Assembly (NCBI GenBank): GCA_030765785.1 | Contig: JAVCCC010000044.1 | Coordinates: 1,417-65,416 of the forward strand | Reading direction: 5' to 3' | DNA from: Candidatus Aceula lacicola | GTDB taxonomy: Bacteria; Omnitrophota; Gorgyraeia; Zapsychrales; Aceulaceae | DNA length: 64,000 nt | In this document: positions 1 to 64,000 of the stretch, piece by piece | Layout: each line of letters begins with the position of its first letter | Position numbering within the stretch: the stretch's first letter is position 1 | Program-made: the position numbers and the translations under genes | The notes under the pieces: model-generated | What the model was told of the DNA's origin: nothing | Database searches by the model: none | Seen by the model: only the letters and a program-made list of their open reading frames with translations

Positions 1-3000
1 CCTTAGACATCTGACCACCTGTATTAGAATAAACTTCAGTATCCACAACCAATACGTTTACATCAAATCCAGATGCCAACACATGATCAAGTCCACCATA
101 TCCAATATCATAGGCCCATCCATCTCCACCCATAATCCAAACACTCTTTTTGACAAGCGTATCAGCAAGACTCAAAAGCTGTTTTGCTTCTGAAGAATTA
201 TCATTCTTAATTTTTTCTTTTAAAATTTCAACTCTTTCTCTTTGAGCAAAGATATCAGCTTCATCAACTTGATTCGCCTCAAGAATTGCCTTAACTAAAT
301 CGCCTCCGACTTTAGACTCAAGCTTTTTAACAAGTTCACAAGCAAATTGTTTTTGCTTATCAATTGCAAGTCTAAAACCTAATCCAAACTCAGCATTATC
401 TTCAAACAAAGAATTTGACCAAGCTGGTCCTCTGCCATCTTTATTTTTAGCCCATGGCGTTGTTGGAAGATTTCCTCCATAAATCGAAGAACATCCTGTT
501 GCATTTGCAACAACCATACGATCACCAAAAAGCTGACTAATAAGACGAATATAGGCTGTCTCACCGCATCCAGCACAAGCACCAGAGAACTCAAACAATG
601 GTTGCAAGAACTGTGATCCACGAATAGTAGTCTTAACCTTGCTTCGATCGATATAAGGAATCTTATTAAAGAAATTCCAATTCTTAACTTCCTGATCATG
701 CAATGGTGGCTGCGAATGCATATTTATTGCCTTAAGCTCTGGATTCTCTTTAGACTTTGCAGGACATGCCGTAACACAAAGCCCACAACCCGTACAATCT
801 TCAGGAGCTACTTGAAGTGTAAAATCCATACCAGCCAAATCTTTATCTTTTGCAGGCACATGTTTAAAGGTTTCAGGTGCGCCCTCTAAATCTTTTGGCT
901 CATAAACTTTTGCCCGAATAACAGCATGAGGACAAACTGCACTACATTTTCCGCATTGAATACAAACATCTTTCTCCCATACAGGAATCGAAAGTGCAAT
1001 ATTTCTCTTTTCCCATTGTGTTGTTGCTGTAGGAAATGTTCCGTCGCAAGAAAACGCACTTACAGGAAGATCATCGCCACAAGCTGCCATGATTTCTGAA
1101 GTGACCTTTTGCACAAACTCAGGCGCTTGTGCAGAAACAACAGGCGGCATATCAATTGTGCTTGTAACCTCTTTAGGATAATCAATCTCGTTCATATTCT
1201 CAATAGCCTTATCAACAGCGTTATTGTTCATCTCGACGACTTGATCACCTTTTTTACTATAAGCTTTTTTAATAGCTTTCTTAATCTCTGCGATTGCTTG
1301 TTCCGGAGGAAGAACCCCTGAAATAGCAAAAAAACATGTTTGCATAATTGTGTTAATACGTGCACCCATGCCAGTTGCTTCAGCTACTTTATAAGCATCA
1401 ATGACATAAAACTTCAACTTCTTATCAATAATCTGTTTCTGAACTTGTTTTGGTAAATTATTCCAAACCTCATCTTTGCTGTAATAGCTGTTTAAAAGAA
1501 ATACTCCGCCTTCCTCAACATGGCGTAGAATATCATACTTCTTAACAAAAATAAATTGATGGCAAGCTAAAAAACTTGCACGTGTAATCAAGTATGGAGA
1601 ATGAATAGGATCTGGGCCAAAACGTAAATGAGACACCGTAACGGCCCCAGCCTTTTTAGAATCATAAACAAAATAACCCTGAGCATAATTATCTGTATTC
1701 TCACCAATAATTTTGATCGAATTCTTATTAGCCCCAACAGTACCATCAGATCCTAGACCATAAAATACAGCTCGAACACCTTTTGGGTTTTCTGTTGAAA
1801 AAGTTGAATCGTATTCAATCGATGTGTTAGTTACGTCATCATTAATACCGACAGTAAAATGATTTTTTGGTTTATCTTTAGACATTTCATCTAAAAGACC
1901 TTTGATCATCGCTGGAGTAAATTCCTTAGAAGACAAACCGTAACGTCCTCCAATAACTTTTGGCAATTGATTAAACTTAGATGAACCTTCTTCGAAAAGA
2001 GCATGAACAACATCTAAATAAAGTGGCTCTCCACCTGCACCAGGTTCTTTTGTTCTATCTAAAACAGCAATTGTTTTTACTGTTTCAGGTAAAGAATCAA
2101 TAAAATATTTAAGAGAAAATGGTCGATAAAGTCTTACTTTTAAGACACCAACTTTCTCACCTTGCTTAACCAAATGATCTATTGTTTCATGAGCAGTCTC
2201 GACACCAGAACCCATTAAAATAATAACTTTCTCAGCATCTTTTGCTCCAAAATATTGGAACAATTCATATTTTCTACCTGTCAACTTCTCAAACTTTTTC
2301 ATAACTCCATCAACAATATCAGGACATTTGTCATAATAAGCATTAACTGTCTCACGAGCCTGAAAAAATACATCTGGATTTTGTGCAGTTCCTCGAATAA
2401 CAGGTTTTTCTGGAGAAAGTGCGCGAGCACGATGAGCAAAAACAAGATCATCATCAATCATTTGTTTAATTACTTCATCATCAATCTGCTCAATTTTTGT
2501 TATCTCGTGAGAACTTCTGAAGCCATCGAAAAAGTGCAGAAATGGAATTCTTGACTCAAGAGTTGCTGCATGCGCAATCAAAGCCAAATCCATAACTTCT
2601 TGATTTGAACCAGAAGCCAACAGAGCAAATCCTGTGCCACGCGTAGCCATAACATCAGAATGATCACCAAAAATAGAAAGAGCATGTGTAGCAACAGATC
2701 TAGCAGCAACATGGAAAACTGTTGAAGTCAGCTCGCCTGCAATCTTAAACATGTTTGGAATCATTAACAATAATCCCTGCGACGCTGTAAAGGTTGTAGT
2801 CAAAGCGCCTCTCTGAAGAGAACCATGAACAGCACCAGCGGCTCCACCCTCACTTTGCATCTCCTGAACAAGAGGAATGGTGTCCCAAATGTTGGATTGC
2901 TTAGCTGCTGCCCATGCGTCTGCCCATTCGCCCATTGGCGACGAGGGAGTGATTGGATAAATCGCAACAACCTCGCTTGTCTTAAACGCCACATGTGCGG

Positions 3001-3040
3001 CCGCCTCATTTCCGTCGATCATAATTTGCTTCTTTGCCAT
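1..3040 (-). CDS. nifJ: Pyruvate:ferredoxin oxidoreductase, single-polypeptide type. The N-terminal ~1013 codons are present and the C-terminal part runs off the window start. It is absent from the ORF track because no stop codon lies inside the window.
   Basis: My own translation of the reverse complement from the ATG at 3038-3040 gives MAKKQIMIDGNEAAAHVAFKTSEVVAIYPITPSSPMGEWADAWAAAKQSNIWDT... Near position 100 the TPP-binding motif GDGWAYDIGYGGLDHVLASG appears. A GGAAAGAGG Shine-Dalgarno lies 7 nt upstream. Confidence 0.9.
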   Translation of the reverse strand, partial: MAKKQIMIDGNEAAAHVAFKTSEVVAIYPITPSSPMGEWADAWAAAKQSNIWDTIPLVQEMQSEGGAAGAVHGSLQRGALTTTFTASQGLLLMIPNMFKIAGELTSTVFHVAARSVATHALSIFGDHSDVMATRGTGFALLASGSNQEVMDLALIAHAATLESRIPFLHFFDGFRSSHEITKIEQIDDEVIKQMIDDDLVFAHRARALSPEKPVIRGTAQNPDVFFQARETVNAYYDKCPDIVDGVMKKFEKLTGRKYELFQYFGAKDAEKVIILMGSGVETAHETIDHLVKQGEKVGVLKVRLYRPFSLKYFIDSLPETVKTIAVLDRTKEPGAGGEPLYLDVVHALFEEGSSKFNQLPKVIGGRYGLSSKEFTPAMIKGLLDEMSKDKPKNHFTVGINDDVTNTSIEYDSTFSTENPKGVRAVFYGLGSDGTVGANKNSIKIIGENTDNYAQGYFVYDSKKAGAVTVSHLRFGPDPIHSPYLITRASFLACHQFIFVKKYDILRHVEEGGVFLLNSYYSKDEVWNNLPKQVQKQIIDKKLKFYVIDAYKVAEATGMGARINTIMQTCFFAISGVLPPEQAIAEIKKAIKKAYSKKGDQVVEMNNNAVDKAIENMNEIDYPKEVTSTIDMPPVVSAQAPEFVQKVTSEIMAACGDDLPVSAFSCDGTFPTATTQWEKRNIALSIPVWEKDVCIQCGKCSAVCPHAVIRAKVYEPKDLEGAPETFKHVPAKDKDLAGMDFTLQVAPEDCTGCGLCVTACPAKSKENPELKAINMHSQPPLHDQEVKNWNFFNKIPYIDRSKVKTTIRGSQFLQPLFEFSGACAGCGETAYIRLISQLFGDRMVVANATGCSSIYGGNLPTTPWAKNKDGRGPAWSNSLFEDNAEFGLGFRLAIDKQKQFACELVKKLESKVGGDLVKAILEANQVDEADIFAQRERVEILKEKIKNDNSSEAKQLLSLADTLVKKSVWIMGGDGWAYDIGYGGLDHVLASGFDVNVLVVDTEVYSNTGGQMSK

Positions 3041-3043
3041 CTT

Positions 3044-3133
3044 GATACCTCTTTCCTTAAATGAGCACATAGCTTGCGCAACTAAAAGGAGCGCCAAGTT
3101 ATGCGTGCGAATTTATCCCGCACCCAAAGGGTG
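3044..3133 (-). promoter_or_regulatory. Copy 1 of the conserved structured 5'-UTR RNA motif (upstream of the pyruvate:ferredoxin oxidoreductase gene)
   Basis: RNA sense reads CGGGAUAAAUUCGCAC - hairpin (GCAUAACUUGG ... CAAGCUAUG) - GUGCUCAUUUAAGGAAAGAGG - AUG. Confidence 0.6.
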
Positions 3134-3149
3134 TCGAGATTTCCACCTT

Positions 3150-4769
3150 TTATACTTTTGGTCCACCCTTTGCGGCAATTTCCTTGCCTTTATCATTTGT
3201 TTCAAATGTTTTAAAATTCTCAACAAACATCTCTGACAGCTCTTTTAATGTTTGATCATAGGCATCCTTGTCAGCCCATGCATTACGTGGATTTAAAACA
3301 TTTTCATCAACATTTTCTAACTTCTTTGGAATTTGTAAATCAAAAATCGGAAAAGCTTCAAACTCTGCATTCTCAATGCTACCGTCTAAAATCGCATCAA
3401 TAATGGCACGTGTTTGTTCAATATCCATTCTTTTCCCAACGCCATATTTTCCGCCAACCCATCCAGTGTTAACCAAATAAGCCTGAGAACCGTGCTTCTC
3501 CATTTTTTGTCCTAAAACTTCCCCGTATTTTGTTGGATGAAGCAATAAAAATGCTTGTCCAAAACAAGATGAAAATGTCGCCTGAGGCTCCTTGACGCCA
3601 AGCTCAGTTCCAGCGACTTTAGCTGTATATCCGCTTAGAAATTGATACATCGTCTGTTCTTTAGTCAATTTTGAAACTGGAGGCAATACTCCATAAGCAT
3701 CGCATGTTAAGAAAATAATTTTCTTTGGATGATCACCAACTGATTCTGGCTTAACAATCTTTTCAATATGTTCAATCGGGTACGAAACACGTGTATTTTG
3801 CGTTTTTGCTGAAGATGAAAAATCCACATTACCCTTTTCATCAACAACAACATTTTCTAAAAGTGCATTTCTTTTAATCGCATTGTAAATTTCAGGCTCT
3901 TTCTTTTGGGAAAGATTAATGCATTTTGCATAACATCCACCCTCAAAATTATAAATACCATGCTTGTCGCACCATCCATGTTCATCATCACCAATCAAAT
4001 CTCTTTTAACATCGGCCGACAATGTTGTTTTTCCAGTTCCAGAAAGACCAAAGAAAAAGGCTGTATCCCCATCTTTTCCAGCGTTTGCCGAACAATGAAA
4101 TGATCCAATGCCATCAAGCGGCAAATAATAATTCATAACCGAAAAAATACCTTTTTTGATTTCTCCACCATACCAAGTGCCAAGAATAACAGCCATCTTT
4201 TCGCCAAGGTTAAACACAGCACCAACTTCTGAACGCATACCATGGCTTTCAAAATCAGGAAATGTCGCCTTGCAGGCATTGAAAATAACAAAATTAGGTT
4301 TAAAGTCCTTTAATTCTTCTTCGGTAGGACGAATAAACATATTTTTAACAAAATGAGCCATCCACGCGACCTCTGTTACCAGCCGAACTGAAAGCCTTGT
4401 TTCTTTAAAAGCACCACAAAAACCATCCATTACATAAAGCTTTTTTCCGCTTAATTGATTGAGACCGGCTTTCTTAAAATCAGCCCAAGCCTCTTGGCTC
4501 ATGCGTCGATTATCTGAACCATTATCCCCATCTTTCCACCAAATATTTTTTGTAGAAGACGGTTCATCAACAATATATTTATCTTTTGGGGAACGGCCAG
4601 TATATTTTCCAGTATCAACCGTAACAGCTCCAAAATTGGTCAATGTTGCTCTCTCGTAACCTTCTAGTGCTGGATTCATTTCATGCTGAAAAAGCTCTTC
4701 ATAAGACAAATTGTAAAAAACTTCTTGTACGTCTGTTATGCCATATTGGGATAGATCGATTTTTGCCAA
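3150..4769 (-). CDS. pckA: Phosphoenolpyruvate carboxykinase (ATP-dependent)
   Basis: 539-aa ORF with PckA-typical N-terminus ([22 protein letters not shown]) and kinase motifs [11 protein letters not shown] and DDEHGW. Confidence 0.93.
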
Positions 4770-4885
4770 TTTCCTTCTCCTTTTTAGCAGTTAATAATAT
4801 TAAACTAAATAATAAATGGAATTATACCACGATTGATATAAATTGGAAGAATTAAATCTTGGTTATTTTATGTGTCTGAAAAAAA

Positions 4886-5560
4886 CTATTCTCTATGCCA
4901 TTTTTGTTTTAAATTGTCAAATTCATCAGAAGTATAATGACCTACGTCCAAAAGAGACGCGTCTAAAATGTCTCCTTTGGCGCTAAATGGCTGCAAAATA
5001 TAACGCTTTGCTCCCTGCAAAAAAGAAGCAATGTTAGAAAGATCTTGATCGCTTAAAAATGGCTTTACTACAGTTGTGCGAAACTGGTAATCAATGCCAG
5101 AATTCAAAATAAGATCAATGCTCTCTTTTATCTTGGATTGATCAATCTGAACACCAGTAACATCACTATATTTCTCCAAAGGCGCTTTTACGTCCATAGC
5201 AACATAATCAATCAGCTTTTCTTTAATCAAATCATCAAGAACTTCTGGATTATTACCATTTGTATCCAATTTCACAAAAAAACCAAGATCTTTAACTTTC
5301 TTTAAAAATGCCTTTAAATCACCTTGAATAGTCGGCTCACCGCCAGTGACAACAACACCTTGCAGCTGATCTTGACGTTTTTCTAAAAACTCTAAAATTT
5401 CTTGCTCTAAAATTGGTTCGCTAAATTTCTCTGGAAGAACCAAATCGGGGTTATGACAAAAAGGGCAGCGGAAGTCACACCCTTGGGTAAAAACCACCGC
5501 TGCCATTTTTCCTGGAAAATCAATTAAAGAAAATTTCTGAAAACCACCTATTCGCAACAT
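4886..5560 (-). CDS. nrdG: Anaerobic ribonucleoside-triphosphate reductase activating protein (radical SAM)
   Basis: CDFRCPFCHN radical-SAM cluster motif near the N-terminus. About 220 aa. Overlaps the 3' end of nrdD by 13 nt, suggesting translational coupling. Confidence 0.88.
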   Translation of the reverse strand: MLRIGGFQKFSLIDFPGKMAAVVFTQGCDFRCPFCHNPDLVLPEKFSEPILEQEILEFLEKRQDQLQGVVVTGGEPTIQGDLKAFLKKVKDLGFFVKLDTNGNNPEVLDDLIKEKLIDYVAMDVKAPLEKYSDVTGVQIDQSKIKESIDLILNSGIDYQFRTTVVKPFLSDQDLSNIASFLQGAKRYILQPFSAKGDILDASLLDVGHYTSDEFDNLKQKWHRE

Positions 5561-7677
5561 TTGAGTTTTGAAATTTTATACGTTTTTCTTTGATAAAACT
5601 CTTCTTTTTTGCCCTTATTCCATTGTTGCACAGGACGCAAATATCCAACAACGCGAGAATAAACTTCACAATCGCTCTCACATTTTGGACAGAAAAAAGT
5701 TTCGCCTGCAATATAGCCACAATTTGGGCAAACACTAAATGTTGGTGTAATCGTAAAATATGGCAATTTATATTTATGACAAACTGTGCGAATCAACGCT
5801 TTCAAACTTTCAGTGTCATCAATTTTCTCACCAACAAAACCATGCAAAACCGTACCGCCTGTATATCGACTCTGCAAATCATCTTGAAGATCTAAAACCT
5901 CAAAAATATCATCAGAATACCCAACAGGAAGATGAGTTGAATTCGTATAATAAGGTTCTCGTCCCTCGGCATAAAAATCTTCATTAGCACATTTAATATC
6001 CTTAAATTCATCTTTATCTAGCCGTGCTAAACGATAAGAAACGCCTTCGGCTGGAGTTGCCTCCAAATTATAATTATTACCTGTTTCTTCTTGAATCTCG
6101 ATCATTCTATCGCGCATATGATCCAAAACTTTAGCTGCAAAAGTACGACCTTTTTCTGAAGAGATATCTTCACCAAACATATTCAAACATGCTTCGTTCA
6201 TCCCCACCAGCCCGATGGTTGAAAAATGATTCTTCCAATACGCATCAAAACGTTTTTTCACATTTCTCAAATAGAAGCTAATATATGGGTAAAGATTACC
6301 ATCTGTAAATTTCTCTAAAACTTTTCTCTTAATCTCTAAACTTTCTTTCGCCAAAACGATAAGCTCATCTAATTCTTTAAAAAACTTTTCTTCATTCTTT
6401 GTCTTATAAGCCAATCTTGGTGTATTAATTGTAACAACACCAATAGAACCTGTTAACGGAGATGAACCAAAAAGTCCGCCACCACGCTTGCGCAATTCTC
6501 TATTATCTATACGTAAACGACAGCACATGCTGCGCGCATCGTCTGGACTCATATCAGAATTAACAAAGTTGGCAAAATAAGGAATACCATATTTTGCAGT
6601 CACTTCCCAAAGCATAGAAAGATTTGGATTATCCCAATTAAAATCTTTTGTAATGTTATATGTTGGAATTGGAAATGTAAATACGCGTCCCTTAGCATCA
6701 CCTTCGATTAAAACCTCAAGGAATGCCTTGTTGAACATATCTATTTCTTCCTGGAATTCCCCATATGTTTCTTTTTGTGGAACACCGCCGACGATAACAG
6801 ACTTCTCTTTATAGTGTGAAGGAACGTTAAGGTCACATGTTACGTTTGTAAATGGTGTCTGAAATCCAACACGCGTTGGAACATTGACGTTAAAAACAAA
6901 TTCTTGCAAAACTTGTTTTACATCCTTGTATTTTAGATTATCGTATCGGATAAATGGAGCAAGTAATGTATCAAAGCTTGAAAATGCCTGAGCTCCTGAT
7001 GCTTCTCCTTGAAGAGTATAAAAGAAGTTAACAAGCTGACCTAAAGCACTTCGAAGATGCTTTGCTGGCTTTGATTCCATCTTTCCAACTGCTCCCTGAA
7101 ATCCAACTGTCAAAAGATCCTCAAGATCCCATCCAACACAATAAACACTTAAAAGACCAAGGTCATGAACATGAAGGTCACCCTTGGTATGAGCTGTTTT
7201 AATTTCTTCAGGATAAATTTTATTAAGCCAATACACTTTGCTAATCTCAGAAGAAACATAGTTATTTAATCCTTGAAGCGAAAATGCCATGTTGCTATTT
7301 TCATTAACCTTCCAATCAGCTCGACTCAAATACTGATCCACCAAATTAACATTACTCGCTGAAGTAATTTCACGAATCTTGGTATGCTGATCACGATAAA
7401 TGATGTAAGATTTAGCCGTCTTTTTATAAGGGGAAGAAATAAGGACTTCTTCAACGATATCTTGAATTTGCTCAACATTTGGCTTTTCATCAACAGTTGC
7501 CATTTGAATGGCGATATTAACAACACGCAGTGTTAGCTTTTCAGCAACATCGCGTCCAAACTCACCGGTTGCTTCACCAGCTTTTTGGATCGCTTTTGTA
7601 ATTTTTTCAGCGTCAAACAACTCTTCTACGCCGTTACGCTTCATAATTTTTGCGAGAACATCTGTTGCCTGCATCAA
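5548..7677 (-). CDS. nrdD: Anaerobic ribonucleoside-triphosphate reductase (class III), with an N-terminal ATP-cone
   Basis: 709 aa. The C-terminus carries the glycyl-radical loop (RVVGYLRPV) and the zinc ribbon CPNCG...CPKC. An ATP-cone-like N-terminus is present. Confidence 0.93.
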   Translation of the reverse strand: MMQATDVLAKIMKRNGVEELFDAEKITKAIQKAGEATGEFGRDVAEKLTLRVVNIAIQMATVDEKPNVEQIQDIVEEVLISSPYKKTAKSYIIYRDQHTKIREITSASNVNLVDQYLSRADWKVNENSNMAFSLQGLNNYVSSEISKVYWLNKIYPEEIKTAHTKGDLHVHDLGLLSVYCVGWDLEDLLTVGFQGAVGKMESKPAKHLRSALGQLVNFFYTLQGEASGAQAFSSFDTLLAPFIRYDNLKYKDVKQVLQEFVFNVNVPTRVGFQTPFTNVTCDLNVPSHYKEKSVIVGGVPQKETYGEFQEEIDMFNKAFLEVLIEGDAKGRVFTFPIPTYNITKDFNWDNPNLSMLWEVTAKYGIPYFANFVNSDMSPDDARSMCCRLRIDNRELRKRGGGLFGSSPLTGSIGVVTINTPRLAYKTKNEEKFFKELDELIVLAKESLEIKRKVLEKFTDGNLYPYISFYLRNVKKRFDAYWKNHFSTIGLVGMNEACLNMFGEDISSEKGRTFAAKVLDHMRDRMIEIQEETGNNYNLEATPAEGVSYRLARLDKDEFKDIKCANEDFYAEGREPYYTNSTHLPVGYSDDIFEVLDLQDDLQSRYTGGTVLHGFVGEKIDDTESLKALIRTVCHKYKLPYFTITPTFSVCPNCGYIAGETFFCPKCESDCEVYSRVVGYLRPVQQWNKGKKEEFYQRKTYKISKLKCCE

Positions 7678-7748
7678 AGCACCTACCCTTCCGTATAAAA
7701 AATTAATGAATAATAACGTCTACCTCAACCAATGATTACCTATCATAA

Positions 7749-7797
7749 ACCACAATATATGGTGTGTCAAGCATTTATTTTAGCCATATATTGTACT
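7749..7797. promoter_or_regulatory. Two putative NrdR boxes upstream of nrdD
   Basis: Box 1 is CACAATATATGGTG at 7751-7764 and box 2 is CCATATATTGTA at 7784-7795, centres about 32 bp apart. Consensus NrdR box is acaCwAtATaTwGtgt. Confidence 0.5.
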
Positions 7798-7807
7798 TGC
7801 TGAAAAT

Positions 7808-8602
7808 CTAACTGCTTTGGGATTCTTTGAAATTTCCATGACGATGCGCGGTCTTTTCATCGTCCAAGGGCTTGTATTTTTTAGTTTCGATATCATAAAC
7901 AGAAACAACATTAAGATGAATGAAGTACTTTTTAATATCATCCATTTGAACTCTTGTCAATGGTTTTGTTGCGCAAGGACGAAGCGGCGTATTGATTTGG
8001 ACCTCATCTGGAGCAATCTTTTTTGCTATTTCAGCAATTTGCTCAGCTCTTTCCCTGTTTTCCTCGACGAACATAATTTGCAGGGCCAATTTTCCTTTAA
8101 ATCTTTTTTTAAAAACTAAAAGTCCATCAACAACAGAATCAAAATTAATTGTGTCTACCGGCTTGTTAATATTCAAAAAAGTTTTTTCGTTATTGGCATC
8201 TAATTTTGCTAAAACAAAATCGCAATTCATCAAATCATCTTGCACATCCGCCCGATCGATCAAAGATGAATTTGTAATCACGGCAATCTTTTCTTTTCGT
8301 ACCTTTTTGATCTCGTCAATCATCTCGCCTAAGTTCTTGGCAAGCGTCGGCTCGCCAGATCCAGAAAACGTAATATAATCAATGTTCAAATCCTTGACCA
8401 TCTTAATCTCGTCGACGATCTGATTTGTCAAAATAAATTCTTGTCTTTTAACGCCGAAATCAAGCGTGTCGCCTAACTGACAATACACGCAATTATAATT
8501 ACAAATCTTTTCTGTTCTGGAAATAGGATCTACCCCGAGAGAGAACCCTAAGCGCCAAGAATATACAGGCCCATAAATATATTGGTAGGATTGGTTTTGC
8601 AT
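7808..8602 (-). CDS. Radical SAM domain protein (function unknown)
   Basis: CNYNCVYCQ (CxxxCxxC) motif about 35 aa from the N-terminus. Glycine-rich SAM motif GSGEPTL. Confidence 0.7.
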   Translation of the reverse strand: MQNQSYQYIYGPVYSWRLGFSLGVDPISRTEKICNYNCVYCQLGDTLDFGVKRQEFILTNQIVDEIKMVKDLNIDYITFSGSGEPTLAKNLGEMIDEIKKVRKEKIAVITNSSLIDRADVQDDLMNCDFVLAKLDANNEKTFLNINKPVDTINFDSVVDGLLVFKKRFKGKLALQIMFVEENRERAEQIAEIAKKIAPDEVQINTPLRPCATKPLTRVQMDDIKKYFIHLNVVSVYDIETKKYKPLDDEKTAHRHGNFKESQSS

Positions 8603-8662
8603 TTTAGAATAAGTCTTAGTCTACAATATCAAATTTTTTAGAAAAACAAAGATTAAGAATTT

Positions 8663-9082
8663 TTACGAAAGGGCAATATTTAAAACATCATGCCGACCTA
8701 AAACACCGACTAGCTCGTCCCCATCAAAAATAGGAATTGTATGAACTCTTTTTCTATGCATCGTCGCAATAGCCTTGGCAACTTTATCGGTTTTCTGAAG
8801 AGAAATGATATTGCGACTAGCATGCTCTCCGACGGGTTTCTGAGAAATAACCTGAAGTTCATCGATGCGATGCTTTCCTTCTGAAACAGCTTTGGCCATC
8901 AAGTTAAGAAGGTCTGTGGTTGTAAAAACTCCTACTAATTTTTCTTCACTGTCATTGCTAATGACCAAGATACCGTTAATCTGATAACGAAAAAGAAGAT
9001 GTGCGACATTCCCAATCGAGATATTCTCCTTAATCTTGATGGGATGGTCACACATAATCTCATGAATTTCAATATTATGCAT
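8663..9082 (-). CDS. CBS-domain pair protein
   Basis: 139 aa with two CBS-like repeats (GILVISNDSEEKLVGVFTTTDLL and HTIPIFDGDELVGVLGRHDVL). Confidence 0.7.
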   Translation of the reverse strand: MHNIEIHEIMCDHPIKIKENISIGNVAHLLFRYQINGILVISNDSEEKLVGVFTTTDLLNLMAKAVSEGKHRIDELQVISQKPVGEHASRNIISLQKTDKVAKAIATMHRKRVHTIPIFDGDELVGVLGRHDVLNIALS

Positions 9083-9100
9083 AATTTTCTTTAATTAGAA

Positions 9101-9625
9101 TTATTCTCCAGCAATTTCACCGCTTGGCAAAAATGTTGGCAACGCACGAGCGGAGAGCTCTTTGTCCATCATCAAAATACCATTTCCTTCTTTCCCAATA
9201 TATTTTAGTTTTCCTAAAATATCACTCGGATTCTTTTCTTCTTCAACTTGCTCAGTGACAAACCAATCTAAAAAAATTATAGACGCATTATCGTTGTCTT
9301 TTTGAGCCATGACATAAAGATCATTGATACTTTTTGTAATAAACTTTTCATGCGTCAATGTTTTCTCAAAAATATCTTGAACAGAAGAAAATTTAGAATC
9401 TGGTTTATCAATCGCCTGAAGCTCAACCGCTTCTCCTCGCTCACCAATAAAATTATAAAACTTCATCGCATGAGAAAACTCCTCTGATGCCTGAATCTTC
9501 ATCCAATGAGCAAATCCATCTAAACTTTCACTCTCAAAATATGCAGACATCGCTAAATAAAGATACGCTGAAAATAACTCTCTATTAATCTGATCGTTCA
9601 TCTCTTTAACTAATGTTTTATTCAT
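9101..9625 (-). CDS. ftn: Non-heme ferritin
   Basis: 174 aa with ferritin diiron-site residues (NRELFSAYLYLAMSAYFE, EEFSHAMKFYNF). Confidence 0.88.
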   Translation of the reverse strand: MNKTLVKEMNDQINRELFSAYLYLAMSAYFESESLDGFAHWMKIQASEEFSHAMKFYNFIGERGEAVELQAIDKPDSKFSSVQDIFEKTLTHEKFITKSINDLYVMAQKDNDNASIIFLDWFVTEQVEEEKNPSDILGKLKYIGKEGNGILMMDKELSARALPTFLPSGEIAGE

Positions 9626-9689
9626 TATAAACCTCTCTTCGATTTCTAATAAAATAAGTATACTCTTTTTTAAAAAAATCGCTATTTTT

Positions 9690-10232
9690 TTATCCCAAAA
9701 AGCTTAAATCTGCAGGCTCATAATATTCTTTTGGATGCTTGCAAGATGGACAAGTTTCTGGCGGCTCTTTGCCTTCATGAATAAATCCACATTTGGCACA
9801 TTTCCATTTAATCGACTTTTCTCTCTTGTAAAGGGTGCCATCCTCAACCATCTTTAAAAGCTTTCTATAGCGTGCCTCATGCTCAACTTCAACTTTTGCA
9901 ATCTGCTCAAAAAGACGCGCAGCATCTTCGAAGCCTTCTTCTTTTGCTTCTTTTGAAAAAGTCGGATACATCTCTGTATTCTCGTAATGCTCACCATCAA
10001 TGGCTTCGTTTAAATTCTTAACCGTATCTCCGATCCCATTAAGAAGCTTAAACTCATCTTTGGCATGCTGCATCTCGTTGGCTGCTGATTCTTCAAAAAT
10101 CTTCGCCACATACACATAGCCTTGTTTTTGGGCTATCTTTGCAAAATAAGTATATTTATTTCGCGCTTGCGATTCACCCGAAAAAGCTGCCATCAAATTC
10201 TTTTCCGTTTTTGTTCCTTTGATATCTGCCAT
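9690..10232 (-). CDS. rbr: Rubrerythrin
   Basis: 180 aa. Ferritin-like diiron domain followed by a C-terminal rubredoxin-like CxxC...CxxC (CAKCGFIHEG...CPSC). Confidence 0.93.
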   Translation of the reverse strand: MADIKGTKTEKNLMAAFSGESQARNKYTYFAKIAQKQGYVYVAKIFEESAANEMQHAKDEFKLLNGIGDTVKNLNEAIDGEHYENTEMYPTFSKEAKEEGFEDAARLFEQIAKVEVEHEARYRKLLKMVEDGTLYKREKSIKWKCAKCGFIHEGKEPPETCPSCKHPKEYYEPADLSFLG

Positions 10233-10348
10233 TTTGTTTCCTCCGTATTATAATGTTACTATTGTTAACTTTTTAAACCCAAGCGACTTTTGAATCTCAA
10301 TATCTGGGCCTGCTTGGCATTATTTAAATTTTGTCTTTTGGTTCTTTA

Positions 10349-11083
10349 TTAATACCCTACAAAATTTTCTGCCTTTATCTTCTTTTCATCGCACCCAATT
10401 TCTAAACAAATATTTTTCATAACAACAACCATCTTCGGCGGTCCAAAAATGAAAATCAGCCGCTCTTTACAGTCAGATAGATGTTCTAAAATAAAATTCT
10501 TATCAATCAATCCTTTAAAGAATTTCTTATCTTTTGGCTCACCTTCGGCAACCGTCCAAACAATTTGAAAATTATGATGCTGATTGTTCCAATCTTCAAG
10601 CTCTTTTTTAAAAGCAATATCCTCTTCCTTCATGTTCGAATAAAGAAGCCTCATATCAGAAGAAATATTATTCTCTAAAACATGTTCAATAATAGATATT
10701 GCAGGCGTAATCCCAATTCCTCCGACGATAAAAGAAACCTTTTCATGCAAAGAATCAAACGTACAGGTTCCCATCGGTCCGTTCATTAAAACTTCATCAT
10801 CTTTTTTTAACGACCAAAGCCTTTGAGAAAAATTACTTTCTGAACGTCTTTTGGTCACTTCGATATATTCTTTCTCCGGCGCACACGAAAAGGATAAATA
10901 TTTATTCAAATCTTTATTATCTTTGTTCAGCTCATCAAAAAATACTTTTAAAAACTGACCTGGAGCAAATTCGACCTTATTCTCTGGTGAAAACCGAAAA
11001 CTTTCAATCGCCTCAGCTCTCTTAATCCGCTCTATAAATTTTACCCTAAATTCTCTCATTTTTTCTTCTTTCCATTCAAGCAT
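10349..11083 (-). CDS. FAD/NAD(P)-binding oxidoreductase (ferredoxin-NADP reductase-like fold). The true start is possibly the internal Met at 11059.
   Basis: The FAD-binding portion has ...KVEFAPGQFLKV. The NAD-binding portion has GGIGITPAISI and LIFIFGPPKMV. Overlaps the upstream Fur-family gene. Confidence 0.6.
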   Translation of the reverse strand: MLEWKEEKMREFRVKFIERIKRAEAIESFRFSPENKVEFAPGQFLKVFFDELNKDNKDLNKYLSFSCAPEKEYIEVTKRRSESNFSQRLWSLKKDDEVLMNGPMGTCTFDSLHEKVSFIVGGIGITPAISIIEHVLENNISSDMRLLYSNMKEEDIAFKKELEDWNNQHHNFQIVWTVAEGEPKDKKFFKGLIDKNFILEHLSDCKERLIFIFGPPKMVVVMKNICLEIGCDEKKIKAENFVGY

Positions 11084-11475
11084 CCAGCGCAGGTTCCATA
11101 AAAATATCCTTGAAAATCATCAATAATATGCCCATCCACCGTATTTGTTCTAAGGGCACTGCAAACCGGCATGTGAACATCAAAAATTTTATTGCAAATT
11201 CGACATGAAAAATGATGATGCGGTTCTTTTTTCATCTCATAAAAAGATTTGTTAAAATCAATCTTTATTTCCCGAAGCAATCCCTTAGCGCAAAAATTCT
11301 CTAAAATTGAATAAACAGTCCCTAAAGAAATAGCTGGCACCTTTTTTTGTGCTGCCCGATAAACTTCATCAGCACTCAAATGCCCTCTCGCTTTATTGAA
11401 AGCAAGATACACCGATAAACGCTGTGGTGTCACTTTAATTTTGAGTTCTCTTAAGATTTCGCTTGTTTGCTGCAT
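11056..11475 (-). CDS. Fur-family transcriptional regulator (PerR-like, by context)
   Basis: 139 aa. N-terminal winged helix (TPQRLSVYLAF), His cluster HHHF, and CxxC...CxxC (CRIC...CAGC). Sits inside a peroxide/oxygen-detoxification operon. Confidence 0.82.
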   Translation of the reverse strand: MQQTSEILRELKIKVTPQRLSVYLAFNKARGHLSADEVYRAAQKKVPAISLGTVYSILENFCAKGLLREIKIDFNKSFYEMKKEPHHHFSCRICNKIFDVHMPVCSALRTNTVDGHIIDDFQGYFYGTCAGCLNGKKKK

Positions 11476-11948
11476 GATTTTATTTTTGTCTTTCGCGTCG
11501 GTGGCGATAAATCGATAATATTATCAATTTTAACTTCGATGAGATATTTTGGATCTATCGGGAGGTGTGCCTCAAAATGCTTTTTTGATTTTGCTCCAAT
11601 GCTTACGCTTCTTTGTACTCGCTTTGTAATTCTTTGAACAACACGAGCTTCCCATTGATCAAGAATTTCTTTTTTTATTTCACTCTTTGGAATAATTTTC
11701 GCTTTTCCTTGAAGGACGTACCCTTTAAAAGCATGCTCATCTAACGCTGTAACACTGATCGTTGGATTCTTTTTTAAATTACAAAATGTGCGATACAAAT
11801 AAAGATCTGTTAAAAAAAGCTTGTCCTTTTTTCCAACGCCCACAAGACCCTTGACCGAGCAATGAATCGCGCCTTTTTCATTCAACGTTGAAACAATAAC
11901 GGCATGGCTTTTTTCAAAAAACTGAACAATCTCTTTTGGTAATTTCAT
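11451..11948 (-). CDS. Pyridoxamine 5'-phosphate oxidase-like FMN-binding protein
   Basis: 165 aa. N-terminal HAVIVSTLNEKGAIHCSVKG pattern typical of the split-barrel FMN-binding family. Confidence 0.55.
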   Translation of the reverse strand: MKLPKEIVQFFEKSHAVIVSTLNEKGAIHCSVKGLVGVGKKDKLFLTDLYLYRTFCNLKKNPTISVTALDEHAFKGYVLQGKAKIIPKSEIKKEILDQWEARVVQRITKRVQRSVSIGAKSKKHFEAHLPIDPKYLIEVKIDNIIDLSPPTRKTKIKSCSKQAKS

Positions 11949-11950
11949 TC

Positions 11951-13126
11951 TTAACCTATCTTCTCTTTTATCTTATCGACAACACTTTTTAAATTTTCCA
12001 ATTCGCTGTCATCAGGAACAAACTGACTATAGCGCCCTTCACCCATCAACTCAAAACCAGCATCAGCAATCGATTGCTCAAACTCTTTAAATCCTATTTT
12101 GGACCAACCATAAGAACCAAATGTAGTGGCATAATGATTTCTTGTTTTCAAACCTTTTAAGTACATTAAAAGCGCTGCCATTGTTGGAAGCATGCGATTA
12201 TTTAAAATTGGCGTTCCAAAAAGCACAAACTTTGAAGTCAAAATGTCTGTCACAATATTAGAAATATGCACCTCTTGAAGCCCAACCATTTTAACTGGCA
12301 AACCTTGAGCATCAATCAAATGTTTAAACTTTGTGGCCATTTGACGCGTTGAATTCCACATCGTATCATAAGCAATCAAACATTTATTTTCTGATTCATA
12401 ATTAGCCCATTTATGATACAAAGATAAAATTTCTAATAAATCTTCTTTTGTTCGCCATATAAGTCCGTGTGACGGACAAATCATCTCAATAGCGAGCTTT
12501 GAGGCTGCTTCTAAAGCCTTTAAAACCTGATTGCCATATGGCATGACAATATTGGCATAATATTTAGCTGCATCCTCAAAAACAATGTCAGAGCCAACCT
12601 CATCGGCATAGCGTTCATCGCTTGCCCGATGTTGGCCAAAAGCATCATTCGAAAAAAGAATCTTATCGTGCGCAGAATATGTGACCATAGAATCTGGCCA
12701 ATGAACCATTGGCGTTAAAAGAAAGCTTAATGTTCTCTTTCCTATGTTAAGCTCATCGCCTGTGTTGACAATCTTAAACTTCCAATCTTTTTTGAAATGT
12801 CTTTTAAGCTCTTGGGCCCCCTTAGGCGAACAAACAACTTCAGCATTCGGGCAATATTTTAATATTGCATCAATCGATCCAGAATGATCCATCTCTGTAT
12901 GATTGGATATAATATATTTTATTTTCGCAGGATCAATGACTTCTTTAATACGATCAATCATTTCTTCAGCGCCATAATGCTTAACTGTATCGATTAATAC
13001 TGGAGCTTCATCCAAAATAAGATACGCATTATACGTTGAACCTACCGGCGTTTCATATCCATGAAAATTCCTAAGATCCCAATCAATATAACCTGTCCAA
13101 TGGATATCTTTAACAATTTGATGCAT
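11951..13126 (-). CDS. fprA: Flavodiiron protein (rubredoxin:oxygen/NO oxidoreductase): metallo-beta-lactamase domain plus flavodoxin domain
   Basis: 391 aa. HTEMDHSGS diiron motif. C-terminal flavodoxin-like domain. Confidence 0.9.
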   Translation of the reverse strand: MHQIVKDIHWTGYIDWDLRNFHGYETPVGSTYNAYLILDEAPVLIDTVKHYGAEEMIDRIKEVIDPAKIKYIISNHTEMDHSGSIDAILKYCPNAEVVCSPKGAQELKRHFKKDWKFKIVNTGDELNIGKRTLSFLLTPMVHWPDSMVTYSAHDKILFSNDAFGQHRASDERYADEVGSDIVFEDAAKYYANIVMPYGNQVLKALEAASKLAIEMICPSHGLIWRTKEDLLEILSLYHKWANYESENKCLIAYDTMWNSTRQMATKFKHLIDAQGLPVKMVGLQEVHISNIVTDILTSKFVLFGTPILNNRMLPTMAALLMYLKGLKTRNHYATTFGSYGWSKIGFKEFEQSIADAGFELMGEGRYSQFVPDDSELENLKSVVDKIKEKIG

Positions 13127-13143
13127 GTTCTCTCCTAATATTT

Positions 13144-13308
13144 TTATTCTTCTACAACTTCAAAATCTTCTTTTGATACGCCACATTCTGGGCAAACCCA
13201 TGTATCTGGAATCTCTTCAAAAGATGTTCCTACTGCGACACCGTTATCTGGATCTCCGACAGCTGGATCATAGACGTAACCGCAAACTGTACATTTATAT
13301 TTCTTCAT
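13144..13308 (-). CDS. rub: Rubredoxin. The real start is [11 protein letters not shown]. The 75-aa ORF in the track over-extends into the 5' UTR.
   Basis: CTVCGY...CPECG rubredoxin motifs. A perfect AAGGAGG Shine-Dalgarno lies 7 nt upstream of the ATG at 13306-13308. Confidence 0.9.
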
Positions 13309-13310
13309 AA

Positions 13311-13420
13311 TAACCTCCTTTAAATGAGCACCTGACTTATGCAGCCTCTTGTCTTTAAAGGCAAACATCAAGTCAGCCTGTACGAATTAATCCAGTGAGC
13401 TGCGCGTCCTAGCGCAACGA
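13311..13420 (-). promoter_or_regulatory. Copy 2 of the conserved structured 5'-UTR RNA motif (upstream of rubredoxin)
   Basis: RNA sense reads CUGGAUUAAUUCGUAC - hairpin (CUGACUUGAUG ... CAUAAGUCAGG) - GUGCUCAUUUAAAGGAGG - AUG. Confidence 0.6.
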
Positions 13421-13603
13421 ATCTGGAATTCCTTATCTAAAACTTTAAACATATTACCACAAAGAACTTTCCAAAACATACTTTTTATATCTAGGAATGA
13501 TTATTATATAGAAACTATTCCTGTTGTCAAGAAGAAAATAATAGATGCAATTGCCCGGATTGCCCGGCCGGGCAACTCTTACCTTCTCCGTCGATCCAAA
13601 CAA

Positions 13604-13636
13604 AGTTGCCCAAATTGCCCACTGGGCAACTTTTTT
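13604..13636. terminator. Palindromic hairpin terminator downstream of the giant gene (AGTTGCCCA ... TGGGCAACT plus a T-run). Part of a cluster of TTGCCC/GGGCAA repeats at 13551-13636.
   Basis: 9-bp stem with a 10-nt loop. T6 on the plus side and a U-rich tract (UUGUUUGG) on the minus side. Confidence 0.5.
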
Positions 13637-13658
13637 AGATTAAAATTTTTCTTTTAGT

Positions 13659-16600
13659 TTAATGTGCGTAACTTAATTGGAGGTTTTGGTCATCTTCTTC
13701 GACTGCGCCAAGAAACGCAGGAAGATTAACAACCGGTGTGACGTTGATAATAACAGGATAAAGTCCGTTAATCTGAATATTTCTAAAATTAGCATTATTT
13801 AAATTAAATTCAAAACCATCTCCTTTAGATTGAATATCCATATCCATTGTATCAGCTCCGAGATCGATACCCCCAAGTTCTTCTTTCGAATCTTCAAACG
13901 AAATCTCAAGCTGCTTTTCCATCTGACCCTCAACCTCATCTAAGATATCATCAGCCTTTTCACTCGATAAATATAACCACCGATAAACTTGGTTCTCACC
14001 CTCACCGTCTTTTTCTACCGGCGGCAAACGCTCTTCTTCAATAGGAATTGTTTCAAACCCTTGACCCCCTAATGCATCTTCGGCCGCCTGATCTCCAGCT
14101 TCAGCAAAAAATATTGGCTTTTCACTAGAATCTTGTTTTGCCACTTCAATAAGCCGAGCAAGAAGCAAATTTGAAAAACCTTTCTTTTTGTGAAATTCCG
14201 CAACTTCGATAGCATCAAGATGATAAACAAGCTCCATTGTTGTAGCATCTTTCTTAAAAGAAATTTTTCCGTCAGAAGTTACCGGACTTTTAATCTTCCG
14301 GAAAGTTTGCATTGCAACGATTTCTCCATCCTTACCTTCTAACCGAACAACTACCATTCTATAATCATTTAAATTGTCAACAGGTTTATCCCAATAAAAA
14401 TCCTCAACTTGATCAACATTTTTGTCCGCCTCTTTTTTACCTTCTGCTTCACGTTTTCTCGTAGCCACCCACTCGTCCCTAGCTTTCTTTCTTTTTTCAA
14501 GTGCCTGCTCTCTTTCTTCATCATTAGAATTCTCATCAAGATATCCAACTTCTTGAACATAAACCTTTTGCCCTCGAAATTCCATAAAACCATCGATTAT
14601 GAGAGCAGAAGAAATTATGCCACCTTTTGACGCTAAAGCCTCATCAAGCTTTAATTTAATTTCACCGCGCTCTTTGCCGCTCACAACTCTAAAATCGCTC
14701 GGATCTAAAAGCTGCATTTGCTCCATTTTCGTATCATAAATATAAGGCGTCCCATTATAACGAAAATGAATCAAATTTACTCCTTTATTGATAATAACAA
14801 CCTTTTTTTCCTCATTAGGTTTGCCAGTAAAAACAAGACCATCATCTGCAACAATTTTGCTTAAATTAACTCTAGAAGCAATTTCTCTAACCGTAGTTAT
14901 TTTCGAACTCCACTGTTTAAGAAATCTTTTTTGATTTTCAAAGTTAACCGTCATCGTCCGTTGATTAGGCTTTAGTCCCAAAACTTCTTGCGCATAAAAA
15001 ATAGCTTTGGCATAGTTAGCTTCTTCTTCCGATTTTGGTTCTAATATAATAGAAAATTCCTGACCATCAAAAACTTTATCAAAATGCTCTAAAAACAAAG
15101 CAAAAGCCATTTTCCAAGAATGACTTTGTTGTTGACTTAAATCAACAAAAAAATCCTGAATATGAACGACGTTCACTTTCTCACCCTTAGTTTGATCATC
15201 TATTAAATAGGAAACAGCTCCGGCATCATCCGCAAAGGCGACGTCAACTTCATAATGAACAGCAAATAAAACATCTCCATTCTCTGAGTATTCACCAAAA
15301 GGATTACGCACCACAAAAAGATATTCATTCTCAGCGAGAATTCTTGGCCAGGTAGTCTCAAATTTCTCTTCAAAAGTAAGTTTATTGAAAATAGAGGATA
15401 AAATCTCTCGGACCTCTTTTCGGTTCGCTCTTGAATCTAACACCATACCTTCACGTTGTTCGCCTAAATCATCGACAAAAAATACATTAAAAAGTTTTTG
15501 ATTAGAGATATCATGATAAGATTTACGCCCTTTGATAATCAGATTAGCTACAAGAAGCAAGATATCCGTAGACAATTTTTCATCACCATTTTCTTCAATT
15601 TCTCCTGCAAGAAGATTCAAGAATGCAAACATAGAACCAATTGGGTTCCTAAGATCATGGATTATATCTTTTCGCATTAACTTTGATATGTTTAAATCAG
15701 AAACAAATCCAAGATCAGAAATAAAAAGCCCCATATCTGAAATTGTTGCCATAAGATCAACTAGCCTATCCTTTGAAAATTCTTCTTTTACAACTTTAGC
15801 TATTTCAAGAATTAACTTATCTCTTTCTACAATAAGATTCGGACTTGATTCTAATTTAATCTGCTCTTGAATCTTTGCGAAATCTCTTAAATCTTTTAAG
15901 AATAAATTAAACCCAGTTCTTCTTTTTTGTGTATCAGAAAAAAAACTCTTTATAATCAAATACCCCATCATAGCTCCAAACTTGTTAAATTCTCCTTTCT
16001 GAAACACATATTCATCACCAGATCCATTCTCCTCAATATCTTTTCCTGAATTAAGTTCAATATTTAATTTCAAATTTTCAGTATAAAAAAGAACATATTC
16101 TCTAAACAATTTTTCAAAAAGCGAACAATTATTTTTATTTAAAAAAACGGTGCTTTGAATCTCAAGAGATGGTCCAAAAGCCTTGAGAGTCTTCATAGCA
16201 TAAGTATTGCCTTTCCCATCGTTATTATTTATCACACCAATTCCGGAGATACTAGGCAAGAAATCCTGATGAACTAACCCTTGATCGGCAGAAAAATGGT
16301 GAGGAATATAAACTTTATCTAACAAAACTTGATTAGTGTCAATAATCTGGTCTTCTGTTATTGCTTTACCCCCTTTTTCTGGATTATAAAGGTCTCGCAT
16401 AGCTGACAATTTAGAATCTATCTGAAATCCTATAAAAATTTTCTCTCCCGTCCTCTTATCAAAAACAAATTGAAGCTGATATCCAATAATATCTCCAGAA
16501 ACTCCTCCAAAATACTGACTTGCTACATCCATATGATTGATAATATTTCCATTTTGATCTCGGCTAAAAAATACTGTCTCACCTGTTTCTCTATTAACAA

Positions 16601-19355
16601 GCGCCTTGACGCCTAGAATTCTATGATAACGAGGGTTAAAATCTATGCCTTCAATACTAAATATGCGAGCTCGCAAAACAGGATTAAGCCCCGCAAGCGG
16701 TATAACAGAATACATCTCATCAAGGATTTTACCTGTTAAAATAGGAGAAACGCCATCAATAACATCAACTTCTAAATCTCCAGAAACATCTCTTATTTTT
16801 ATTTCTTGCTCTTGTTTCTTTTTAACTCGAACTAATATCGCTATTGCAGACTCTTGACCCTCTGCGACAATCTCATGTTCTAAGAGATTAAGATCCATTC
16901 CTAATCGAATCATCTCGCCGAATAAACCTTTAATAATCTGAATTTTTTCTTGCGCAGCTTCATCTTTCAGAAAACTAAAAACAGCAAAAAGGTTGCCTCC
17001 CGCGTTCACATTGCTATATGCTGAAATAAATTGATTCAAATAAGAGGCCACTTCTTCTTCAGGGTTTATACAATTAATTACGGAAATAACCTTATCGGCG
17101 CCAATCGGATTATTTTCTTCATCTAAAAATCTTCCAGCAAATCTCGTACGATTAAAAACAACATCTGCTCCTGCAAGAGGATCGTCCACAAAAATCTCAA
17201 TATTCTTTTTTTCGGAATCCACAAAAAATTCTTTCAAAAATATACTCGTCATTGGACCAATGCCAAAAATTTTCATTTTTTGGTCTTTTCCTAAAAAAAC
17301 TGTCGACCAAATAGCACTTTGAATCGTTTGAAGATACTTGTTAATACCTTGATAAAAATTATTAAAAAATGTCTTATCAATACTACTAAGAGGAGAAGCC
17401 GTTTGTTTTTTTGTTAACTCATAAACCGTTTTTCCTATTTTTCCCCATTCGAAATGAGTACCGTGTAAATTAGTTCCTAAAAAATCATAGCTGTCTTCAT
17501 CGGATAAAATAGTCTTTTTAATATCAAACTCTTCCATCAAAGCTGGAATATATTTACCCTCTCTTGAGCTAGTCTTAATAATAATCTTAGCTCCTTTTTT
17601 AAACTTTTTCATAACATCAAAATTCTTAATTACGGCAACGAGAGATTCCACTGCTATAGAATTAGGATTTACCAAAAGAATATAGTCTAAAGAATTATCG
17701 GGCAAATAGAGAAGAATATCTGCTTCAGCACGAGCAACAACTAAATTCTCTAAACCTTGCGTTTGCGCAGGAAGTCGTCTTTTTTCAAACTCTTCAGCAT
17801 TGTCTAAATAAAGTCTTGGAGCTCTTTCTTTGTCAATAGCGTATTGATCTGTTGTAATGGACACAATATCTTTCTTTTGATTCAATTCCGCAATCGCCCT
17901 AACAGCTTCAGCATCTCCTCCTCCAAACTCTAACAAAAGCTTTTTACCATTTTTCTTGCTTTCATTAACTAAATTATAAACTTTCCCAATTTCTTCCTTT
18001 GTATTATCAAAAGATAATAAGACATACTCAAGCTTGTCTCGAGAAAAAATCCATCCTTTATCTCTTGCCGCCTCAATTTCACTCCTTGTATTTTCATAAA
18101 TCTTTAAAACATCTCGAACGTACAATGCCATTTTTTCATTCAATTCTTCAGAAATCTTGTTAGCTCTTCCAATAAGCAAGGAAGAATTCTTTAGCGTGCT
18201 TGAAACATGTCGAAGCTTAACAGGAGATGCAGATCCGGTCGCTTGCCTGATATCATTAGTTGGAACAATGGCTTTCTGTGTATTGCCAAGAAAACTCATC
18301 CCTCCTGAAAAATATTTGCGGGGAACATTGCGTTTTTCATACTGATCATATTCAACTTTAACAAAATCACATACACCTTTTTTAAATGCATCAAGATATT
18401 GATTATAAATCTTTTCTCGGATTTCCTTATCCTCAACATCCACACCAGAAATCTTTGCTTGGTTGCTATATTTTTGATTTAAAATCGAACTTTTAAGAGT
18501 ATTCTTAAACCAAGTTGCCAAAATCAAAGAATTATAAATTTGACGAAGGCTTGCAAAATTTTTGCCGCTGTTCACTTCTTTTTCAATTTGAGGCAATACA
18601 ATCTCACGGACAATCTGAGAAGATATATTATTAACTTCTTTTGTTTCCTGAGCGCTATTTATTTTTGTTCCTATTTTTTGATTATCCAAATTATTTTCAA
18701 GGGACAAATAATCTTCTTCAAGCATAACTTTTAAATGACTTTTAACAACAAATGCACGAGGTCCATTTTCATAAACAACCGCTTTTTCTGGAACAATCCA
18801 TACCTTGTTAAAAGTATTAACAGGAATTTGCGTAGTCCCATATTTCTCAAAGGCTTGCTTGTAAATTCGATCCCAAAATCGCTTTCCAAGCTCATCTTCC
18901 GGATAAATAAGCGAAGCTGTAATTTGCTTTAGAATATAATCTTGCGCTAAAAGATCACGCCCCATTTCTGTCTGGCTAAATGCATCTGGAATGATTCGAT
19001 CTTCTTCATACGGAGAAAGATTCACCCAAAGATCATTTTCTGGAATAGTCAGTGATGCCAAGAAATATTTAATAAGTTTTTCGCTTTCCTTCTCAAAGTC
19101 TGCATCACTTAAAGATGTGTCCCCCACATCAACAATAAAATCAAGCTCAAAAGGATTCTCAGGATTAACCCGAACACCTCGAAGCAAAACAGGCGCAAAG
19201 CTCGGAGTAAGCGTAACCATTTCTCCAGGTACAGGCAAAAAACTTAAACTCTGCGCAAAAGCAGCTGAAGGCATAATCATATTGACCAAGAATGCAAAAA
19301 TTACAAACCAGCTTAAGAGATTACAATAAGGTTTTTGTATAAACTTTCTACTCAT
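13659..19355 (-). CDS. Giant (1898 aa) secreted or membrane-anchored multidomain protein of unknown function
   Basis: A single uninterrupted ORF. N-terminal signal peptide MSRKFIQKPYCNLLSWFVIFAFLVNMIMPSAAFA|Q. Around aa 470-560 there is a class I SAM-methyltransferase-like segment (LLLEFGGGDAEAV ... EADILLYLPDNSLDYILLVNP). A second GxGxxG segment follows (KIFGIGPMT). Around aa 1150 there is an isolated histidine-kinase H-box-like segment (IIHDLRNPIGSMFAFLNLL) with no ATPase domain. A GNAT motif-A-like segment (HKKKGFSNLLLARLIEVA) lies near the C-terminus. It has its own promoter region and terminators. Confidence 0.8.
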   Translation of the reverse strand: MSRKFIQKPYCNLLSWFVIFAFLVNMIMPSAAFAQSLSFLPVPGEMVTLTPSFAPVLLRGVRVNPENPFELDFIVDVGDTSLSDADFEKESEKLIKYFLASLTIPENDLWVNLSPYEEDRIIPDAFSQTEMGRDLLAQDYILKQITASLIYPEDELGKRFWDRIYKQAFEKYGTTQIPVNTFNKVWIVPEKAVVYENGPRAFVVKSHLKVMLEEDYLSLENNLDNQKIGTKINSAQETKEVNNISSQIVREIVLPQIEKEVNSGKNFASLRQIYNSLILATWFKNTLKSSILNQKYSNQAKISGVDVEDKEIREKIYNQYLDAFKKGVCDFVKVEYDQYEKRNVPRKYFSGGMSFLGNTQKAIVPTNDIRQATGSASPVKLRHVSSTLKNSSLLIGRANKISEELNEKMALYVRDVLKIYENTRSEIEAARDKGWIFSRDKLEYVLLSFDNTKEEIGKVYNLVNESKKNGKKLLLEFGGGDAEAVRAIAELNQKKDIVSITTDQYAIDKERAPRLYLDNAEEFEKRRLPAQTQGLENLVVARAEADILLYLPDNSLDYILLVNPNSIAVESLVAVIKNFDVMKKFKKGAKIIIKTSSREGKYIPALMEEFDIKKTILSDEDSYDFLGTNLHGTHFEWGKIGKTVYELTKKQTASPLSSIDKTFFNNFYQGINKYLQTIQSAIWSTVFLGKDQKMKIFGIGPMTSIFLKEFFVDSEKKNIEIFVDDPLAGADVVFNRTRFAGRFLDEENNPIGADKVISVINCINPEEEVASYLNQFISAYSNVNAGGNLFAVFSFLKDEAAQEKIQIIKGLFGEMIRLGMDLNLLEHEIVAEGQESAIAILVRVKKKQEQEIKIRDVSGDLEVDVIDGVSPILTGKILDEMYSVIPLAGLNPVLRARIFSIEGIDFNPRYHRILGVKALVNRETGETVFFSRDQNGNIINHMDVASQYFGGVSGDIIGYQLQFVFDKRTGEKIFIGFQIDSKLSAMRDLYNPEKGGKAITEDQIIDTNQVLLDKVYIPHHFSADQGLVHQDFLPSISGIGVINNNDGKGNTYAMKTLKAFGPSLEIQSTVFLNKNNCSLFEKLFREYVLFYTENLKLNIELNSGKDIEENGSGDEYVFQKGEFNKFGAMMGYLIIKSFFSDTQKRRTGFNLFLKDLRDFAKIQEQIKLESSPNLIVERDKLILEIAKVVKEEFSKDRLVDLMATISDMGLFISDLGFVSDLNISKLMRKDIIHDLRNPIGSMFAFLNLLAGEIEENGDEKLSTDILLLVANLIIKGRKSYHDISNQKLFNVFFVDDLGEQREGMVLDSRANRKEVREILSSIFNKLTFEEKFETTWPRILAENEYLFVVRNPFGEYSENGDVLFAVHYEVDVAFADDAGAVSYLIDDQTKGEKVNVVHIQDFFVDLSQQQSHSWKMAFALFLEHFDKVFDGQEFSIILEPKSEEEANYAKAIFYAQEVLGLKPNQRTMTVNFENQKRFLKQWSSKITTVREIASRVNLSKIVADDGLVFTGKPNEEKKVVIINKGVNLIHFRYNGTPYIYDTKMEQMQLLDPSDFRVVSGKERGEIKLKLDEALASKGGIISSALIIDGFMEFRGQKVYVQEVGYLDENSNDEEREQALEKRKKARDEWVATRKREAEGKKEADKNVDQVEDFYWDKPVDNLNDYRMVVVRLEGKDGEIVAMQTFRKIKSPVTSDGKISFKKDATTMELVYHLDAIEVAEFHKKKGFSNLLLARLIEVAKQDSSEKPIFFAEAGDQAAEDALGGQGFETIPIEEERLPPVEKDGEGENQVYRWLYLSSEKADDILDEVEGQMEKQLEISFEDSKEELGGIDLGADTMDMDIQSKGDGFEFNLNNANFRNIQINGLYPVIINVTPVVNLPAFLGAVEEDDQNLQLSYAH

Positions 19356-19416
19356 AAGTAATATTCCTTAAAATATAAATATAAAAATAATCTACCCTAA
19401 CACACCAAGTATATAC

Positions 19417-19540
19417 AATAATATGAAGAAAAAAAGGTCATTTTGACCCTTTCAGGAAAACGTTTTCTTTATTATCCATATTAAGATTAACATTAAGGGG
19501 CGACTTGATTTCTCAAGTCGCCCCAAATATAGCACATCTT
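19417..19540 (-). terminator. Two tandem intrinsic terminators after the DUF2892 gene (GGGGCGACTTGA-gaaa-TCAAGTCGCCCC, then AAAGGGTCA-aaa-TGACCTTTT plus T8)
   Basis: Read directly. They separate the arsR-MMPL operon from the giant gene. Confidence 0.65.
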
Positions 19541-19551
19541 ATTACCTTTTG

Positions 19552-19743
19552 CTATTTAATCCCTATTTTTTTTAAAATCATCATCATCAGGCACCAATTG
19601 GTAAAAGCAGACTGAAGCAAATTAGCTCCAATAAACGCCGTAAACCAAAGCCAGCGTATATCAACCCAAACAGCTAGCGCAAGGCTAAGCAAAATCATAA
19701 AACCTGCAATCCCTCTTAGAATTCTTTCCATTAAAACCTCCAA
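19552..19743 (-). CDS. DUF2892 (YgaP C-terminal-like) small membrane protein
   Basis: 63 aa with two transmembrane segments and GANLLQSAFTNWC, typical of DUF2892. Confidence 0.55.
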   Translation of the reverse strand: MEVLMERILRGIAGFMILLSLALAVWVDIRWLWFTAFIGANLLQSAFTNWCLMMMILKKIGIK

Positions 19744-19748
19744 TCCTT

Positions 19749-21032
19749 TTAAAATGAATAGCGAATGCGCGTATAAATATTCTTATTTCGTTTCATCTGG
19801 CCAAATTCTGTTGTGTCGTCCTCGCCCCAAGGTAAATTCGCACCAAATGTTACTTTCCACTGATCGCTAATATCATAGCTGACAGATGACCTAACGTATC
19901 CATCATCATCTGATGGCGAATAAAATGTAAACAACGAAACCATTACCGTCTGATTCTTAAATAATTTTGTAATCCGGTTGGTTATTAAATGTCGATATTC
20001 ATCCCACCTATAATCATTAGGCAAAAGATTATCGCGATACTCGCTATAATCAAGTCTTTGCTCATACATATACTGAAATCCCACTTTTAAATCATTTCCC
20101 AAGTCTTTAGTATATCCTGCCATCGTTTTAAAAAATGAATTCTCAACTGTTCTAATATTTCCGTCACTATCATCTCGTGAATTAATATAGCCAAATTCAA
20201 TATTTCCAATACCACTTGCAAAGGGCCCTCTCAAACTTGCTCCATAAACATCTACCGGCTCATAATAAAGCTGCTTTAAAGCTTCATTTTTATAGCTCCT
20301 TGGATTCTTGTCAAAACCATGAAAGAAATAAAATGCGCCTTCATTGCTACCAAAATTACGATAAAACCTTAGAGCATATTCATTATTGCTCATCTGAAAT
20401 GGAGGCTTAATAATATCTCGATCTGAATTAACGCCTGTAATGCCTCCTTGAAAGCTATCAAAAAACGACAGGCGATCACCCTTAGCAATTGTGTTTGGTG
20501 TAAAATAAGGAATCACGATAAAATCAATGTTTGCAAACTTTGGATACAAAGATGCTTTAATCGCATCAGATGGTTTCTTTAAATACTCATCATCACGCCC
20601 AGTAAAAAAAGATACATAATCTTTTGAAAACATATCATTAATAAAAAGATAGTCTCCTGTCCCCCACGTCAAAACTTGACGGCCAATCTTTAAATCCATA
20701 AAATCAACAGGAGTCAAAGACAAGTTAAGTTCACGAAGCTCAAAATCTGTTTTACCGCTATAATACTCATCAACAGTAAAATCCCCTCTAAAGCTAAGCG
20801 CCCCACCTTTTTGAGCTAAATAATTATCACCTGAAAAATAATGATTAGCCCTTAGCTGTAGTCGTTGTTCAAAAAGATTATAATTATCTCTTTTTGTATC
20901 ATCATCGCTAAGCTTTACCCCATAATCTGTTTCAATGAATCCATGAATTTGAGGCCAAGCCGCAAAACTTGGTTGTACTAAAATAAAAATAAAAAATAAA
21001 ATAAAAAATATTCTTTTCATTATTGAATCCAT
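19749..21032 (-). CDS. Outer-membrane beta-barrel protein (putative partner of the MMPL/LolA-like system)
   Basis: 427 aa. Signal peptide (FILVQPSFA|AW). Alternating amphipathic strands. C-terminal ...RIRYSF with a terminal Phe. Confidence 0.6.
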   Translation of the reverse strand: MDSIMKRIFFILFFIFILVQPSFAAWPQIHGFIETDYGVKLSDDDTKRDNYNLFEQRLQLRANHYFSGDNYLAQKGGALSFRGDFTVDEYYSGKTDFELRELNLSLTPVDFMDLKIGRQVLTWGTGDYLFINDMFSKDYVSFFTGRDDEYLKKPSDAIKASLYPKFANIDFIVIPYFTPNTIAKGDRLSFFDSFQGGITGVNSDRDIIKPPFQMSNNEYALRFYRNFGSNEGAFYFFHGFDKNPRSYKNEALKQLYYEPVDVYGASLRGPFASGIGNIEFGYINSRDDSDGNIRTVENSFFKTMAGYTKDLGNDLKVGFQYMYEQRLDYSEYRDNLLPNDYRWDEYRHLITNRITKLFKNQTVMVSLFTFYSPSDDDGYVRSSVSYDISDQWKVTFGANLPWGEDDTTEFGQMKRNKNIYTRIRYSF

Positions 21033-21799
21033 TGCATCGGTGGTTTTCTTAAATATCTTTCTGTAAAAATATTGTCATCGAGCCCAATATCATATTGAAC
21101 ATCGCTAAACTCCATAACCGTCTGCCCACCTCGCTCAAAATCAGTCGCTTGAGATTTAAAAACCGTTGGATGTCCGTCTATATCTTTAACCTCAAGAGCC
21201 TCAATCGTTCTAATTAAATCACCGGCTTTATTATAGTATTCAGCTTTCATCGGCATAAAATTATTTTTATCGATCCAAACTGCATAAGTACTAAATTCGA
21301 TACCTTGATCATCTTTCGGTGTATTTTTGATTTTATAAAATCCATCTTCTTCACCCAAAAGCTCATGAATATCCGTATCGACACCTCGTCCAGAAACATC
21401 CTCATAAACAAAATGAGACCCAACAAAACTTGAACGTTTATCGCTTGCCGCAATACGTCGAACCAAGTCCAGCGCTGGCAAATACATCCAGCGATCATCA
21501 TCTTTTCCTAAATTTTTCCAAACCATATATGTCATGCGCGCAACATCTGTAGGTTTTTCAAAATAAACATAAAACTTTTGCTCGCCACCGTCTTTGACAT
21601 TAAAGCGCAATATTTTAAATTCTCTATTGCGTTTTCTTCCTTGAGAATCTGTGATGATCATCTTGACTTTAGATTTTCCATCTTTCCCAGCATAATACGA
21701 AACAAGATTAGCCTTATTGATAATCTCGTCAACATTTTGTGCAAAAACAAAATTTGCGCAAAAACCTAAAATAACCAATAATAAAAATATTTTTTTCAT
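21020..21799 (-). CDS. LolA-like outer-membrane lipoprotein-sorting protein (DUF1329-like)
   Basis: 259 aa. Signal peptide. Characteristic DDDRWMYLPALDLVRRIAASDKR segment of the LolA_like family. Frequently partnered with RND/MMPL exporters. Confidence 0.7.
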   Translation of the reverse strand: MKKIFLLLVILGFCANFVFAQNVDEIINKANLVSYYAGKDGKSKVKMIITDSQGRKRNREFKILRFNVKDGGEQKFYVYFEKPTDVARMTYMVWKNLGKDDDRWMYLPALDLVRRIAASDKRSSFVGSHFVYEDVSGRGVDTDIHELLGEEDGFYKIKNTPKDDQGIEFSTYAVWIDKNNFMPMKAEYYNKAGDLIRTIEALEVKDIDGHPTVFKSQATDFERGGQTVMEFSDVQYDIGLDDNIFTERYLRKPPMQWIQ

Positions 21800-24313
21800 T
21801 TATTTTTCCTCCATTAAACATATTTTCCTTTTCGACGCCATATGGCAAATACCTGCAAACATAACTACAATTCCAATGCTAATAAATGTAATTGGTTTCC
21901 ACCCAGCAGTGGTATATCCAAACAAAACATATGCCACAGCCACAGCGACAAACAAAGCAATAAGCATACAATAGCTACACTTACAGCTTAACGCTTTATT
22001 ATTCTCTTCAAACATCCAGCTAGGTTTTAATGATACTATAGCTGGCAAAATAAATAAAGTCGCAAGACTTGAAACTGCCATAATCGTAAACATAAAGAAT
22101 CCGACGGTTTTATACGGAACAAGCGGCGCAGCTAAAAGCGGCAAAAAACCAATGGCAACAACCAAGGCATTTCGAATAATAGCCCTGCCTGGTCCGGCAA
22201 ACATTTCTTTAGATGTCTCTTCCCACGTTCCTTTCTCTCGATGAACCTCAACCGTTCTCTGAATAAAATGAATAGCAAAATCAATCGAAAGCCCAAGCGT
22301 CAGCGCCGATAAAACAGCGACTGGCATATCGTAATCCTTTCCAAAGAATCCTAACAAACTATAAATAAATAAAATTGTAACTGTCAAAGGAATCATAGAA
22401 ATCAATGCCTTAATTGGAGAGCGAAACAAAAACAACATCATAAAAAGAACAATCACAAAGCTTCCTAAAAAGTTTTTAAGCATTCCACCTACCATATTGT
22501 TTTGCCATACAACATTGATGTAAGTTAATCCTGCCCAATTATAAGTTAGTTCCTTCGGTGGCGGATTGTCTTTTATGTATTTCTTAACGTACTTGACAAC
22601 CTTGTCCATATCCTTATTGTCACCACTTTTAAGCTGAACCCATATGTTAAGCTTTGAATAATCAGGAGTCGTTAGATGCCAAAGATCATCTGGCTTATGA
22701 GAGTTCTCAAACGAAATCAAACATTGTGCAACCGCAGGCTTACTCTTAGGAATAACATTGTTAACTTTGTCGCCACCTAAAAGTTCATAATAAATCTTTT
22801 TAACAATATCTGCCAAAGAAGTTGTTTTGCCAACTAAACCTGTCTCAAGAAGCTTGTTTTGAAGATTCTCAACATAATGAAGCATTTTCGGCTCAATAAA
22901 TACTTCGTCTTCCTTATCTTTTGCATCAAGCACAAGATACGCCTCATACGTTCCTGCAAAATGCTCGTTTAAAATTTTATCCGCTACACGGATTGGATGT
23001 TTTTTCTCAAACCAACGCACAGGATTATCATTAACTTGAATCTTGCTAATTCCATAAATCGAAATTCCAACCAAAATAACAGTAATCACCAAAACAGGTT
23101 TAAAATATTTTGTTGTAATAATTCTAATAACTCCTAAAATTTTATCAAGAAAAACCGACTTCTCTTCTTTACCGGATAATCCAAACCCTTCAAATCTTTT
23201 AGGATTCATCAACATAATATAAGCGGGAATAAACAAGATCGTTAAAGCCCACGCAATTAAAACGCCAACAGCGACAAAAACACCAAAAACCTGTACGGGA
23301 GGAATTGGAGAAAAGGAAAGTGAAAAAAATCCAACGGCTGATGTTAAAGACGTAAATAACATTGGGCTAAACAACTCGTCCAAAACAAAAACAAGTGTCT
23401 TTTTTCGATCGTGATAGACGTGATACTTATCAAAAAATTCACTCAAAATATGAACAGAATCCAGCACGGCTATCGGCATCAAAAAAATAGGAATCATCGA
23501 GCTCATAATATGGACAGGAAAACCAAATGCAATTAAAAGCCCCATGGTAATTAAAACCGTTGCCATAGCAATGAGCATAGGTGCGACGATAAGACTTACA
23601 GATTTAAAGAAAAACCACATCAAAAGAAAAATAACAAGTCCTGCTAAAGGTGCCGAAATTGCCATTTGCTTAAACATCTCAACCCCAAACTGATCATTAG
23701 CAATAGGCAATCCTGTAAAGTAATACTTATCATCAGATGGATATTTCTTTACAATAGTTTTAATTTTCTGAGAAATTTCATAACTTAAATCTTTGCGCTT
23801 AATCGGAATATATAAAGCCAACGCCTTACCATCTTCTGATACAAGCGTTCCATGAAACATTGGATTGTCTTGTGCTTCATCCCGAACATGAAGTGCTTCC
23901 TCGTTTGTTTTTGGCGGCTCTGGCATCAACCAATTAAAGCGGACACTTCCTATGTCTCCCTGTTCAATATTATCTTTTGTCGATGGAGAAATAATTTCAG
24001 AAGCAATAACGCCATCGAGTTTTTTAATATCATCTGTGATGTGATAAATATCTGTGAGTGTCTTAACATTAAAAACACCATTGGAATCTGTTTTGTTTAC
24101 AACGCCAATAACAAGAATATCGTAAAGTGCAAACTCCTTCTTCATCTCATCATTAAAAACACGTGCCGACGAGCTACTGGGAAGCATATTTTCTGGATCG
24201 GTATCCACCTTAATTCTCACAAATTGGGTCAAAGACAAAACAACAAATACCGCAACCAGCGAAATAATAACTTTTGGCTTGTTTAAAGCATATTCCATAA
24301 ATTTCTTAATCAT
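21800..24313 (-). CDS. RND-superfamily exporter of the MMPL (HpnN-like) family
   Basis: 837 aa with a 12-transmembrane pattern arranged as two TM bundles each followed by a large periplasmic loop. Confidence 0.82.
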   Translation of the reverse strand: MIKKFMEYALNKPKVIISLVAVFVVLSLTQFVRIKVDTDPENMLPSSSSARVFNDEMKKEFALYDILVIGVVNKTDSNGVFNVKTLTDIYHITDDIKKLDGVIASEIISPSTKDNIEQGDIGSVRFNWLMPEPPKTNEEALHVRDEAQDNPMFHGTLVSEDGKALALYIPIKRKDLSYEISQKIKTIVKKYPSDDKYYFTGLPIANDQFGVEMFKQMAISAPLAGLVIFLLMWFFFKSVSLIVAPMLIAMATVLITMGLLIAFGFPVHIMSSMIPIFLMPIAVLDSVHILSEFFDKYHVYHDRKKTLVFVLDELFSPMLFTSLTSAVGFFSLSFSPIPPVQVFGVFVAVGVLIAWALTILFIPAYIMLMNPKRFEGFGLSGKEEKSVFLDKILGVIRIITTKYFKPVLVITVILVGISIYGISKIQVNDNPVRWFEKKHPIRVADKILNEHFAGTYEAYLVLDAKDKEDEVFIEPKMLHYVENLQNKLLETGLVGKTTSLADIVKKIYYELLGGDKVNNVIPKSKPAVAQCLISFENSHKPDDLWHLTTPDYSKLNIWVQLKSGDNKDMDKVVKYVKKYIKDNPPPKELTYNWAGLTYINVVWQNNMVGGMLKNFLGSFVIVLFMMLFLFRSPIKALISMIPLTVTILFIYSLLGFFGKDYDMPVAVLSALTLGLSIDFAIHFIQRTVEVHREKGTWEETSKEMFAGPGRAIIRNALVVAIGFLPLLAAPLVPYKTVGFFMFTIMAVSSLATLFILPAIVSLKPSWMFEENNKALSCKCSYCMLIALFVAVAVAYVLFGYTTAGWKPITFISIGIVVMFAGICHMASKRKICLMEEK

Positions 24314-24322
24314 ATCCTTCTC

Positions 24323-24583
24323 CTATTTTTTAAAAATATCTATAGCCATTTTAATCTTTTTATTTGAAACCTGATAACAAGTCTCAACACCGTTCTTAAC
24401 TGGAAACAAAATACCCGCGTTTCTTAAAATCCCTAAGTGCTGTGACACTGTTGATTGCGGCAACTTTAAAATTTTGACAATTTTAGAAACATTGCATTGA
24501 TTTCTCATTAACCCTTCTACCATCTTTAATCGAACGGGATGCCCCAACGCCTTTAGCATATCAGCTGTCTTGATATAATCCAT
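24323..24583 (-). CDS. ArsR/SmtB-family transcriptional regulator
   Basis: 86 aa with a winged-helix HTH (LKALGHPVRLKMVEGL...VSKIVKILKLPQSTVSQHLGILRNAGIL). Confidence 0.8.
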   Translation of the reverse strand: MDYIKTADMLKALGHPVRLKMVEGLMRNQCNVSKIVKILKLPQSTVSQHLGILRNAGILFPVKNGVETCYQVSNKKIKMAIDIFKK

Positions 24584-24617
24584 CTTTTTCCTTTCTTGAA
24601 AATCAATCTAACTTCAT

Positions 24618-24637
24618 ATATCGTAATATTACGATAT
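24618..24637. promoter_or_regulatory. Perfect 20-bp palindrome ATATCGTAATATTACGATAT, followed by a TACGATAT direct repeat. Putative ArsR operator overlapping the -10 element.
   Basis: I read the sequence directly. The palindrome is centred on the -10 of a TTGACA-17-TAATAT promoter that lies on the minus strand. Confidence 0.6.
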
Positions 24638-24654
24638 TACGATATATTTGTCAA
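24626..24654 (-). promoter_or_regulatory. Sigma-70-type promoter of the arsR-MMPL operon (-35 TTGACA, 17-nt spacer, -10 TAATAT)
   Basis: The reverse complement of 24626-24654 reads TTGACAaatatatcgtaatatcgTAATAT, about 40 nt upstream of the arsR ATG. Confidence 0.55.
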
Positions 24655-24701
24655 GACAAAAAATAAAAAAAGGGGGGTTAGCTTTTAAAAGCTAACCCCC
24701 C
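24655..24701 (-). terminator. Rho-independent terminator of the csp gene
   Basis: GGGGGGTTAGC-ttttaaaa-GCTAACCCCCC hairpin followed on the minus strand by U7AU6. Confidence 0.85.
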
Positions 24702-24731
24702 TTTAAACTGTCTTCCCTCTATATGATTATC

Positions 24732-24935
24732 TTAAAGCGCTTTAACCTTCTTGGCTTTAAAGCCCTTGTCATCTTTTTCTAACTCAAATTCGACGTCTTG
24801 TCCCTCATCTAATGTTTTATAACCTTCTTCCTGTTGAATCTCACTAAAATGAACGAATACATCTTCGCCAGACTCAGAAGCAATAAACCCGTACCCTTTT
24901 TTGGCATTGAACCACTTTATTTTACCTTTTGTCAT
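24732..24935 (-). CDS. csp: Cold-shock protein (CspA family)
   Basis: 67 aa. [15 protein letters not shown] and VFVHFS RNP motifs. Confidence 0.95.
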
Positions 24936-25235
24936 TACTGCCTTCCTTCTTAAAACGTTTTGAGAAGTTAAGATCTTTAAAATCCTTTTCTTCTCCTTTT
25001 TCTTACCCTAATTTCACAATACACGACAAATATTTATTTGTCAATAAACATTCATTAGAAAAATATAATCACTTCTATAAAAAAACCCAAGGTGGCGGCA
25101 TCGGAACTTGTTTCAAAATACCAAAAAGACCTCCCAGAAGATCTAAAGGAAGCTTAAGAAGAGCGCATCCGGTTTGCGATACACATAAAATAAGAAGAAA
25201 AACAATAAAAAAATATTTCTTTGTTGTAATAATCA

Positions 25236-26294
25236 TTAACAAATCCGTGGCAACTGCTCTGATGAAAGCATGTCCACAATACGCGTTGTTCCAATCTGAT
25301 TCTTAGCTATTACCAATGTTTTCTTGCCTTTCACCACATGTCCTATAATAGAAGCGTCATTTCCTAGAGGGCTTGCTTTCATAATCGCCAAAACCTCTTT
25401 AGCTTCAGATTCAGGAACAAAACAAATAAATCGTCCCTCATTTGCAACATATAAAGGGTCTATCCCTAAAATTTCACAAACACCCCTAACATCTTCTCTA
25501 ACCGAAATAACATTTTCGTCAATCTCAATCGCCATGCTAGATGCTTTAGCGATTTCAACAAGTGCGGTCGCAAGTCCTCCGCGTGTCAAATCACGCATAC
25601 AATGTATTGTAACCTTTGATTTTATAAGCTTCAACACTAAATCCGATAAAGATGCTGAATCGCTCTCAATTGTATTCTCAAAACTTAAAGATTCACGTAC
25701 GGCCATGATAGCCATGCCATGACGCGCAATATCCCCGCTGAGAATAATACAGTCCCCTTCTTTAATAGATTGAGGACAAATACTCTGATCATGCTCAATA
25801 ACCCCTACGCCAGATGTGTTAATAAAAATGCCGTCTGCTTTTCCTTTATCTACAACCTTTGTGTCTCCTGAAACAATTTGCACACCCGCTTCTTCGGCTG
25901 CTCTTTGCATAGAGTTTGCAACTCGCCAAAGATCTTCCATGGCAAGTCCTTCCTCTAAAATAAAACCAACTGTTAAATACAATGGTCTCGCTCCACACAT
26001 TGCAAGATCGTTAACAGTTCCATGAATAGCCAAAGACCCGATATCTCCTCCTGGAAAAAAAATAGGATGAATCACATAAGAATCCGTTGTCATTGCAATT
26101 TTATTTGCAGAAATTTGTGCAATCGCACCATCATGAGATTGATTAAGATAATCATTGTTAAAAACAGAACGAAATATTTTATCAATCAATTGATTCGTCA
26201 AGGTCCCTCCACTTCCATGAGCAAGCAAAACACGAGGATAATCCGAGATCGGAATAGGGCAACTTGGAAAATTATATTCTTTTTTATTTGTCAT
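25236..26294 (-). CDS. hypE: Hydrogenase maturation factor HypE
   Basis: 352 aa AIR-synthase-like protein with the HypE C-terminal ...PRIC motif. Confidence 0.93.
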
Positions 26295-27376
26295 CTTCTT
26301 TTATACCGATAATAAGCATTACACGCTCCTTCAGATGAAACCATAGGTGCGCCTAAAGGATGATCCGGCCGACATTGCTTTCCAAAAGCAGCACATTCAT
26401 GCGGATTCTTTATTCCCTGCAAAACAAGAGCACTAATACATTCTTCAGGTTCACATGTTTTAATATTTTCCAAATCAAATATTCTCTCAGCATCAAATTG
26501 AAAATAATCTTTTCTTAAAATAAGTCCACTCTGAGGAATAATTCCAATGCCTCTCCATTTTCTTGATGAAACTTCAAAAACTTCTTTAATAATCTCCATC
26601 GCCTTATTGTTTCCTTCTCTGTGAACACAGCGAGCATATGAATTCTCAACTTCATATCGATTTTCTTCCAATTGCTTAATGCACATATGCACACCTTGCA
26701 AAATATCAAACGGTTCAAATCCGGTTACAACAATTGGCGTTTTATATTTTTTAGCTATTGGCTCATACTCCTCATATCCCATAATTGTACACACATGTCC
26801 TGCAGCCAGAAATCCTTGCACCTTATTTTGCTTAGATGACAAAATTGTCTCAATTGCCGGCGGCACTAACACATGAGAAACTAAAAGAGAAAAATTATCA
26901 ATGCCTTGCTTTTTAGCCATATAAGCTGCCATCGCATTGCCAGGTGCTGTTGTTTCAAATCCAATTGCAAAAAAAACTACTTTCTTGCTAGGATTCTTTT
27001 TGGCAATCTCAAGTGCATCCATCGGCGAATAAACAATGCGGATGTCTGCGCCTTCTGCCTTAACACCTAGCAAATCTTTCTGGCTCCCAGGAACTCTAAT
27101 CATATCTCCAAAAGAACAAAAAATAACATCTTCTCTAGCTGCAATTGCAATAGCTCGATCAATCGACTCTAAAGGAGTCACGCAAACAGGACATCCTGGA
27201 CCATGAACAAGCGTAATTTCTTTTGGAAGAAGCTCATCAAGCCCAAAGCGAATGATAGAATGCGTCTGTCCGCCGCAAATCTCCATAATTGTCCATGGAT
27301 GCTTTGTTATTTCTTTAATTGCTTGCGCAATTTTCTGAACACTTTCTTTATTGCGATATTCATCAACAAATTTCAT
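26291..27376 (-). CDS. hypD: Hydrogenase maturation factor HypD
   Basis: 361 aa. [13 protein letters not shown] and CPVC motifs. Confidence 0.93.
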
Positions 27377-27619
27377 CTATTTGCCCTTGTACAAATCATC
27401 AATTTCGCTTAAATATTCCAAAGTCTTCTGCGCCTCTTCTTCATCCACCTGACTTATAGCAAATCCAGCATGAACAATGACGTAATCTCCGATCTTTGCC
27501 TCTGGCACATAGGCTAAATTAACCTCTTTTTGAATACCAGAAAAATCGATCTTACCCTTTTTCTCTAAAGAATTTTCACCCTCAATACTAATAATTTTTC
27601 CAGGAACAGCTAAACACAT
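27377..27619 (-). CDS. hypC: Hydrogenase maturation factor HypC
   Basis: 80 aa starting MCLAVPGKI. Confidence 0.9.
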   Translation of the reverse strand: MCLAVPGKIISIEGENSLEKKGKIDFSGIQKEVNLAYVPEAKIGDYVIVHAGFAISQVDEEEAQKTLEYLSEIDDLYKGK

Positions 27620-29908
27620 TTATTTTTCCTTTTGTTTAAAATCGTATTGTAACACATTTTTCTTTGATGCCGCAGCAATTTGCCCTAAAGAAATTCCACC
27701 ATCATTCGTAGGAATCCTTTGATGCCAATAAGGCAAAAATCCTTCCTCCTTAAGTCGATAAATAGAACGCTCTAAAAGATATTTATTCTGAAAACACCCT
27801 CCTGTTAAAACGATCTTTTTTAAACCACTTCGAATTGCAATCGCAATAATAATATCAACTAATGTATCATGAAATTTTCTGGCAATCACGTTACTTTTAA
27901 CACCATTCTTAATATCTCTCAAAATATCCCTAACAAATAACTCCTCAACAATTAAACTTTCGTTTTTCTTAATACCAAACGAATAAACACAGTTTGATTT
28001 TTCATCAGAAATAGAAAACTCAACACTCATAGCCGCTTGCCCCTCAAAATCAACATAATGACAAAGCCCTAAGAACGAACTAACAGCATCGAAAATACGT
28101 CCCACGCTTGACGTTAACGGACTATTTATCTTCTTTCTCAACATTGAATTTAGATTCACTAATTCTTCAGGCTTAAATGCATTTAAAAATTCTACGTCTT
28201 TTTCTTCAAATGCTTTTTCACCTAAAACATGATACAAAAGTCCCGCTGCTGACCGTCTTGGTTCTCTTACAGCTGCCTCTCCTCCAGGAAGAGGAAATGG
28301 AGAAAAATATGCAAATCGTTTAAATCCATCTTTATCAACTTTTAGAAACTCGCCTCCCCAAATTGTTTGATCTTGCCCATATCCTGTTCCATCAAAACAA
28401 ACACCTAAAACTTCATCGTTAATCTCATTTTCAGCCATACATGAACATGCATGTGCATAATGATGCTGAATCTTTTCTTTTGGCAAATTAGAATATTCGA
28501 CAAACTGTGTTGATAGATAATTTGGATGTTCATCGCACACAATTAACTTTACATCTACATCATATATCTTTGTTAAATCCTTAATTGTTTTTTCAAAGGT
28601 CTCAAGTGCTTTTGGTGTTTCTAAATCTCCTATATGCTGGCTAACAAAAACATTTTCTTTATTTGAAAATGCTATTGTATTCTTTAAATGTGGACCAACA
28701 GCCAAAATAGAATCTTCAACATTCTTAACAAAAATAGGAAGCGGTGCAAATCCACGCGCACGCCTTAAAACCATTTCTCGCCCTGCCATAACACGAACCA
28801 TAGAATCATCAACGTGATGCGCAATGTCTCTGTTGTGCACTAAAAATCCATCAGCGATATATTTTAAGCTATTCAATGCCTCCCTATTATCAACGCAAAT
28901 TGTTTCTTCGGATAAATTTGCACTCGTTGCAACAATAGGACCTTTTAAAATATCAAGTAGCAAAATATGTAGCGGCGTATAAGCAAGCATTACTCCTAGA
29001 TAAGGATTTTGAGGCGCGACATTGTCAGCAATCTTTAGGCTCTGCTTCTTCCTTAAAAGCACAATAGGCGCTTCAGAGGACAGAAGGCTTCGTCTCTCCA
29101 GGGCAGACACTTCACAATCACTTTCGATTTCTTCAAGGCAACTAAACATTACCGCAAACGGTTTTAGCCCTCTCTTTTTTCGATCACGAAGTTTTTGTAC
29201 AGCACCCTCATTCTTGGCGTCTACAACCAAATGAAAACCACCTAAACCCTTTATTGCAATAACATCTCCATTCTTAATCATTTCAGCTGTCTTTAAAAGA
29301 GCGCTGCTATTTTTCTCAAGCACCTTGCTATCCTTATTCCAAAGCTCTATGCTAGGACCACATTTTGCACACGCATTAGGTTGCGCGTGAAATCTTCTAT
29401 CCTTAGGATTATCGTATTCTTTTTGACAATCGGAACACATCTTAAAACTTTTCATCGTTGTATTAGCTCGATCATAAGGAAGGTTTTGAATAATGCTATA
29501 GCGAGGTCCGCAAAGCGTGCAATTCGTAAAAGGATACTGATGTCGTCTATTTTTAGAATCTAGAATTTCTTTGCGGCATTCCGGACAGGTGGCAATATCT
29601 GGCAAAATAAATGCTTCGACTTCACCAGAAATACTTTCCTTGATTTGAAAATCTTTAAAACTAACAAGATCTAAAAAAGAATGTTCAAGACTTTGAATAA
29701 AAGACGTGGCAGGTTTTTCTTTTTCAATACGTAAAAGAAATTGATCTAAAATATTCTTTTTCCCTTCAACTTCAACAATAACACCATATGAAGAATTCTG
29801 AACAAAACCAACAACCTTCAAATCATTGGCAAGACGATAAACAAACGGCCTAAAGCCAACGCCTTGAACAGCACCGCGGATAATAATTCGAAGTCTTAAG
29901 TTTTCCAT
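27620..29908 (-). CDS. hypF: Carbamoyltransferase HypF
   Basis: 762 aa. N-terminal acylphosphatase domain, two CxxC...CxxC zinc fingers, YrdC domain and Kae1-like domain. Confidence 0.93.
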   Translation of the reverse strand: MENLRLRIIIRGAVQGVGFRPFVYRLANDLKVVGFVQNSSYGVIVEVEGKKNILDQFLLRIEKEKPATSFIQSLEHSFLDLVSFKDFQIKESISGEVEAFILPDIATCPECRKEILDSKNRRHQYPFTNCTLCGPRYSIIQNLPYDRANTTMKSFKMCSDCQKEYDNPKDRRFHAQPNACAKCGPSIELWNKDSKVLEKNSSALLKTAEMIKNGDVIAIKGLGGFHLVVDAKNEGAVQKLRDRKKRGLKPFAVMFSCLEEIESDCEVSALERRSLLSSEAPIVLLRKKQSLKIADNVAPQNPYLGVMLAYTPLHILLLDILKGPIVATSANLSEETICVDNREALNSLKYIADGFLVHNRDIAHHVDDSMVRVMAGREMVLRRARGFAPLPIFVKNVEDSILAVGPHLKNTIAFSNKENVFVSQHIGDLETPKALETFEKTIKDLTKIYDVDVKLIVCDEHPNYLSTQFVEYSNLPKEKIQHHYAHACSCMAENEINDEVLGVCFDGTGYGQDQTIWGGEFLKVDKDGFKRFAYFSPFPLPGGEAAVREPRRSAAGLLYHVLGEKAFEEKDVEFLNAFKPEELVNLNSMLRKKINSPLTSSVGRIFDAVSSFLGLCHYVDFEGQAAMSVEFSISDEKSNCVYSFGIKKNESLIVEELFVRDILRDIKNGVKSNVIARKFHDTLVDIIIAIAIRSGLKKIVLTGGCFQNKYLLERSIYRLKEEGFLPYWHQRIPTNDGGISLGQIAAASKKNVLQYDFKQKEK

Positions 29909-29931
29909 GGTATAAAATATCTTTGAAATGA

Positions 29932-30381
29932 TTAATCAAATTTTTCTTCTAAAAGACGCGTCTTAATAAATTCAATAGCTTCTAAAAGATTGTTTTGGGC
30001 CTTATCGGAAAGTTTTTCTCCAAAATCATCAAATTCATATCCGCGCATACCCAAAGCATATGCTTTTGTATTCGCTTTAAATAAATCATGTGCCAGAAAT
30101 AAAACAGCCTCTGGCTCAATGCTGTGTGTCGAAAAACTTACATCACTTTTAGGTTGAATTTCTTTGAAGAAGAATGGTTCCTCCCCTTTGACTGCCGCAT
30201 CTGCAAAAATAACAACATCATGCTCGGAAACACTAGCTGCATCTTCAACAGTCAGTTGATAGTCCGAATCAACAGTCACATTAGGGAGATTGAGTTCTTC
30301 AATAGCATCAGCCAAGGCAGGACCCAATCCATCATCAAGTCGTCCTGGGTTGCCATAGCCAATCAGTAATACTTTACTCAA
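29932..30381 (-). CDS. hoxW: Hydrogenase maturation endopeptidase (HoxW/HyaD family)
   Basis: 149 aa beginning VLLIGYGNPGRLDDGLG. Confidence 0.85.
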   Translation of the reverse strand: MSKVLLIGYGNPGRLDDGLGPALADAIEELNLPNVTVDSDYQLTVEDAASVSEHDVVIFADAAVKGEEPFFFKEIQPKSDVSFSTHSIEPEAVLFLAHDLFKANTKAYALGMRGYEFDDFGEKLSDKAQNNLLEAIEFIKTRLLEEKFD

Positions 30382-30390
30382 AGTAAAAAA

Positions 30391-31833
30391 CTATTCCTTT
30401 ACTTTTTTATCAACAAGCTCGCCTTTATGATCAAACAAGCTTACGATCAAAGGCATTTTTCCCATGGCATGCGTTGCGCAAGAAAGACATGGGTCATATG
30501 CTCGAATAGCAACTTCAATATGATTGAGCAATCCTTCTGTGATCTCTGGCTTTCCGCTTAAGTGCTCTTCAGCTACTTTTTGAACAGCTGTATTCATTGG
30601 CGTATTATTATTTGTTGTTGAAACAATCAAATTCGCCATTGTCACCTGATCGTGCTCATCAACCTTATAGTGATGGAATAATGTTCCTCGAGGTGCTTCA
30701 ATAAGACCAACAGCTTCACCTCTGCGTTTACCAATTTTAACAAGATCTGTTCCCTGAAGATCAGGATCATTTAAAAGTTCTTTTATTTTTTCAATAGAAT
30801 GCAATGTTTCAATCATACGTGTCCAATGATAAGCCAGTGTCATATGATTTGGCTTACCGCCTGTAATTGCCATAAATTCTTGACGTTCTTTTTCAGCCAA
30901 AGGCGTATCAATAAAATCACAAATATTGACACGCGATAGAGGCCCAACACGGTACCATCCGTTTTCCGGACCAATAGACTTAATAAACGGAAACTTCATA
31001 TAAGACCAATCTTTGACTTCTTCAGCGATATAATCAAGATAATTCTTATAATTGACTTGATCAAAAATCTTATTACCATCTTTATCAACAGCTCTTAAGT
31101 TTCCATGATAAAGATCCATCGCTCCGTCTTCTCTAACAAGACCAAGATGATTAGAATCAAAAGTTCCAAACGATTTGGCAAGATCGACATTCTTTAACGT
31201 ATAATCTTTAGCAATATTAACTGCCCCAATCGACCATTCAACCATTTGATCAATATCTTTTAAGAGAAAATCTCTCTCTTCAATAGAAAGATTCTTGTTA
31301 ATGCCTCCAGGGATTGCGCCTGTTCCATGAATTTTCTTTCCAGCAGTCGCTTTAATAATTTCCTGACCATATTTTCTCATCATAACACCTTGAACAGCTA
31401 ACTCTGGAAATTTTCGAGCAACACCAATAACGTTCCTAATTGCTGGATCAGCATCAAATCCAAATAAAAGATCTGGAGAACAAAGATGAAAAAAATGAAG
31501 CGCGTGAGATTGAAACATTTGACCATAATGCATCAAGCGTCTCATTTTCTCAGCTGTTGGAGTCAGCTCATCAACGCCAGCAATGATATCCATCGCCTTA
31601 GCCGCTGCTAAATGATGGCTTACAGGACAAATACCACATAATCTCTGAACTAAAACGGGCACTTCCCAATAAGGCCTTCCAACAATAAAGCGTTCAAACC
31701 CTCGAAATTCTACAATATGAAGACGAGCCTGTTTGACATTATTTTGTTCATCTAATAAAAGTGACACTTTGCCATGACCTTCAACACGTGTCACTGGTTC
31801 AATGATGATCTTTTTTAAGTTATTATCGCTCAC
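30391..31833 (-). CDS. hoxH: [NiFe] hydrogenase large subunit (NAD-reducing bidirectional type)
   Basis: 480 aa. N-terminal RVEGHG...RLCGICPVSH motif and C-terminal DPCLSCATHA motif. Confidence 0.9.
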   Translation of the reverse strand: MSDNNLKKIIIEPVTRVEGHGKVSLLLDEQNNVKQARLHIVEFRGFERFIVGRPYWEVPVLVQRLCGICPVSHHLAAAKAMDIIAGVDELTPTAEKMRRLMHYGQMFQSHALHFFHLCSPDLLFGFDADPAIRNVIGVARKFPELAVQGVMMRKYGQEIIKATAGKKIHGTGAIPGGINKNLSIEERDFLLKDIDQMVEWSIGAVNIAKDYTLKNVDLAKSFGTFDSNHLGLVREDGAMDLYHGNLRAVDKDGNKIFDQVNYKNYLDYIAEEVKDWSYMKFPFIKSIGPENGWYRVGPLSRVNICDFIDTPLAEKERQEFMAITGGKPNHMTLAYHWTRMIETLHSIEKIKELLNDPDLQGTDLVKIGKRRGEAVGLIEAPRGTLFHHYKVDEHDQVTMANLIVSTTNNNTPMNTAVQKVAEEHLSGKPEITEGLLNHIEVAIRAYDPCLSCATHAMGKMPLIVSLFDHKGELVDKKVKE

Positions 31834-31851
31834 GTTTAAACTCCTGTCTTA

Positions 31852-32397
31852 TTAATCGTATTTAATTAACTCGTATGGTAAATCCAATGGCTTGTTGTTT
31901 AAAAGTGCCACAAGCGCTTCCCAAATCGTATCCGCTGATGGCGGACAACCTGGAAGATAATAATCCATCTTAACAATTTCATGACAAGGATAAACCCTAT
32001 CTAAACATAAAGGAATTTCTTTATCTGATGGAATCTTTCCTGATGGATTGTAAACAGTTGGTCCATTCAAATAAGCTTCATCTAAACATTCTTTTAAAGG
32101 CATGCTATTCCGCATCGCAGGAAGTCCGCCACTGATCGCACAATCTCCAAGAGAAATTAAAATATCACAATTCTCACGAAAATACTTTAGATTATGAACA
32201 TTTTCTTCATTAGCGCATCCGCCTTCAATCAAACCTACAAGACATCGACCTGTAAATTTCTTAAGATCATCAATAGGAGACTTGTCAAAATCAACAAGTT
32301 CAATAAGTTTTAAGATGCGCTCATCAATATCTAAAATAGACATATGACACCCGAAACATCCCGCTAAAGAAGCTGTTGCGATTTTTGGTTTTGCCAT
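31852..32397 (-). CDS. hoxY: [NiFe] hydrogenase small subunit (HoxY-type)
   Basis: 181 aa. Cys pattern CxGC...GDCA...C..PGCPP of the short small subunits. Confidence 0.85.
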   Translation of the reverse strand: MAKPKIATASLAGCFGCHMSILDIDERILKLIELVDFDKSPIDDLKKFTGRCLVGLIEGGCANEENVHNLKYFRENCDILISLGDCAISGGLPAMRNSMPLKECLDEAYLNGPTVYNPSGKIPSDKEIPLCLDRVYPCHEIVKMDYYLPGCPPSADTIWEALVALLNNKPLDLPYELIKYD

Positions 32398-32460
32398 TTT
32401 TAAATTCCTTTTAAAATTTTTTAACTAAATTATTTTTTTATCTTCTATTTTCAATCAAAA

Positions 32461-33168
32461 CTACGACTTAGCTTCAATATCAGAGCCAATCGGTTTTTCA
32501 TCATAAATTCTTTTTCCAACTGGAACTGCAAATCCAACTCTCTTTTTAATAATAGCTCCAACAGGACAAACATCAGCAGCCTTATCTGTGATAGCCATAT
32601 TCGTATCACCTAAATTTGCATCTGCATTAACAGCCACTTTTTTTTCGCTGCCACGCCCAACAAATTCAAAAACTGTCTTACCGTCAACATCACGTGAAGC
32701 ATTAACACAACGGCCACATAAAATACAACGGTTGCGGTCAATAAAAATATCAGGATGCGTTCCATCTAAATCTCTAGCTGGAAACAAATACGGAAACTTT
32801 GGAGCACAAATACTTAGCCGATAAGCTTCGGCCTGAAGTTCGCAATTACCACTCTTTTCACAAAACATGCAAAAATGATTTCCTTCAACGAATAACATAT
32901 CAACAATATCTCGTCGAATGCCTTCTATCTCCTCTGTCTTATTTTCAACCTCCGCACCGTCAACCGCTGGTTCTGTACAAGCCGTCTGACATCGTCCATT
33001 AACCTTAACAGTGCAAACTCGACAGCTCCCATGTGGTGTTAAATCTTTTAAATAACAAAGCCTTGGAATATAAACTCCAGCCTCATCAGCTGCTTGCATA
33101 ATCGTCTGACCAACTTTAGCTTTTATTTCAACTCCATCAATTTTAAATGTAATCATCTTTTCGCTCAT
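32461..33168 (-). CDS. hoxU: Hydrogenase diaphorase Fe-S subunit HoxU (NuoG-like N-terminal fragment). The start is revised to the internal ATG at 33166-33168.
   Basis: 2Fe-2S motif (CYLKDLTPHGSCRVC) and 4Fe-4S motifs. The AAAGGAAA Shine-Dalgarno sits directly upstream of the internal ATG. The longer 257-aa ORF would overlap hoxF by 50 nt. Confidence 0.8.
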   Translation of the reverse strand: MSEKMITFKIDGVEIKAKVGQTIMQAADEAGVYIPRLCYLKDLTPHGSCRVCTVKVNGRCQTACTEPAVDGAEVENKTEEIEGIRRDIVDMLFVEGNHFCMFCEKSGNCELQAEAYRLSICAPKFPYLFPARDLDGTHPDIFIDRNRCILCGRCVNASRDVDGKTVFEFVGRGSEKKVAVNADANLGDTNMAITDKAADVCPVGAIIKKRVGFAVPVGKRIYDEKPIGSDIEAKS

Positions 33169-33184
33169 AATATTTCCTTTTTCT

Positions 33185-35002
33185 TTAGTCTGTATAAAGA
33201 ACTGATTTTCGTTCTGCCGCTTGTTCGGCATCACCTAAAGCAGCACGAATATCAAATGTTGGCTGCATACCATCTTCTGAAACTTTAACAAGAGCTTCAT
33301 AAAGAGGCTTAAAATTCTTCAAGGTCGTCAAAATAGGATTCGGAGATGTTTGTCCAAGTCCACAACGACTTGATTTTTTAACGCTTTCACCTAAAGATTG
33401 AAGATAATCTAAATCAGCTGGCTGACCATTGCCTTCCATAATTTCTTCTAATTTCTTTTTGAGTAATACATTGCCAACACGACAAGGCGTGCAATAGCCA
33501 CAACTTTCTTCAACAAAAAATTCCATATATTCATGAACAGCTTTTAACAAATCGCATTTTGGTCCAAAAACAATAATTGCACCACCCGTACCTAAATCGC
33601 TGAAACAAATAACACGAGAAAACTCATTTGGCGCAATAAACTGTCCTGATGGGCCAGCCACTAAAACGGCCTTGGCATCTTCCGCGCCAACCTCTTTTAA
33701 GAGATCAAAAACCTTTGTGCCAAATGGAACTTCATAAATGCCTGGATTCTTGCAGTATCCTGAAATACTTAAAACCTTTGTTCCAGAGCTTTCTCTTGAT
33801 CCAATAGACAAAAACCAATCAGAACCTTTTTCTAAAATACGAGTCGCAGAACAAAGTGTCTCAACGTTATTAACACTAGTGGGGGACGCTAAATATCCTT
33901 TTTGTGCAGGAAATGGAGGGCGTGTTTTTGGATCTCCTCTTAATCCTTCGCAAGAACTAATCAATGCACTTTCTTCTCCACAAATATAAGCGCCAGATCC
34001 TGACTGAATACGAATATCAAAATTAAATCCATCTTTTCCTTTAATACTATCTCCTAGAAGCCCTTGATCCCGTCTCTCTTGAAGCTTTGCTTCTAAAAAC
34101 TTTTTCAAATAAACATATTCACCTCTCAAATAAAGAATGCCCGTAGCTGCGCCAATCGCATAGCCCGCAATCGTCATTCCTTCAAAAAGAAGATCAAACT
34201 TTTCTGTTAAAAGAACTCTATCTTTAAATGTTCCAGGCTCCCCTTCATCAGCATTACAAATCACAAACTTTTCTTTTCCTTCAGCACTACGTGTAAATTG
34301 CCACTTTAAACCTGTGGGAAAACCTGCTCCCCCGCGACCACGTAATTTAGATACCTTAACAGCCTCAACAACTTCTTCTGGCTTTAATGCAAGAGCATTT
34401 TCCAAGCCTTTACCTGATTCATTATCCGTAAAAATAACATCGCCTGTTTTTAAAATATTATTTTTTACAGCAGACCGAACAAGACTATCAACATTATTTC
34501 CATCCCCAATACCTAAAGAAAGCTTTGATGGATCGGCATCTTTTTTTAAATTTTGTACAATTTCTTTTACTTTTTCCACCGTTAAACTAGGTGCAACAAC
34601 ATCATTAATCAAAGCAGCTGGAGCTTGATCACACATGCCGATACAAGGTGTATATTCAAGAGTAATTTTACCATCAGCTGTTGTTTCGCTAAACCCAATG
34701 CCAAGCTCAGAAGATAATGCTTCAGCAACTTTTTCGCACCCCTTCATGCGATCAACTGTATCATTGCAAAGTCTAATGACTGTCTTTCCCTTTTGCTCTT
34801 TTGAAAGAAAAGAATAAAAAGAAACAACACTTTCCACCTCAACATGATGCGATTTTGTTGCTTTGGCAATAATACTCATAGCTTCGCTGCTAACGCATCC
34901 AAGCTCTTTCTGCACGCCTTGCACAATATCCATCATACGAACGCGATCGTTGTTGCTAGATTGACAAATTTCTTGAATTTTCTGCTGTAATGAATCGCTC
35001 AT
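33185..35002 (-). CDS. hoxF: Hydrogenase diaphorase NAD(H)-binding subunit HoxF, with a fused NuoE-like 2Fe-2S domain at its N-terminus
   Basis: 605 aa. N-terminal thioredoxin-like 2Fe-2S domain. NuoF core with GRGGAGFPTG and the CGYCTPC 4Fe-4S motif. Confidence 0.9.
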   Translation of the reverse strand: MSDSLQQKIQEICQSSNNDRVRMMDIVQGVQKELGCVSSEAMSIIAKATKSHHVEVESVVSFYSFLSKEQKGKTVIRLCNDTVDRMKGCEKVAEALSSELGIGFSETTADGKITLEYTPCIGMCDQAPAALINDVVAPSLTVEKVKEIVQNLKKDADPSKLSLGIGDGNNVDSLVRSAVKNNILKTGDVIFTDNESGKGLENALALKPEEVVEAVKVSKLRGRGGAGFPTGLKWQFTRSAEGKEKFVICNADEGEPGTFKDRVLLTEKFDLLFEGMTIAGYAIGAATGILYLRGEYVYLKKFLEAKLQERRDQGLLGDSIKGKDGFNFDIRIQSGSGAYICGEESALISSCEGLRGDPKTRPPFPAQKGYLASPTSVNNVETLCSATRILEKGSDWFLSIGSRESSGTKVLSISGYCKNPGIYEVPFGTKVFDLLKEVGAEDAKAVLVAGPSGQFIAPNEFSRVICFSDLGTGGAIIVFGPKCDLLKAVHEYMEFFVEESCGYCTPCRVGNVLLKKKLEEIMEGNGQPADLDYLQSLGESVKKSSRCGLGQTSPNPILTTLKNFKPLYEALVKVSEDGMQPTFDIRAALGDAEQAAERKSVLYTD

Positions 35003-35104
35003 AAGAATACCTTTATATTTAATATGGTTTAATATGTTATATGTCTCGTCGAAAAGTAAATGTTTTGTGTATTTTAAATCGTGAAATTTGGAACAATTAA
35101 AAGT

Positions 35105-35132
35105 ATTATACAGAATTCTTCTTTTTGTGCAA
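35105..35132 (-). promoter_or_regulatory. Possible internal promoter ahead of hoxF (TTGCAC, 16-nt spacer, TATAAT). A CTGAATAAATTCAG palindrome lies upstream at 35142-35155.
   Basis: The reverse complement reads TTGCACaaaaagaagaattctgTATAAT. Confidence 0.4.
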
Positions 35133-35185
35133 GAAATAATTCTGAATTTATTCAGCGGTCAAAAAGATCTAAAATTAACGCTTCT

Positions 35186-35629
35186 TTAAGCTCCGTAGCC
35201 TGTTCCAGCAATAAAATTCTCGAGATCTCGAATCATAAAATTCTTGTGTGCAATAACAGCTTTAACAACATCTCCTATCGTAATAATTCCAAGAATCTTG
35301 TCGTTTTCCATAACAGGAAGATGACGAATATGTTTATCCGTCATAAGCGCCATGCACTCTTCAGTGCTTCGATTTGGGGCAATGCAAAAAACTTCTCTTG
35401 TCATCAACTCTTCAACAGGAGTATCTTTAGACTCTTTTCCCTCTAAAACAATTTTACGGGCGTAATCGCGTTCCGAAAAAATGCCAGCAAGCTTGTCCTT
35501 GTCTAAAACCAGCAAGGCTCCAACATTCTTTTCTGCCATAATTTTAAGAGCATCCAGCACCATGTCTTTCGGTGCAACAGACCAGATTTCTTTCCCTTTT
35601 TCTCCCAAAAGATGTCTAACTGTGCTCAT
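35186..35629 (-). CDS. CBS-domain pair protein (first gene of the hox operon)
   Basis: 147 aa starting MSTVRHLLGEKG with two CBS repeats. The start is confirmed by a GGAGGGGGAG Shine-Dalgarno. Confidence 0.75.
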   Translation of the reverse strand: MSTVRHLLGEKGKEIWSVAPKDMVLDALKIMAEKNVGALLVLDKDKLAGIFSERDYARKIVLEGKESKDTPVEELMTREVFCIAPNRSTEECMALMTDKHIRHLPVMENDKILGIITIGDVVKAVIAHKNFMIRDLENFIAGTGYGA

Positions 35630-35720
35630 CTCCCCCTCCTTTAAATGAGCAGTTAAGTTATGGAGCCGCAGGCGACATAACTTAAAACTGCGAATTTATC
35701 CCGAATGTGCAGCGTGCCGA
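35630..35720 (-). promoter_or_regulatory. Copy 3 of a conserved structured 5'-UTR RNA motif (upstream of CBS-hox)
   Basis: RNA sense reads CGGGAUAAAUUCGCAG - hairpin (UUAAGUUAUG ... CAUAACUUAA) - CUGCUCAUUUAAAGGAGG - AUG. Shares both boxes with the copies at 3044-3133 and 13311-13420. Confidence 0.6.
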
Positions 35721-35744
35721 AATTAATACTATTCGATAATTTCA

Positions 35745-35773
35745 CCTGCATGAAGATTATAAGTTTAAACAAA
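35745..35773 (-). promoter_or_regulatory. Consensus sigma-70 promoter of the CBS-hox operon (TTGACA, 17-nt spacer, TATAAT)
   Basis: The reverse complement reads TTGACAcagtttttgtttaaactTATAAT. The implied transcription start lies just upstream of motif copy 3. Confidence 0.65.
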
Positions 35774-35825
35774 AACTGTGTCAATTGATATATATTTAAA
35801 GGAAAGATAATAAAATACGAACTTA

Positions 35826-36506
35826 TTACTCTGTGATAAACTTCGCTTTTGCTCCAACATTCTGTTGACGCTTAGCTTTAAGCCATGAAACCCACTCATT
35901 CATGCCCTGGCCTTTTACGGAGGAAATGTGAAGGATTTCTAAATTGGAGTTGAGCTTTTTAATATCATTTGTGACACGCTCAAGATCAAAATCCAAAATA
36001 CCTAAAAGATCAACCTTGGTTAAAAGCACAAGATCAGCTGCTCTAAAAATGGTAGGATATTTTGCAACCTTATCATCCCCTTCTGGAATACTTAAAAGAA
36101 CTACTTTTACGTTTTCGCCAAGATCAAACTCCCCTGGGCAGACCATGTTGCCAACATTTTCAATAAAAACATAATCAGCTTCACTTATATTTAATCCCAA
36201 AAGGCTATCGGCAACTTGATTCGCATACAAATGACAACTCATGCCTGTGTTAATCTGTGCGACGTCAAGCGCATTAGGCACAAGCCTGTCAGCATCACGC
36301 GTGGTTTGAAGATCGCCTACTACAACTGTTGTTTTTTGTTCTGGCAAAAGCTCTGCAATTGTTTTTTCTAAGAGCGTCGTCTTCCCACTTCCGGGTGAAC
36401 TGATAAAATTAACAGCTAAAAGACCGGCGTCTCTAAAAATTTCTCGATTTTTATCTGCAATCATATCATTGTCTTTTAAAATTCTTTTTGCAACTGTAAC
36501 TTTCAT
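35826..36506 (-). CDS. hypB: Hydrogenase nickel-incorporation GTPase HypB
   Basis: 226 aa. P-loop SPGSGKTTLL. CH...C metal site (SCHLYAN). Confidence 0.9.
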   Translation of the reverse strand: MKVTVAKRILKDNDMIADKNREIFRDAGLLAVNFISSPGSGKTTLLEKTIAELLPEQKTTVVVGDLQTTRDADRLVPNALDVAQINTGMSCHLYANQVADSLLGLNISEADYVFIENVGNMVCPGEFDLGENVKVVLLSIPEGDDKVAKYPTIFRAADLVLLTKVDLLGILDFDLERVTNDIKKLNSNLEILHISSVKGQGMNEWVSWLKAKRQQNVGAKAKFITE

Positions 36507-36853
36507 TTAGATTCCTTACCTTGAATTGATTTTAAAATAATTTCATCTCCTTTTAAAACTTTAACATCTGCTTTCTGACATTCCGGACACAAAAAATCAT
36601 TCAATTGTGGCTCAAATTGTTTTTTACAAATATTACATTCTGACAAAGGAGCAATTTCTACAATCTTTAGCGTCGCATTCTGCGCAATTGTTTCTCTCCT
36701 CACCGCTAGGAACGCCTCTTGCATGACTTCTGGAATAACTTGCCTTAAAAAACCTGTCTCAACTTCAATCTCATCAATTTCCTTTAACCCATTAACTTTC
36801 GCTATCTCTAAAACCTGATCCATTAACCCAACAGCAATCGACATTTCATGCAT
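36503..36853 (-). CDS. hypA: Hydrogenase nickel-insertion protein HypA
   Basis: 116 aa. MHEMSIA N-terminus and CxxC...CxxC zinc site. Confidence 0.9.
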   Translation of the reverse strand: MHEMSIAVGLMDQVLEIAKVNGLKEIDEIEVETGFLRQVIPEVMQEAFLAVRRETIAQNATLKIVEIAPLSECNICKKQFEPQLNDFLCPECQKADVKVLKGDEIILKSIQGKESK

Positions 36854-36861
36854 TTTATTTC

Positions 36862-37482
36862 CTATCTCTGGATATCACAAAAAAGTGACAAAAATTCAAT
36901 TGTAAAATCAATATCACGCACAACAATATTCTTCGGAACTACAATAGACATCGGACTAAAATTAACAATCCCTTTTAGGCCGGACAAAACAACAATATCT
37001 GCCACTTCCTGGCTAAATTCTTTAGGTACCGCAATGATGCCAATTTCGATTTTTGTTCTCTTAATAATCTTGGGTGCTTTATCAATCGAATAAATATTGA
37101 CGTCATTGATTTTCTTTCCAATTTTCTTTAAATCTTTGTCAAATGCAGCAATGATCTTAATGCGACCCTTATGAAAACCAGGATATTTTAAAATAGCAGA
37201 ACCTAAATTTCCAACTCCAAAAAGCGCTGCATATACAGAATCCTGCTGAAGCACAAATCCTTCTAAAATATCTCTAAGCTCAATCGTTTTATAACCAATA
37301 CGAGGTGTCCCTACTTTTCCAAATTTAGAAATATCTTTTCTAATTTGCACATCGCTAAACCCTGTCATTTTTGCAAGCTCGCCTGACGACACCAAATACC
37401 TGTTAGACTTAACCAATCCTTCAAGGGTGCGGATATAAAGAAGTGCACGTTCAATTGTTTTTTTTGATATTTTTTTAACCAT
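36862..37482 (-). CDS. rex: Redox-sensing transcriptional repressor Rex
   Basis: 206 aa. N-terminal winged helix and a Rossmann fold (FGVGNLGSAIL). Confidence 0.85.
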   Translation of the reverse strand: MVKKISKKTIERALLYIRTLEGLVKSNRYLVSSGELAKMTGFSDVQIRKDISKFGKVGTPRIGYKTIELRDILEGFVLQQDSVYAALFGVGNLGSAILKYPGFHKGRIKIIAAFDKDLKKIGKKINDVNIYSIDKAPKIIKRTKIEIGIIAVPKEFSQEVADIVVLSGLKGIVNFSPMSIVVPKNIVVRDIDFTIEFLSLFCDIQR

Positions 37483-37520
37483 TTGTCCTCAAAATCATAA
37501 AATTTATAACAATAAACGCC

Positions 37521-37548
37521 ATTATACTCTTTGACTTTACGAATTCAA
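37521..37548 (-). promoter_or_regulatory. Sigma-70 promoter of rex (TTGAAT, 16-nt spacer, TATAAT)
   Basis: The reverse complement reads TTGAATtcgtaaagtcaaagagTATAAT. Confidence 0.5.
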
Positions 37549-37578
37549 GAAATAAATTATGCGTTTATAGGGAAATTT

Positions 37579-38292
37579 TTAGAGACCTAAGAATTTGATG
37601 GCATATCCACAAAAGAAAACAACGAGACCTGCTAATGCGTGGCTGTAGCGTTCAAAACGCTTAAATGGAACAAAGCTCATACCAAAAGTGCCCAAAAGAA
37701 CAACCCCAAGCATTGTTGAGATTGTCACAACGCTAAAAATGCTAGCAATAACAACCATAGAAAAAAAGCTGTGTTTAGCAGCTGGATACATCAAAAGAGG
37801 AATCAATGGCTCGCAAGGGCCCAAAACAAAAATAACAAACAAAGCCCAAGGAATCGGCTTTGCTAGAGAACTCTTTTCGTGAACATGAGCATGTTCCTGA
37901 CTATGTTTATGCGTATGATTATGAATCGATCCATCACTATGGACATGAGGATGAGTATGCGGTTTATTTTTAATAGCTTGTCGAATACCCCATACAAAAT
38001 AGACAAAACCAAAAGTAATCAATGCCCAGCCAGCCCATTCTCCTCTAATAGACTCAAAAATTTCAAGCTTTAATACGGCAAGTCCCAGGCTTGCGCCAAT
38101 TAATCCTAAAATAACTGAACTTCCAACATGTCCAATGCCACAACCTAACGTAATCAAAATGGTTTTAAGATAAGACCATTTTCTTGCCTTAGCCATCACA
38201 ATAAACGGAACATAGTGATCTGGGCCAAAAAGGGTATGAAAAAACCCAATAGAAGCAGCCGTAATGCTTAGAATAATTGTTTCGTTAGACAT
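37579..38292 (-). CDS. Nickel/cobalt transporter-like membrane protein (NicO/RcnA-like) with a central His-rich loop
   Basis: 237 aa with six transmembrane segments. HTLFGPDHY motif in TM1-2. Central loop HTHPHVHSDGSIHNHTHKHSQEHAHVHE. Confidence 0.6.
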   Translation of the reverse strand: MSNETIILSITAASIGFFHTLFGPDHYVPFIVMAKARKWSYLKTILITLGCGIGHVGSSVILGLIGASLGLAVLKLEIFESIRGEWAGWALITFGFVYFVWGIRQAIKNKPHTHPHVHSDGSIHNHTHKHSQEHAHVHEKSSLAKPIPWALFVIFVLGPCEPLIPLLMYPAAKHSFFSMVVIASIFSVVTISTMLGVVLLGTFGMSFVPFKRFERYSHALAGLVVFFCGYAIKFLGL

Positions 38293-38298
38293 TGTTTC

Positions 38299-40407
38299 CT
38301 ACAGAATAATACGTGCGTCAACAGCAAAGCTGCCATCTTTATTAGTAATTAAAGGATTGATATCAATCTCTTTAACTAATGGTGCTAAGCGTTGAATTGA
38401 ATATAACGTTTGAATAATAGACGGCTTATGCGCCTCAACACCTCTAAATCCATCTAAAATTTTCTTTGCCTTGATATCATTTAAAAGCCGCCCCGCCTCC
38501 ATTTTTCCAAACGGTACGATACGAAAAGACACGTCTTTTAAAGCCTCAACAAAAACTCCGCCAAGACCAAACATAACAACAGGACCAAACTGAAGATCGT
38601 TGCTCATACCAACAATGCACTCAAGACCTTTAACCATCTGAATAAGATTAACCCCTAAGATATTCGCATCCGGTATCGCAGCTGACACATTATTCATCAT
38701 CTTATCAAACTTTTCTTTAAGCTGTTGTTCGTTTTGAATGTTGACCACAACGCCACCAACATCCGATTTATGAATAATCTCAGGAGATGTAATTTTCATA
38801 GCCAATGGATACATATCCTTCGCTTGAGTTACTGCCTCGTCAATATTACGCGCAAATCCCCATTTTGGCGTCGGAACCCCACAAAGCTCTAGAACTTTTC
38901 TCGCTTCATGTTCTAACAATATACTTCGTCCGACACTCTTAATTTTCTCAATCATGTCCACTACTTCTTGCGGTGCTGGATCAATTTTTGGTATTTCTTT
39001 TTTACGTCCTGAAATTTCTTGCCATTTATAAAGCGCTCTTAAAGAAGAAACGGCATCACTTACCTCGCTAAAAGCTGGAATATGATGATCATTTAAATAA
39101 TGAAGCGCTTCTGTCGTACGAGCACCACCAACCATTGAAACAACAACAGGTTTATTACGATTTACTTTTTTATATTCGTCAACAATAGTCTTAGCAATAT
39201 CAATTGGATTAGTTACCGCTGTTTCGCAATAAAGAATAATTACAGATTTAATTCTGTCTTCAGTCAAAGCAATTTTTGTTGACTCTTCATAACCTTTCAC
39301 TCCGCTTCCACCAGTAATATCAATCGGATTTTTTGTACTTCCAAAATCAGGCATAGTTTTTCGAAACTTCTCTTCTAGCCACCTAGAATCATCAACTAAC
39401 TTAATGCCTTCGGTTTCACACTCATCTGTTGTCGCAACGCCAATGCCTCCACCATTTGTAATAATCACAGTTTCATCCCCCTTAGGCAAAGGAAGCGAAA
39501 ATGCACGCGCCCAATCAAATGCTTGCGTAAATGTTTTAGCGCGCAAAAGACCCAATTGCTTAAAAACACCTTCATAAATTTTATCTGATCCGGATAGTGA
39601 CCCAGTATGAGATGCTGCTGCTTTAGCACCCCTGGTCGAAGATCCAACTTTCAAAATCACAACTGGCTTCTTAATTTCTGTTTCGAGAAACTTTCTTCCC
39701 TCTTTAATACCTTCCATATAAATCAAAATCGCATCCACATTGTCATCATTATTAAAATATTCAATCAAATCTTTCTCATCGATATCTGCTTTATTGCCAA
39801 GATTAACTAAAGAAGCAAGCCCAATCTTCTCCATAGCTGTCCACCCCATAAGAGAAATAGCAAGCGCTCCACTCTGAGAAATAAAAGCAATCTTTCCAGG
39901 ACGAATATCCGAAGGCCCGAAACTTGCGTTTAACTTTGATGGCGTGTAAACATATCCAAACATATTTGGCCCTAAAAGTGCAATATTATTTTTATCGGCA
40001 ACCTTTTTTAAACGTTCCTCATCTTCAATATTTCCAACTTCACCAAAACCAGAAGTGATAACCGCAACCCCTTTAACACCCTTACGTGCACATCCTTCCA
40101 AAGTTTGGATGACTAGCGGTGCGGGAATTGAAATAATCGCAACATCGACATCCCCCGGAATTTCTTCAACCATTTTATATGCTTTCTTGCCCAAAACCTC
40201 ATCGTCATGAGGATTGACTGGATAAATTTCTCCTTCATACCCACAATCAATAATATTCTTTAAAATTTGATAGCCAACTTTTCCTGGCTTGGAAGAAGCT
40301 CCTACAATGGCTACGCCACGAGGTTTAAAAATAGCATTGAGATCTTTTTTATGATTTTGATCTTCTGGTTCTTTTTTATTAAGACGAAACAAATCGCTAA
40401 TCGACAT
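38299..40407 (-). CDS. Acetyl-CoA synthetase (ADP-forming), fused alpha/beta subunits
   Basis: 702 aa. N-terminal CoA-binding domain (GVAIVGASSKPGKVGYQI), succinyl-CoA-synthetase-like ligase domain, and C-terminal ATP-grasp domain. Confidence 0.85.
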   Translation of the reverse strand: MSISDLFRLNKKEPEDQNHKKDLNAIFKPRGVAIVGASSKPGKVGYQILKNIIDCGYEGEIYPVNPHDDEVLGKKAYKMVEEIPGDVDVAIISIPAPLVIQTLEGCARKGVKGVAVITSGFGEVGNIEDEERLKKVADKNNIALLGPNMFGYVYTPSKLNASFGPSDIRPGKIAFISQSGALAISLMGWTAMEKIGLASLVNLGNKADIDEKDLIEYFNNDDNVDAILIYMEGIKEGRKFLETEIKKPVVILKVGSSTRGAKAAASHTGSLSGSDKIYEGVFKQLGLLRAKTFTQAFDWARAFSLPLPKGDETVIITNGGGIGVATTDECETEGIKLVDDSRWLEEKFRKTMPDFGSTKNPIDITGGSGVKGYEESTKIALTEDRIKSVIILYCETAVTNPIDIAKTIVDEYKKVNRNKPVVVSMVGGARTTEALHYLNDHHIPAFSEVSDAVSSLRALYKWQEISGRKKEIPKIDPAPQEVVDMIEKIKSVGRSILLEHEARKVLELCGVPTPKWGFARNIDEAVTQAKDMYPLAMKITSPEIIHKSDVGGVVVNIQNEQQLKEKFDKMMNNVSAAIPDANILGVNLIQMVKGLECIVGMSNDLQFGPVVMFGLGGVFVEALKDVSFRIVPFGKMEAGRLLNDIKAKKILDGFRGVEAHKPSIIQTLYSIQRLAPLVKEIDINPLITNKDGSFAVDARIIL

Positions 40408-40543
40408 AAGATGCCTTCTTTCTTAGAAAATAATATAAAGTTAATGATAATGACTTATAAGAAATGAACGAAGTTATTATAACAAATAATTGCTATTTTT
40501 CAATAGCCGTTTTATAGTCAATTATATTGTTATTTTACGGATA

Positions 40544-42556
40544 TTAAAACTCAAAACTAACACCTGAATAAAAGCTTCGCCCTTCAGCTGGGTAAAATCC
40601 TACGGCATTGCTTCCAAAAGAATAAACACCATACGCATTGTACATTCGACCTAATATATTTTTGACACTAAACCAAAATTTTATATTTTTATACTGATAA
40701 TCTAATTTAAAATTAAACGTAATATACGAATTCAATTTGGGCTGAACGTTAGCTTGATCACTAATGGCAAAACATTTGTCCACATAATTCATAGAAAATG
40801 TTGTGCTTAAATCATCAAGCGGATACACAGAAATGCCAGCTGAAACTTTATTTCGAGGCACAAATGGAACCTTATTCCCTGAATACGATCCTCCTTTTAA
40901 AAAGGCATCCTGATAAGTCCAGTTAACATATAGCTCTAAGAAATCTTCAAAAAACTTTGCCTTGCTGTTCACCTCAAAACCATAATGTCTTGTTTGAGGA
41001 TCGTAATTCGAATTTTTATATGTAATCGGATCATAATAAATTTCATTATCAATGTCCATCAAAAATATATTAGCATCTGCAAAAAACCCGGGCAAAGAGA
41101 CATCGCGAACACCAAGTTCATAGTTATGCGCCACTTGATGTTTTAAATTCGTATTGAGTCCCCCTCCGCTACCCCAAAAACCAGTATAAACGTTTTGATA
41201 ATATTCATCTGTTACTGGCAATCGGAATGACCTTGAATAATCAAAAAAAAGCTGAGAATCTTCATGATACTTATATCCTAATCCAAAACTAAAAGAACCA
41301 TCATTAATAGATTTTGAATCTTTGTTAACAGACACAGCCGTTTGATCAAAATCATACTCAGCCCATGTTCCTCGACCACCAAAACTAATTAAGAGCTTAT
41401 CTCTAATTTTAATATTTTCTAAAACATAAACGCCAATTGTTTGTTTTGTAATATCAACAAAATCTTGGGCTGAACGTTGATTTCCGCTTCGAACCTTATC
41501 TTTTGCACAAAAATAATCAAGCCCTATCGTTGTATCGCTAAAAATATCTTGAGTCATCATAGATTTTATCTGAAGCTTTGGGCGCAATTCAAAAGACTCA
41601 ATTTGATGAAGCGTTTCGTATCGTCCCCAGCTCGAAACAGACAATGACTTATTATCTCTTTTTCGATAAGAAAATGCCGAAGAAAATTCCATATCACTAT
41701 CTTTAATTGTAAAGCTTATTTTTGGCTCTACATTCACAAAATAATCAGATGTCCATCCTTTATCATCTGTATGCATTGTTCCTCTTCGCCCAACAGCATC
41801 AATATCTGTCGCAAAAAGAGCGCCAGGCATTCCATAGCGATCTCGATGATAACCCGTTGAGCATTCTAAAGAAAATCGATCGGTTAAGGAAAAAGATAAA
41901 TTAGAAAGATAATTATTAGACCAATAATCATTATTAGCTCGATAACCAGAAGATTGTTGATGAGAATAATCAAAGAAATAATCAATCTGCTTCGCTGTCC
42001 CGCTAGCGGATAAAAACGATTTCATATATTGATAACTGCCAATCTCTGTACCAATACGAAACGGCAATTCTGTCGCTTGATGCCCTTTTTTTGTAACAAT
42101 ATTAATAACACCCGCAGAAGCATTATCCCCATACAATACCGTCGAAGCTCCTTTTAAAATCTCAATATGATCAATAGAATCAAGACCAATCTGTCCCCAA
42201 TCCACCCCAGAAAGATCAACCTGATTCGTTCTTCGACCATCAATCAAAACAAGCACATTTGTTTTACTCGTTTCCCCAGAGCCACGAATGTCAATATTTA
42301 CTCCCTTAGGATTTCCTAAATAATCAGCAACAAAAACACCACTCTGCATTCCAATGATTTCCGGCACAGATGTAGCCGTTGATTGCTCGATATCTTCTCT
42401 CGTAATAATGGAAACGCCTTGCGTCACATCCGATATGTTTAAACTATTTCGACTCGCCAAAACATTAATCTTTCCTAAATCAAAATCATTGCTTCCCAGG
42501 CAAATATTTGGAATTAAAAAAAATGTTAATAATAAAAAACTTATTCTTTCTTTCAT
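40544..42556 (-). CDS. TonB-dependent outer-membrane receptor (BtuB-like, judging by the upstream cobalamin riboswitch)
   Basis: 670 aa. Signal peptide, plug domain (DVTQGVSIITREDIE), beta-barrel, C-terminal ...GVSFEF. Confidence 0.85.
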   Translation of the reverse strand: MKERISFLLLTFFLIPNICLGSNDFDLGKINVLASRNSLNISDVTQGVSIITREDIEQSTATSVPEIIGMQSGVFVADYLGNPKGVNIDIRGSGETSKTNVLVLIDGRRTNQVDLSGVDWGQIGLDSIDHIEILKGASTVLYGDNASAGVINIVTKKGHQATELPFRIGTEIGSYQYMKSFLSASGTAKQIDYFFDYSHQQSSGYRANNDYWSNNYLSNLSFSLTDRFSLECSTGYHRDRYGMPGALFATDIDAVGRRGTMHTDDKGWTSDYFVNVEPKISFTIKDSDMEFSSAFSYRKRDNKSLSVSSWGRYETLHQIESFELRPKLQIKSMMTQDIFSDTTIGLDYFCAKDKVRSGNQRSAQDFVDITKQTIGVYVLENIKIRDKLLISFGGRGTWAEYDFDQTAVSVNKDSKSINDGSFSFGLGYKYHEDSQLFFDYSRSFRLPVTDEYYQNVYTGFWGSGGGLNTNLKHQVAHNYELGVRDVSLPGFFADANIFLMDIDNEIYYDPITYKNSNYDPQTRHYGFEVNSKAKFFEDFLELYVNWTYQDAFLKGGSYSGNKVPFVPRNKVSAGISVYPLDDLSTTFSMNYVDKCFAISDQANVQPKLNSYITFNFKLDYQYKNIKFWFSVKNILGRMYNAYGVYSFGSNAVGFYPAEGRSFYSGVSFEF

Positions 42557-42770
42557 TTTTATCCTTTTTTAAAAAATAATTCTTTGTTGAAGATGTTCTG
42601 TCAAGCTAATCTAAGAAATTAACGAAACATCCTTCATCGTCTCGCTAATTTTAGAGACTCCTCAGGATTATCTATCTGCCTTTTCTTAAAAACATTAACA
42701 AAATACATCCTTCGCAAAAACGCTCAGGATCTTCTTTTTATCTGCTCTAAGAAACAATATAAGGTAGATA

Positions 42771-42804
42771 AAAAAACTCCCAACCAAAAAATTCAGCTGG
42801 GAGT
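42771..42804 (-). terminator. Intrinsic terminator, or expression-platform hairpin of the cobalamin riboswitch
   Basis: Minus strand reads CUCCCAGCUGAAUUUUUUGGUUGGGAG followed by U7. Confidence 0.55.
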
Positions 42805-42834
42805 GCATCCTCGAAACTCTAGTCCTCAACATTT

Positions 42835-42990
42835 ATCCGTATGCCATTCTCTCGCGGCATATAAATATATAATTTTAGGCAGGCGTTCTGGCTCCTAGAA
42901 GACATTCTAGTTACAGTAGCGGGACTGCATCTGATTCTCACAGATTTTCCCTCTTAAGTTCTAAATTTCTTTAGAGACACCTAAAATAAA
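42835..42990 (-). ncRNA. Cobalamin (B12) riboswitch
   Basis: Minus strand reads GAGGGAAAAUCUGUGAGAAUCAGAUGCAGUCCCGCUACUGUAA ... AGGAGCCAGAACGCCUGCC. This matches the conserved GGGAA / GUGAnAAUC / GCnGnCCCGCnACnGUAA core and the B12 box. Confidence 0.85.
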
Positions 42991-42996
42991 AAAATT

Positions 42997-43494
42997 TTAA
43001 AGAACATACGCAAAACAAGTTTGTTTTATTCGTTTCACTAAAAACTCATAAACTCCAAAGAATACAATACTATATCCAACCGTGCTCAAAAGAGTCATTC
43101 TAAAAAATGGAATCGCAAGCGTAAAACAGGTCGCCAACCCTTTAAGTGTTAATGGATAATATCCTGAAAGCCAAACACCGAAGTTTGTAATCACAAAGAA
43201 AGCAAATGCTGATGCAGCGCTAGACACAACAACATTCTTTGCACTTTTCTTGTTTCGAAGCCAAAGTCCAATTGCGGATATCAGAAATAAACTACCCCAC
43301 GTAAAAAGCATCACAGAATGTATTCCTAGTATGATGTCTGTTGCCATCATTAAAAGAATAGGAAAAAACATTGCATATTTCTTGTCTAAATAAACACCGC
43401 CAAAAAGCACAAGTGCGAGGACTGGCGTAAAATTTGCCGGATGAACAACAAACCGCATCGTAACACCAAAAATTAATAATCCAAATGCTAACAT
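42997..43494 (-). CDS. Small polytopic membrane protein (possible ECF-type substrate-binding S-component; uncertain)
   Basis: 165 aa with 5-6 transmembrane helices. No diagnostic motif recognised. Confidence 0.45.
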   Translation of the reverse strand: MLAFGLLIFGVTMRFVVHPANFTPVLALVLFGGVYLDKKYAMFFPILLMMATDIILGIHSVMLFTWGSLFLISAIGLWLRNKKSAKNVVVSSAASAFAFFVITNFGVWLSGYYPLTLKGLATCFTLAIPFFRMTLLSTVGYSIVFFGVYEFLVKRIKQTCFAYVL

Positions 43495-43573
43495 AAAAAT
43501 AACTCCTTTTCTTAAATCTTAATCACTGTAATACTAATTTTTAATAAAATTAATTCGAAAATATCCAAAAACT

Positions 43574-44287
43574 CTATTGCATCGGAATAAGCCACTCAAT
43601 TTCCTTTAAGAGCTCTTCAATCTTAAAAGGTTTTGTCATATATTTTTGTGCACCCACAACTTTACCAATAAGACGATCTGCATCATCTTGAAGTGCCGTT
43701 AACATAATGATTGGAATGGATTCATCCTTGCTTTCCCGACGAATCTTTCGACAGACTTCAAATCCATTTAACTTTGGCATTTTTAAATCAAGCACAATTA
43801 AATCTGGTGCCTCTGTTAAATATTTTCGATATCCCTCTTCACCGTCAAATGCTACCACCGTCTCATATCCCTCCTTCTTAAAATAAGCTTGCAAAAGAGA
43901 AACCAGATCTTCCTCATCATCAATAATTAAAATTTTCTTTTTTCGATCGGACAAAACAATCATTTGTTCACAAAAGAATTTAAAAAACTTCTTTTCATCT
44001 TCACTGTCTGTTTTAGAAATTTTGACACCAATTCGATATAAATCAAAATCATCAAGTTTTAACGCCCAGATAGCCACCGCTTTCAGCAAAACCTCCTCAC
44101 CATCTTTTACTTGAACAAACAGATCGATTTCTTCTCCATTTTCTATCTTCAGCCCTGAACGAAAACAAATACCTTCTGCGCTTAAGTTAACGGTTGTTGT
44201 TTCAAAGAATTCCTCTGAAATACTAGAAATTTTAAACCGCCCAGAGAAATTAACATCTACTCTCTTATACGCTCTTTTTTCTGTCAT
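43574..44287 (-). CDS. PilZ-REC fusion response regulator (N-terminal PilZ domain, C-terminal receiver, no DNA-binding output)
   Basis: N-terminal KRAYKRVDVNFSGRF ... NLSAEGICF (PilZ RxxxR / DxSxxG-like). C-terminal KKILIIDDE...LIVLDLKMPKLNG receiver. Confidence 0.72.
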   Translation of the reverse strand: MTEKRAYKRVDVNFSGRFKISSISEEFFETTTVNLSAEGICFRSGLKIENGEEIDLFVQVKDGEEVLLKAVAIWALKLDDFDLYRIGVKISKTDSEDEKKFFKFFCEQMIVLSDRKKKILIIDDEEDLVSLLQAYFKKEGYETVVAFDGEEGYRKYLTEAPDLIVLDLKMPKLNGFEVCRKIRRESKDESIPIIMLTALQDDADRLIGKVVGAQKYMTKPFKIEELLKEIEWLIPMQ

Positions 44288-44289
44288 TT

Positions 44290-45207
44290 CTAAATATCTC
44301 CTTCTAACAAGGCATCAATTCGCTCCAAAAGCTGACTCTCACCATCATAAACAAGAATTGAAACTCCTTTTTTGTTTAATATTTCCTTTTTTCTTTTCTC
44401 AAGCCCAAGACCTCCGTAGACAATAACCGGGATATCCTGCGTACGCTCTGCGCCTCTTAAAAGATCAATAAGATTATCAGCGCGCATTTCACAAAGAATC
44501 TCTTTTATAAAAATAACATTTGGCAAATAGCTAATAGCCCCTTCCAAACACTTCGAAGGATTTCGAGCAATGTGAGCAAGAAGTCCATTCTTAAAAAAGA
44601 TTTCTTCAACCTTAGCGCAAAGTTGATCATCATCTTCAGCCAAAAGAATTTTATAAACTTTTTTTCTTTTTTTCACTGAAAGAGAAGCGCCTCCAATGAG
44701 GACACCTCCATCATCACCCTCTTCTTGCTGTCCAATAACGCCTTCAATCATAGATTCAGGCGTACTAACGCTATCCAAAGAATCTTGTTCCTTCAATTTC
44801 TCAATTTTCTCTTTTTGCGCACCATAATCTTTTAAATCTCGCCTTATGACATGTTCGATTTGCTGAACCACCTCGTTGATTTTAAACGGCTTCTCTAAAA
44901 AACCGTCAACCTTAACGACCTCAAAATAATCTCTCATACCAGCGCGTGCGGTTAAAATAATGAACGGAATATTTTTTCCAAAATCTGTTTCTTTTAATTC
45001 TTTTAAAAAATCATTCCCACTTTTCTTTGGCATAAGAACATCCGATAAAATAACATCCGGACGGACTTTCTCAGTCAACGCAAGGGCTTCCTCACCATCA
45101 GCTGCCTGGTAAACTTCATATCCTTGTTTCTCGAGTTCTTCAGCAATTAAAATCCGCAGATCTTTTTCATCCTCAGCTAAAAGAACTTTAATCTTTTTCA
45201 TACTCAT
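44290..45207 (-). CDS. Tandem-receiver protein (canonical REC1, degenerate REC2, no output domain)
   Basis: REC1 has VLLAEDEKDL...DVILSDVLMPKKSG. REC2 has ILLAEDDDQL... Confidence 0.72.
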   Translation of the reverse strand: MSMKKIKVLLAEDEKDLRILIAEELEKQGYEVYQAADGEEALALTEKVRPDVILSDVLMPKKSGNDFLKELKETDFGKNIPFIILTARAGMRDYFEVVKVDGFLEKPFKINEVVQQIEHVIRRDLKDYGAQKEKIEKLKEQDSLDSVSTPESMIEGVIGQQEEGDDGGVLIGGASLSVKKRKKVYKILLAEDDDQLCAKVEEIFFKNGLLAHIARNPSKCLEGAISYLPNVIFIKEILCEMRADNLIDLLRGAERTQDIPVIVYGGLGLEKRKKEILNKKGVSILVYDGESQLLERIDALLEGDI

Positions 45208-45209
45208 AT

Positions 45210-45680
45210 TTAGAAATCTCCTAAAATTTTCCGAACAAGCCCTAAAAGAGTTTCTCTTGAAAAAGGCTTTTCTAAATACATTATACTCTCAAAATTTTGC
45301 GCTTTCTTAAAAATTTCTCCAACCATACGTTTTGGCGTTGGCATCTTCTTTCGATCAATCCTATCCTTAGAAATCCCCTGCTTGTCCAACTCTTCTTTTT
45401 CTAAATAAGTAGCTTCCCCTAACCCGCTTGTAATAACAACTGGAATTTTATCCGTTTCGGAATTTTGCCTTAAAAGGCGGAGAACTTCATCACCCCTCAT
45501 TTTAGGCATAACGTAATCTAAAAAAATTAAATCCGGCTTTTTTTCTAAAACAATATAATACCCTTCTTCGCCATCTAATGCGGTATCAACTTCAAAGGGT
45601 CCCATGCCTTCTAAAAGTGATTTCATAAGAAAACAAAAATCTTTTTCGTCATCAATAATAACAATTTTCTTCTTTTCCAT
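45210..45680 (-). CDS. Single-domain response regulator (CheY-like)
   Basis: 156 aa with IVIIDDEKDF...LIFLDYVMPKMRG. Confidence 0.8.
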   Translation of the reverse strand: MEKKKIVIIDDEKDFCFLMKSLLEGMGPFEVDTALDGEEGYYIVLEKKPDLIFLDYVMPKMRGDEVLRLLRQNSETDKIPVVITSGLGEATYLEKEELDKQGISKDRIDRKKMPTPKRMVGEIFKKAQNFESIMYLEKPFSRETLLGLVRKILGDF

Positions 45681-45694
45681 AAAAATCCTTTCTT

Positions 45695-47407
45695 TTACTT
45701 AGCAGAAAAAGGAATACGAATAATAAATTTAGTGCCCTTGCCTTCTTCGCTTTCCACTTCGATCGTTGCATGATGTTTCTCTAAAATCATATAAACGGTG
45801 CTCAAACCCAATCCGGTTCCTCTTCCTTGTTCTTTTGTTGTATAAAAAGGTTCGAAAATTCTAGACATCACTTCTTTGGACATGCCTGGACCCGTATCTG
45901 ATACCTCTACAACAATCTGATCTTTTTGCGTTTTATCTTTCTCTAAACATGTCTTAACAAAAATGTCTCCTGCGCCCTCTATGGCGTCTCCAGCATTAAG
46001 CAAAAGATTAAAAAAAACCTGTTCCATTAGAATCTTATCCGCAAAAATTATTATTTCTTGGATAAAACACTCCCAATGAAAAATAATATTTTTAGATTTA
46101 AACACATTTTTCGCTAATAAAGTTGCGTTATTAAGAATTTCTTCAACAGAAACTTCTTCCATCTTAATGTCCGAAGAACGAGAAAAATTTAGAAGCTGCA
46201 CAACAACACTATTTGCACGCTCAGCCGCCTCTTTAATCATTTTTAAATGACTCCTTGTCTTCTCATCGGATTCAGCGATCTCATGATCTAGAGACCCTAC
46301 GCTAAGCAAAATAATAGCCAGAGGATTTTTAACTTCATGAGCCACTCCTGCAGACAACTGCCCAACGGCTGCCATTTTCTCTGATTGTAAAATCTGACCC
46401 TGCGCTTCCTTCAGTTGCTTTTGCTGCTTAAAAAACTTTGATATTAATCGCGCAATAACACCAAACTCTGCGCCACTTTTTTCTAAATCCTCAAGCTGAT
46501 CAACTTCTTCACAAGACAATGCTTTCGAAATTTTTCCTAAAGGCTTTGAAATCCAAACAAATCCAAACAAAAAGAAAAATATCAAAAAAGAAATTATAGA
46601 TACGATAAAATAATAAAAATTCTTTTGTTTTGATCTTAAAAGATAGTCTGCCAAAGGATACTGTGTTCGAAAAACAAGAGATCCAACAGCCTCTCCATCA
46701 AATCCATACAACTCTCTATAAATATAAAAAACATCTTCCAAGTCACGATGGAGCTCCTTAACGTCCTCATCTTTATACGATAACCGATCCATTAAAAAAA
46801 CATTTCCCTCCATTAGCTGAGAAAAATTTTCAACAAATTCATTATTTAAAGCACGCGCAACCAAAAAATATCCTCTCGGAGGAGTCTTTCGATCAACATC
46901 AGAGGTAGGATGAATTGTTGCCCCTCGAACCTCTAGAGGTCCCTCTTTAGACCATACAAAAAAATCGACAAAATGTTCACTATACAATTTTTCTTTAATT
47001 TTATTAAAAGAAATAGGAAATTCCTTTAAAAAACCCTCTTCCTCCTCCTGAATAGAATAAATAAGCCTTGAGTCTAAATCGTAAACCCAAGCAAACTGAA
47101 TATCATAAGTTTCCATAGCATTACCGATATTTTCTTCAGCCCATTCTTCAGCCTCTTCATCTGTTTGATTTTTTCGCTCTATAAGATCAACCATTTCATC
47201 CCAATAAGTATAATCAAAAGAAATTGCATCTAAAGAGTTTCCTTTAAGATTAAAAATCTCATTAAAAAAGTACGTTGTGTGTTCTTTGCGATCTTCCAGA
47301 ATAGTAAAAAACTCTTTTTGCTGAATTTGATCGATAAAAAATAATCCCACCGAAAAAAATACAATTGTTAACAATAAAAACAAAACAAGTTTTACTTGTA
47401 TCTTCAT
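45695..47407 (-). CDS. Sensor histidine kinase (two transmembrane segments, extracytoplasmic sensor domain, HisKA, HATPase)
   Basis: H-box HEVKNPLAII. N, G1 and G2 boxes (LLLNAGDA, DTGPGM, GTGLGLS). Confidence 0.88.
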   Translation of the reverse strand: MKIQVKLVLFLLLTIVFFSVGLFFIDQIQQKEFFTILEDRKEHTTYFFNEIFNLKGNSLDAISFDYTYWDEMVDLIERKNQTDEEAEEWAEENIGNAMETYDIQFAWVYDLDSRLIYSIQEEEEGFLKEFPISFNKIKEKLYSEHFVDFFVWSKEGPLEVRGATIHPTSDVDRKTPPRGYFLVARALNNEFVENFSQLMEGNVFLMDRLSYKDEDVKELHRDLEDVFYIYRELYGFDGEAVGSLVFRTQYPLADYLLRSKQKNFYYFIVSIISFLIFFFLFGFVWISKPLGKISKALSCEEVDQLEDLEKSGAEFGVIARLISKFFKQQKQLKEAQGQILQSEKMAAVGQLSAGVAHEVKNPLAIILLSVGSLDHEIAESDEKTRSHLKMIKEAAERANSVVVQLLNFSRSSDIKMEEVSVEEILNNATLLAKNVFKSKNIIFHWECFIQEIIIFADKILMEQVFFNLLLNAGDAIEGAGDIFVKTCLEKDKTQKDQIVVEVSDTGPGMSKEVMSRIFEPFYTTKEQGRGTGLGLSTVYMILEKHHATIEVESEEGKGTKFIIRIPFSAK

Positions 47408-47434
47408 ATTTTCTCCTATAACAAAAACATTTGG

Positions 47435-50400
47435 TTATCCAATGCTTGTAATTGGAAAAGTGACAAAAAACTTAGTCCCTTTACCAACTTCGCTCTCAAC
47501 GCTTATCTTGCCGCCATGCCTTTCGAGAATCATATACGCCGTGCTTAAGCCAAGTCCAGTTCCCTTGCCCGGTTCTTTTGTCGTATAAAATGGTTCAAAG
47601 ATTTTCTTTTGAACCTCTTCTGTCATTCCTTCTCCTGTATCTAAAACCTCAATAATCACTTCTTTTTTATTTTCCTCTGCAATTTCTGAAACATATGTCT
47701 TTACTCTAATCTCTCCATTGCTTTCAATAGCATCAGCAGCATTGCCGAATAGATTAAAAAAAACTTGTTCAAGCAAAATTTTGTCAGCCTGCACGACAAC
47801 GTCTTTGTTTATGAATTCCGTATTAAAAACAACATCTTTATTTTTTAGTGTTCTTCCGACGAGCGAAATAACATTATTTAATGCCTGATGTAAAGAAACG
47901 TCAGATAACTCAAGCTGAGAGTATCTTGAAAAGTTAAGAAGTTCCACAACAACCTTGTTTGCGCGCTCAGCCGCATCATTGATCATCTTCAGATGTTTTT
48001 TCCCTTCGCCACCTAAATCTCGTATCGTTGACTCTAGCGCGCCAACACTCAACAAAATAATGGCTAAAGGATTTTTCACTTCATGGGCAACACCCGCAGA
48101 AAGCTGACCAATAGCTGCCATCTTTTCTGACTGCAAAAGTTGCTGCTGCGCTTCTTTTAGCCGCTTATGTACCTTTTGAAGATCTAAAAACATCGATTCA
48201 AGCTTCTGCTCTGCATCTTTGCGCTCTGTGACATCTACTCCAACACATAAAATTTCCTTTATGCCAGAATCTACCACAATAGCTTTATTTGTCCAAGCAA
48301 CCCACATCCTGCTTCCGTCTTTACGCATATTTTGATTTTCATTACTCGCATATCTCTCTGAATAACTACAAATGTCATCAATCATGCGCCTTAAATCTTG
48401 GCCCGAATCATCCGTAGCCGGAACAATCGTTCCGATAACACTCTTTCCTAAAATTTCGTTTTCTTCGTACCCGAAAAATTTCTGAGCGAAATCATTTACA
48501 AAAGAAATTTTTCCTTCTTCATCCATGCGCAAAATAATACTATTAGCACTTTGAACAAGCTCTCGATATTTTTCCTCACTCTTTTTAAGTGCCTTCTCAT
48601 CCCCCTTACGTTTTGTCACATCACTCATTGTTCCAATCATCCGATTGGCAACACCCTGTTCGTCTACCAAAAAGACACCGTGCTCCTCAATATAAATATA
48701 CTTACCATCCTTTTTACACAATTGATATTCAATGTCATAAGGTTGCAAATCTTTCATTTTCTCGTTAAGCGCAGTTACAGTCTCAGCTCTATCGTCTGGG
48801 TGAATATATTGAACCCATTCCGCCAAACCAACATGTGCATACTCTTCTGGGGTGTATCCTGTTACTTCTTCAATAGCGCCTAACCAATAAATTTTTCCTG
48901 AAATAATATCATAGTCATAAACAAGCTGCCCAGTCTGTTCAGCCATAATACGATAACGATTTTCACTTGTGACAAGATCTTCCTCTGTCTGAATGCGTGC
49001 AATCACACCTCCTAAACGCGAGGCAATAATTTCAATAGCATTACGCGTTAAAAGAGAAGTCGCTTTGTGAAAATGAGAAGCAAGAAAAATAACGGATACC
49101 ACTTCTCCTCGATCTTCAACAGGAATAATTGCCATGGCGCGCAGACCTTCATTGTGACGAATTTCATCCATTTCAGATGCAATTTCTGAATGAAGCCCAT
49201 AAACCGCACGTCCTTCTAAAACAGACTGAACTTTGTTCATATTGATATTTAAATTCTCGCAAGTAGCTGCAAATTCCTCAGTAAACCCTTTTTGAATAAT
49301 CATTTGAGGCTCTTTTGTTTCCCTTCCAATCAAATAAATGCCACCGCAATCAAACTCTTCAATTTGCAACATAATATGAAGAAAGTCTTCAGCGGCATTC
49401 TTTAAGCTATGCCTCGAAGATAGCATAATCCCCAAATCTCTTTGAAGAGATATAACCTTCTCATTCTTCCTGCGATCTGTGACATCCTCCCCTGAACTTA
49501 AAATACCGATACACTTGCCGTCTTCTCCTTTAAGTACTGAATTGCTCCAAAGAATGACTTTTTCTTCTCCTCGCTTCGTTAAGATAGAATTTTCATAATA
49601 ACGTAAAAGTTCCGATTCTCCAGCTATCAAGCGATTATGAACTTCTTTAATTCGCCCTGCGCTCTTATGAGGCAAAAATAAATCAAACCAGTTCTTCCCA
49701 AATATTTCTTCTTTTTTATAGCCTAAAATTTCACATCCTCTCTCGTTGATCAAAACAATGTTTCCCTCTTTGTCTAGCGCGACCATCATCACGCCGGCAA
49801 CATCCAAATATTGTTTCGTTAAATCTTTTTCTCTTCGAAGGGCTTGCTCAACCTTCTCTCGATTCAAAACTTCACAATCAAGATCATTCTTGCTTGCCGT
49901 AATATCTTTAAGATTTATCGTCATCCGATTAAACGCTTCAGCCAATTCACCAAACTCATCCTGCACGTCAATCTGAATCACTGTATCCAAATTTCCTTTT
50001 CCTATTTCCGATGCCGCATTCTTAAGCTTAATCAGCTCTTTTGAAATCGAATTAGAAATCAAGAAACCGATAAGAACAGATAACGCCATAGAAATTAAAG
50101 AGACCAAAAGCATAATACTTTTTATCCGATTCACATCAGAAAAAACTTCATTACCTTGATAAGACGAAACTAAAAGCCATCCTAACCCCTTGTAATCACC
50201 AAACCCTTTCGATTGCGAGTAGGAAACAAGCTTTACTTCTCGATCTTTTTCTTTTACAACAAAATAACGAGGCTGGGCATGCAAAAATTGTTCAAAAAAC
50301 GAAAAAGAACCCTGAACAGAAGCTGTTTTTACGGGATGCATCTTAAAAGGGTAGATTAATTCTCCATTTCTTGTAAAAAGCTGAAAATCTGGAATCGCAA

Positions 50401-51127
50401 TTTTCGATCCCACAAGTTCCTGCGTTTGCTCAATTTCAGCCTGCTCAACAGAATCAATAATCTGAAAAACTCCCTCAAGATTAAAAACAACTTTCAAAAC
50501 ACCTAAGAACTTTCCATTGGCATCATTAATTCTCAAACAAAAATTAATAGCAGTCATGTTAGAGCTTTTATCAAAATTAACATCCTCCACAAAAATCCCT
50601 TTTTCTTTCGCCTGAATCCACCAATCTTCATCAGCCTGATAATAATCAGTGGTCTTACCCGTTTGCGCAACATTAATACCATATTGATTTGTAACAAAAG
50701 CCTCTCCAAAAACAGGATACCCATATTCACCCGAATAAAACGCCAATCGATTCTTAAGAATCTGTGCTAAAGGATTTTCCGAGAGATCTCGGACAAATGT
50801 TGGGACTTCGCCTTGTTCATTTTTTTTCCAAAATTCTTCGTGCTGCTCAATATATAAAAAGAGATTATCAATTCGAGAAAATTCTTGATTAGAGTCTTGA
50901 AGGCTTGTTTGAAGCTCTGGATTAAAAAGAATTTCACGAAATACTTGGATCTTATTAAAAATATCTCTGTCAATTTTGCCCAATGCTGTTCTGGTCAAAA
51001 CCACAGAGTTTCTTCCAATGTTTTTCTTAAGCGCCTTATAGCTTATGCTTGTTGCCACATACCCAGCAACCGCCATGAGAAAAACAACAACTAAAAAACC
51101 TAAGATTAACTTAATGCCTATTTTCAT
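47435..51127 (-). CDS. Large multi-PAS sensor histidine kinase (transmembrane segments, periplasmic Cache-like domain, HAMP, three or more PAS/GAF, HisKA, HATPase; no receiver)
   Basis: 1230 aa. The HEVKNPLAII H-box is nearly identical to that of the neighbouring kinase. ATPase motifs DTGEGM and GTGLGLS. Confidence 0.88.
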   Translation of the reverse strand: MKIGIKLILGFLVVVFLMAVAGYVATSISYKALKKNIGRNSVVLTRTALGKIDRDIFNKIQVFREILFNPELQTSLQDSNQEFSRIDNLFLYIEQHEEFWKKNEQGEVPTFVRDLSENPLAQILKNRLAFYSGEYGYPVFGEAFVTNQYGINVAQTGKTTDYYQADEDWWIQAKEKGIFVEDVNFDKSSNMTAINFCLRINDANGKFLGVLKVVFNLEGVFQIIDSVEQAEIEQTQELVGSKIAIPDFQLFTRNGELIYPFKMHPVKTASVQGSFSFFEQFLHAQPRYFVVKEKDREVKLVSYSQSKGFGDYKGLGWLLVSSYQGNEVFSDVNRIKSIMLLVSLISMALSVLIGFLISNSISKELIKLKNAASEIGKGNLDTVIQIDVQDEFGELAEAFNRMTINLKDITASKNDLDCEVLNREKVEQALRREKDLTKQYLDVAGVMMVALDKEGNIVLINERGCEILGYKKEEIFGKNWFDLFLPHKSAGRIKEVHNRLIAGESELLRYYENSILTKRGEEKVILWSNSVLKGEDGKCIGILSSGEDVTDRRKNEKVISLQRDLGIMLSSRHSLKNAAEDFLHIMLQIEEFDCGGIYLIGRETKEPQMIIQKGFTEEFAATCENLNINMNKVQSVLEGRAVYGLHSEIASEMDEIRHNEGLRAMAIIPVEDRGEVVSVIFLASHFHKATSLLTRNAIEIIASRLGGVIARIQTEEDLVTSENRYRIMAEQTGQLVYDYDIISGKIYWLGAIEEVTGYTPEEYAHVGLAEWVQYIHPDDRAETVTALNEKMKDLQPYDIEYQLCKKDGKYIYIEEHGVFLVDEQGVANRMIGTMSDVTKRKGDEKALKKSEEKYRELVQSANSIILRMDEEGKISFVNDFAQKFFGYEENEILGKSVIGTIVPATDDSGQDLRRMIDDICSYSERYASNENQNMRKDGSRMWVAWTNKAIVVDSGIKEILCVGVDVTERKDAEQKLESMFLDLQKVHKRLKEAQQQLLQSEKMAAIGQLSAGVAHEVKNPLAIILLSVGALESTIRDLGGEGKKHLKMINDAAERANKVVVELLNFSRYSQLELSDVSLHQALNNVISLVGRTLKNKDVVFNTEFINKDVVVQADKILLEQVFFNLFGNAADAIESNGEIRVKTYVSEIAEENKKEVIIEVLDTGEGMTEEVQKKIFEPFYTTKEPGKGTGLGLSTAYMILERHGGKISVESEVGKGTKFFVTFPITSIG

Positions 51128-51129
51128 AA

Positions 51130-52176
51130 TTATGCGCTAAAATACGCTCCCAATAAAAAAACACCAACAGCCATTAAAAAAGAAAATAAACTTACCGCAA
51201 ATGCTTTCATTCCTTCTTTCGAGAATACATTTCTTAAGCTTGCATTTAACCCAATCGCCGCCATAGCAGTACTCCAAAATAACGTCAAAACAATTTTTAA
51301 TACTGGACGCAAAAACCCAACAGCTGGGAAAAAAGTAAAAATCAATCCACCCAATAAAAATCCCCATAGATACCAGGGAATATAAAACTTTCCTTTAGAA
51401 AAGCTCGCAAAAAGAGGAATTAAAAATAACAATCCTGCATACCGAATTGCCTTAACAGAAATCGCCAAAGACTTTATATGACTTGGAAAATCTCGAACAG
51501 CGACCTTTACAAATCCAGTAAACTGCAAAACGCTCCCAGAAAGAACACCATAGTTTACATCTGACATTTTGAGCCAAGCAGAAACTAGCGGCAAAACAAT
51601 AAATAATCCGATCATCCCTGATATAAAAATTGGGACCAGACTGACAGAAACTTCATCAGAATCAGCATCGATAGCCTTAGAGGCAATCACAATCGCAGAA
51701 GCACCGCAAATGGTGGAGCCAGTTGTCAAAAGATATCCCACTTTTTCCTTAAGCTTCAAAAGTGAAGATAAAAAAAGCGCCGTAATAATATAAATAATAA
51801 AGACGAACAAAATTAGAAAAATAAAATCAAACTCAATGGATGAAAATACTTTAAAATTTAAATTAACGCACCCATACAAAACGACTCCAATTGGAATCAA
51901 TAAGGCAGGGGCAGAATTGATGCTAGAAGAATATTGATTGGGAATACGAAAAAAAGAATTGATAAAAATACCTAACAACATAGCTATAAAAAGAGGATCA
52001 AGTAAAGGATTTGCGGTAATCTTTTGAAGTGCAAAAGCCACAAGTCCAATAATAAAAGCCAGAACAATACCGCATTTATTTTCCAGCGTTTTCTTTCGAT
52101 TTTCCACAGCATACCTCTTCTCTTTAAGTTCGACTTTAATATGCGAACTCATTATACCGCAAAAGCTTATAAACAA
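51130..52176 (-). CDS. Polytopic membrane protein (YeiH/UPF0324-like putative transporter; uncertain)
   Basis: 348 aa with about 10 transmembrane helices. Confidence 0.45.
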   Translation of the reverse strand: MFISFCGIMSSHIKVELKEKRYAVENRKKTLENKCGIVLAFIIGLVAFALQKITANPLLDPLFIAMLLGIFINSFFRIPNQYSSSINSAPALLIPIGVVLYGCVNLNFKVFSSIEFDFIFLILFVFIIYIITALFLSSLLKLKEKVGYLLTTGSTICGASAIVIASKAIDADSDEVSVSLVPIFISGMIGLFIVLPLVSAWLKMSDVNYGVLSGSVLQFTGFVKVAVRDFPSHIKSLAISVKAIRYAGLLFLIPLFASFSKGKFYIPWYLWGFLLGGLIFTFFPAVGFLRPVLKIVLTLFWSTAMAAIGLNASLRNVFSKEGMKAFAVSLFSFLMAVGVFLLGAYFSA

Positions 52177-52200
52177 AAACGACTTTTTAAAATCCCGTTG

Positions 52201-52425
52201 CTATAGCCTTTCAAAGAGAATGAACTTTTCAGAGGCGCAAGACTGAGCGCAACTTGCACATGATGCTGATCGGCATTCAATACTTTTCTTTCGAATAACT
52301 CCTTTTTTAATCAAAATATCAAGCATTTTCTCCATAGCCGTTGGATCGACTTGAAAATGAATAGAGAGTTCTTCCAAAGATAAAATTTTTTGCTTTTCAA
52401 ATAGTTCTTTTATTTTAATAAGCAT
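52201..52425 (-). CDS. feoC: FeoC-like small winged-helix protein with a Cys cluster
   Basis: 74 aa, immediately downstream of feoB. CRSASCASCAQSC cluster. Confidence 0.5.
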   Translation of the reverse strand: MLIKIKELFEKQKILSLEELSIHFQVDPTAMEKMLDILIKKGVIRKKSIECRSASCASCAQSCASEKFILFERL

Positions 52426-52438
52426 ATTAATATTTATA

Positions 52439-54700
52439 TTAATTATTATTTTTTGACAAAATCCTTAAAAAAGTAAAAAATACAAAAAACATCACTCCAA
52501 CAAACGCAATCCACCCTAATGATTCTTCCGGATGCACAGAAAACCGAGCTACCTGATAAAACAAAACAGCTGCAGACCATCCCAGCAAGGAAGAATAAAA
52601 AATACTGAACAATGTCCACCTCAAATTTAGCTCAGCATAGATAGCAGCAACAGTTGCGATACAAGGCATATATAAAAGGATCATCAAGAGATATGCAAAC
52701 GCTCCAGCTTTTCCATCAAAATTATTAACCAAAGAAGATCGAAAATCTTCTGATGCATCATACCCTTTGGCATCGCCTTTTTTTTCTTTAACAAAAACCG
52801 GAAGATTTAATTGTCTTATATTCTCTGAAATAGATAAGAATGCCTGCTTTATATTCGACCCAAAATTAAAATCTTCATCGAGGCCTTCTCTGCTTTCAGT
52901 CTTCCTATACAATGAATCCAATGTGCCAATAACAGACTCTTTAGCAAAAACTCCAGTAAAAGTTCCAACAACAGCCGGCCAATTAGCTTCCCTTATCCCC
53001 ATTGGTTTAAAAATTGGAAGCGCAAATTGTCCAACCTGTTTTAAAATAGAATCTTTTTGTTGCCCTTTTGAATTTAATCCACCTCCAAGAGCATACAAAA
53101 GATTTAAAATAACCACAACAAAGAGAATGACTTTTCCTGCTTTTAGGATAAATCCTTTGAGCCTCTCCCATGTGTGAACCAAAATTCCTTTTAAGGTCGG
53201 TTTATGATACGGAGGGAGCTCCATGATAAAGGTTGAAGGCTCTCCTTTCAAAACAGTATTTTTAAGCAAAAATGCCGTCATAACCGCGCAAAGGATTCCA
53301 ATCATATATAAAGCAAAAATAACCAAGCCTCCATTGGAAGGAAAAAAAGCGGCGGCAAACACAGCATACACGGGAAGCCTGGCTCCACAGGATATAAAAG
53401 GATTAATCACAATGGCTAACGTGCGATCACGAACACTTTCCAGTGTTCTCGTCGACATAATCGCGGGTACATTACACCCAAAGCCCATCAACATTGAAAC
53501 AAATGCTTTTCCTGGAAGCCCTACAGCACGCATCGCTGAATCCATGACAAAAGCAGCTCGCGCCATATATCCCGAGTCTTCTAAAATTGCTAAACAAAAA
53601 AACATAAAAAATATCGTTGGGATAAACGTTGAGACAGTTTGAATCCCTCCTCCTACTCCATCAGCTAAAAATATCTTAACGATCTCTGGCACATGCATAA
53701 ACGTCAAGACAGCTCGGAATCCATCAACAAAAATCGTGCCAGACAAAGAATTAAAAAAATCAATAAAACATCCTCCAAAGCTAATCGTAATCCAGAACGT
53801 TAAATACATAGCTAAAAGAAAAATAGGAATACCTAAATATCGATTAAGAACAAACTTGTCGATCAAATCAGAAATATCTTTTTTAGCCAATCTTTTTTTA
53901 TTAATAACCTTCTTACATACAGAATTAATAAATCCATATCGGCTATCCGCAATAATAACATCTGCGTCTTCTCCTAGGATTTCCTTAGATCTTTGCTTCA
54001 CGCGATCAAGGATATCCGTCAAAGAATTCTTGCCACGTATCTCTTTTAAAAAATCTTCTTCCTCTAAAAGCCTGATAGCCACCCATCGAATATTATTAAA
54101 ATCTTTTTGAACATCCAAAGTATTCTTGAGCTGCGATGCAATCTCCGAAATGCCTTGCTCAATCTCATCTGGAAAATAAATATTTGCTCTAGAAATTATT
54201 TTCTTGTTTAGAGCCTCTTCAATTAAGTCTTTTACATCATCAATACCTTGATTTTTACTTGCAACAGTACAGGCAATCGGCATATCTAAGTCTCTTGAAA
54301 GCTCTTCAATTTTGATGCGAATTCCGAGATCCTTCACAATATCCATCTTATTTAAAATGACAACGCATGGAACCTGCATCTCAATAAGCTGAGTTGTGAG
54401 ATATAAATTGCGCTCAAGACTTGACGCATCAACAATGTTAATCACCAAATCTGGCTTTTGGGTAAAAATATTTTCTCTAGCAATCTTCTCGTCTAGAGAA
54501 GATGCTGATAAAGAATAAATTCCAGGAAGGTCGACGACCCGGACAGATCTCCCTTGATGCGTATAGTTTCCTTCTTCGCGCGAAACCGTAACGCCTGGCC
54601 AATTGCCAACTTCTAGACGAGACTTTGTTAGACTATTAAATAATGAAGTTTTGCCGCAATTTGGATTTCCAACCACAGCAACAGTTAATTTTTTCTGCAT
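52439..54700 (-). CDS. feoB: Ferrous iron transporter FeoB
   Basis: 753 aa. N-terminal G-domain (VAVVGNPNCGKTSLFN) plus polytopic permease. Confidence 0.93.
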   Translation of the reverse strand: MQKKLTVAVVGNPNCGKTSLFNSLTKSRLEVGNWPGVTVSREEGNYTHQGRSVRVVDLPGIYSLSASSLDEKIARENIFTQKPDLVINIVDASSLERNLYLTTQLIEMQVPCVVILNKMDIVKDLGIRIKIEELSRDLDMPIACTVASKNQGIDDVKDLIEEALNKKIISRANIYFPDEIEQGISEIASQLKNTLDVQKDFNNIRWVAIRLLEEEDFLKEIRGKNSLTDILDRVKQRSKEILGEDADVIIADSRYGFINSVCKKVINKKRLAKKDISDLIDKFVLNRYLGIPIFLLAMYLTFWITISFGGCFIDFFNSLSGTIFVDGFRAVLTFMHVPEIVKIFLADGVGGGIQTVSTFIPTIFFMFFCLAILEDSGYMARAAFVMDSAMRAVGLPGKAFVSMLMGFGCNVPAIMSTRTLESVRDRTLAIVINPFISCGARLPVYAVFAAAFFPSNGGLVIFALYMIGILCAVMTAFLLKNTVLKGEPSTFIMELPPYHKPTLKGILVHTWERLKGFILKAGKVILFVVVILNLLYALGGGLNSKGQQKDSILKQVGQFALPIFKPMGIREANWPAVVGTFTGVFAKESVIGTLDSLYRKTESREGLDEDFNFGSNIKQAFLSISENIRQLNLPVFVKEKKGDAKGYDASEDFRSSLVNNFDGKAGAFAYLLMILLYMPCIATVAAIYAELNLRWTLFSIFYSSLLGWSAAVLFYQVARFSVHPEESLGWIAFVGVMFFVFFTFLRILSKNNN

Positions 54701-54704
54701 ATTT

Positions 54705-55397
54705 TTAAGGTTTATGAACTAAGATTTGTTTTGCTTCGCCACGACCAATGGCAATGCGTGCATCTTTAAGCTCTAAAACAATTGGACCAAAATGAGAATT
54801 TTTAACAATTTTAAAATCTCCGCTAGGGACAAGGCCCAAGTCCGTTAGACGCTTACGAAGGCTTGCGCCTCCATCTATTCTTGCTAACCGAACAATTTGG
54901 TTTTCGGAAACAAGCGTAACAGGAATAACTTCGTTGGATGTTTGTTGGCATTGCTCGCAAATGCCATAAACTTCTAGCTTATGGAATAGCGGTCGACACC
55001 CTTTTTGAAAAATCAAAGAATTCTGAAGCGATTCAAGCTGATCACTTGTAAACTCCATAACTTTCTTACATTTTACACAAACGAAATGATCATGATGATT
55101 CTCAGGATGCAAATGTTCATAACGCTTAAAATCTTCTCCTTCGAATTGAAGCTCAGAAGCAAACCCAATCTCAGAAAACAGCTTTAATGACTTTTCAGTG
55201 TCTGCCTTACTTACATTAATTCCTTTGCCTTGAAGAATTTGGTAAAAATCATCGACTGATATATGTTTTTCACAGGTAGAAAATTCTTGTACAATGCCAG
55301 GGCAAATGCTTTTATCAATACGCCCTTTTTTGTGCAAAAGATCACAAAGATGATCCTGAACCTCTTTTGAAATAATATAAAAATCTCCGTATAGCAT
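54705..55397 (-). CDS. Fur-like metal-sensor domain fused to a C-terminal FeoA domain
   Basis: HHDHFVCVKCKKVMEF ... CEQC (Fur structural-site signature), followed by an FeoA SH3-like domain (IVRLARIDGGASLRKRLTDLGLVPSG). Confidence 0.65.
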   Translation of the reverse strand: MLYGDFYIISKEVQDHLCDLLHKKGRIDKSICPGIVQEFSTCEKHISVDDFYQILQGKGINVSKADTEKSLKLFSEIGFASELQFEGEDFKRYEHLHPENHHDHFVCVKCKKVMEFTSDQLESLQNSLIFQKGCRPLFHKLEVYGICEQCQQTSNEVIPVTLVSENQIVRLARIDGGASLRKRLTDLGLVPSGDFKIVKNSHFGPIVLELKDARIAIGRGEAKQILVHKP

Positions 55398-55399
55398 AA

Positions 55400-55879
55400 T
55401 TATCCTCTTGTCCTTCTTTTAAAACTTTGATTATTTTTACAATATTGACGAAAATCAGAGAGCCATTTAGCATGGCGACCTTCGTCAATAAATTTTAGAA
55501 ATTTTGATAATTTTTCAAACGTATGTGAACCAATCGCATGCTCAATTTTACATGCATCTTGTGAAGCATTTTTCTTATCAACCCCTAAAATTTCATTGAT
55601 AAAACGGATAAGCGTTTTATGCCTTTTGTAAATAAACTTTGCTTGTCTTTTTCCTTGCCCTGTCAACTGCACATCGCCATAACGCTCGTGAACCACATAG
55701 CCGTTTTCTGAAAGAAACCTTAAAGCGCTTGTTGTGCTTGATGTTTTGACATTCATCAGCTGACTTAAATCACGCACACGGACAATACCTTTTGTTTCTT
55801 TAAGCACAAGAATACATTCAAGATAATCTTCCATGCTTGAGCTTAATATATTTTCTCGTCTTTCTTTAACTTCAATCAT
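55400..55879 (-). CDS. DtxR/MntR-family metal-dependent repressor
   Basis: 159 aa. N-terminal HTH (EDYLECILVLKETKGIVRVRDLSQLMNVKTSSTTSALRFLSENGYV). AAGGAGAG Shine-Dalgarno. Confidence 0.82.
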   Translation of the reverse strand: MIEVKERRENILSSSMEDYLECILVLKETKGIVRVRDLSQLMNVKTSSTTSALRFLSENGYVVHERYGDVQLTGQGKRQAKFIYKRHKTLIRFINEILGVDKKNASQDACKIEHAIGSHTFEKLSKFLKFIDEGRHAKWLSDFRQYCKNNQSFKRRTRG

Positions 55880-55904
55880 AATCTATTCTAATCTCTCCTT
55901 AAAA

Positions 55905-55922
55905 TGTTAGACAAGTCTAACA
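55905..55922. promoter_or_regulatory. Palindromic operator TGTTAGAC-AA-GTCTAACA (8-bp perfect arms), a putative DtxR-family box
   Basis: Read directly. It lies about 25 nt upstream of the dtxR-family ATG and loosely resembles the DtxR/IdeR box TTAGGTTAGCCTAACCTAA. Confidence 0.5.
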
Positions 55923-56034
55923 AATTAAACATAAAATGTCAAGTTTTTAAGAAATCCTAAATTTAACTATTGTGTTATAAAGAAAATATGTTACAATTTC
56001 ATTTAGTAAAGCATTTTAAGGAAAGGATGTTGCA

Positions 56035-56205
56035 ATGGCTCACAAAATTACAGAAAAATGTACTGCATGCGGAACATGTGTTCCAGAATGTCCAGTAGAA
56101 GCGATCAACGTTGGCGATCCTATCTACACAATTGATGCTGAAAAATGCATCGACTGCGGCGCTTGCGTAAGCGTATGTCCTACCGAAGCGATTGTCGCTG
56201 AATAA
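56035..56205 (+). CDS. 2x[4Fe-4S] ferredoxin (56 aa; missing from the ORF track because it is under 60 aa)
   Basis: MAHKITEKCTACGTCVPECPVEAINVGDPIYTIDAEKCIDCGACVSVCPTEAIVAE contains two CxxCxxCxxxCP motifs. GGAAAGGA Shine-Dalgarno. Confidence 0.85.
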   Translation: MAHKITEKCTACGTCVPECPVEAINVGDPIYTIDAEKCIDCGACVSVCPTEAIVAE

Positions 56206-56215
56206 ATTTTTTTAA

Positions 56216-56256
56216 AAAGGGCTAGCTTCTAATAAAGAAACTAGCCCTTTTTTTAT
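56216..56256. terminator. Bidirectional rho-independent terminator between the ferredoxin gene (+) and the phoH-like gene (-)
   Basis: AAAGGGCTAGC-ttctaataaagaaa-CTAGCCCTTT followed by T7, with A-runs on the other side. Confidence 0.8.
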
Positions 56257-56278
56257 TTCTTTCCCCAAAAAATCTTAT

Positions 56279-57598
56279 CTACAATTCATCCACAGCCAAC
56301 GAAGCTAACTCTGATCGCTCACTTTTTGTTAAAAATGAATGGCCGAAAATTTTATGCTTCTTTAAGCGTTCAACAGCATAGGAAAGTCCATTGGAATTTG
56401 CATCCAAATAAGGATTGTCAATCTGATCCGGATCACCAGTCAAAACAATCTTTGTTCCTTCACCCGCACGAGAAACAATCGTTTTAATTTCATGTGGTGT
56501 TAAATTCTGCGCCTCATCCACAATCAAGAATTGATCTGGAATGCTGCGTCCTCGAATATATGTCAACGCTTCGACTTCAATGAGATCTGATTGCATCAGA
56601 TGATCAACCGTTAGCTCACTCGTTGCCACACCTTCAATTTTCGATATCACAGAACGCTTTAAAATAAATTCTAGATTATCATAAATAGGCTGCATCCAAT
56701 ATGTCAGCTTCTTTTCTTTGCTTCCAGGCAAATATCCAATATCCTTACCCAAAGGAATAATCGGACGTGCCACTAAAAGACGCTCATACAAAGAAGATTT
56801 ATCTATAACCATAGAAAGCCCGCATGCAATCGCCATCAACGTCTTTCCTGTTCCTGCCTGCCCAACCAATGTAACCAACTTAACATCATCATTTAAAAGA
56901 AGGTCGAAAGCAAAGCTCTGCTCCATATTGAGAGGACGAATCCCCATGGCAGAGAATTCCTTTTTAATCGGAGTCAATGCGTTTTCTGCACTATCATATC
57001 GGCAAATAGCTGAAGAAGACGGATCTTCTTTAGCCCTTGCAAAAACATGCTCATTTTCGAATAAAGTATACCCTTTAACCTCAAGACTATCTTGCGTATA
57101 AAGCTGATTAATTTCCTCTTTTGAGACTTCAATTTCACGCCACCCTTTATACAAATGAGAATATTCAACTTTTTGTTTTTCATAATCTGCAGATTTAATT
57201 CCTAAGGCCTCTGCTTTAATGCGAGCATTAATGTCTTTAGAAATAAAAAAAACATCTTGTTTCTTATTCTGAAGGTCCCATGCAACCGCTAGAATTTTAT
57301 TATCATTTAATCTTGCGTCAATATCTGGAAGTTCGACGTCTTTTGGACCAAACGAAAGAATCAGCGTTCCTCCATTTGACATCTTCGCCCCTTTTTTAAG
57401 GGCTCCTTTCTTAATCAAGCCATCAATTTCTCTTAAAACTTCTCGAGCATGCATTCCTTTTTTATCAGGACTTGTCTTAAACTCATCCAACTCCTCAATA
57501 ACAATCACTGGAATAATAACATTATTATCCGCAAACGAATAAATAGAATGCGGATTATGAATTAAAACATTAGTATCTAAAACAAAATTCTTTTTCAT
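56279..57598 (-). CDS. PhoH-like ATPase with an N-terminal PIN domain (PhoH2/YlaK type)
   Basis: N-terminal VLDTNVLIHNP. Walker A GQAGTGKT. Confidence 0.88.
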   Translation of the reverse strand: MKKNFVLDTNVLIHNPHSIYSFADNNVIIPVIVIEELDEFKTSPDKKGMHAREVLREIDGLIKKGALKKGAKMSNGGTLILSFGPKDVELPDIDARLNDNKILAVAWDLQNKKQDVFFISKDINARIKAEALGIKSADYEKQKVEYSHLYKGWREIEVSKEEINQLYTQDSLEVKGYTLFENEHVFARAKEDPSSSAICRYDSAENALTPIKKEFSAMGIRPLNMEQSFAFDLLLNDDVKLVTLVGQAGTGKTLMAIACGLSMVIDKSSLYERLLVARPIIPLGKDIGYLPGSKEKKLTYWMQPIYDNLEFILKRSVISKIEGVATSELTVDHLMQSDLIEVEALTYIRGRSIPDQFLIVDEAQNLTPHEIKTIVSRAGEGTKIVLTGDPDQIDNPYLDANSNGLSYAVERLKKHKIFGHSFLTKSERSELASLAVDEL

Positions 57599-57623
57599 TT
57601 AGACCCCTTAGCTCCTTTGAGTT

Positions 57624-59372
57624 TTATTTTGGATTTATTAAAACAGCGCCTGTATCCGCACTTGTAACAAACGCAGCATATCTTTTAAGCCAGCCCCCTT
57701 GAACCTTAGTCTTAAACGGCTGCAGCTTAGCTAAGCGTCTTTTAATTTCAGCACTAGACAACTTTACATGTAATTTATTTTTATGCGCATCAATCTCAAT
57801 AATATCTCCGTTTTTCAAAATCGCAATCTCACCAGCTGCAGCGGCTTCAGGAGAAACATGGCCAATACAAAGCCCTCTTGTTCCACCCGAGAATCGTCCA
57901 TCTGTAATCAAAGCAGCTCTTATTCCTGCGCCCTTCATAGCAGATGTCGGCGAAAGCATTTCTTGCATACCAGGCCCACCCTTTGGTCCTTCATAGCGAA
58001 TAACAACAACATCTCCATCTTTAACCTGTCCTTTAAGAATCCCTTTTAAAGCATCCTCTTGAGACTCATAAATACGTGCTGGACCACAAAATTCAAACAT
58101 ATCTTTATCTACACCACTTGTTTTTACAACAGAACCTTTGCGAGCGATATTACCAAATAAAATCGCCAAGCCTCCTTCTTTTGAAAAAGCATTCTTAACA
58201 GATTTCAGAATTTTTCCATCTGGTGCTGGAGATTTCTTAACATAGCTTCCAAGGGTTCCATAAACCGTTTTTGCATCAAGTTTTAGCGGTGCCTTGCTTC
58301 CTTTGTAAATTGATCTTAAGATCGCGCCCATGCCGCCGATACGATGCACATCTTGAATATGAACATCCATTCTCGATGGAGAAATCTTAATAACGTTCGG
58401 CGTTACCTTAGAAAGTTGATTGATGCGTTTTAAATCATATTTAATGCCAGCCTCGTGCGCCAAAGCCAAAACATGCAACACAGTATTAGTAGATCCACCC
58501 ATGGCCATATCAAGAATAAAAGCATTATCAATCGAATGCTTTTTCAAAATATCCAAAGGTCGTATTTTCTTCTTTAATAAATACAAAAGTTGGCTTGAAG
58601 ATTTTTTAACAAGCTCAATTCTTTTTGGATTTATTTTATATTGATTTTTCTTACCCTTTACAGGAACCATTGCTGTAATAGTTCCGTTTCCAGGAAGCGC
58701 AAAACCTAAAGCTTCACCCAAGCAGTTCATTGAATTTGCCGTAAACATACCCGAACAACTTCCAAAACTTGGACAAGCGCAAGATGTTAAGCTCTCCAAA
58801 GCCTTTTTGCTCATTTTTCCAGCGCTATGTTGACCAACGCCTTCAAAAACAGAAATAAGATCCGTACAACGCGAGCCAGCTAGCATAGGCCCTCCGCTAA
58901 CATAAATTGCAGGAATATTTATTCGAACCATAGAGTTGTACATCGCGGGAACAATTTTGTCACAATTGCCAATACCGATCCAAGCATCGCATGGATGAGC
59001 CCCAATAATCGTTTCAATTTGATCCGCGATAAGCTCTCGAGAAGCTAAAGAATATTTCATGCCAAAATGCCCCATCGCGATTCCATCACAAATAGCCCCG
59101 CCAATGTTAGTGTACCAAACATTCACGCCTTGACTTTCCAGTTCCTTTTTAACAATCACACCTAATTGATCCAAATGGGCATGTCCTGGAATCTGAGTTG
59201 TATAAGAATTGATGATTGTGACAAACGGCTTCTTTAAATCTTTAACAGATTTCAAAACACCCTCTGCCATCATCAACGATACGCTTGGAAGCATATGAGG
59301 TCCTGCACGAAAAACATTACTTCCATTCTTGCGAACACTTTCAATTCCCTCATTAATAGCTCTTTTTGACAT
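57624..59372 (-). CDS. ilvD: Dihydroxy-acid dehydratase (IlvD/EDD family)
   Basis: 582 aa. CDGIAMGH and CDKIVPAM motifs. GSCSGMFTANSM segment. Confidence 0.88.
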   Translation of the reverse strand: MSKRAINEGIESVRKNGSNVFRAGPHMLPSVSLMMAEGVLKSVKDLKKPFVTIINSYTTQIPGHAHLDQLGVIVKKELESQGVNVWYTNIGGAICDGIAMGHFGMKYSLASRELIADQIETIIGAHPCDAWIGIGNCDKIVPAMYNSMVRINIPAIYVSGGPMLAGSRCTDLISVFEGVGQHSAGKMSKKALESLTSCACPSFGSCSGMFTANSMNCLGEALGFALPGNGTITAMVPVKGKKNQYKINPKRIELVKKSSSQLLYLLKKKIRPLDILKKHSIDNAFILDMAMGGSTNTVLHVLALAHEAGIKYDLKRINQLSKVTPNVIKISPSRMDVHIQDVHRIGGMGAILRSIYKGSKAPLKLDAKTVYGTLGSYVKKSPAPDGKILKSVKNAFSKEGGLAILFGNIARKGSVVKTSGVDKDMFEFCGPARIYESQEDALKGILKGQVKDGDVVVIRYEGPKGGPGMQEMLSPTSAMKGAGIRAALITDGRFSGGTRGLCIGHVSPEAAAAGEIAILKNGDIIEIDAHKNKLHVKLSSAEIKRRLAKLQPFKTKVQGGWLKRYAAFVTSADTGAVLINPK

Positions 59373-59475
59373 TACATCCTCCTACATATTTGGTTTTACG
59401 AATTGAACTCTATTTTAACCTTGATTTTGACTCTAAACAAGATAAAACCTGTTGTTTTAAAAACGTGAGAAGGTT

Positions 59476-60150
59476 TTAAGAAGATTTCTTGCGGATTAAA
59501 ATTTTATATGCAATAACTGAAAAACCTAAAAAAGTAAACGTATAAATAAAATCCTCTATCGGGATAGAAAGAATACGAGCTCCCCATATCGCTTGAGGAT
59601 TATATATAATAACTGGAAGTCCTGCTAAAATTCCTTTAGATATTAGAAGCGGAGCATAAAATATTGTTAAACAAACAACAAAATTCTTTGTAAAAACAAT
59701 TTCCTTAAAAAAGTTTACGGATAAAAAAAAGAATGCTGCCAAGAATATTAAACTAATCGACGTATAATTCTTATTTTGATAAAATAAAGCTGCTGCCATT
59801 AAAAAAATAATAAAAATATAAATAATATTTTTATTAAAACTAATTTCTCGATCCTTAGAAAAACATTGCACTACCTCGTAAACAAAAATACAACTAAACG
59901 ATATCGCTACAAAGAAGCAGGCTTCAGCAATAGGTAAATTTAAAAATTTTACTGTTCCGATATATCGCGGATTAAAAAACCAATCCCCGAGAAATATTGC
60001 CAAAACATTCCAAGCAATATACGCAGGAGCAGCAATTAAAATAGCTCCCAGCGCATAGCTCCATTTCTTAAAATAAAATATCTTTTTTCCAAATGAAAGT
60101 GCCAGCGGAATGCTGATGATAAGAACATCAATCCATGAATAAAAACTCAT
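59476..60150 (-). CDS. Polytopic membrane protein with lycopene-cyclase-domain-like PxE repeats (uncertain)
   Basis: 224 aa with 7 transmembrane helices and two repeats of LPIAEA / IPIEDF. Confidence 0.4.
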   Translation of the reverse strand: MSFYSWIDVLIISIPLALSFGKKIFYFKKWSYALGAILIAAPAYIAWNVLAIFLGDWFFNPRYIGTVKFLNLPIAEACFFVAISFSCIFVYEVVQCFSKDREISFNKNIIYIFIIFLMAAALFYQNKNYTSISLIFLAAFFFLSVNFFKEIVFTKNFVVCLTIFYAPLLISKGILAGLPVIIYNPQAIWGARILSIPIEDFIYTFTFLGFSVIAYKILIRKKSS

Positions 60151-60224
60151 CTCATCTCCTTTGTTATCATCATTTTATGTTAAAAATAAAATATCTGCAA
60201 AAGCAATTCTTTATTTCTAAACAT

Positions 60225-60869
60225 TTAACAACTGCAATTTGCATGCTTGTCGTCTTTTACAAACAAAAGTGGAAAAATAATATCGCTAACACAACACGGC
60301 ATCCATACAGCTAGAAATAAAAAGAAGAACACACAAATATAAACACTAATTCCTAAAGGACCGTCCGCAGCCATAATCATATGAAACAACGAAGCCCATG
60401 TGCTTATCAATACATGAGCTCCATGAGGAAACTTAGTCATTGGCTTAAAATATGCAATAGCAATACCAACAATAGCAAGAGGATTAACAATCCACCACTT
60501 CTCGATAAATCCAATATGCAGTTCTCGATGTGGCATATTAAGAAGCGTTTCTCCTAGATATGGAATCACGCAATCGCTTAATGTTGCAATGCCAATAGAT
60601 CCAACATACCCGATTAAAAGCAACATCCAAATGTTACACTTTTTTTTTGATTTCTCACATTGATGCCGATGATACATTGAAGCCGTAGTAAGAGCACTCA
60701 AAAAAACATGCAAAGGGTGAAGCACATAAAATGTATTATAAGCGACACCCTCGGGGATGTTCTGAAAAGCAACCATCAAAGCAATGCCAAATAAAGCACC
60801 AAAAAGAGTAAACGGAGAATGACTTTTAAGCTCGTGAACAATGACTTTCAACATACTTATTTTATCCAA
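60225..60869 (-). CDS. His/Cys-containing polytopic membrane protein, translationally coupled to the superoxide reductase-like gene
   Basis: 214 aa. Overlaps the upstream SOR-like gene by 13 nt. Conserved-looking His residues (HPLH, HRHQC, PHGAH). C-terminal CCVS...CSC. Confidence 0.45.
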   Translation of the reverse strand: MDKISMLKVIVHELKSHSPFTLFGALFGIALMVAFQNIPEGVAYNTFYVLHPLHVFLSALTTASMYHRHQCEKSKKKCNIWMLLLIGYVGSIGIATLSDCVIPYLGETLLNMPHRELHIGFIEKWWIVNPLAIVGIAIAYFKPMTKFPHGAHVLISTWASLFHMIMAADGPLGISVYICVFFFLFLAVWMPCCVSDIIFPLLFVKDDKHANCSC

Positions 60870-61249
60870 AGTCCATGCTTATTACAAAATTCAATAGCTT
60901 TAACATCTTCGGCTTCTGTCATAAAGACAGCTTCTGGAGCCACGCCTGGGTTTAAATATTTACGCTGAATCTCACTACAACTTTTAAGTTCAATAAATTC
61001 AATATAGTGATCTTCTTCCATCGGATGAGGAACTTCACCAATTTTAACTTTATAGCCACCCTCTATTTTTTCGATCACAGGAACATGCTTTTCTTTTCCT
61101 TGATCTGCAGTCTTTGGTTCTGCTTTTTTAAGAGAATTTCCGCAACAAGAAATCTCACAATTTTCTTCACATCCTCTTATTGTTTCCACTAAACAATTGC
61201 AGCTGTCATCATTAGAACATGTATAAATCTCAGATTTATTGCAAGACAT
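60857..61249 (-). CDS. Superoxide reductase (desulfoferrodoxin class) with an atypical Cys-rich N-terminus
   Basis: Center II motifs KHVPVIE, HPMEEDHYIEFIEL and CNKHGLW. The N-terminal 40 aa carry 7 Cys (CSNDDSCNC...GCEENCEISCC) rather than the usual desulforedoxin CxxC...CC. Confidence 0.78.
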   Translation of the reverse strand: MSCNKSEIYTCSNDDSCNCLVETIRGCEENCEISCCGNSLKKAEPKTADQGKEKHVPVIEKIEGGYKVKIGEVPHPMEEDHYIEFIELKSCSEIQRKYLNPGVAPEAVFMTEAEDVKAIEFCNKHGLWIK

Positions 61250-61343
61250 CTTTCCTCCTTATGTAGCATATATTGGTAAATTATTCTTCAGACATATTAA
61301 CATAAACTAAATTTTAGGAAAAGAACCATCTAAAATAATTATA

Positions 61344-61868
61344 TTATCGGCAAACTAACGCCCCTAAAAACCCTGCCCCAACAATAATTAAAGCGGGATG
61401 AATTTTAGTAAACATAAACAATCCAAATGCAATAATAATTAAGACAACATTTTTCCAATTCATTAAATTAGTAACACCAACTGTCTGAAAAGCGACAGCC
61501 ACAATCATCGCGAAAATAACAACCTGAATTGTACTAAAAGCCCCTTTAATCGATGGAAGATCTTTATATTGATTATAAAAATAGGTCGCAACTAAAACGA
61601 GGATGACTGGCGATAAAAGATTTGCAATGTTCGCAATGATTGCTCCAGAAATACCAGCAACCTTATTGCCTGTATAGGTTGCAAACTTAACTGAAATCGC
61701 ACCTGGAAAAATTTTAACAATGCCTAAAACTTCTAAAAACTCTTCTCTTGTAAGCCAATGATATCTTTCAACAACATCTTTTTCAATTAGAGGCAAAAAA
61801 GAATACGCGCCTCCGATAGCAAATAAACCAATACGAAAAAAAACTAAAAAAAGATCAAACAAAACCAT
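61344..61868 (-). CDS. chrA: Chromate transporter (ChrA) family, single half-size domain
   Basis: 174 aa. FRIGLFAIGGAYSFLPLIEKDVV... is typical of the ChrA family. Confidence 0.72.
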   Translation of the reverse strand: MVLFDLFLVFFRIGLFAIGGAYSFLPLIEKDVVERYHWLTREEFLEVLGIVKIFPGAISVKFATYTGNKVAGISGAIIANIANLLSPVILVLVATYFYNQYKDLPSIKGAFSTIQVVIFAMIVAVAFQTVGVTNLMNWKNVVLIIIAFGLFMFTKIHPALIIVGAGFLGALVCR

Positions 61869-61897
61869 TTCTTATACTCTCCATTTACCTTATATTC

Positions 61898-63403
61898 TTA
61901 AAATTCCTGCCAAAGGACAACATTAAGAGTCACCCCCGAACTTCCAGCAATCATTCCAGGAGGAAGATTCGCAGATAAATCTGGGACTTGATAAATCGAA
62001 GGAACGTTAGTTCCCATATTAAAATAATTTGAAACAATCGAACCAATAACATCTGTCTGCTTAGTAATCGTTATTGTATCTTCAGCATAAAACGCACCCA
62101 TAGCTGCTGTTTGCGCTTCATAAAAACCAATTGTATTAGGCGTCATAATTCCAAAACAATTTATCGGAAAAGAAACGTTTCCTGACGTAACAAGACTAGC
62201 ATTTACTTCCGCCGTACCCGTCACAAGAACTGTTCCTATCCCACTATATGTTATTGTTGTATTTCCACCAACTTTATTAAAATTTAAAGCATTATCTCCA
62301 TCAATATAAATTTTTCCGGCAATCGTCAAACTCCCACTTCCATCCATGCTAATACTATTCGTACCATCCGTATAACTAAAAACACTATTCGGCTTAATAT
62401 CATTAAGCTCATTTGTTAAAACAAGGGCCTCTGATTGAAATTTTTGTTGAACAGTTAAACTTGGGTTACTCGGATCAGGGTCAGACAAACTTGGGAATGT
62501 CATAGAATCTCCTAAATCATAAGCATTTGCTGTTCCATTATCAGAATAAACGTTTGACGCCCCCTGGTTTCCTCCCCATCCATCTGTCACGTAAACTGCA
62601 TCAACAGTTTCTTTAATCGAATTGCCAGAAACATCAGTGTTTCCTACGCCCGCACTTCCGCTTAAAGCAACAACACCTGTCTTAACGCGCAATTCCGCAT
62701 TTAAAGTTGAGACCGTTTCTCCATTAAAAACTGTTGTCGGAAGCGCTGGAATTTTTGCCTGCAAAGCTGCGCTGAGACCTGTGTAATTATTTTGAACAAA
62801 CTGTGCTGTTCCGCCTAAATTAGCAGCTAAATCTGTCGGGTTAAGACCGCTTCCTAAAACAACAACAGACCCTGCAATATCAACCGTCCCATTAATCATT
62901 GCCCCTGATTGCCCTTCTCCAGCAAAAATAACGTAATCCCAAGGAGAAGAGCTTGACATAGAAACATATATCTGAACAGTTATTACTATTCCATTAAGGA
63001 CTGCAGTTGAGCGAATCCATATTTCATCAGGGCTGCTTGTATTCTTCAGCAAGACTGAATATTGCCCTCCATTTAAAGTCGTGCCGCTATACGGAACCGA
63101 ATAAAATACGCCCGTATTCGGCCCTATATTAAAAGAACCAATATTTCCATCGCTCCAGCTCCCGGTTGAAGCATAATCTTGCTTTAAATCATATATCGCT
63201 CTTTGCAGTCCAGACTCTGCGATATAAAATGTCATAGTCTCAAGCCTTTGTCTTTCTGAAATGCGCATTTCACTTGCAGCGTACATCACAAAAGCAGCAC
63301 TCAACCCAATCAAAACAACAATCACAAGGTAAGAAATTAAAAGCAAACTTCCTCGTCGATTATTTAGTCGTTTCAATATTGGATATCTTTTTTTACCCTT
63401 CAT
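61898..63403 (-). CDS. Large pilus-associated protein (PilX/minor-pilin-like; uncertain)
   Basis: 501 aa. N-terminal hydrophobic anchor and a Ser/Thr/Gly/Asn-rich beta-type sequence. Follows a prepilin gene. Confidence 0.45.
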   Translation of the reverse strand: MKGKKRYPILKRLNNRRGSLLLISYLVIVVLIGLSAAFVMYAASEMRISERQRLETMTFYIAESGLQRAIYDLKQDYASTGSWSDGNIGSFNIGPNTGVFYSVPYSGTTLNGGQYSVLLKNTSSPDEIWIRSTAVLNGIVITVQIYVSMSSSSPWDYVIFAGEGQSGAMINGTVDIAGSVVVLGSGLNPTDLAANLGGTAQFVQNNYTGLSAALQAKIPALPTTVFNGETVSTLNAELRVKTGVVALSGSAGVGNTDVSGNSIKETVDAVYVTDGWGGNQGASNVYSDNGTANAYDLGDSMTFPSLSDPDPSNPSLTVQQKFQSEALVLTNELNDIKPNSVFSYTDGTNSISMDGSGSLTIAGKIYIDGDNALNFNKVGGNTTITYSGIGTVLVTGTAEVNASLVTSGNVSFPINCFGIMTPNTIGFYEAQTAAMGAFYAEDTITITKQTDVIGSIVSNYFNMGTNVPSIYQVPDLSANLPPGMIAGSSGVTLNVVLWQEF

Positions 63404-63404
63404 A

Positions 63405-63977
63405 TCAATTCCTCAATTCCAATTCAAAATTTAACTGATACGTAAGTGAATTACCTTTTAATGTTATATCTTCCCCAACAAGAGCAACCTCCATAATATT
63501 TGGCGTTGCTAATTGCCGCCTGAATTGTACTGATTGAATATCGTGAGCTACAATATCTGTTGCTGGTCCCATGCTATTAATCCGATGAAGCTCTGTTAAA
63601 CCCGTTCCTCCTAAAATATATTGAAACGTATTCGCTTCCCAAAGAATAGACCCATTTAAAATTGTGTTAGGAATATGAAACGTAATCGACGTATACCAAA
63701 CATCATCTGCAGGCACATCTACTATTGCAGCCGATCCCGTTTCAAGTAAATCTTTCTTAATCTGCTCCATAGATTTACGCAATTCTCTCTGAAGACCAAT
63801 CTGAGCCCTGTTAACTTCCCATGTGCGTTGCCCTGCATTCATCGACACATATAAAGCACCCACTAAAAAAGAAAGAATTAAAACAGTCACCATGACTTCG
63901 AGTAGCGTAAAGCCTCTGGATAATTCTTTTTTTATTTTAGCTTCCTTCATTCTCATTTTTCCCCTACTTCTGCGCAA
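63405..63977 (-). CDS. Type IV prepilin-like protein (minor pilin / pseudopilin). The real start is probably the internal Met at about 63950.
   Basis: Prepilin peptidase site G|FTLLEVMV followed by a hydrophobic helix. Confidence 0.7.
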   Translation of the reverse strand: MRRSRGKMRMKEAKIKKELSRGFTLLEVMVTVLILSFLVGALYVSMNAGQRTWEVNRAQIGLQRELRKSMEQIKKDLLETGSAAIVDVPADDVWYTSITFHIPNTILNGSILWEANTFQYILGGTGLTELHRINSMGPATDIVAHDIQSVQFRRQLATPNIMEVALVGEDITLKGNSLTYQLNFELELRN

Positions 63978-64000
63978 ACAACATAACTAAGTTCACAATA

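Follow-up and report, generated by a model that had tools for sequence, protein, structure and literature searches.

The window, by which we mean the whole 64,000-nucleotide stretch of Candidatus Aceula lacicola DNA analysed here, carries a gene in which a Fur-type protein with both of its domains is joined to a FeoA domain, directly upstream of feoB. We propose, with a probability of roughly 0.5, that this gene encodes a Fur-derived iron sensor that no longer binds DNA and that acts through its FeoA domain on FeoB. Since the residues that hold metal are kept while those that read DNA are lost, the Fur-derived part probably senses iron in order to control proteins and not genes.

The sequence-only reading had described a 230-residue frame containing the motifs HHDH, CVKC and CEQC within a tight operon. 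That frame was found exactly, the motifs are present (CVKC as C107/C110, CEQC as C147/C150), and the operon runs in the order dtxR-like, fur/feoA fusion, feoB, feoC-like, with gaps of 2, 4 and 13 nt and with matching domain profiles throughout (Table 1). Translation of feoB is coupled to that of the fusion: its start lies 4 nt past the fusion stop codon (2 nt at the related locus L077). FeoB itself matches the Pfam families FeoB_N, FeoB_Cyto, Gate and FeoB_C, has its G domain at the N terminus and carries no fused FeoA. The FeoC-like winged-helix protein ends in a C-terminal four-Cys cluster (CRSASCASCAQSC); it falls under the NCBIfam FeoC equivalog cut-off (14 versus 111 bits), an equivalog that describes gammaproteobacterial FeoC, and an orthologue is found 3' of feoB in L003. 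With feoB, a FeoA and a FeoC winged-helix protein bearing a Cys cluster, this is a FeoABC-type operon. The PF03601 gene, 24 nt beyond the FeoC-like one, is possibly the last gene of the transcription unit; no convincing terminator was found between the two, and the PF03601 gene is not conserved among the related loci examined.

Table 1. Features of the fur/feoA-feoB locus (window coordinates; residue numbers refer to the fusion protein)
Feature	Coordinates	Strand	Remarks
PF03601 (YeiH-like) membrane protein gene	51130-52176	-	PF03601 E 2.8e-45
FeoC-like gene, winged-helix, 74 aa	52201-52425	-	PF09012 E 8.4e-15
feoB, 753 aa	52439-54700	-	NCBIfam FeoB equivalog 743.7 bits, cut-off 683
Fur-FeoA fusion gene	54705-55397	-	single ORF, ATG start, 230 aa
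FeoA (SH3-like) domain, residues 160-228	54714-54920	-	PF04023 E 1.6e-13
Fur metal-binding/dimerisation domain, residues 86-152	54942-55142	-	HHDH 101-104, CxxC 107/110, CxxC 147/150
Fur-type winged-helix N-domain, residues 1-85	55143-55397	-	AF2 fold, pLDDT about 90
DtxR/MntR-like metalloregulator gene, 159 aa	55400-55879	-	PF01325 E 5.5e-16, PF02742 E 2.6e-16
Operator candidate, palindrome TGTTAGAC-TT-GTCTAACA	55905-55922	.	TGTTAG-N6-CTAACA, overlaps -10 box
-10 box TAGACT	55914-55919	-	within operon promoter
Operon -35 box TTGACA	55937-55942	-	best sigma-70-like site on - strand of region

Both domains of the fusion score above cut-off within the single polypeptide, and both matches lie far beyond chance. 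Pfam FUR (PF01475) aligns with residues 35-144 over profile positions 13-121 of 121 (E 4.5e-19, 69 bits against a cut-off of 23), and Pfam FeoA (PF04023) reaches 51 bits, also against a cut-off of 23. In the AlphaFold2 (AF2) model the N-domain forms helices at 11-23, 29-40, 48-57 and 64-77 followed by a beta-hairpin. The best Foldseek matches are PerR, CjFur and MgFur, each over about 130-150 columns, and the top 50 consist of Fur, PerR or Zur throughout. The Fur-type signature had previously been recognised in the metal-binding and dimerisation half; it is indeed there, although it is not limited to that half, as the profile match, the model and the Foldseek search all point to the whole two-domain fold. 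An N-terminal part that is a mere extended FeoA linker is ruled out by the profile match and the fold. The inter-domain geometry of the model is unreliable (pTM 0.48) and the placement of the Fur part relative to FeoA is therefore left uninterpreted.

The putative metal sites keep the ligands of Fur. In MgFur, site 1 consists of H33, E81, H88, H90 and E101 and site 2 of H87, D89, E108, Q111 and H125 (PMC4506495); the corresponding fusion residues are H45, E94, H102, H104 and E115 for site 1 and H101, D103, E122, Q125 and H139 for site 2, with the HHDH motif encoded at nt 55086-55097. All of these residues are invariant in 30/30 fusions, as are C107, C110, C147 and C150 of the structural Zn(Cys)4 site. 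Judged by alignment, every ligand of both regulatory sites and of the Zn(Cys)4 site is thus kept across the fusions.

The surface with which Fur reads DNA has fared differently. MgFur contacts DNA through K15, T17, Q19, R20, T54, Y56 and R57; DNA binding is lost in the R57A mutant and almost lost in Y56A (PMC4506495). At these positions the fusion has I27, K29, I31, C32, D66, E68 and K69, and in its recognition helix (residues 62-76, nt 55170-55214) D66, T67, E68 and K69 occupy the place of T-V-Y-R. Neither the K-x-T-x-Q-R residues of the Fur L1 loop nor T-V-Y-R can be recognised in its alignment. Relative to 44 stand-alone Fur proteins, which came from loci retrieved by the patterns HHDHF[IV]C and [FY]HKLEVYG and are therefore biased towards Fur resembling the metal domain of the query, the Tyr56 equivalent is found in 0/30 fusions versus 44/44, that of Arg57 in 3/30 versus 42/44 and that of R20 in 4/30 versus 43/44. 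The N-domain has a net charge of -3.8 in the fusions compared with +2.5 in the stand-alone proteins, and the recognition helices differ in charge with a Mann-Whitney p of 1e-8. The ratio of N-domain to metal-domain identity is 0.49 in the fusions versus 0.82 in stand-alone Fur, so that, measured against the metal domain, the N-domain diverges at about twice the pace in the fusions. The N-terminal region, called divergent in the sequence-only reading, has thus proved to be so, with its DNA-contact residues replaced and the domain acidic. As a control from the same genome, the other Fur-family gene of the window (11056-11475) keeps VTPQR and GTVYS. It is the canonical contacts that are gone, which is not proof that all DNA binding has been lost.

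The architecture is not confined to this organism. All 31 of 31 close homologues share it at a length of about 230 residues, and 136 of the 177 collected proteins carry both domains, amounting to more than 100 clusters at 50% identity from Omnitrophota, Thermodesulfobacteriota (Desulfobulbia) and other lineages. At four loci (L009, L010, L017 and L019) fur, with TVYR intact, is followed by feoA and feoB as separate genes, and such unfused loci plausibly give the origin of the fusion. The tree that we used is a rough neighbour-joining tree. One locus, L006, looks frameshifted. In L001, L003, L004, L005 and L077 the fusion likewise stands just upstream of feoB. Four paralogues have no adjoining feoB: those in L002, L069 and L078 lie beside VIT1 and a transporter of the Na/Ca-exchanger family, and the one in L011 adjoins no transporter at all.

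The C-terminal domain, reached through a linker of about 7 residues, is modelled as five beta-strands (pLDDT about 90). Sequence matches in the PDB at E<=10 are FeoA proteins in 9/9 cases and DtxR-family SH3 domains in none, which assigns the domain, by its sequence relatives, to the FeoA type and not to the DtxR-SH3 type. It is the only FeoA-like domain within the window, though a further feoA may lie beyond these 64 kb of the genome, and the fused FeoA is also the only one within L001, L004 and L005. According to a published survey, none of the bacterial feo operons that it identified is without FeoA, be it as at least one feoA gene or as a FeoA-like domain fused to FeoB (PMC8749426). From this rule and from its position as the sole FeoA of the operon, we infer that the fused domain would bind the N-terminal G-domain of FeoB and be needed for uptake. 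Additional FeoA domains do occur elsewhere, stand-alone in L003 and L015 and as a second fused copy in L007, L008 and L012, and the fused FeoA therefore need not be the partner of FeoB. The sequence-only reading had suggested that metal sensing and FeoB are linked by the fusion; the family-wide loss of DNA-reading residues together with retention of the metal sites strengthens this suggestion, which must nonetheless accommodate the paralogues adjoining transporters other than feoB.

Control of operon transcription most likely belongs to the DtxR-like neighbour, the probable repressor of the operon. Its best relatives in the PDB are MntR structures (6kta, 1on1), and its ligand positions (D, E, H, C, E and H) do not vary among orthologues and triple-fusion relatives (see below), the Cys standing at the place of MntR E99 and DtxR C102. 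The promoter (TTGACA-17 nt-TAGACT) agrees with consensus at 10/12 positions and has an extended TG. The palindrome TGTTAG-N6-CTAACA has its sole match in the window here, against 0.18 expected; it occurs exactly once, in the same relative place, in L001, L003, L004 and L005, with one mismatch in L077, and is absent from the other 63 loci. In all six of the six loci with the layout of the window the operator overlaps the -10 box, and a TTGACA or TTGACT box stands 5' of it in L001, L003, L005 and L077. In L001 its version, TTAGGCTAACCTAA, comes close to the classical DtxR/IdeR box, the established consensus of which was used for the comparison.

These observations can be combined into a model. 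The Fur-derived part would still fold, probably dimerise and bind metal as Fur does, and would no longer read DNA. Cytoplasmic Fe2+ would fill the conserved sites, including the one that would connect the N-domain, by H45, with E94, H102 and H104 of the dimerisation domain, and the filled sites would close the Fur 'caliper'. Instead of DNA, the tethered FeoA domains would then receive the conformational change, perhaps along with the N-domain in its re-surfaced form. The way in which FeoA engages the FeoB G-domain would be altered, giving fast post-translational feedback on Fe2+ import, most likely in the direction of uptake being inhibited at high iron. Transcription would be governed separately by the DtxR/MntR-like repressor at TGTTAG-N6-CTAACA over the -10 box; the DtxR-like protein alone would be expected to protect TGTTAGACTTGTCTAACA in the promoter fragment 55880-56034.

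The main rival to this model, and a serious one despite being unlikely, is that the fusion is an iron co-sensor of the neighbouring DtxR-like regulator, with FeoA acting in trans as its third domain and an output that is transcriptional. Six representative proteins are natural single polypeptides of a DtxR HTH, a DtxR metal domain, the Fur-derived part and FeoA, and their DtxR part shares the ligands of the window protein as well as its C-terminal W-L-x-x-F-x-x-(Y/F)-C-K tail. Their genomic context could be read at L072, the contigs of L068, L071 and L073 being too short or uninformative; in L072 the triple fusion is the first gene of an operon that also contains an unfused feoA of its own and feoB, which argues for a function beside the repressor. 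The window DtxR-like protein, moreover, consists of two domains and lacks the SH3-like domain of DtxR and IdeR, and its gene, 2 nt from the fusion in the window, overlaps it by 4 nt in L077. However, co-translated neighbours can fuse without interacting physically, and the DtxR-like protein comes with its own metal site, complete and invariant; because it keeps this full ligand set, the idea that it relies on the Fur-derived part for metal sensing is unsupported. Nor does the fusion always have a DtxR to serve. In Desulfobulbia its partner is a canonical Fur and DtxR is absent, and neither L015 nor the paralogues beside VIT1 and the Na/Ca-exchanger family have a DtxR neighbour. The FeoA-like, not DtxR-like, sequence of the C-terminal domain also speaks against a third domain in trans, as does the fact that the window operon offers FeoB no other FeoA.

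We consider it improbable that the fusion is an ordinary DNA-binding repressor of the Fur family that has altered its specificity, gained an SH3-like accessory and converged on the three-domain DtxR layout. Where Fur has the residues shown to be essential for DNA binding, the fusion has others, in many cases acidic (D66, E68), even though the winged-helix fold is kept at high confidence in the AF2 model and nothing is missing from the metal site through which DNA binding is switched on in Fur. Recognition helices of the fusion vary freely among loci with an identical operator, so that the replacement residues are unconserved even among orthologues sharing one operator, whereas the helix and metal site of the DtxR-like protein are conserved. 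Source databases name the homologues 'transcriptional repressor' or 'Fur family transcriptional regulator', and repression would be the simplest role where no regulator gene adjoins; TVYR is in fact retained in 9-10 of 130 Fur-FeoA fusions and in one FeoA-Fur protein, and one of these TVYR-retaining proteins is followed by a feoB-like gene. Against this, the net charge of the N-domain is negative throughout the fusions (range -9 to 0), and a consensus scan, which a divergent box might escape, found no Fur box (19-bp consensus) at <=3 mismatches in the whole window. The operator that is present is DtxR-like and, in the triple-fusion loci, changes in step with the DtxR helix.

Also rather improbable is an iron-dependent adaptor or chaperone, in which a dimer of the Fur-derived part binds or buffers Fe2+ at the membrane and FeoA docks FeoB, VIT1 or members of the Na/Ca-exchanger family, handing iron on or co-ordinating import with export. 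The cluster (CNNM, DAO, VIT1), fusion, Na_Ca_ex, which recurs, its genes spaced 13-24 nt apart, on three independent contigs, would be accounted for in this way. To our knowledge, however, FeoA is known only as a partner of FeoB or as the third domain of DtxR, and it is not known to bind other transporters. A single member, P0129, may be a membrane-anchored variant carrying an N-terminal FeoB-associated membrane peptide, and we give it little weight, as the match (PF12669, E 4.5e-5) is below cut-off and the contig, on which there is no feoB, is uninformative. Fur sites are moreover of the regulatory type, with micromolar affinity (PMC4506495), rather than transfer sites. Finally, an artefact in which a frameshift or mis-assembly joins separate fur and feoA genes has a negligible probability, despite the existence of unfused loci and the seemingly frameshifted L006, for the open reading frame is continuous, equally so in the 31 close homologues, which come from independent assemblies, and in the more than 100 clusters, and the Fur part of the fusions shows systematic differences from unfused Fur.

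The Fur-derived sensor proposed here can be compared with several known systems. With Fur, PerR and Zur (2fe3, 4rb1/4rb3, 8j6w, 5nbc) it shares the two-domain fold, the ligands of sites 1 and 2, the HHDH motif and Zn(Cys)4; it differs from them in its missing DNA contacts, in its acidic, fast-evolving N-domain, in the attached C-terminal FeoA and in having no Fur box nearby. Like stand-alone FeoA, its FeoA-type SH3-like domain is encoded directly upstream of feoB. As in FeoA-FeoB fusions such as Bacteroides fragilis NFeoAB (PMC8980893), FeoA is covalently tethered to a partner, although here that partner is a metal sensor and not the transporter. A published survey of architectures covered FeoA, FeoA-FeoA and FeoA-FeoB and discarded other fusions. 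The order of winged helix, metal-binding dimerisation domain and SH3-like domain in an iron-responsive system recalls three-domain DtxR and IdeR, whose own SH3-like third domain is classed in Pfam FeoA. However, the fusion contains neither PF01325 nor PF02742, both of which reside in the neighbouring two-domain gene and are joined to it only in the triple-fusion relatives; its first two domains are of the Fur type and therefore not homologous to those of DtxR, its SH3-like domain is FeoA-like, and the DNA-reading signature is missing. In Chlamydia YtgC-YtgR, an iron-regulatory domain is also physically joined to a component of iron uptake: a DtxR-like repressor is reported to be fused to an ABC permease, to be cleaved off and to bind DNA. 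In contrast, the sensor of the fusion seems to have stopped reading DNA, and its fusion partner is a soluble accessory domain.

No account of a Fur-FeoA fusion protein came up in our literature searches, in which matches for 'Fur-feoA' refer to the Fur-feoAB1 operator complex. The fusion physically links the well-understood iron switch of Fur to FeoA, with the DNA output apparently discarded, and so bears on how FeoA works and on how Fe2+ import by FeoB is shut quickly once iron is sufficient. As a small soluble protein, it makes the control of FeoB directly testable through FeoA-FeoB binding, GTPase activity and uptake. If our reading is correct, this would be the first non-DNA-binding protein of the Fur family and the first device dedicated to iron feedback that acts on FeoB directly. 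A systematic annotation error would also be corrected, because these proteins are now labelled 'transcriptional repressor'. Extending the reading to the family is more tentative: a Fur clade of about 100 or more clusters at 50% identity, spread over several anaerobe-rich phyla, may have given up DNA binding to become an allosteric Fe2+ sensor that controls Feo post-translationally through its attached FeoA, and that perhaps also talks to a DtxR-type repressor. The Fur family would then extend beyond transcription factors, and the DtxR-Fur-FeoA triple fusions suggest that the two main families of iron regulators in bacteria are physically linked in a way so far unexplored.

The 230-aa fusion is best read, with a probability of roughly 0.5, as a Fur-derived iron sensor (Fur*) that would modulate FeoB through its FeoA domain, with transcription set by the adjacent DtxR-like protein. 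As the sequence-only reading had it, the fusion is a single uninterrupted, ATG-initiated ORF; its GAGGA ribosome-binding site lies 5 nt 5' of the start, within the 3' end of the preceding gene. Pfam places a Fur domain (PF01475) at residues 35-144 (profile positions 13-121 of 121, E 4.5e-19, 69 bits, cut-off 23) and a FeoA domain (PF04023) at residues 160-228 (E 1.6e-13, 51 bits, cut-off 23), and the motifs HHDH, CVKC and CEQC were located at 101-104, 107-110 and 147-150. The NCBIfam Fur, PerR and Zur equivalogs all remained below threshold (64 bits versus cut-offs of 146-220), which makes the protein a Fur-family member outside the named orthologue groups. The operon neighbours proposed from the sequence, DtxR-like, FeoB and FeoC-like, all lie on the same strand, and Pfam and, for FeoB, NCBIfam bear out their identities. 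The FeoC-like winged-helix protein carries a C-x4-C-x2-C-x3-C cluster in this Omnitrophota-type operon; FeoC is mostly gammaproteobacterial according to a published survey, and L003 is the sole related locus in which an orthologue was seen.

Coordinates of features in the window and in related loci (L numbers)
Feature	Location	Position	Strand	Remark
Ferritin	window	9101-9625		oxidative-stress cluster 9101-13126
Rubrerythrin	window	9690-10232		same cluster
Reductase	window	10349-11083		same cluster
PerR-like Fur-family regulator	window	11056-11475	-	same cluster; 139 aa
Flavodiiron-type protein	window	11951-13126		same cluster
PF03601 membrane protein	window	51130-52176	-	24 nt gap
FeoC-like	window	52201-52425	-	13 nt gap
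feoB	window	52439-54700	-	4 nt gap from fusion
Fur-FeoA fusion	window	54705-55397	-	230 aa
Fusion C18 and C32	window	55302-55346	-	N-domain helices 1 and 2
Two-domain DtxR/MntR-like	window	55400-55879	-	stop, 2 nt, then ATG of fusion
Operator palindrome	window	55905-55922		overlaps -10 box
Best promoter-like site 5' of operon	window	TTGACA 55942-55937; TAGACT end 55914		17 nt between boxes
2x[4Fe-4S] ferredoxin	window	56035-56205	+	56 aa; divergent from feo operon
Fusion in two overlapping frames	L006	5968-6692		
Canonical fur	L007	5473-5946		before Fur-FeoA-FeoA gene
Canonical fur	L008	5461-5934		before Fur-FeoA-FeoA gene
Canonical fur	L012	5430-5915		before Fur-FeoA-FeoA gene
Exchanger-linked fusion	L002	within 4850-7697		
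Exchanger-linked fusion	L069 + L070	within 6786-9659		
Exchanger-linked fusion	L078	within 3858-6665		
Triple fusion	L072	5001-6302		

An AlphaFold2 model built on an alignment of 23 family members (mean pLDDT 84) orders the chain as a winged helix (four helices and a beta-hairpin, pLDDT about 90), an alpha/beta metal-binding domain and a five-stranded FeoA barrel. The top 50 Foldseek matches in the PDB were exclusively Fur-family structures (130-150 aligned columns), including PerR 2fe3, C. jejuni Fur and the DNA complexes 4rb1 and 4rb3 of Magnetospirillum Fur (MgFur). The metal-binding and dimerisation signature first noticed stands, and the match extends beyond it, the fold being that of a complete two-domain Fur. 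Residues of the MgFur-DNA structure (PMC4506495) were transferred to the fusion by HMMER alignment, and 30 fusions and 44 distinct stand-alone Fur proteins, all taken from one set of loci, were aligned. Site 1 of MgFur (H33, E81, H88, H90, E101) corresponds to H45, E94, H102, H104 and E115, site 2 (H87, D89, E108, Q111, H125) to H101, D103, E122, Q125 and H139, and the Zn(Cys)4 site to C107, C110, C147 and C150; every one of these ligands is invariant in 30/30 fusions.

The C-terminal domain is, by sequence, a true FeoA. At E <= 10 it has nine PDB matches, all of them to FeoA proteins and none to an SH3 domain of the DtxR family. In a published survey, none of the bacterial feo operons identified was without a feoA gene or a FeoA domain joined to FeoB (PMC8749426). 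The window's FeoB carries no fused FeoA (Pfam), the six frames of the window hold no FeoA-like domain beyond the fusion's own, and in L001, L004 and L005 the fusion likewise contributes the sole one within the locus. FeoA has been shown to bind FeoB at its G-domain region, depending on the nucleotide (PMC8980893). Fur* would be a dimeric Fe2+ sensor in which metal still closes the N-domain over the dimerisation domain, H45 bridging to E94, H102 and H104. Its output would now go to the tethered FeoA domains instead of DNA, and their modulation of FeoB would amount to rapid feedback on uptake. The data show the architecture, the pattern of conservation, the operator and the gene linkage; what we infer for the fusion is that it binds metal, dimerises and contacts FeoB, and in which direction it acts.

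Upstream of the operon, the perfect palindrome TGTTAGAC-TT-GTCTAACA overlaps the -10 box. The pattern TGTTAG-N6-CTAACA has a single match in the 64 kb window (0.18 expected) and one each in L001, L003, L004 and L005, 40-65 nt before the DtxR-like start, and with one mismatch in L077; it thereby accompanies 6/6 dtxR-like-fusion-feoB loci and is absent from the other 63 loci scanned. The L001 version, TTAGGCTAACCTAA, is almost identical to the classical DtxR/IdeR box. No match to the Fur box GATAATGATAATCATTATC at up to three mismatches was found anywhere in the window. Aligned with B. subtilis MntR, the DtxR-like protein retains ligands D8, E11, H77, E102 and H103; in place of E99 it carries a Cys, like C102 of DtxR. 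All six positions are invariant among orthologues. The "recognition helix" of the fusion, in turn, varies freely among loci sharing the operator layout. Most simply, the DtxR-like protein would repress the operon, its own gene included, and the fusion would not be the part that reads its DNA. The divergent ferredoxin gene shares with the operon a 155-nt intergenic region that holds this operator, and so may be co-regulated by iron; the same ferredoxin-like sequence lies upstream in L001.

The main rival casts Fur*-FeoA as a co-sensor of the DtxR-like repressor, which we regard as unlikely, if still a serious contender. It draws on triple fusions in which a DtxR HTH, a DtxR metal domain, Fur* and FeoA form a single chain (six representatives of 389-458 aa: P0092, P0094, P0095, P0098, P0100, P0124), with DtxR ligands and C-terminal tail as in the window's DtxR-like protein, and on L072, where such a gene is followed by one for an OprB-family porin, then by an unfused feoA and by feoB. 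The triple-fusion promoters carry a GTTCGAC-TT-GTCGTAC box related to the window operator, the difference being consistent with a different DtxR recognition helix. Against a co-sensor, the DtxR-like repressor has a complete metal site of its own, some fusion loci lack DtxR, and the C-terminal domain is of FeoA type.

A conventional repressor with altered specificity is improbable. The loop L1 contacts K15, T17, Q19 and R20 of MgFur are replaced by I27, K29, I31 and C32, and the recognition-helix contacts T54, Y56 and R57 by D66, E68 and K69; in MgFur, R57A abolishes DNA binding and Y56A almost does so (PMC4506495). The helix Tyr is present in 0/30 fusions versus 44/44 stand-alone Fur, the helix Arg in 3/30 versus 42/44, and Arg at the R20 position in 4/30 versus 43/44. 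Column entropy is higher in the recognition helix of the fusions (2.41 bits versus 1.17), whereas their metal domain is the more conserved (1.30 versus 1.72), and the N-domain/metal-domain pairwise identity ratio is 0.49 versus 0.82. Mean net charge is -3.8 (range -9 to 0) versus +2.5 for the N-domain and -2.0 versus +0.9 for the recognition helix (Mann-Whitney p 1e-8). A neighbour-joining tree of Fur domains places the window protein in a 109-sequence clade (105 fusions) with no Tyr-Arg pair; T-V-Y/F-R is kept in just 9-10 of 130 fusions and one reverse-order FeoA-Fur protein. By fold and metal sites the fusion is Fur family, and its sequence lacks the residues by which Fur reads DNA.

C32, which occupies the position of the DNA-backbone contact Arg20, and C18 recur in the feoB-linked Omnitrophota subgroup; the whole 23-sequence alignment has C32 in 12 members and C18 in 8. 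The paralogues linked to the Na/Ca exchanger have neither. A redox site or an additional metal site is a possible role for the two cysteines. The same-genome control, a conventional PerR-like regulator, retains VTPQR and GTVYS; its gene overlaps those on either side by 25-28 nt and lies in an oxidative-stress cluster whose other functions were read from ORF translations. Among the collected proteins, P0059, P0081, P0082 and P0146 (292-336 aa) have two complete tandem Fur domains, each with xVYR intact, and look like single-chain "Fur dimers", and P0125 (221 aa; FeoA then Fur, TVYR intact, Pfam FUR E 5.5e-35) is probably an independent fusion retaining DNA binding.

The layout of the window, dtxR-like, fusion, feoB, is shared by L001, L004, L005 and L077, and by L003 with an additional stand-alone feoA and feoC-like gene. 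Desulfobulbia place a canonical fur (157-161 aa, SVYR/SIYR intact) directly before a degenerate Fur*-FeoA-FeoA gene (334-357 aa) and feoB; the pair may stem from a duplication whose copies then divided the work between them. L015 has fusion, feoA, feoB; in L009, L010, L017 and L019 an unfused fur (TVYR intact) precedes feoA and feoB, a plausible precursor of the fusion. The Omnitrophota copy in L006 shows an apparent frameshift or assembly error within the FeoA domain. Other loci (L002, L069/L070, L078), whose paralogues share 46-53% identity with the window's fusion, lack feoB and read (CNNM, DAO, VIT1), fusion, Na/Ca-exchanger-family, DUF362, ferredoxin, and the Desulfobulbia copies of L011 adjoin no transporter. 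The exchanger gene begins 13-48 nt after the fusion, which in L002 and L078 comes directly after a gene for a putative iron exporter of the VIT1 family (372-376 aa). That the fusion is a general iron adaptor serving several transporters we hold to be quite improbable.

That the fusion is an artefact has next to no probability. Among 31 relatives at >=41% identity from 5.8 billion proteins, chiefly Candidatus Omnitrophota MAGs, all but one truncated member share the Fur+FeoA architecture at ~230 aa; 106 of 1.84 billion cluster representatives matched a profile below 1e-30, 136 of 177 collected proteins carry both domains, and among scanned GTDB species genomes the fusion turned up in Omnitrophota and Thermodesulfobacteriota (Desulfobulbia, Desulfurivibrionaceae, Desulfobacterales), besides MAGs without taxonomy at deposition. 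Because this continuous architecture recurs across relatives, clusters and lineages, the frameshift or two-gene explanation raised from the sequence is ruled out in favour of one fused gene.

Our literature search found no publication describing a Fur-FeoA fusion. The architecture is present in databases, auto-annotated as a repressor (the relatives are named "transcriptional repressor" or "FeoA domain-containing protein"). A 2022 survey of FeoA architectures took out "non-Feo" fusions before analysis (PMC8980893), and a 2022 paper on Feo evolution states just that, now and then, "FeoA has an additional domain" (PMC8749426). Likeness to three-domain DtxR/IdeR is limited to module order. The fusion has a fair chance, somewhat below even, of being the first sensor of the Fur family that does not bind DNA, as well as the first device dedicated to iron feedback on FeoB itself.
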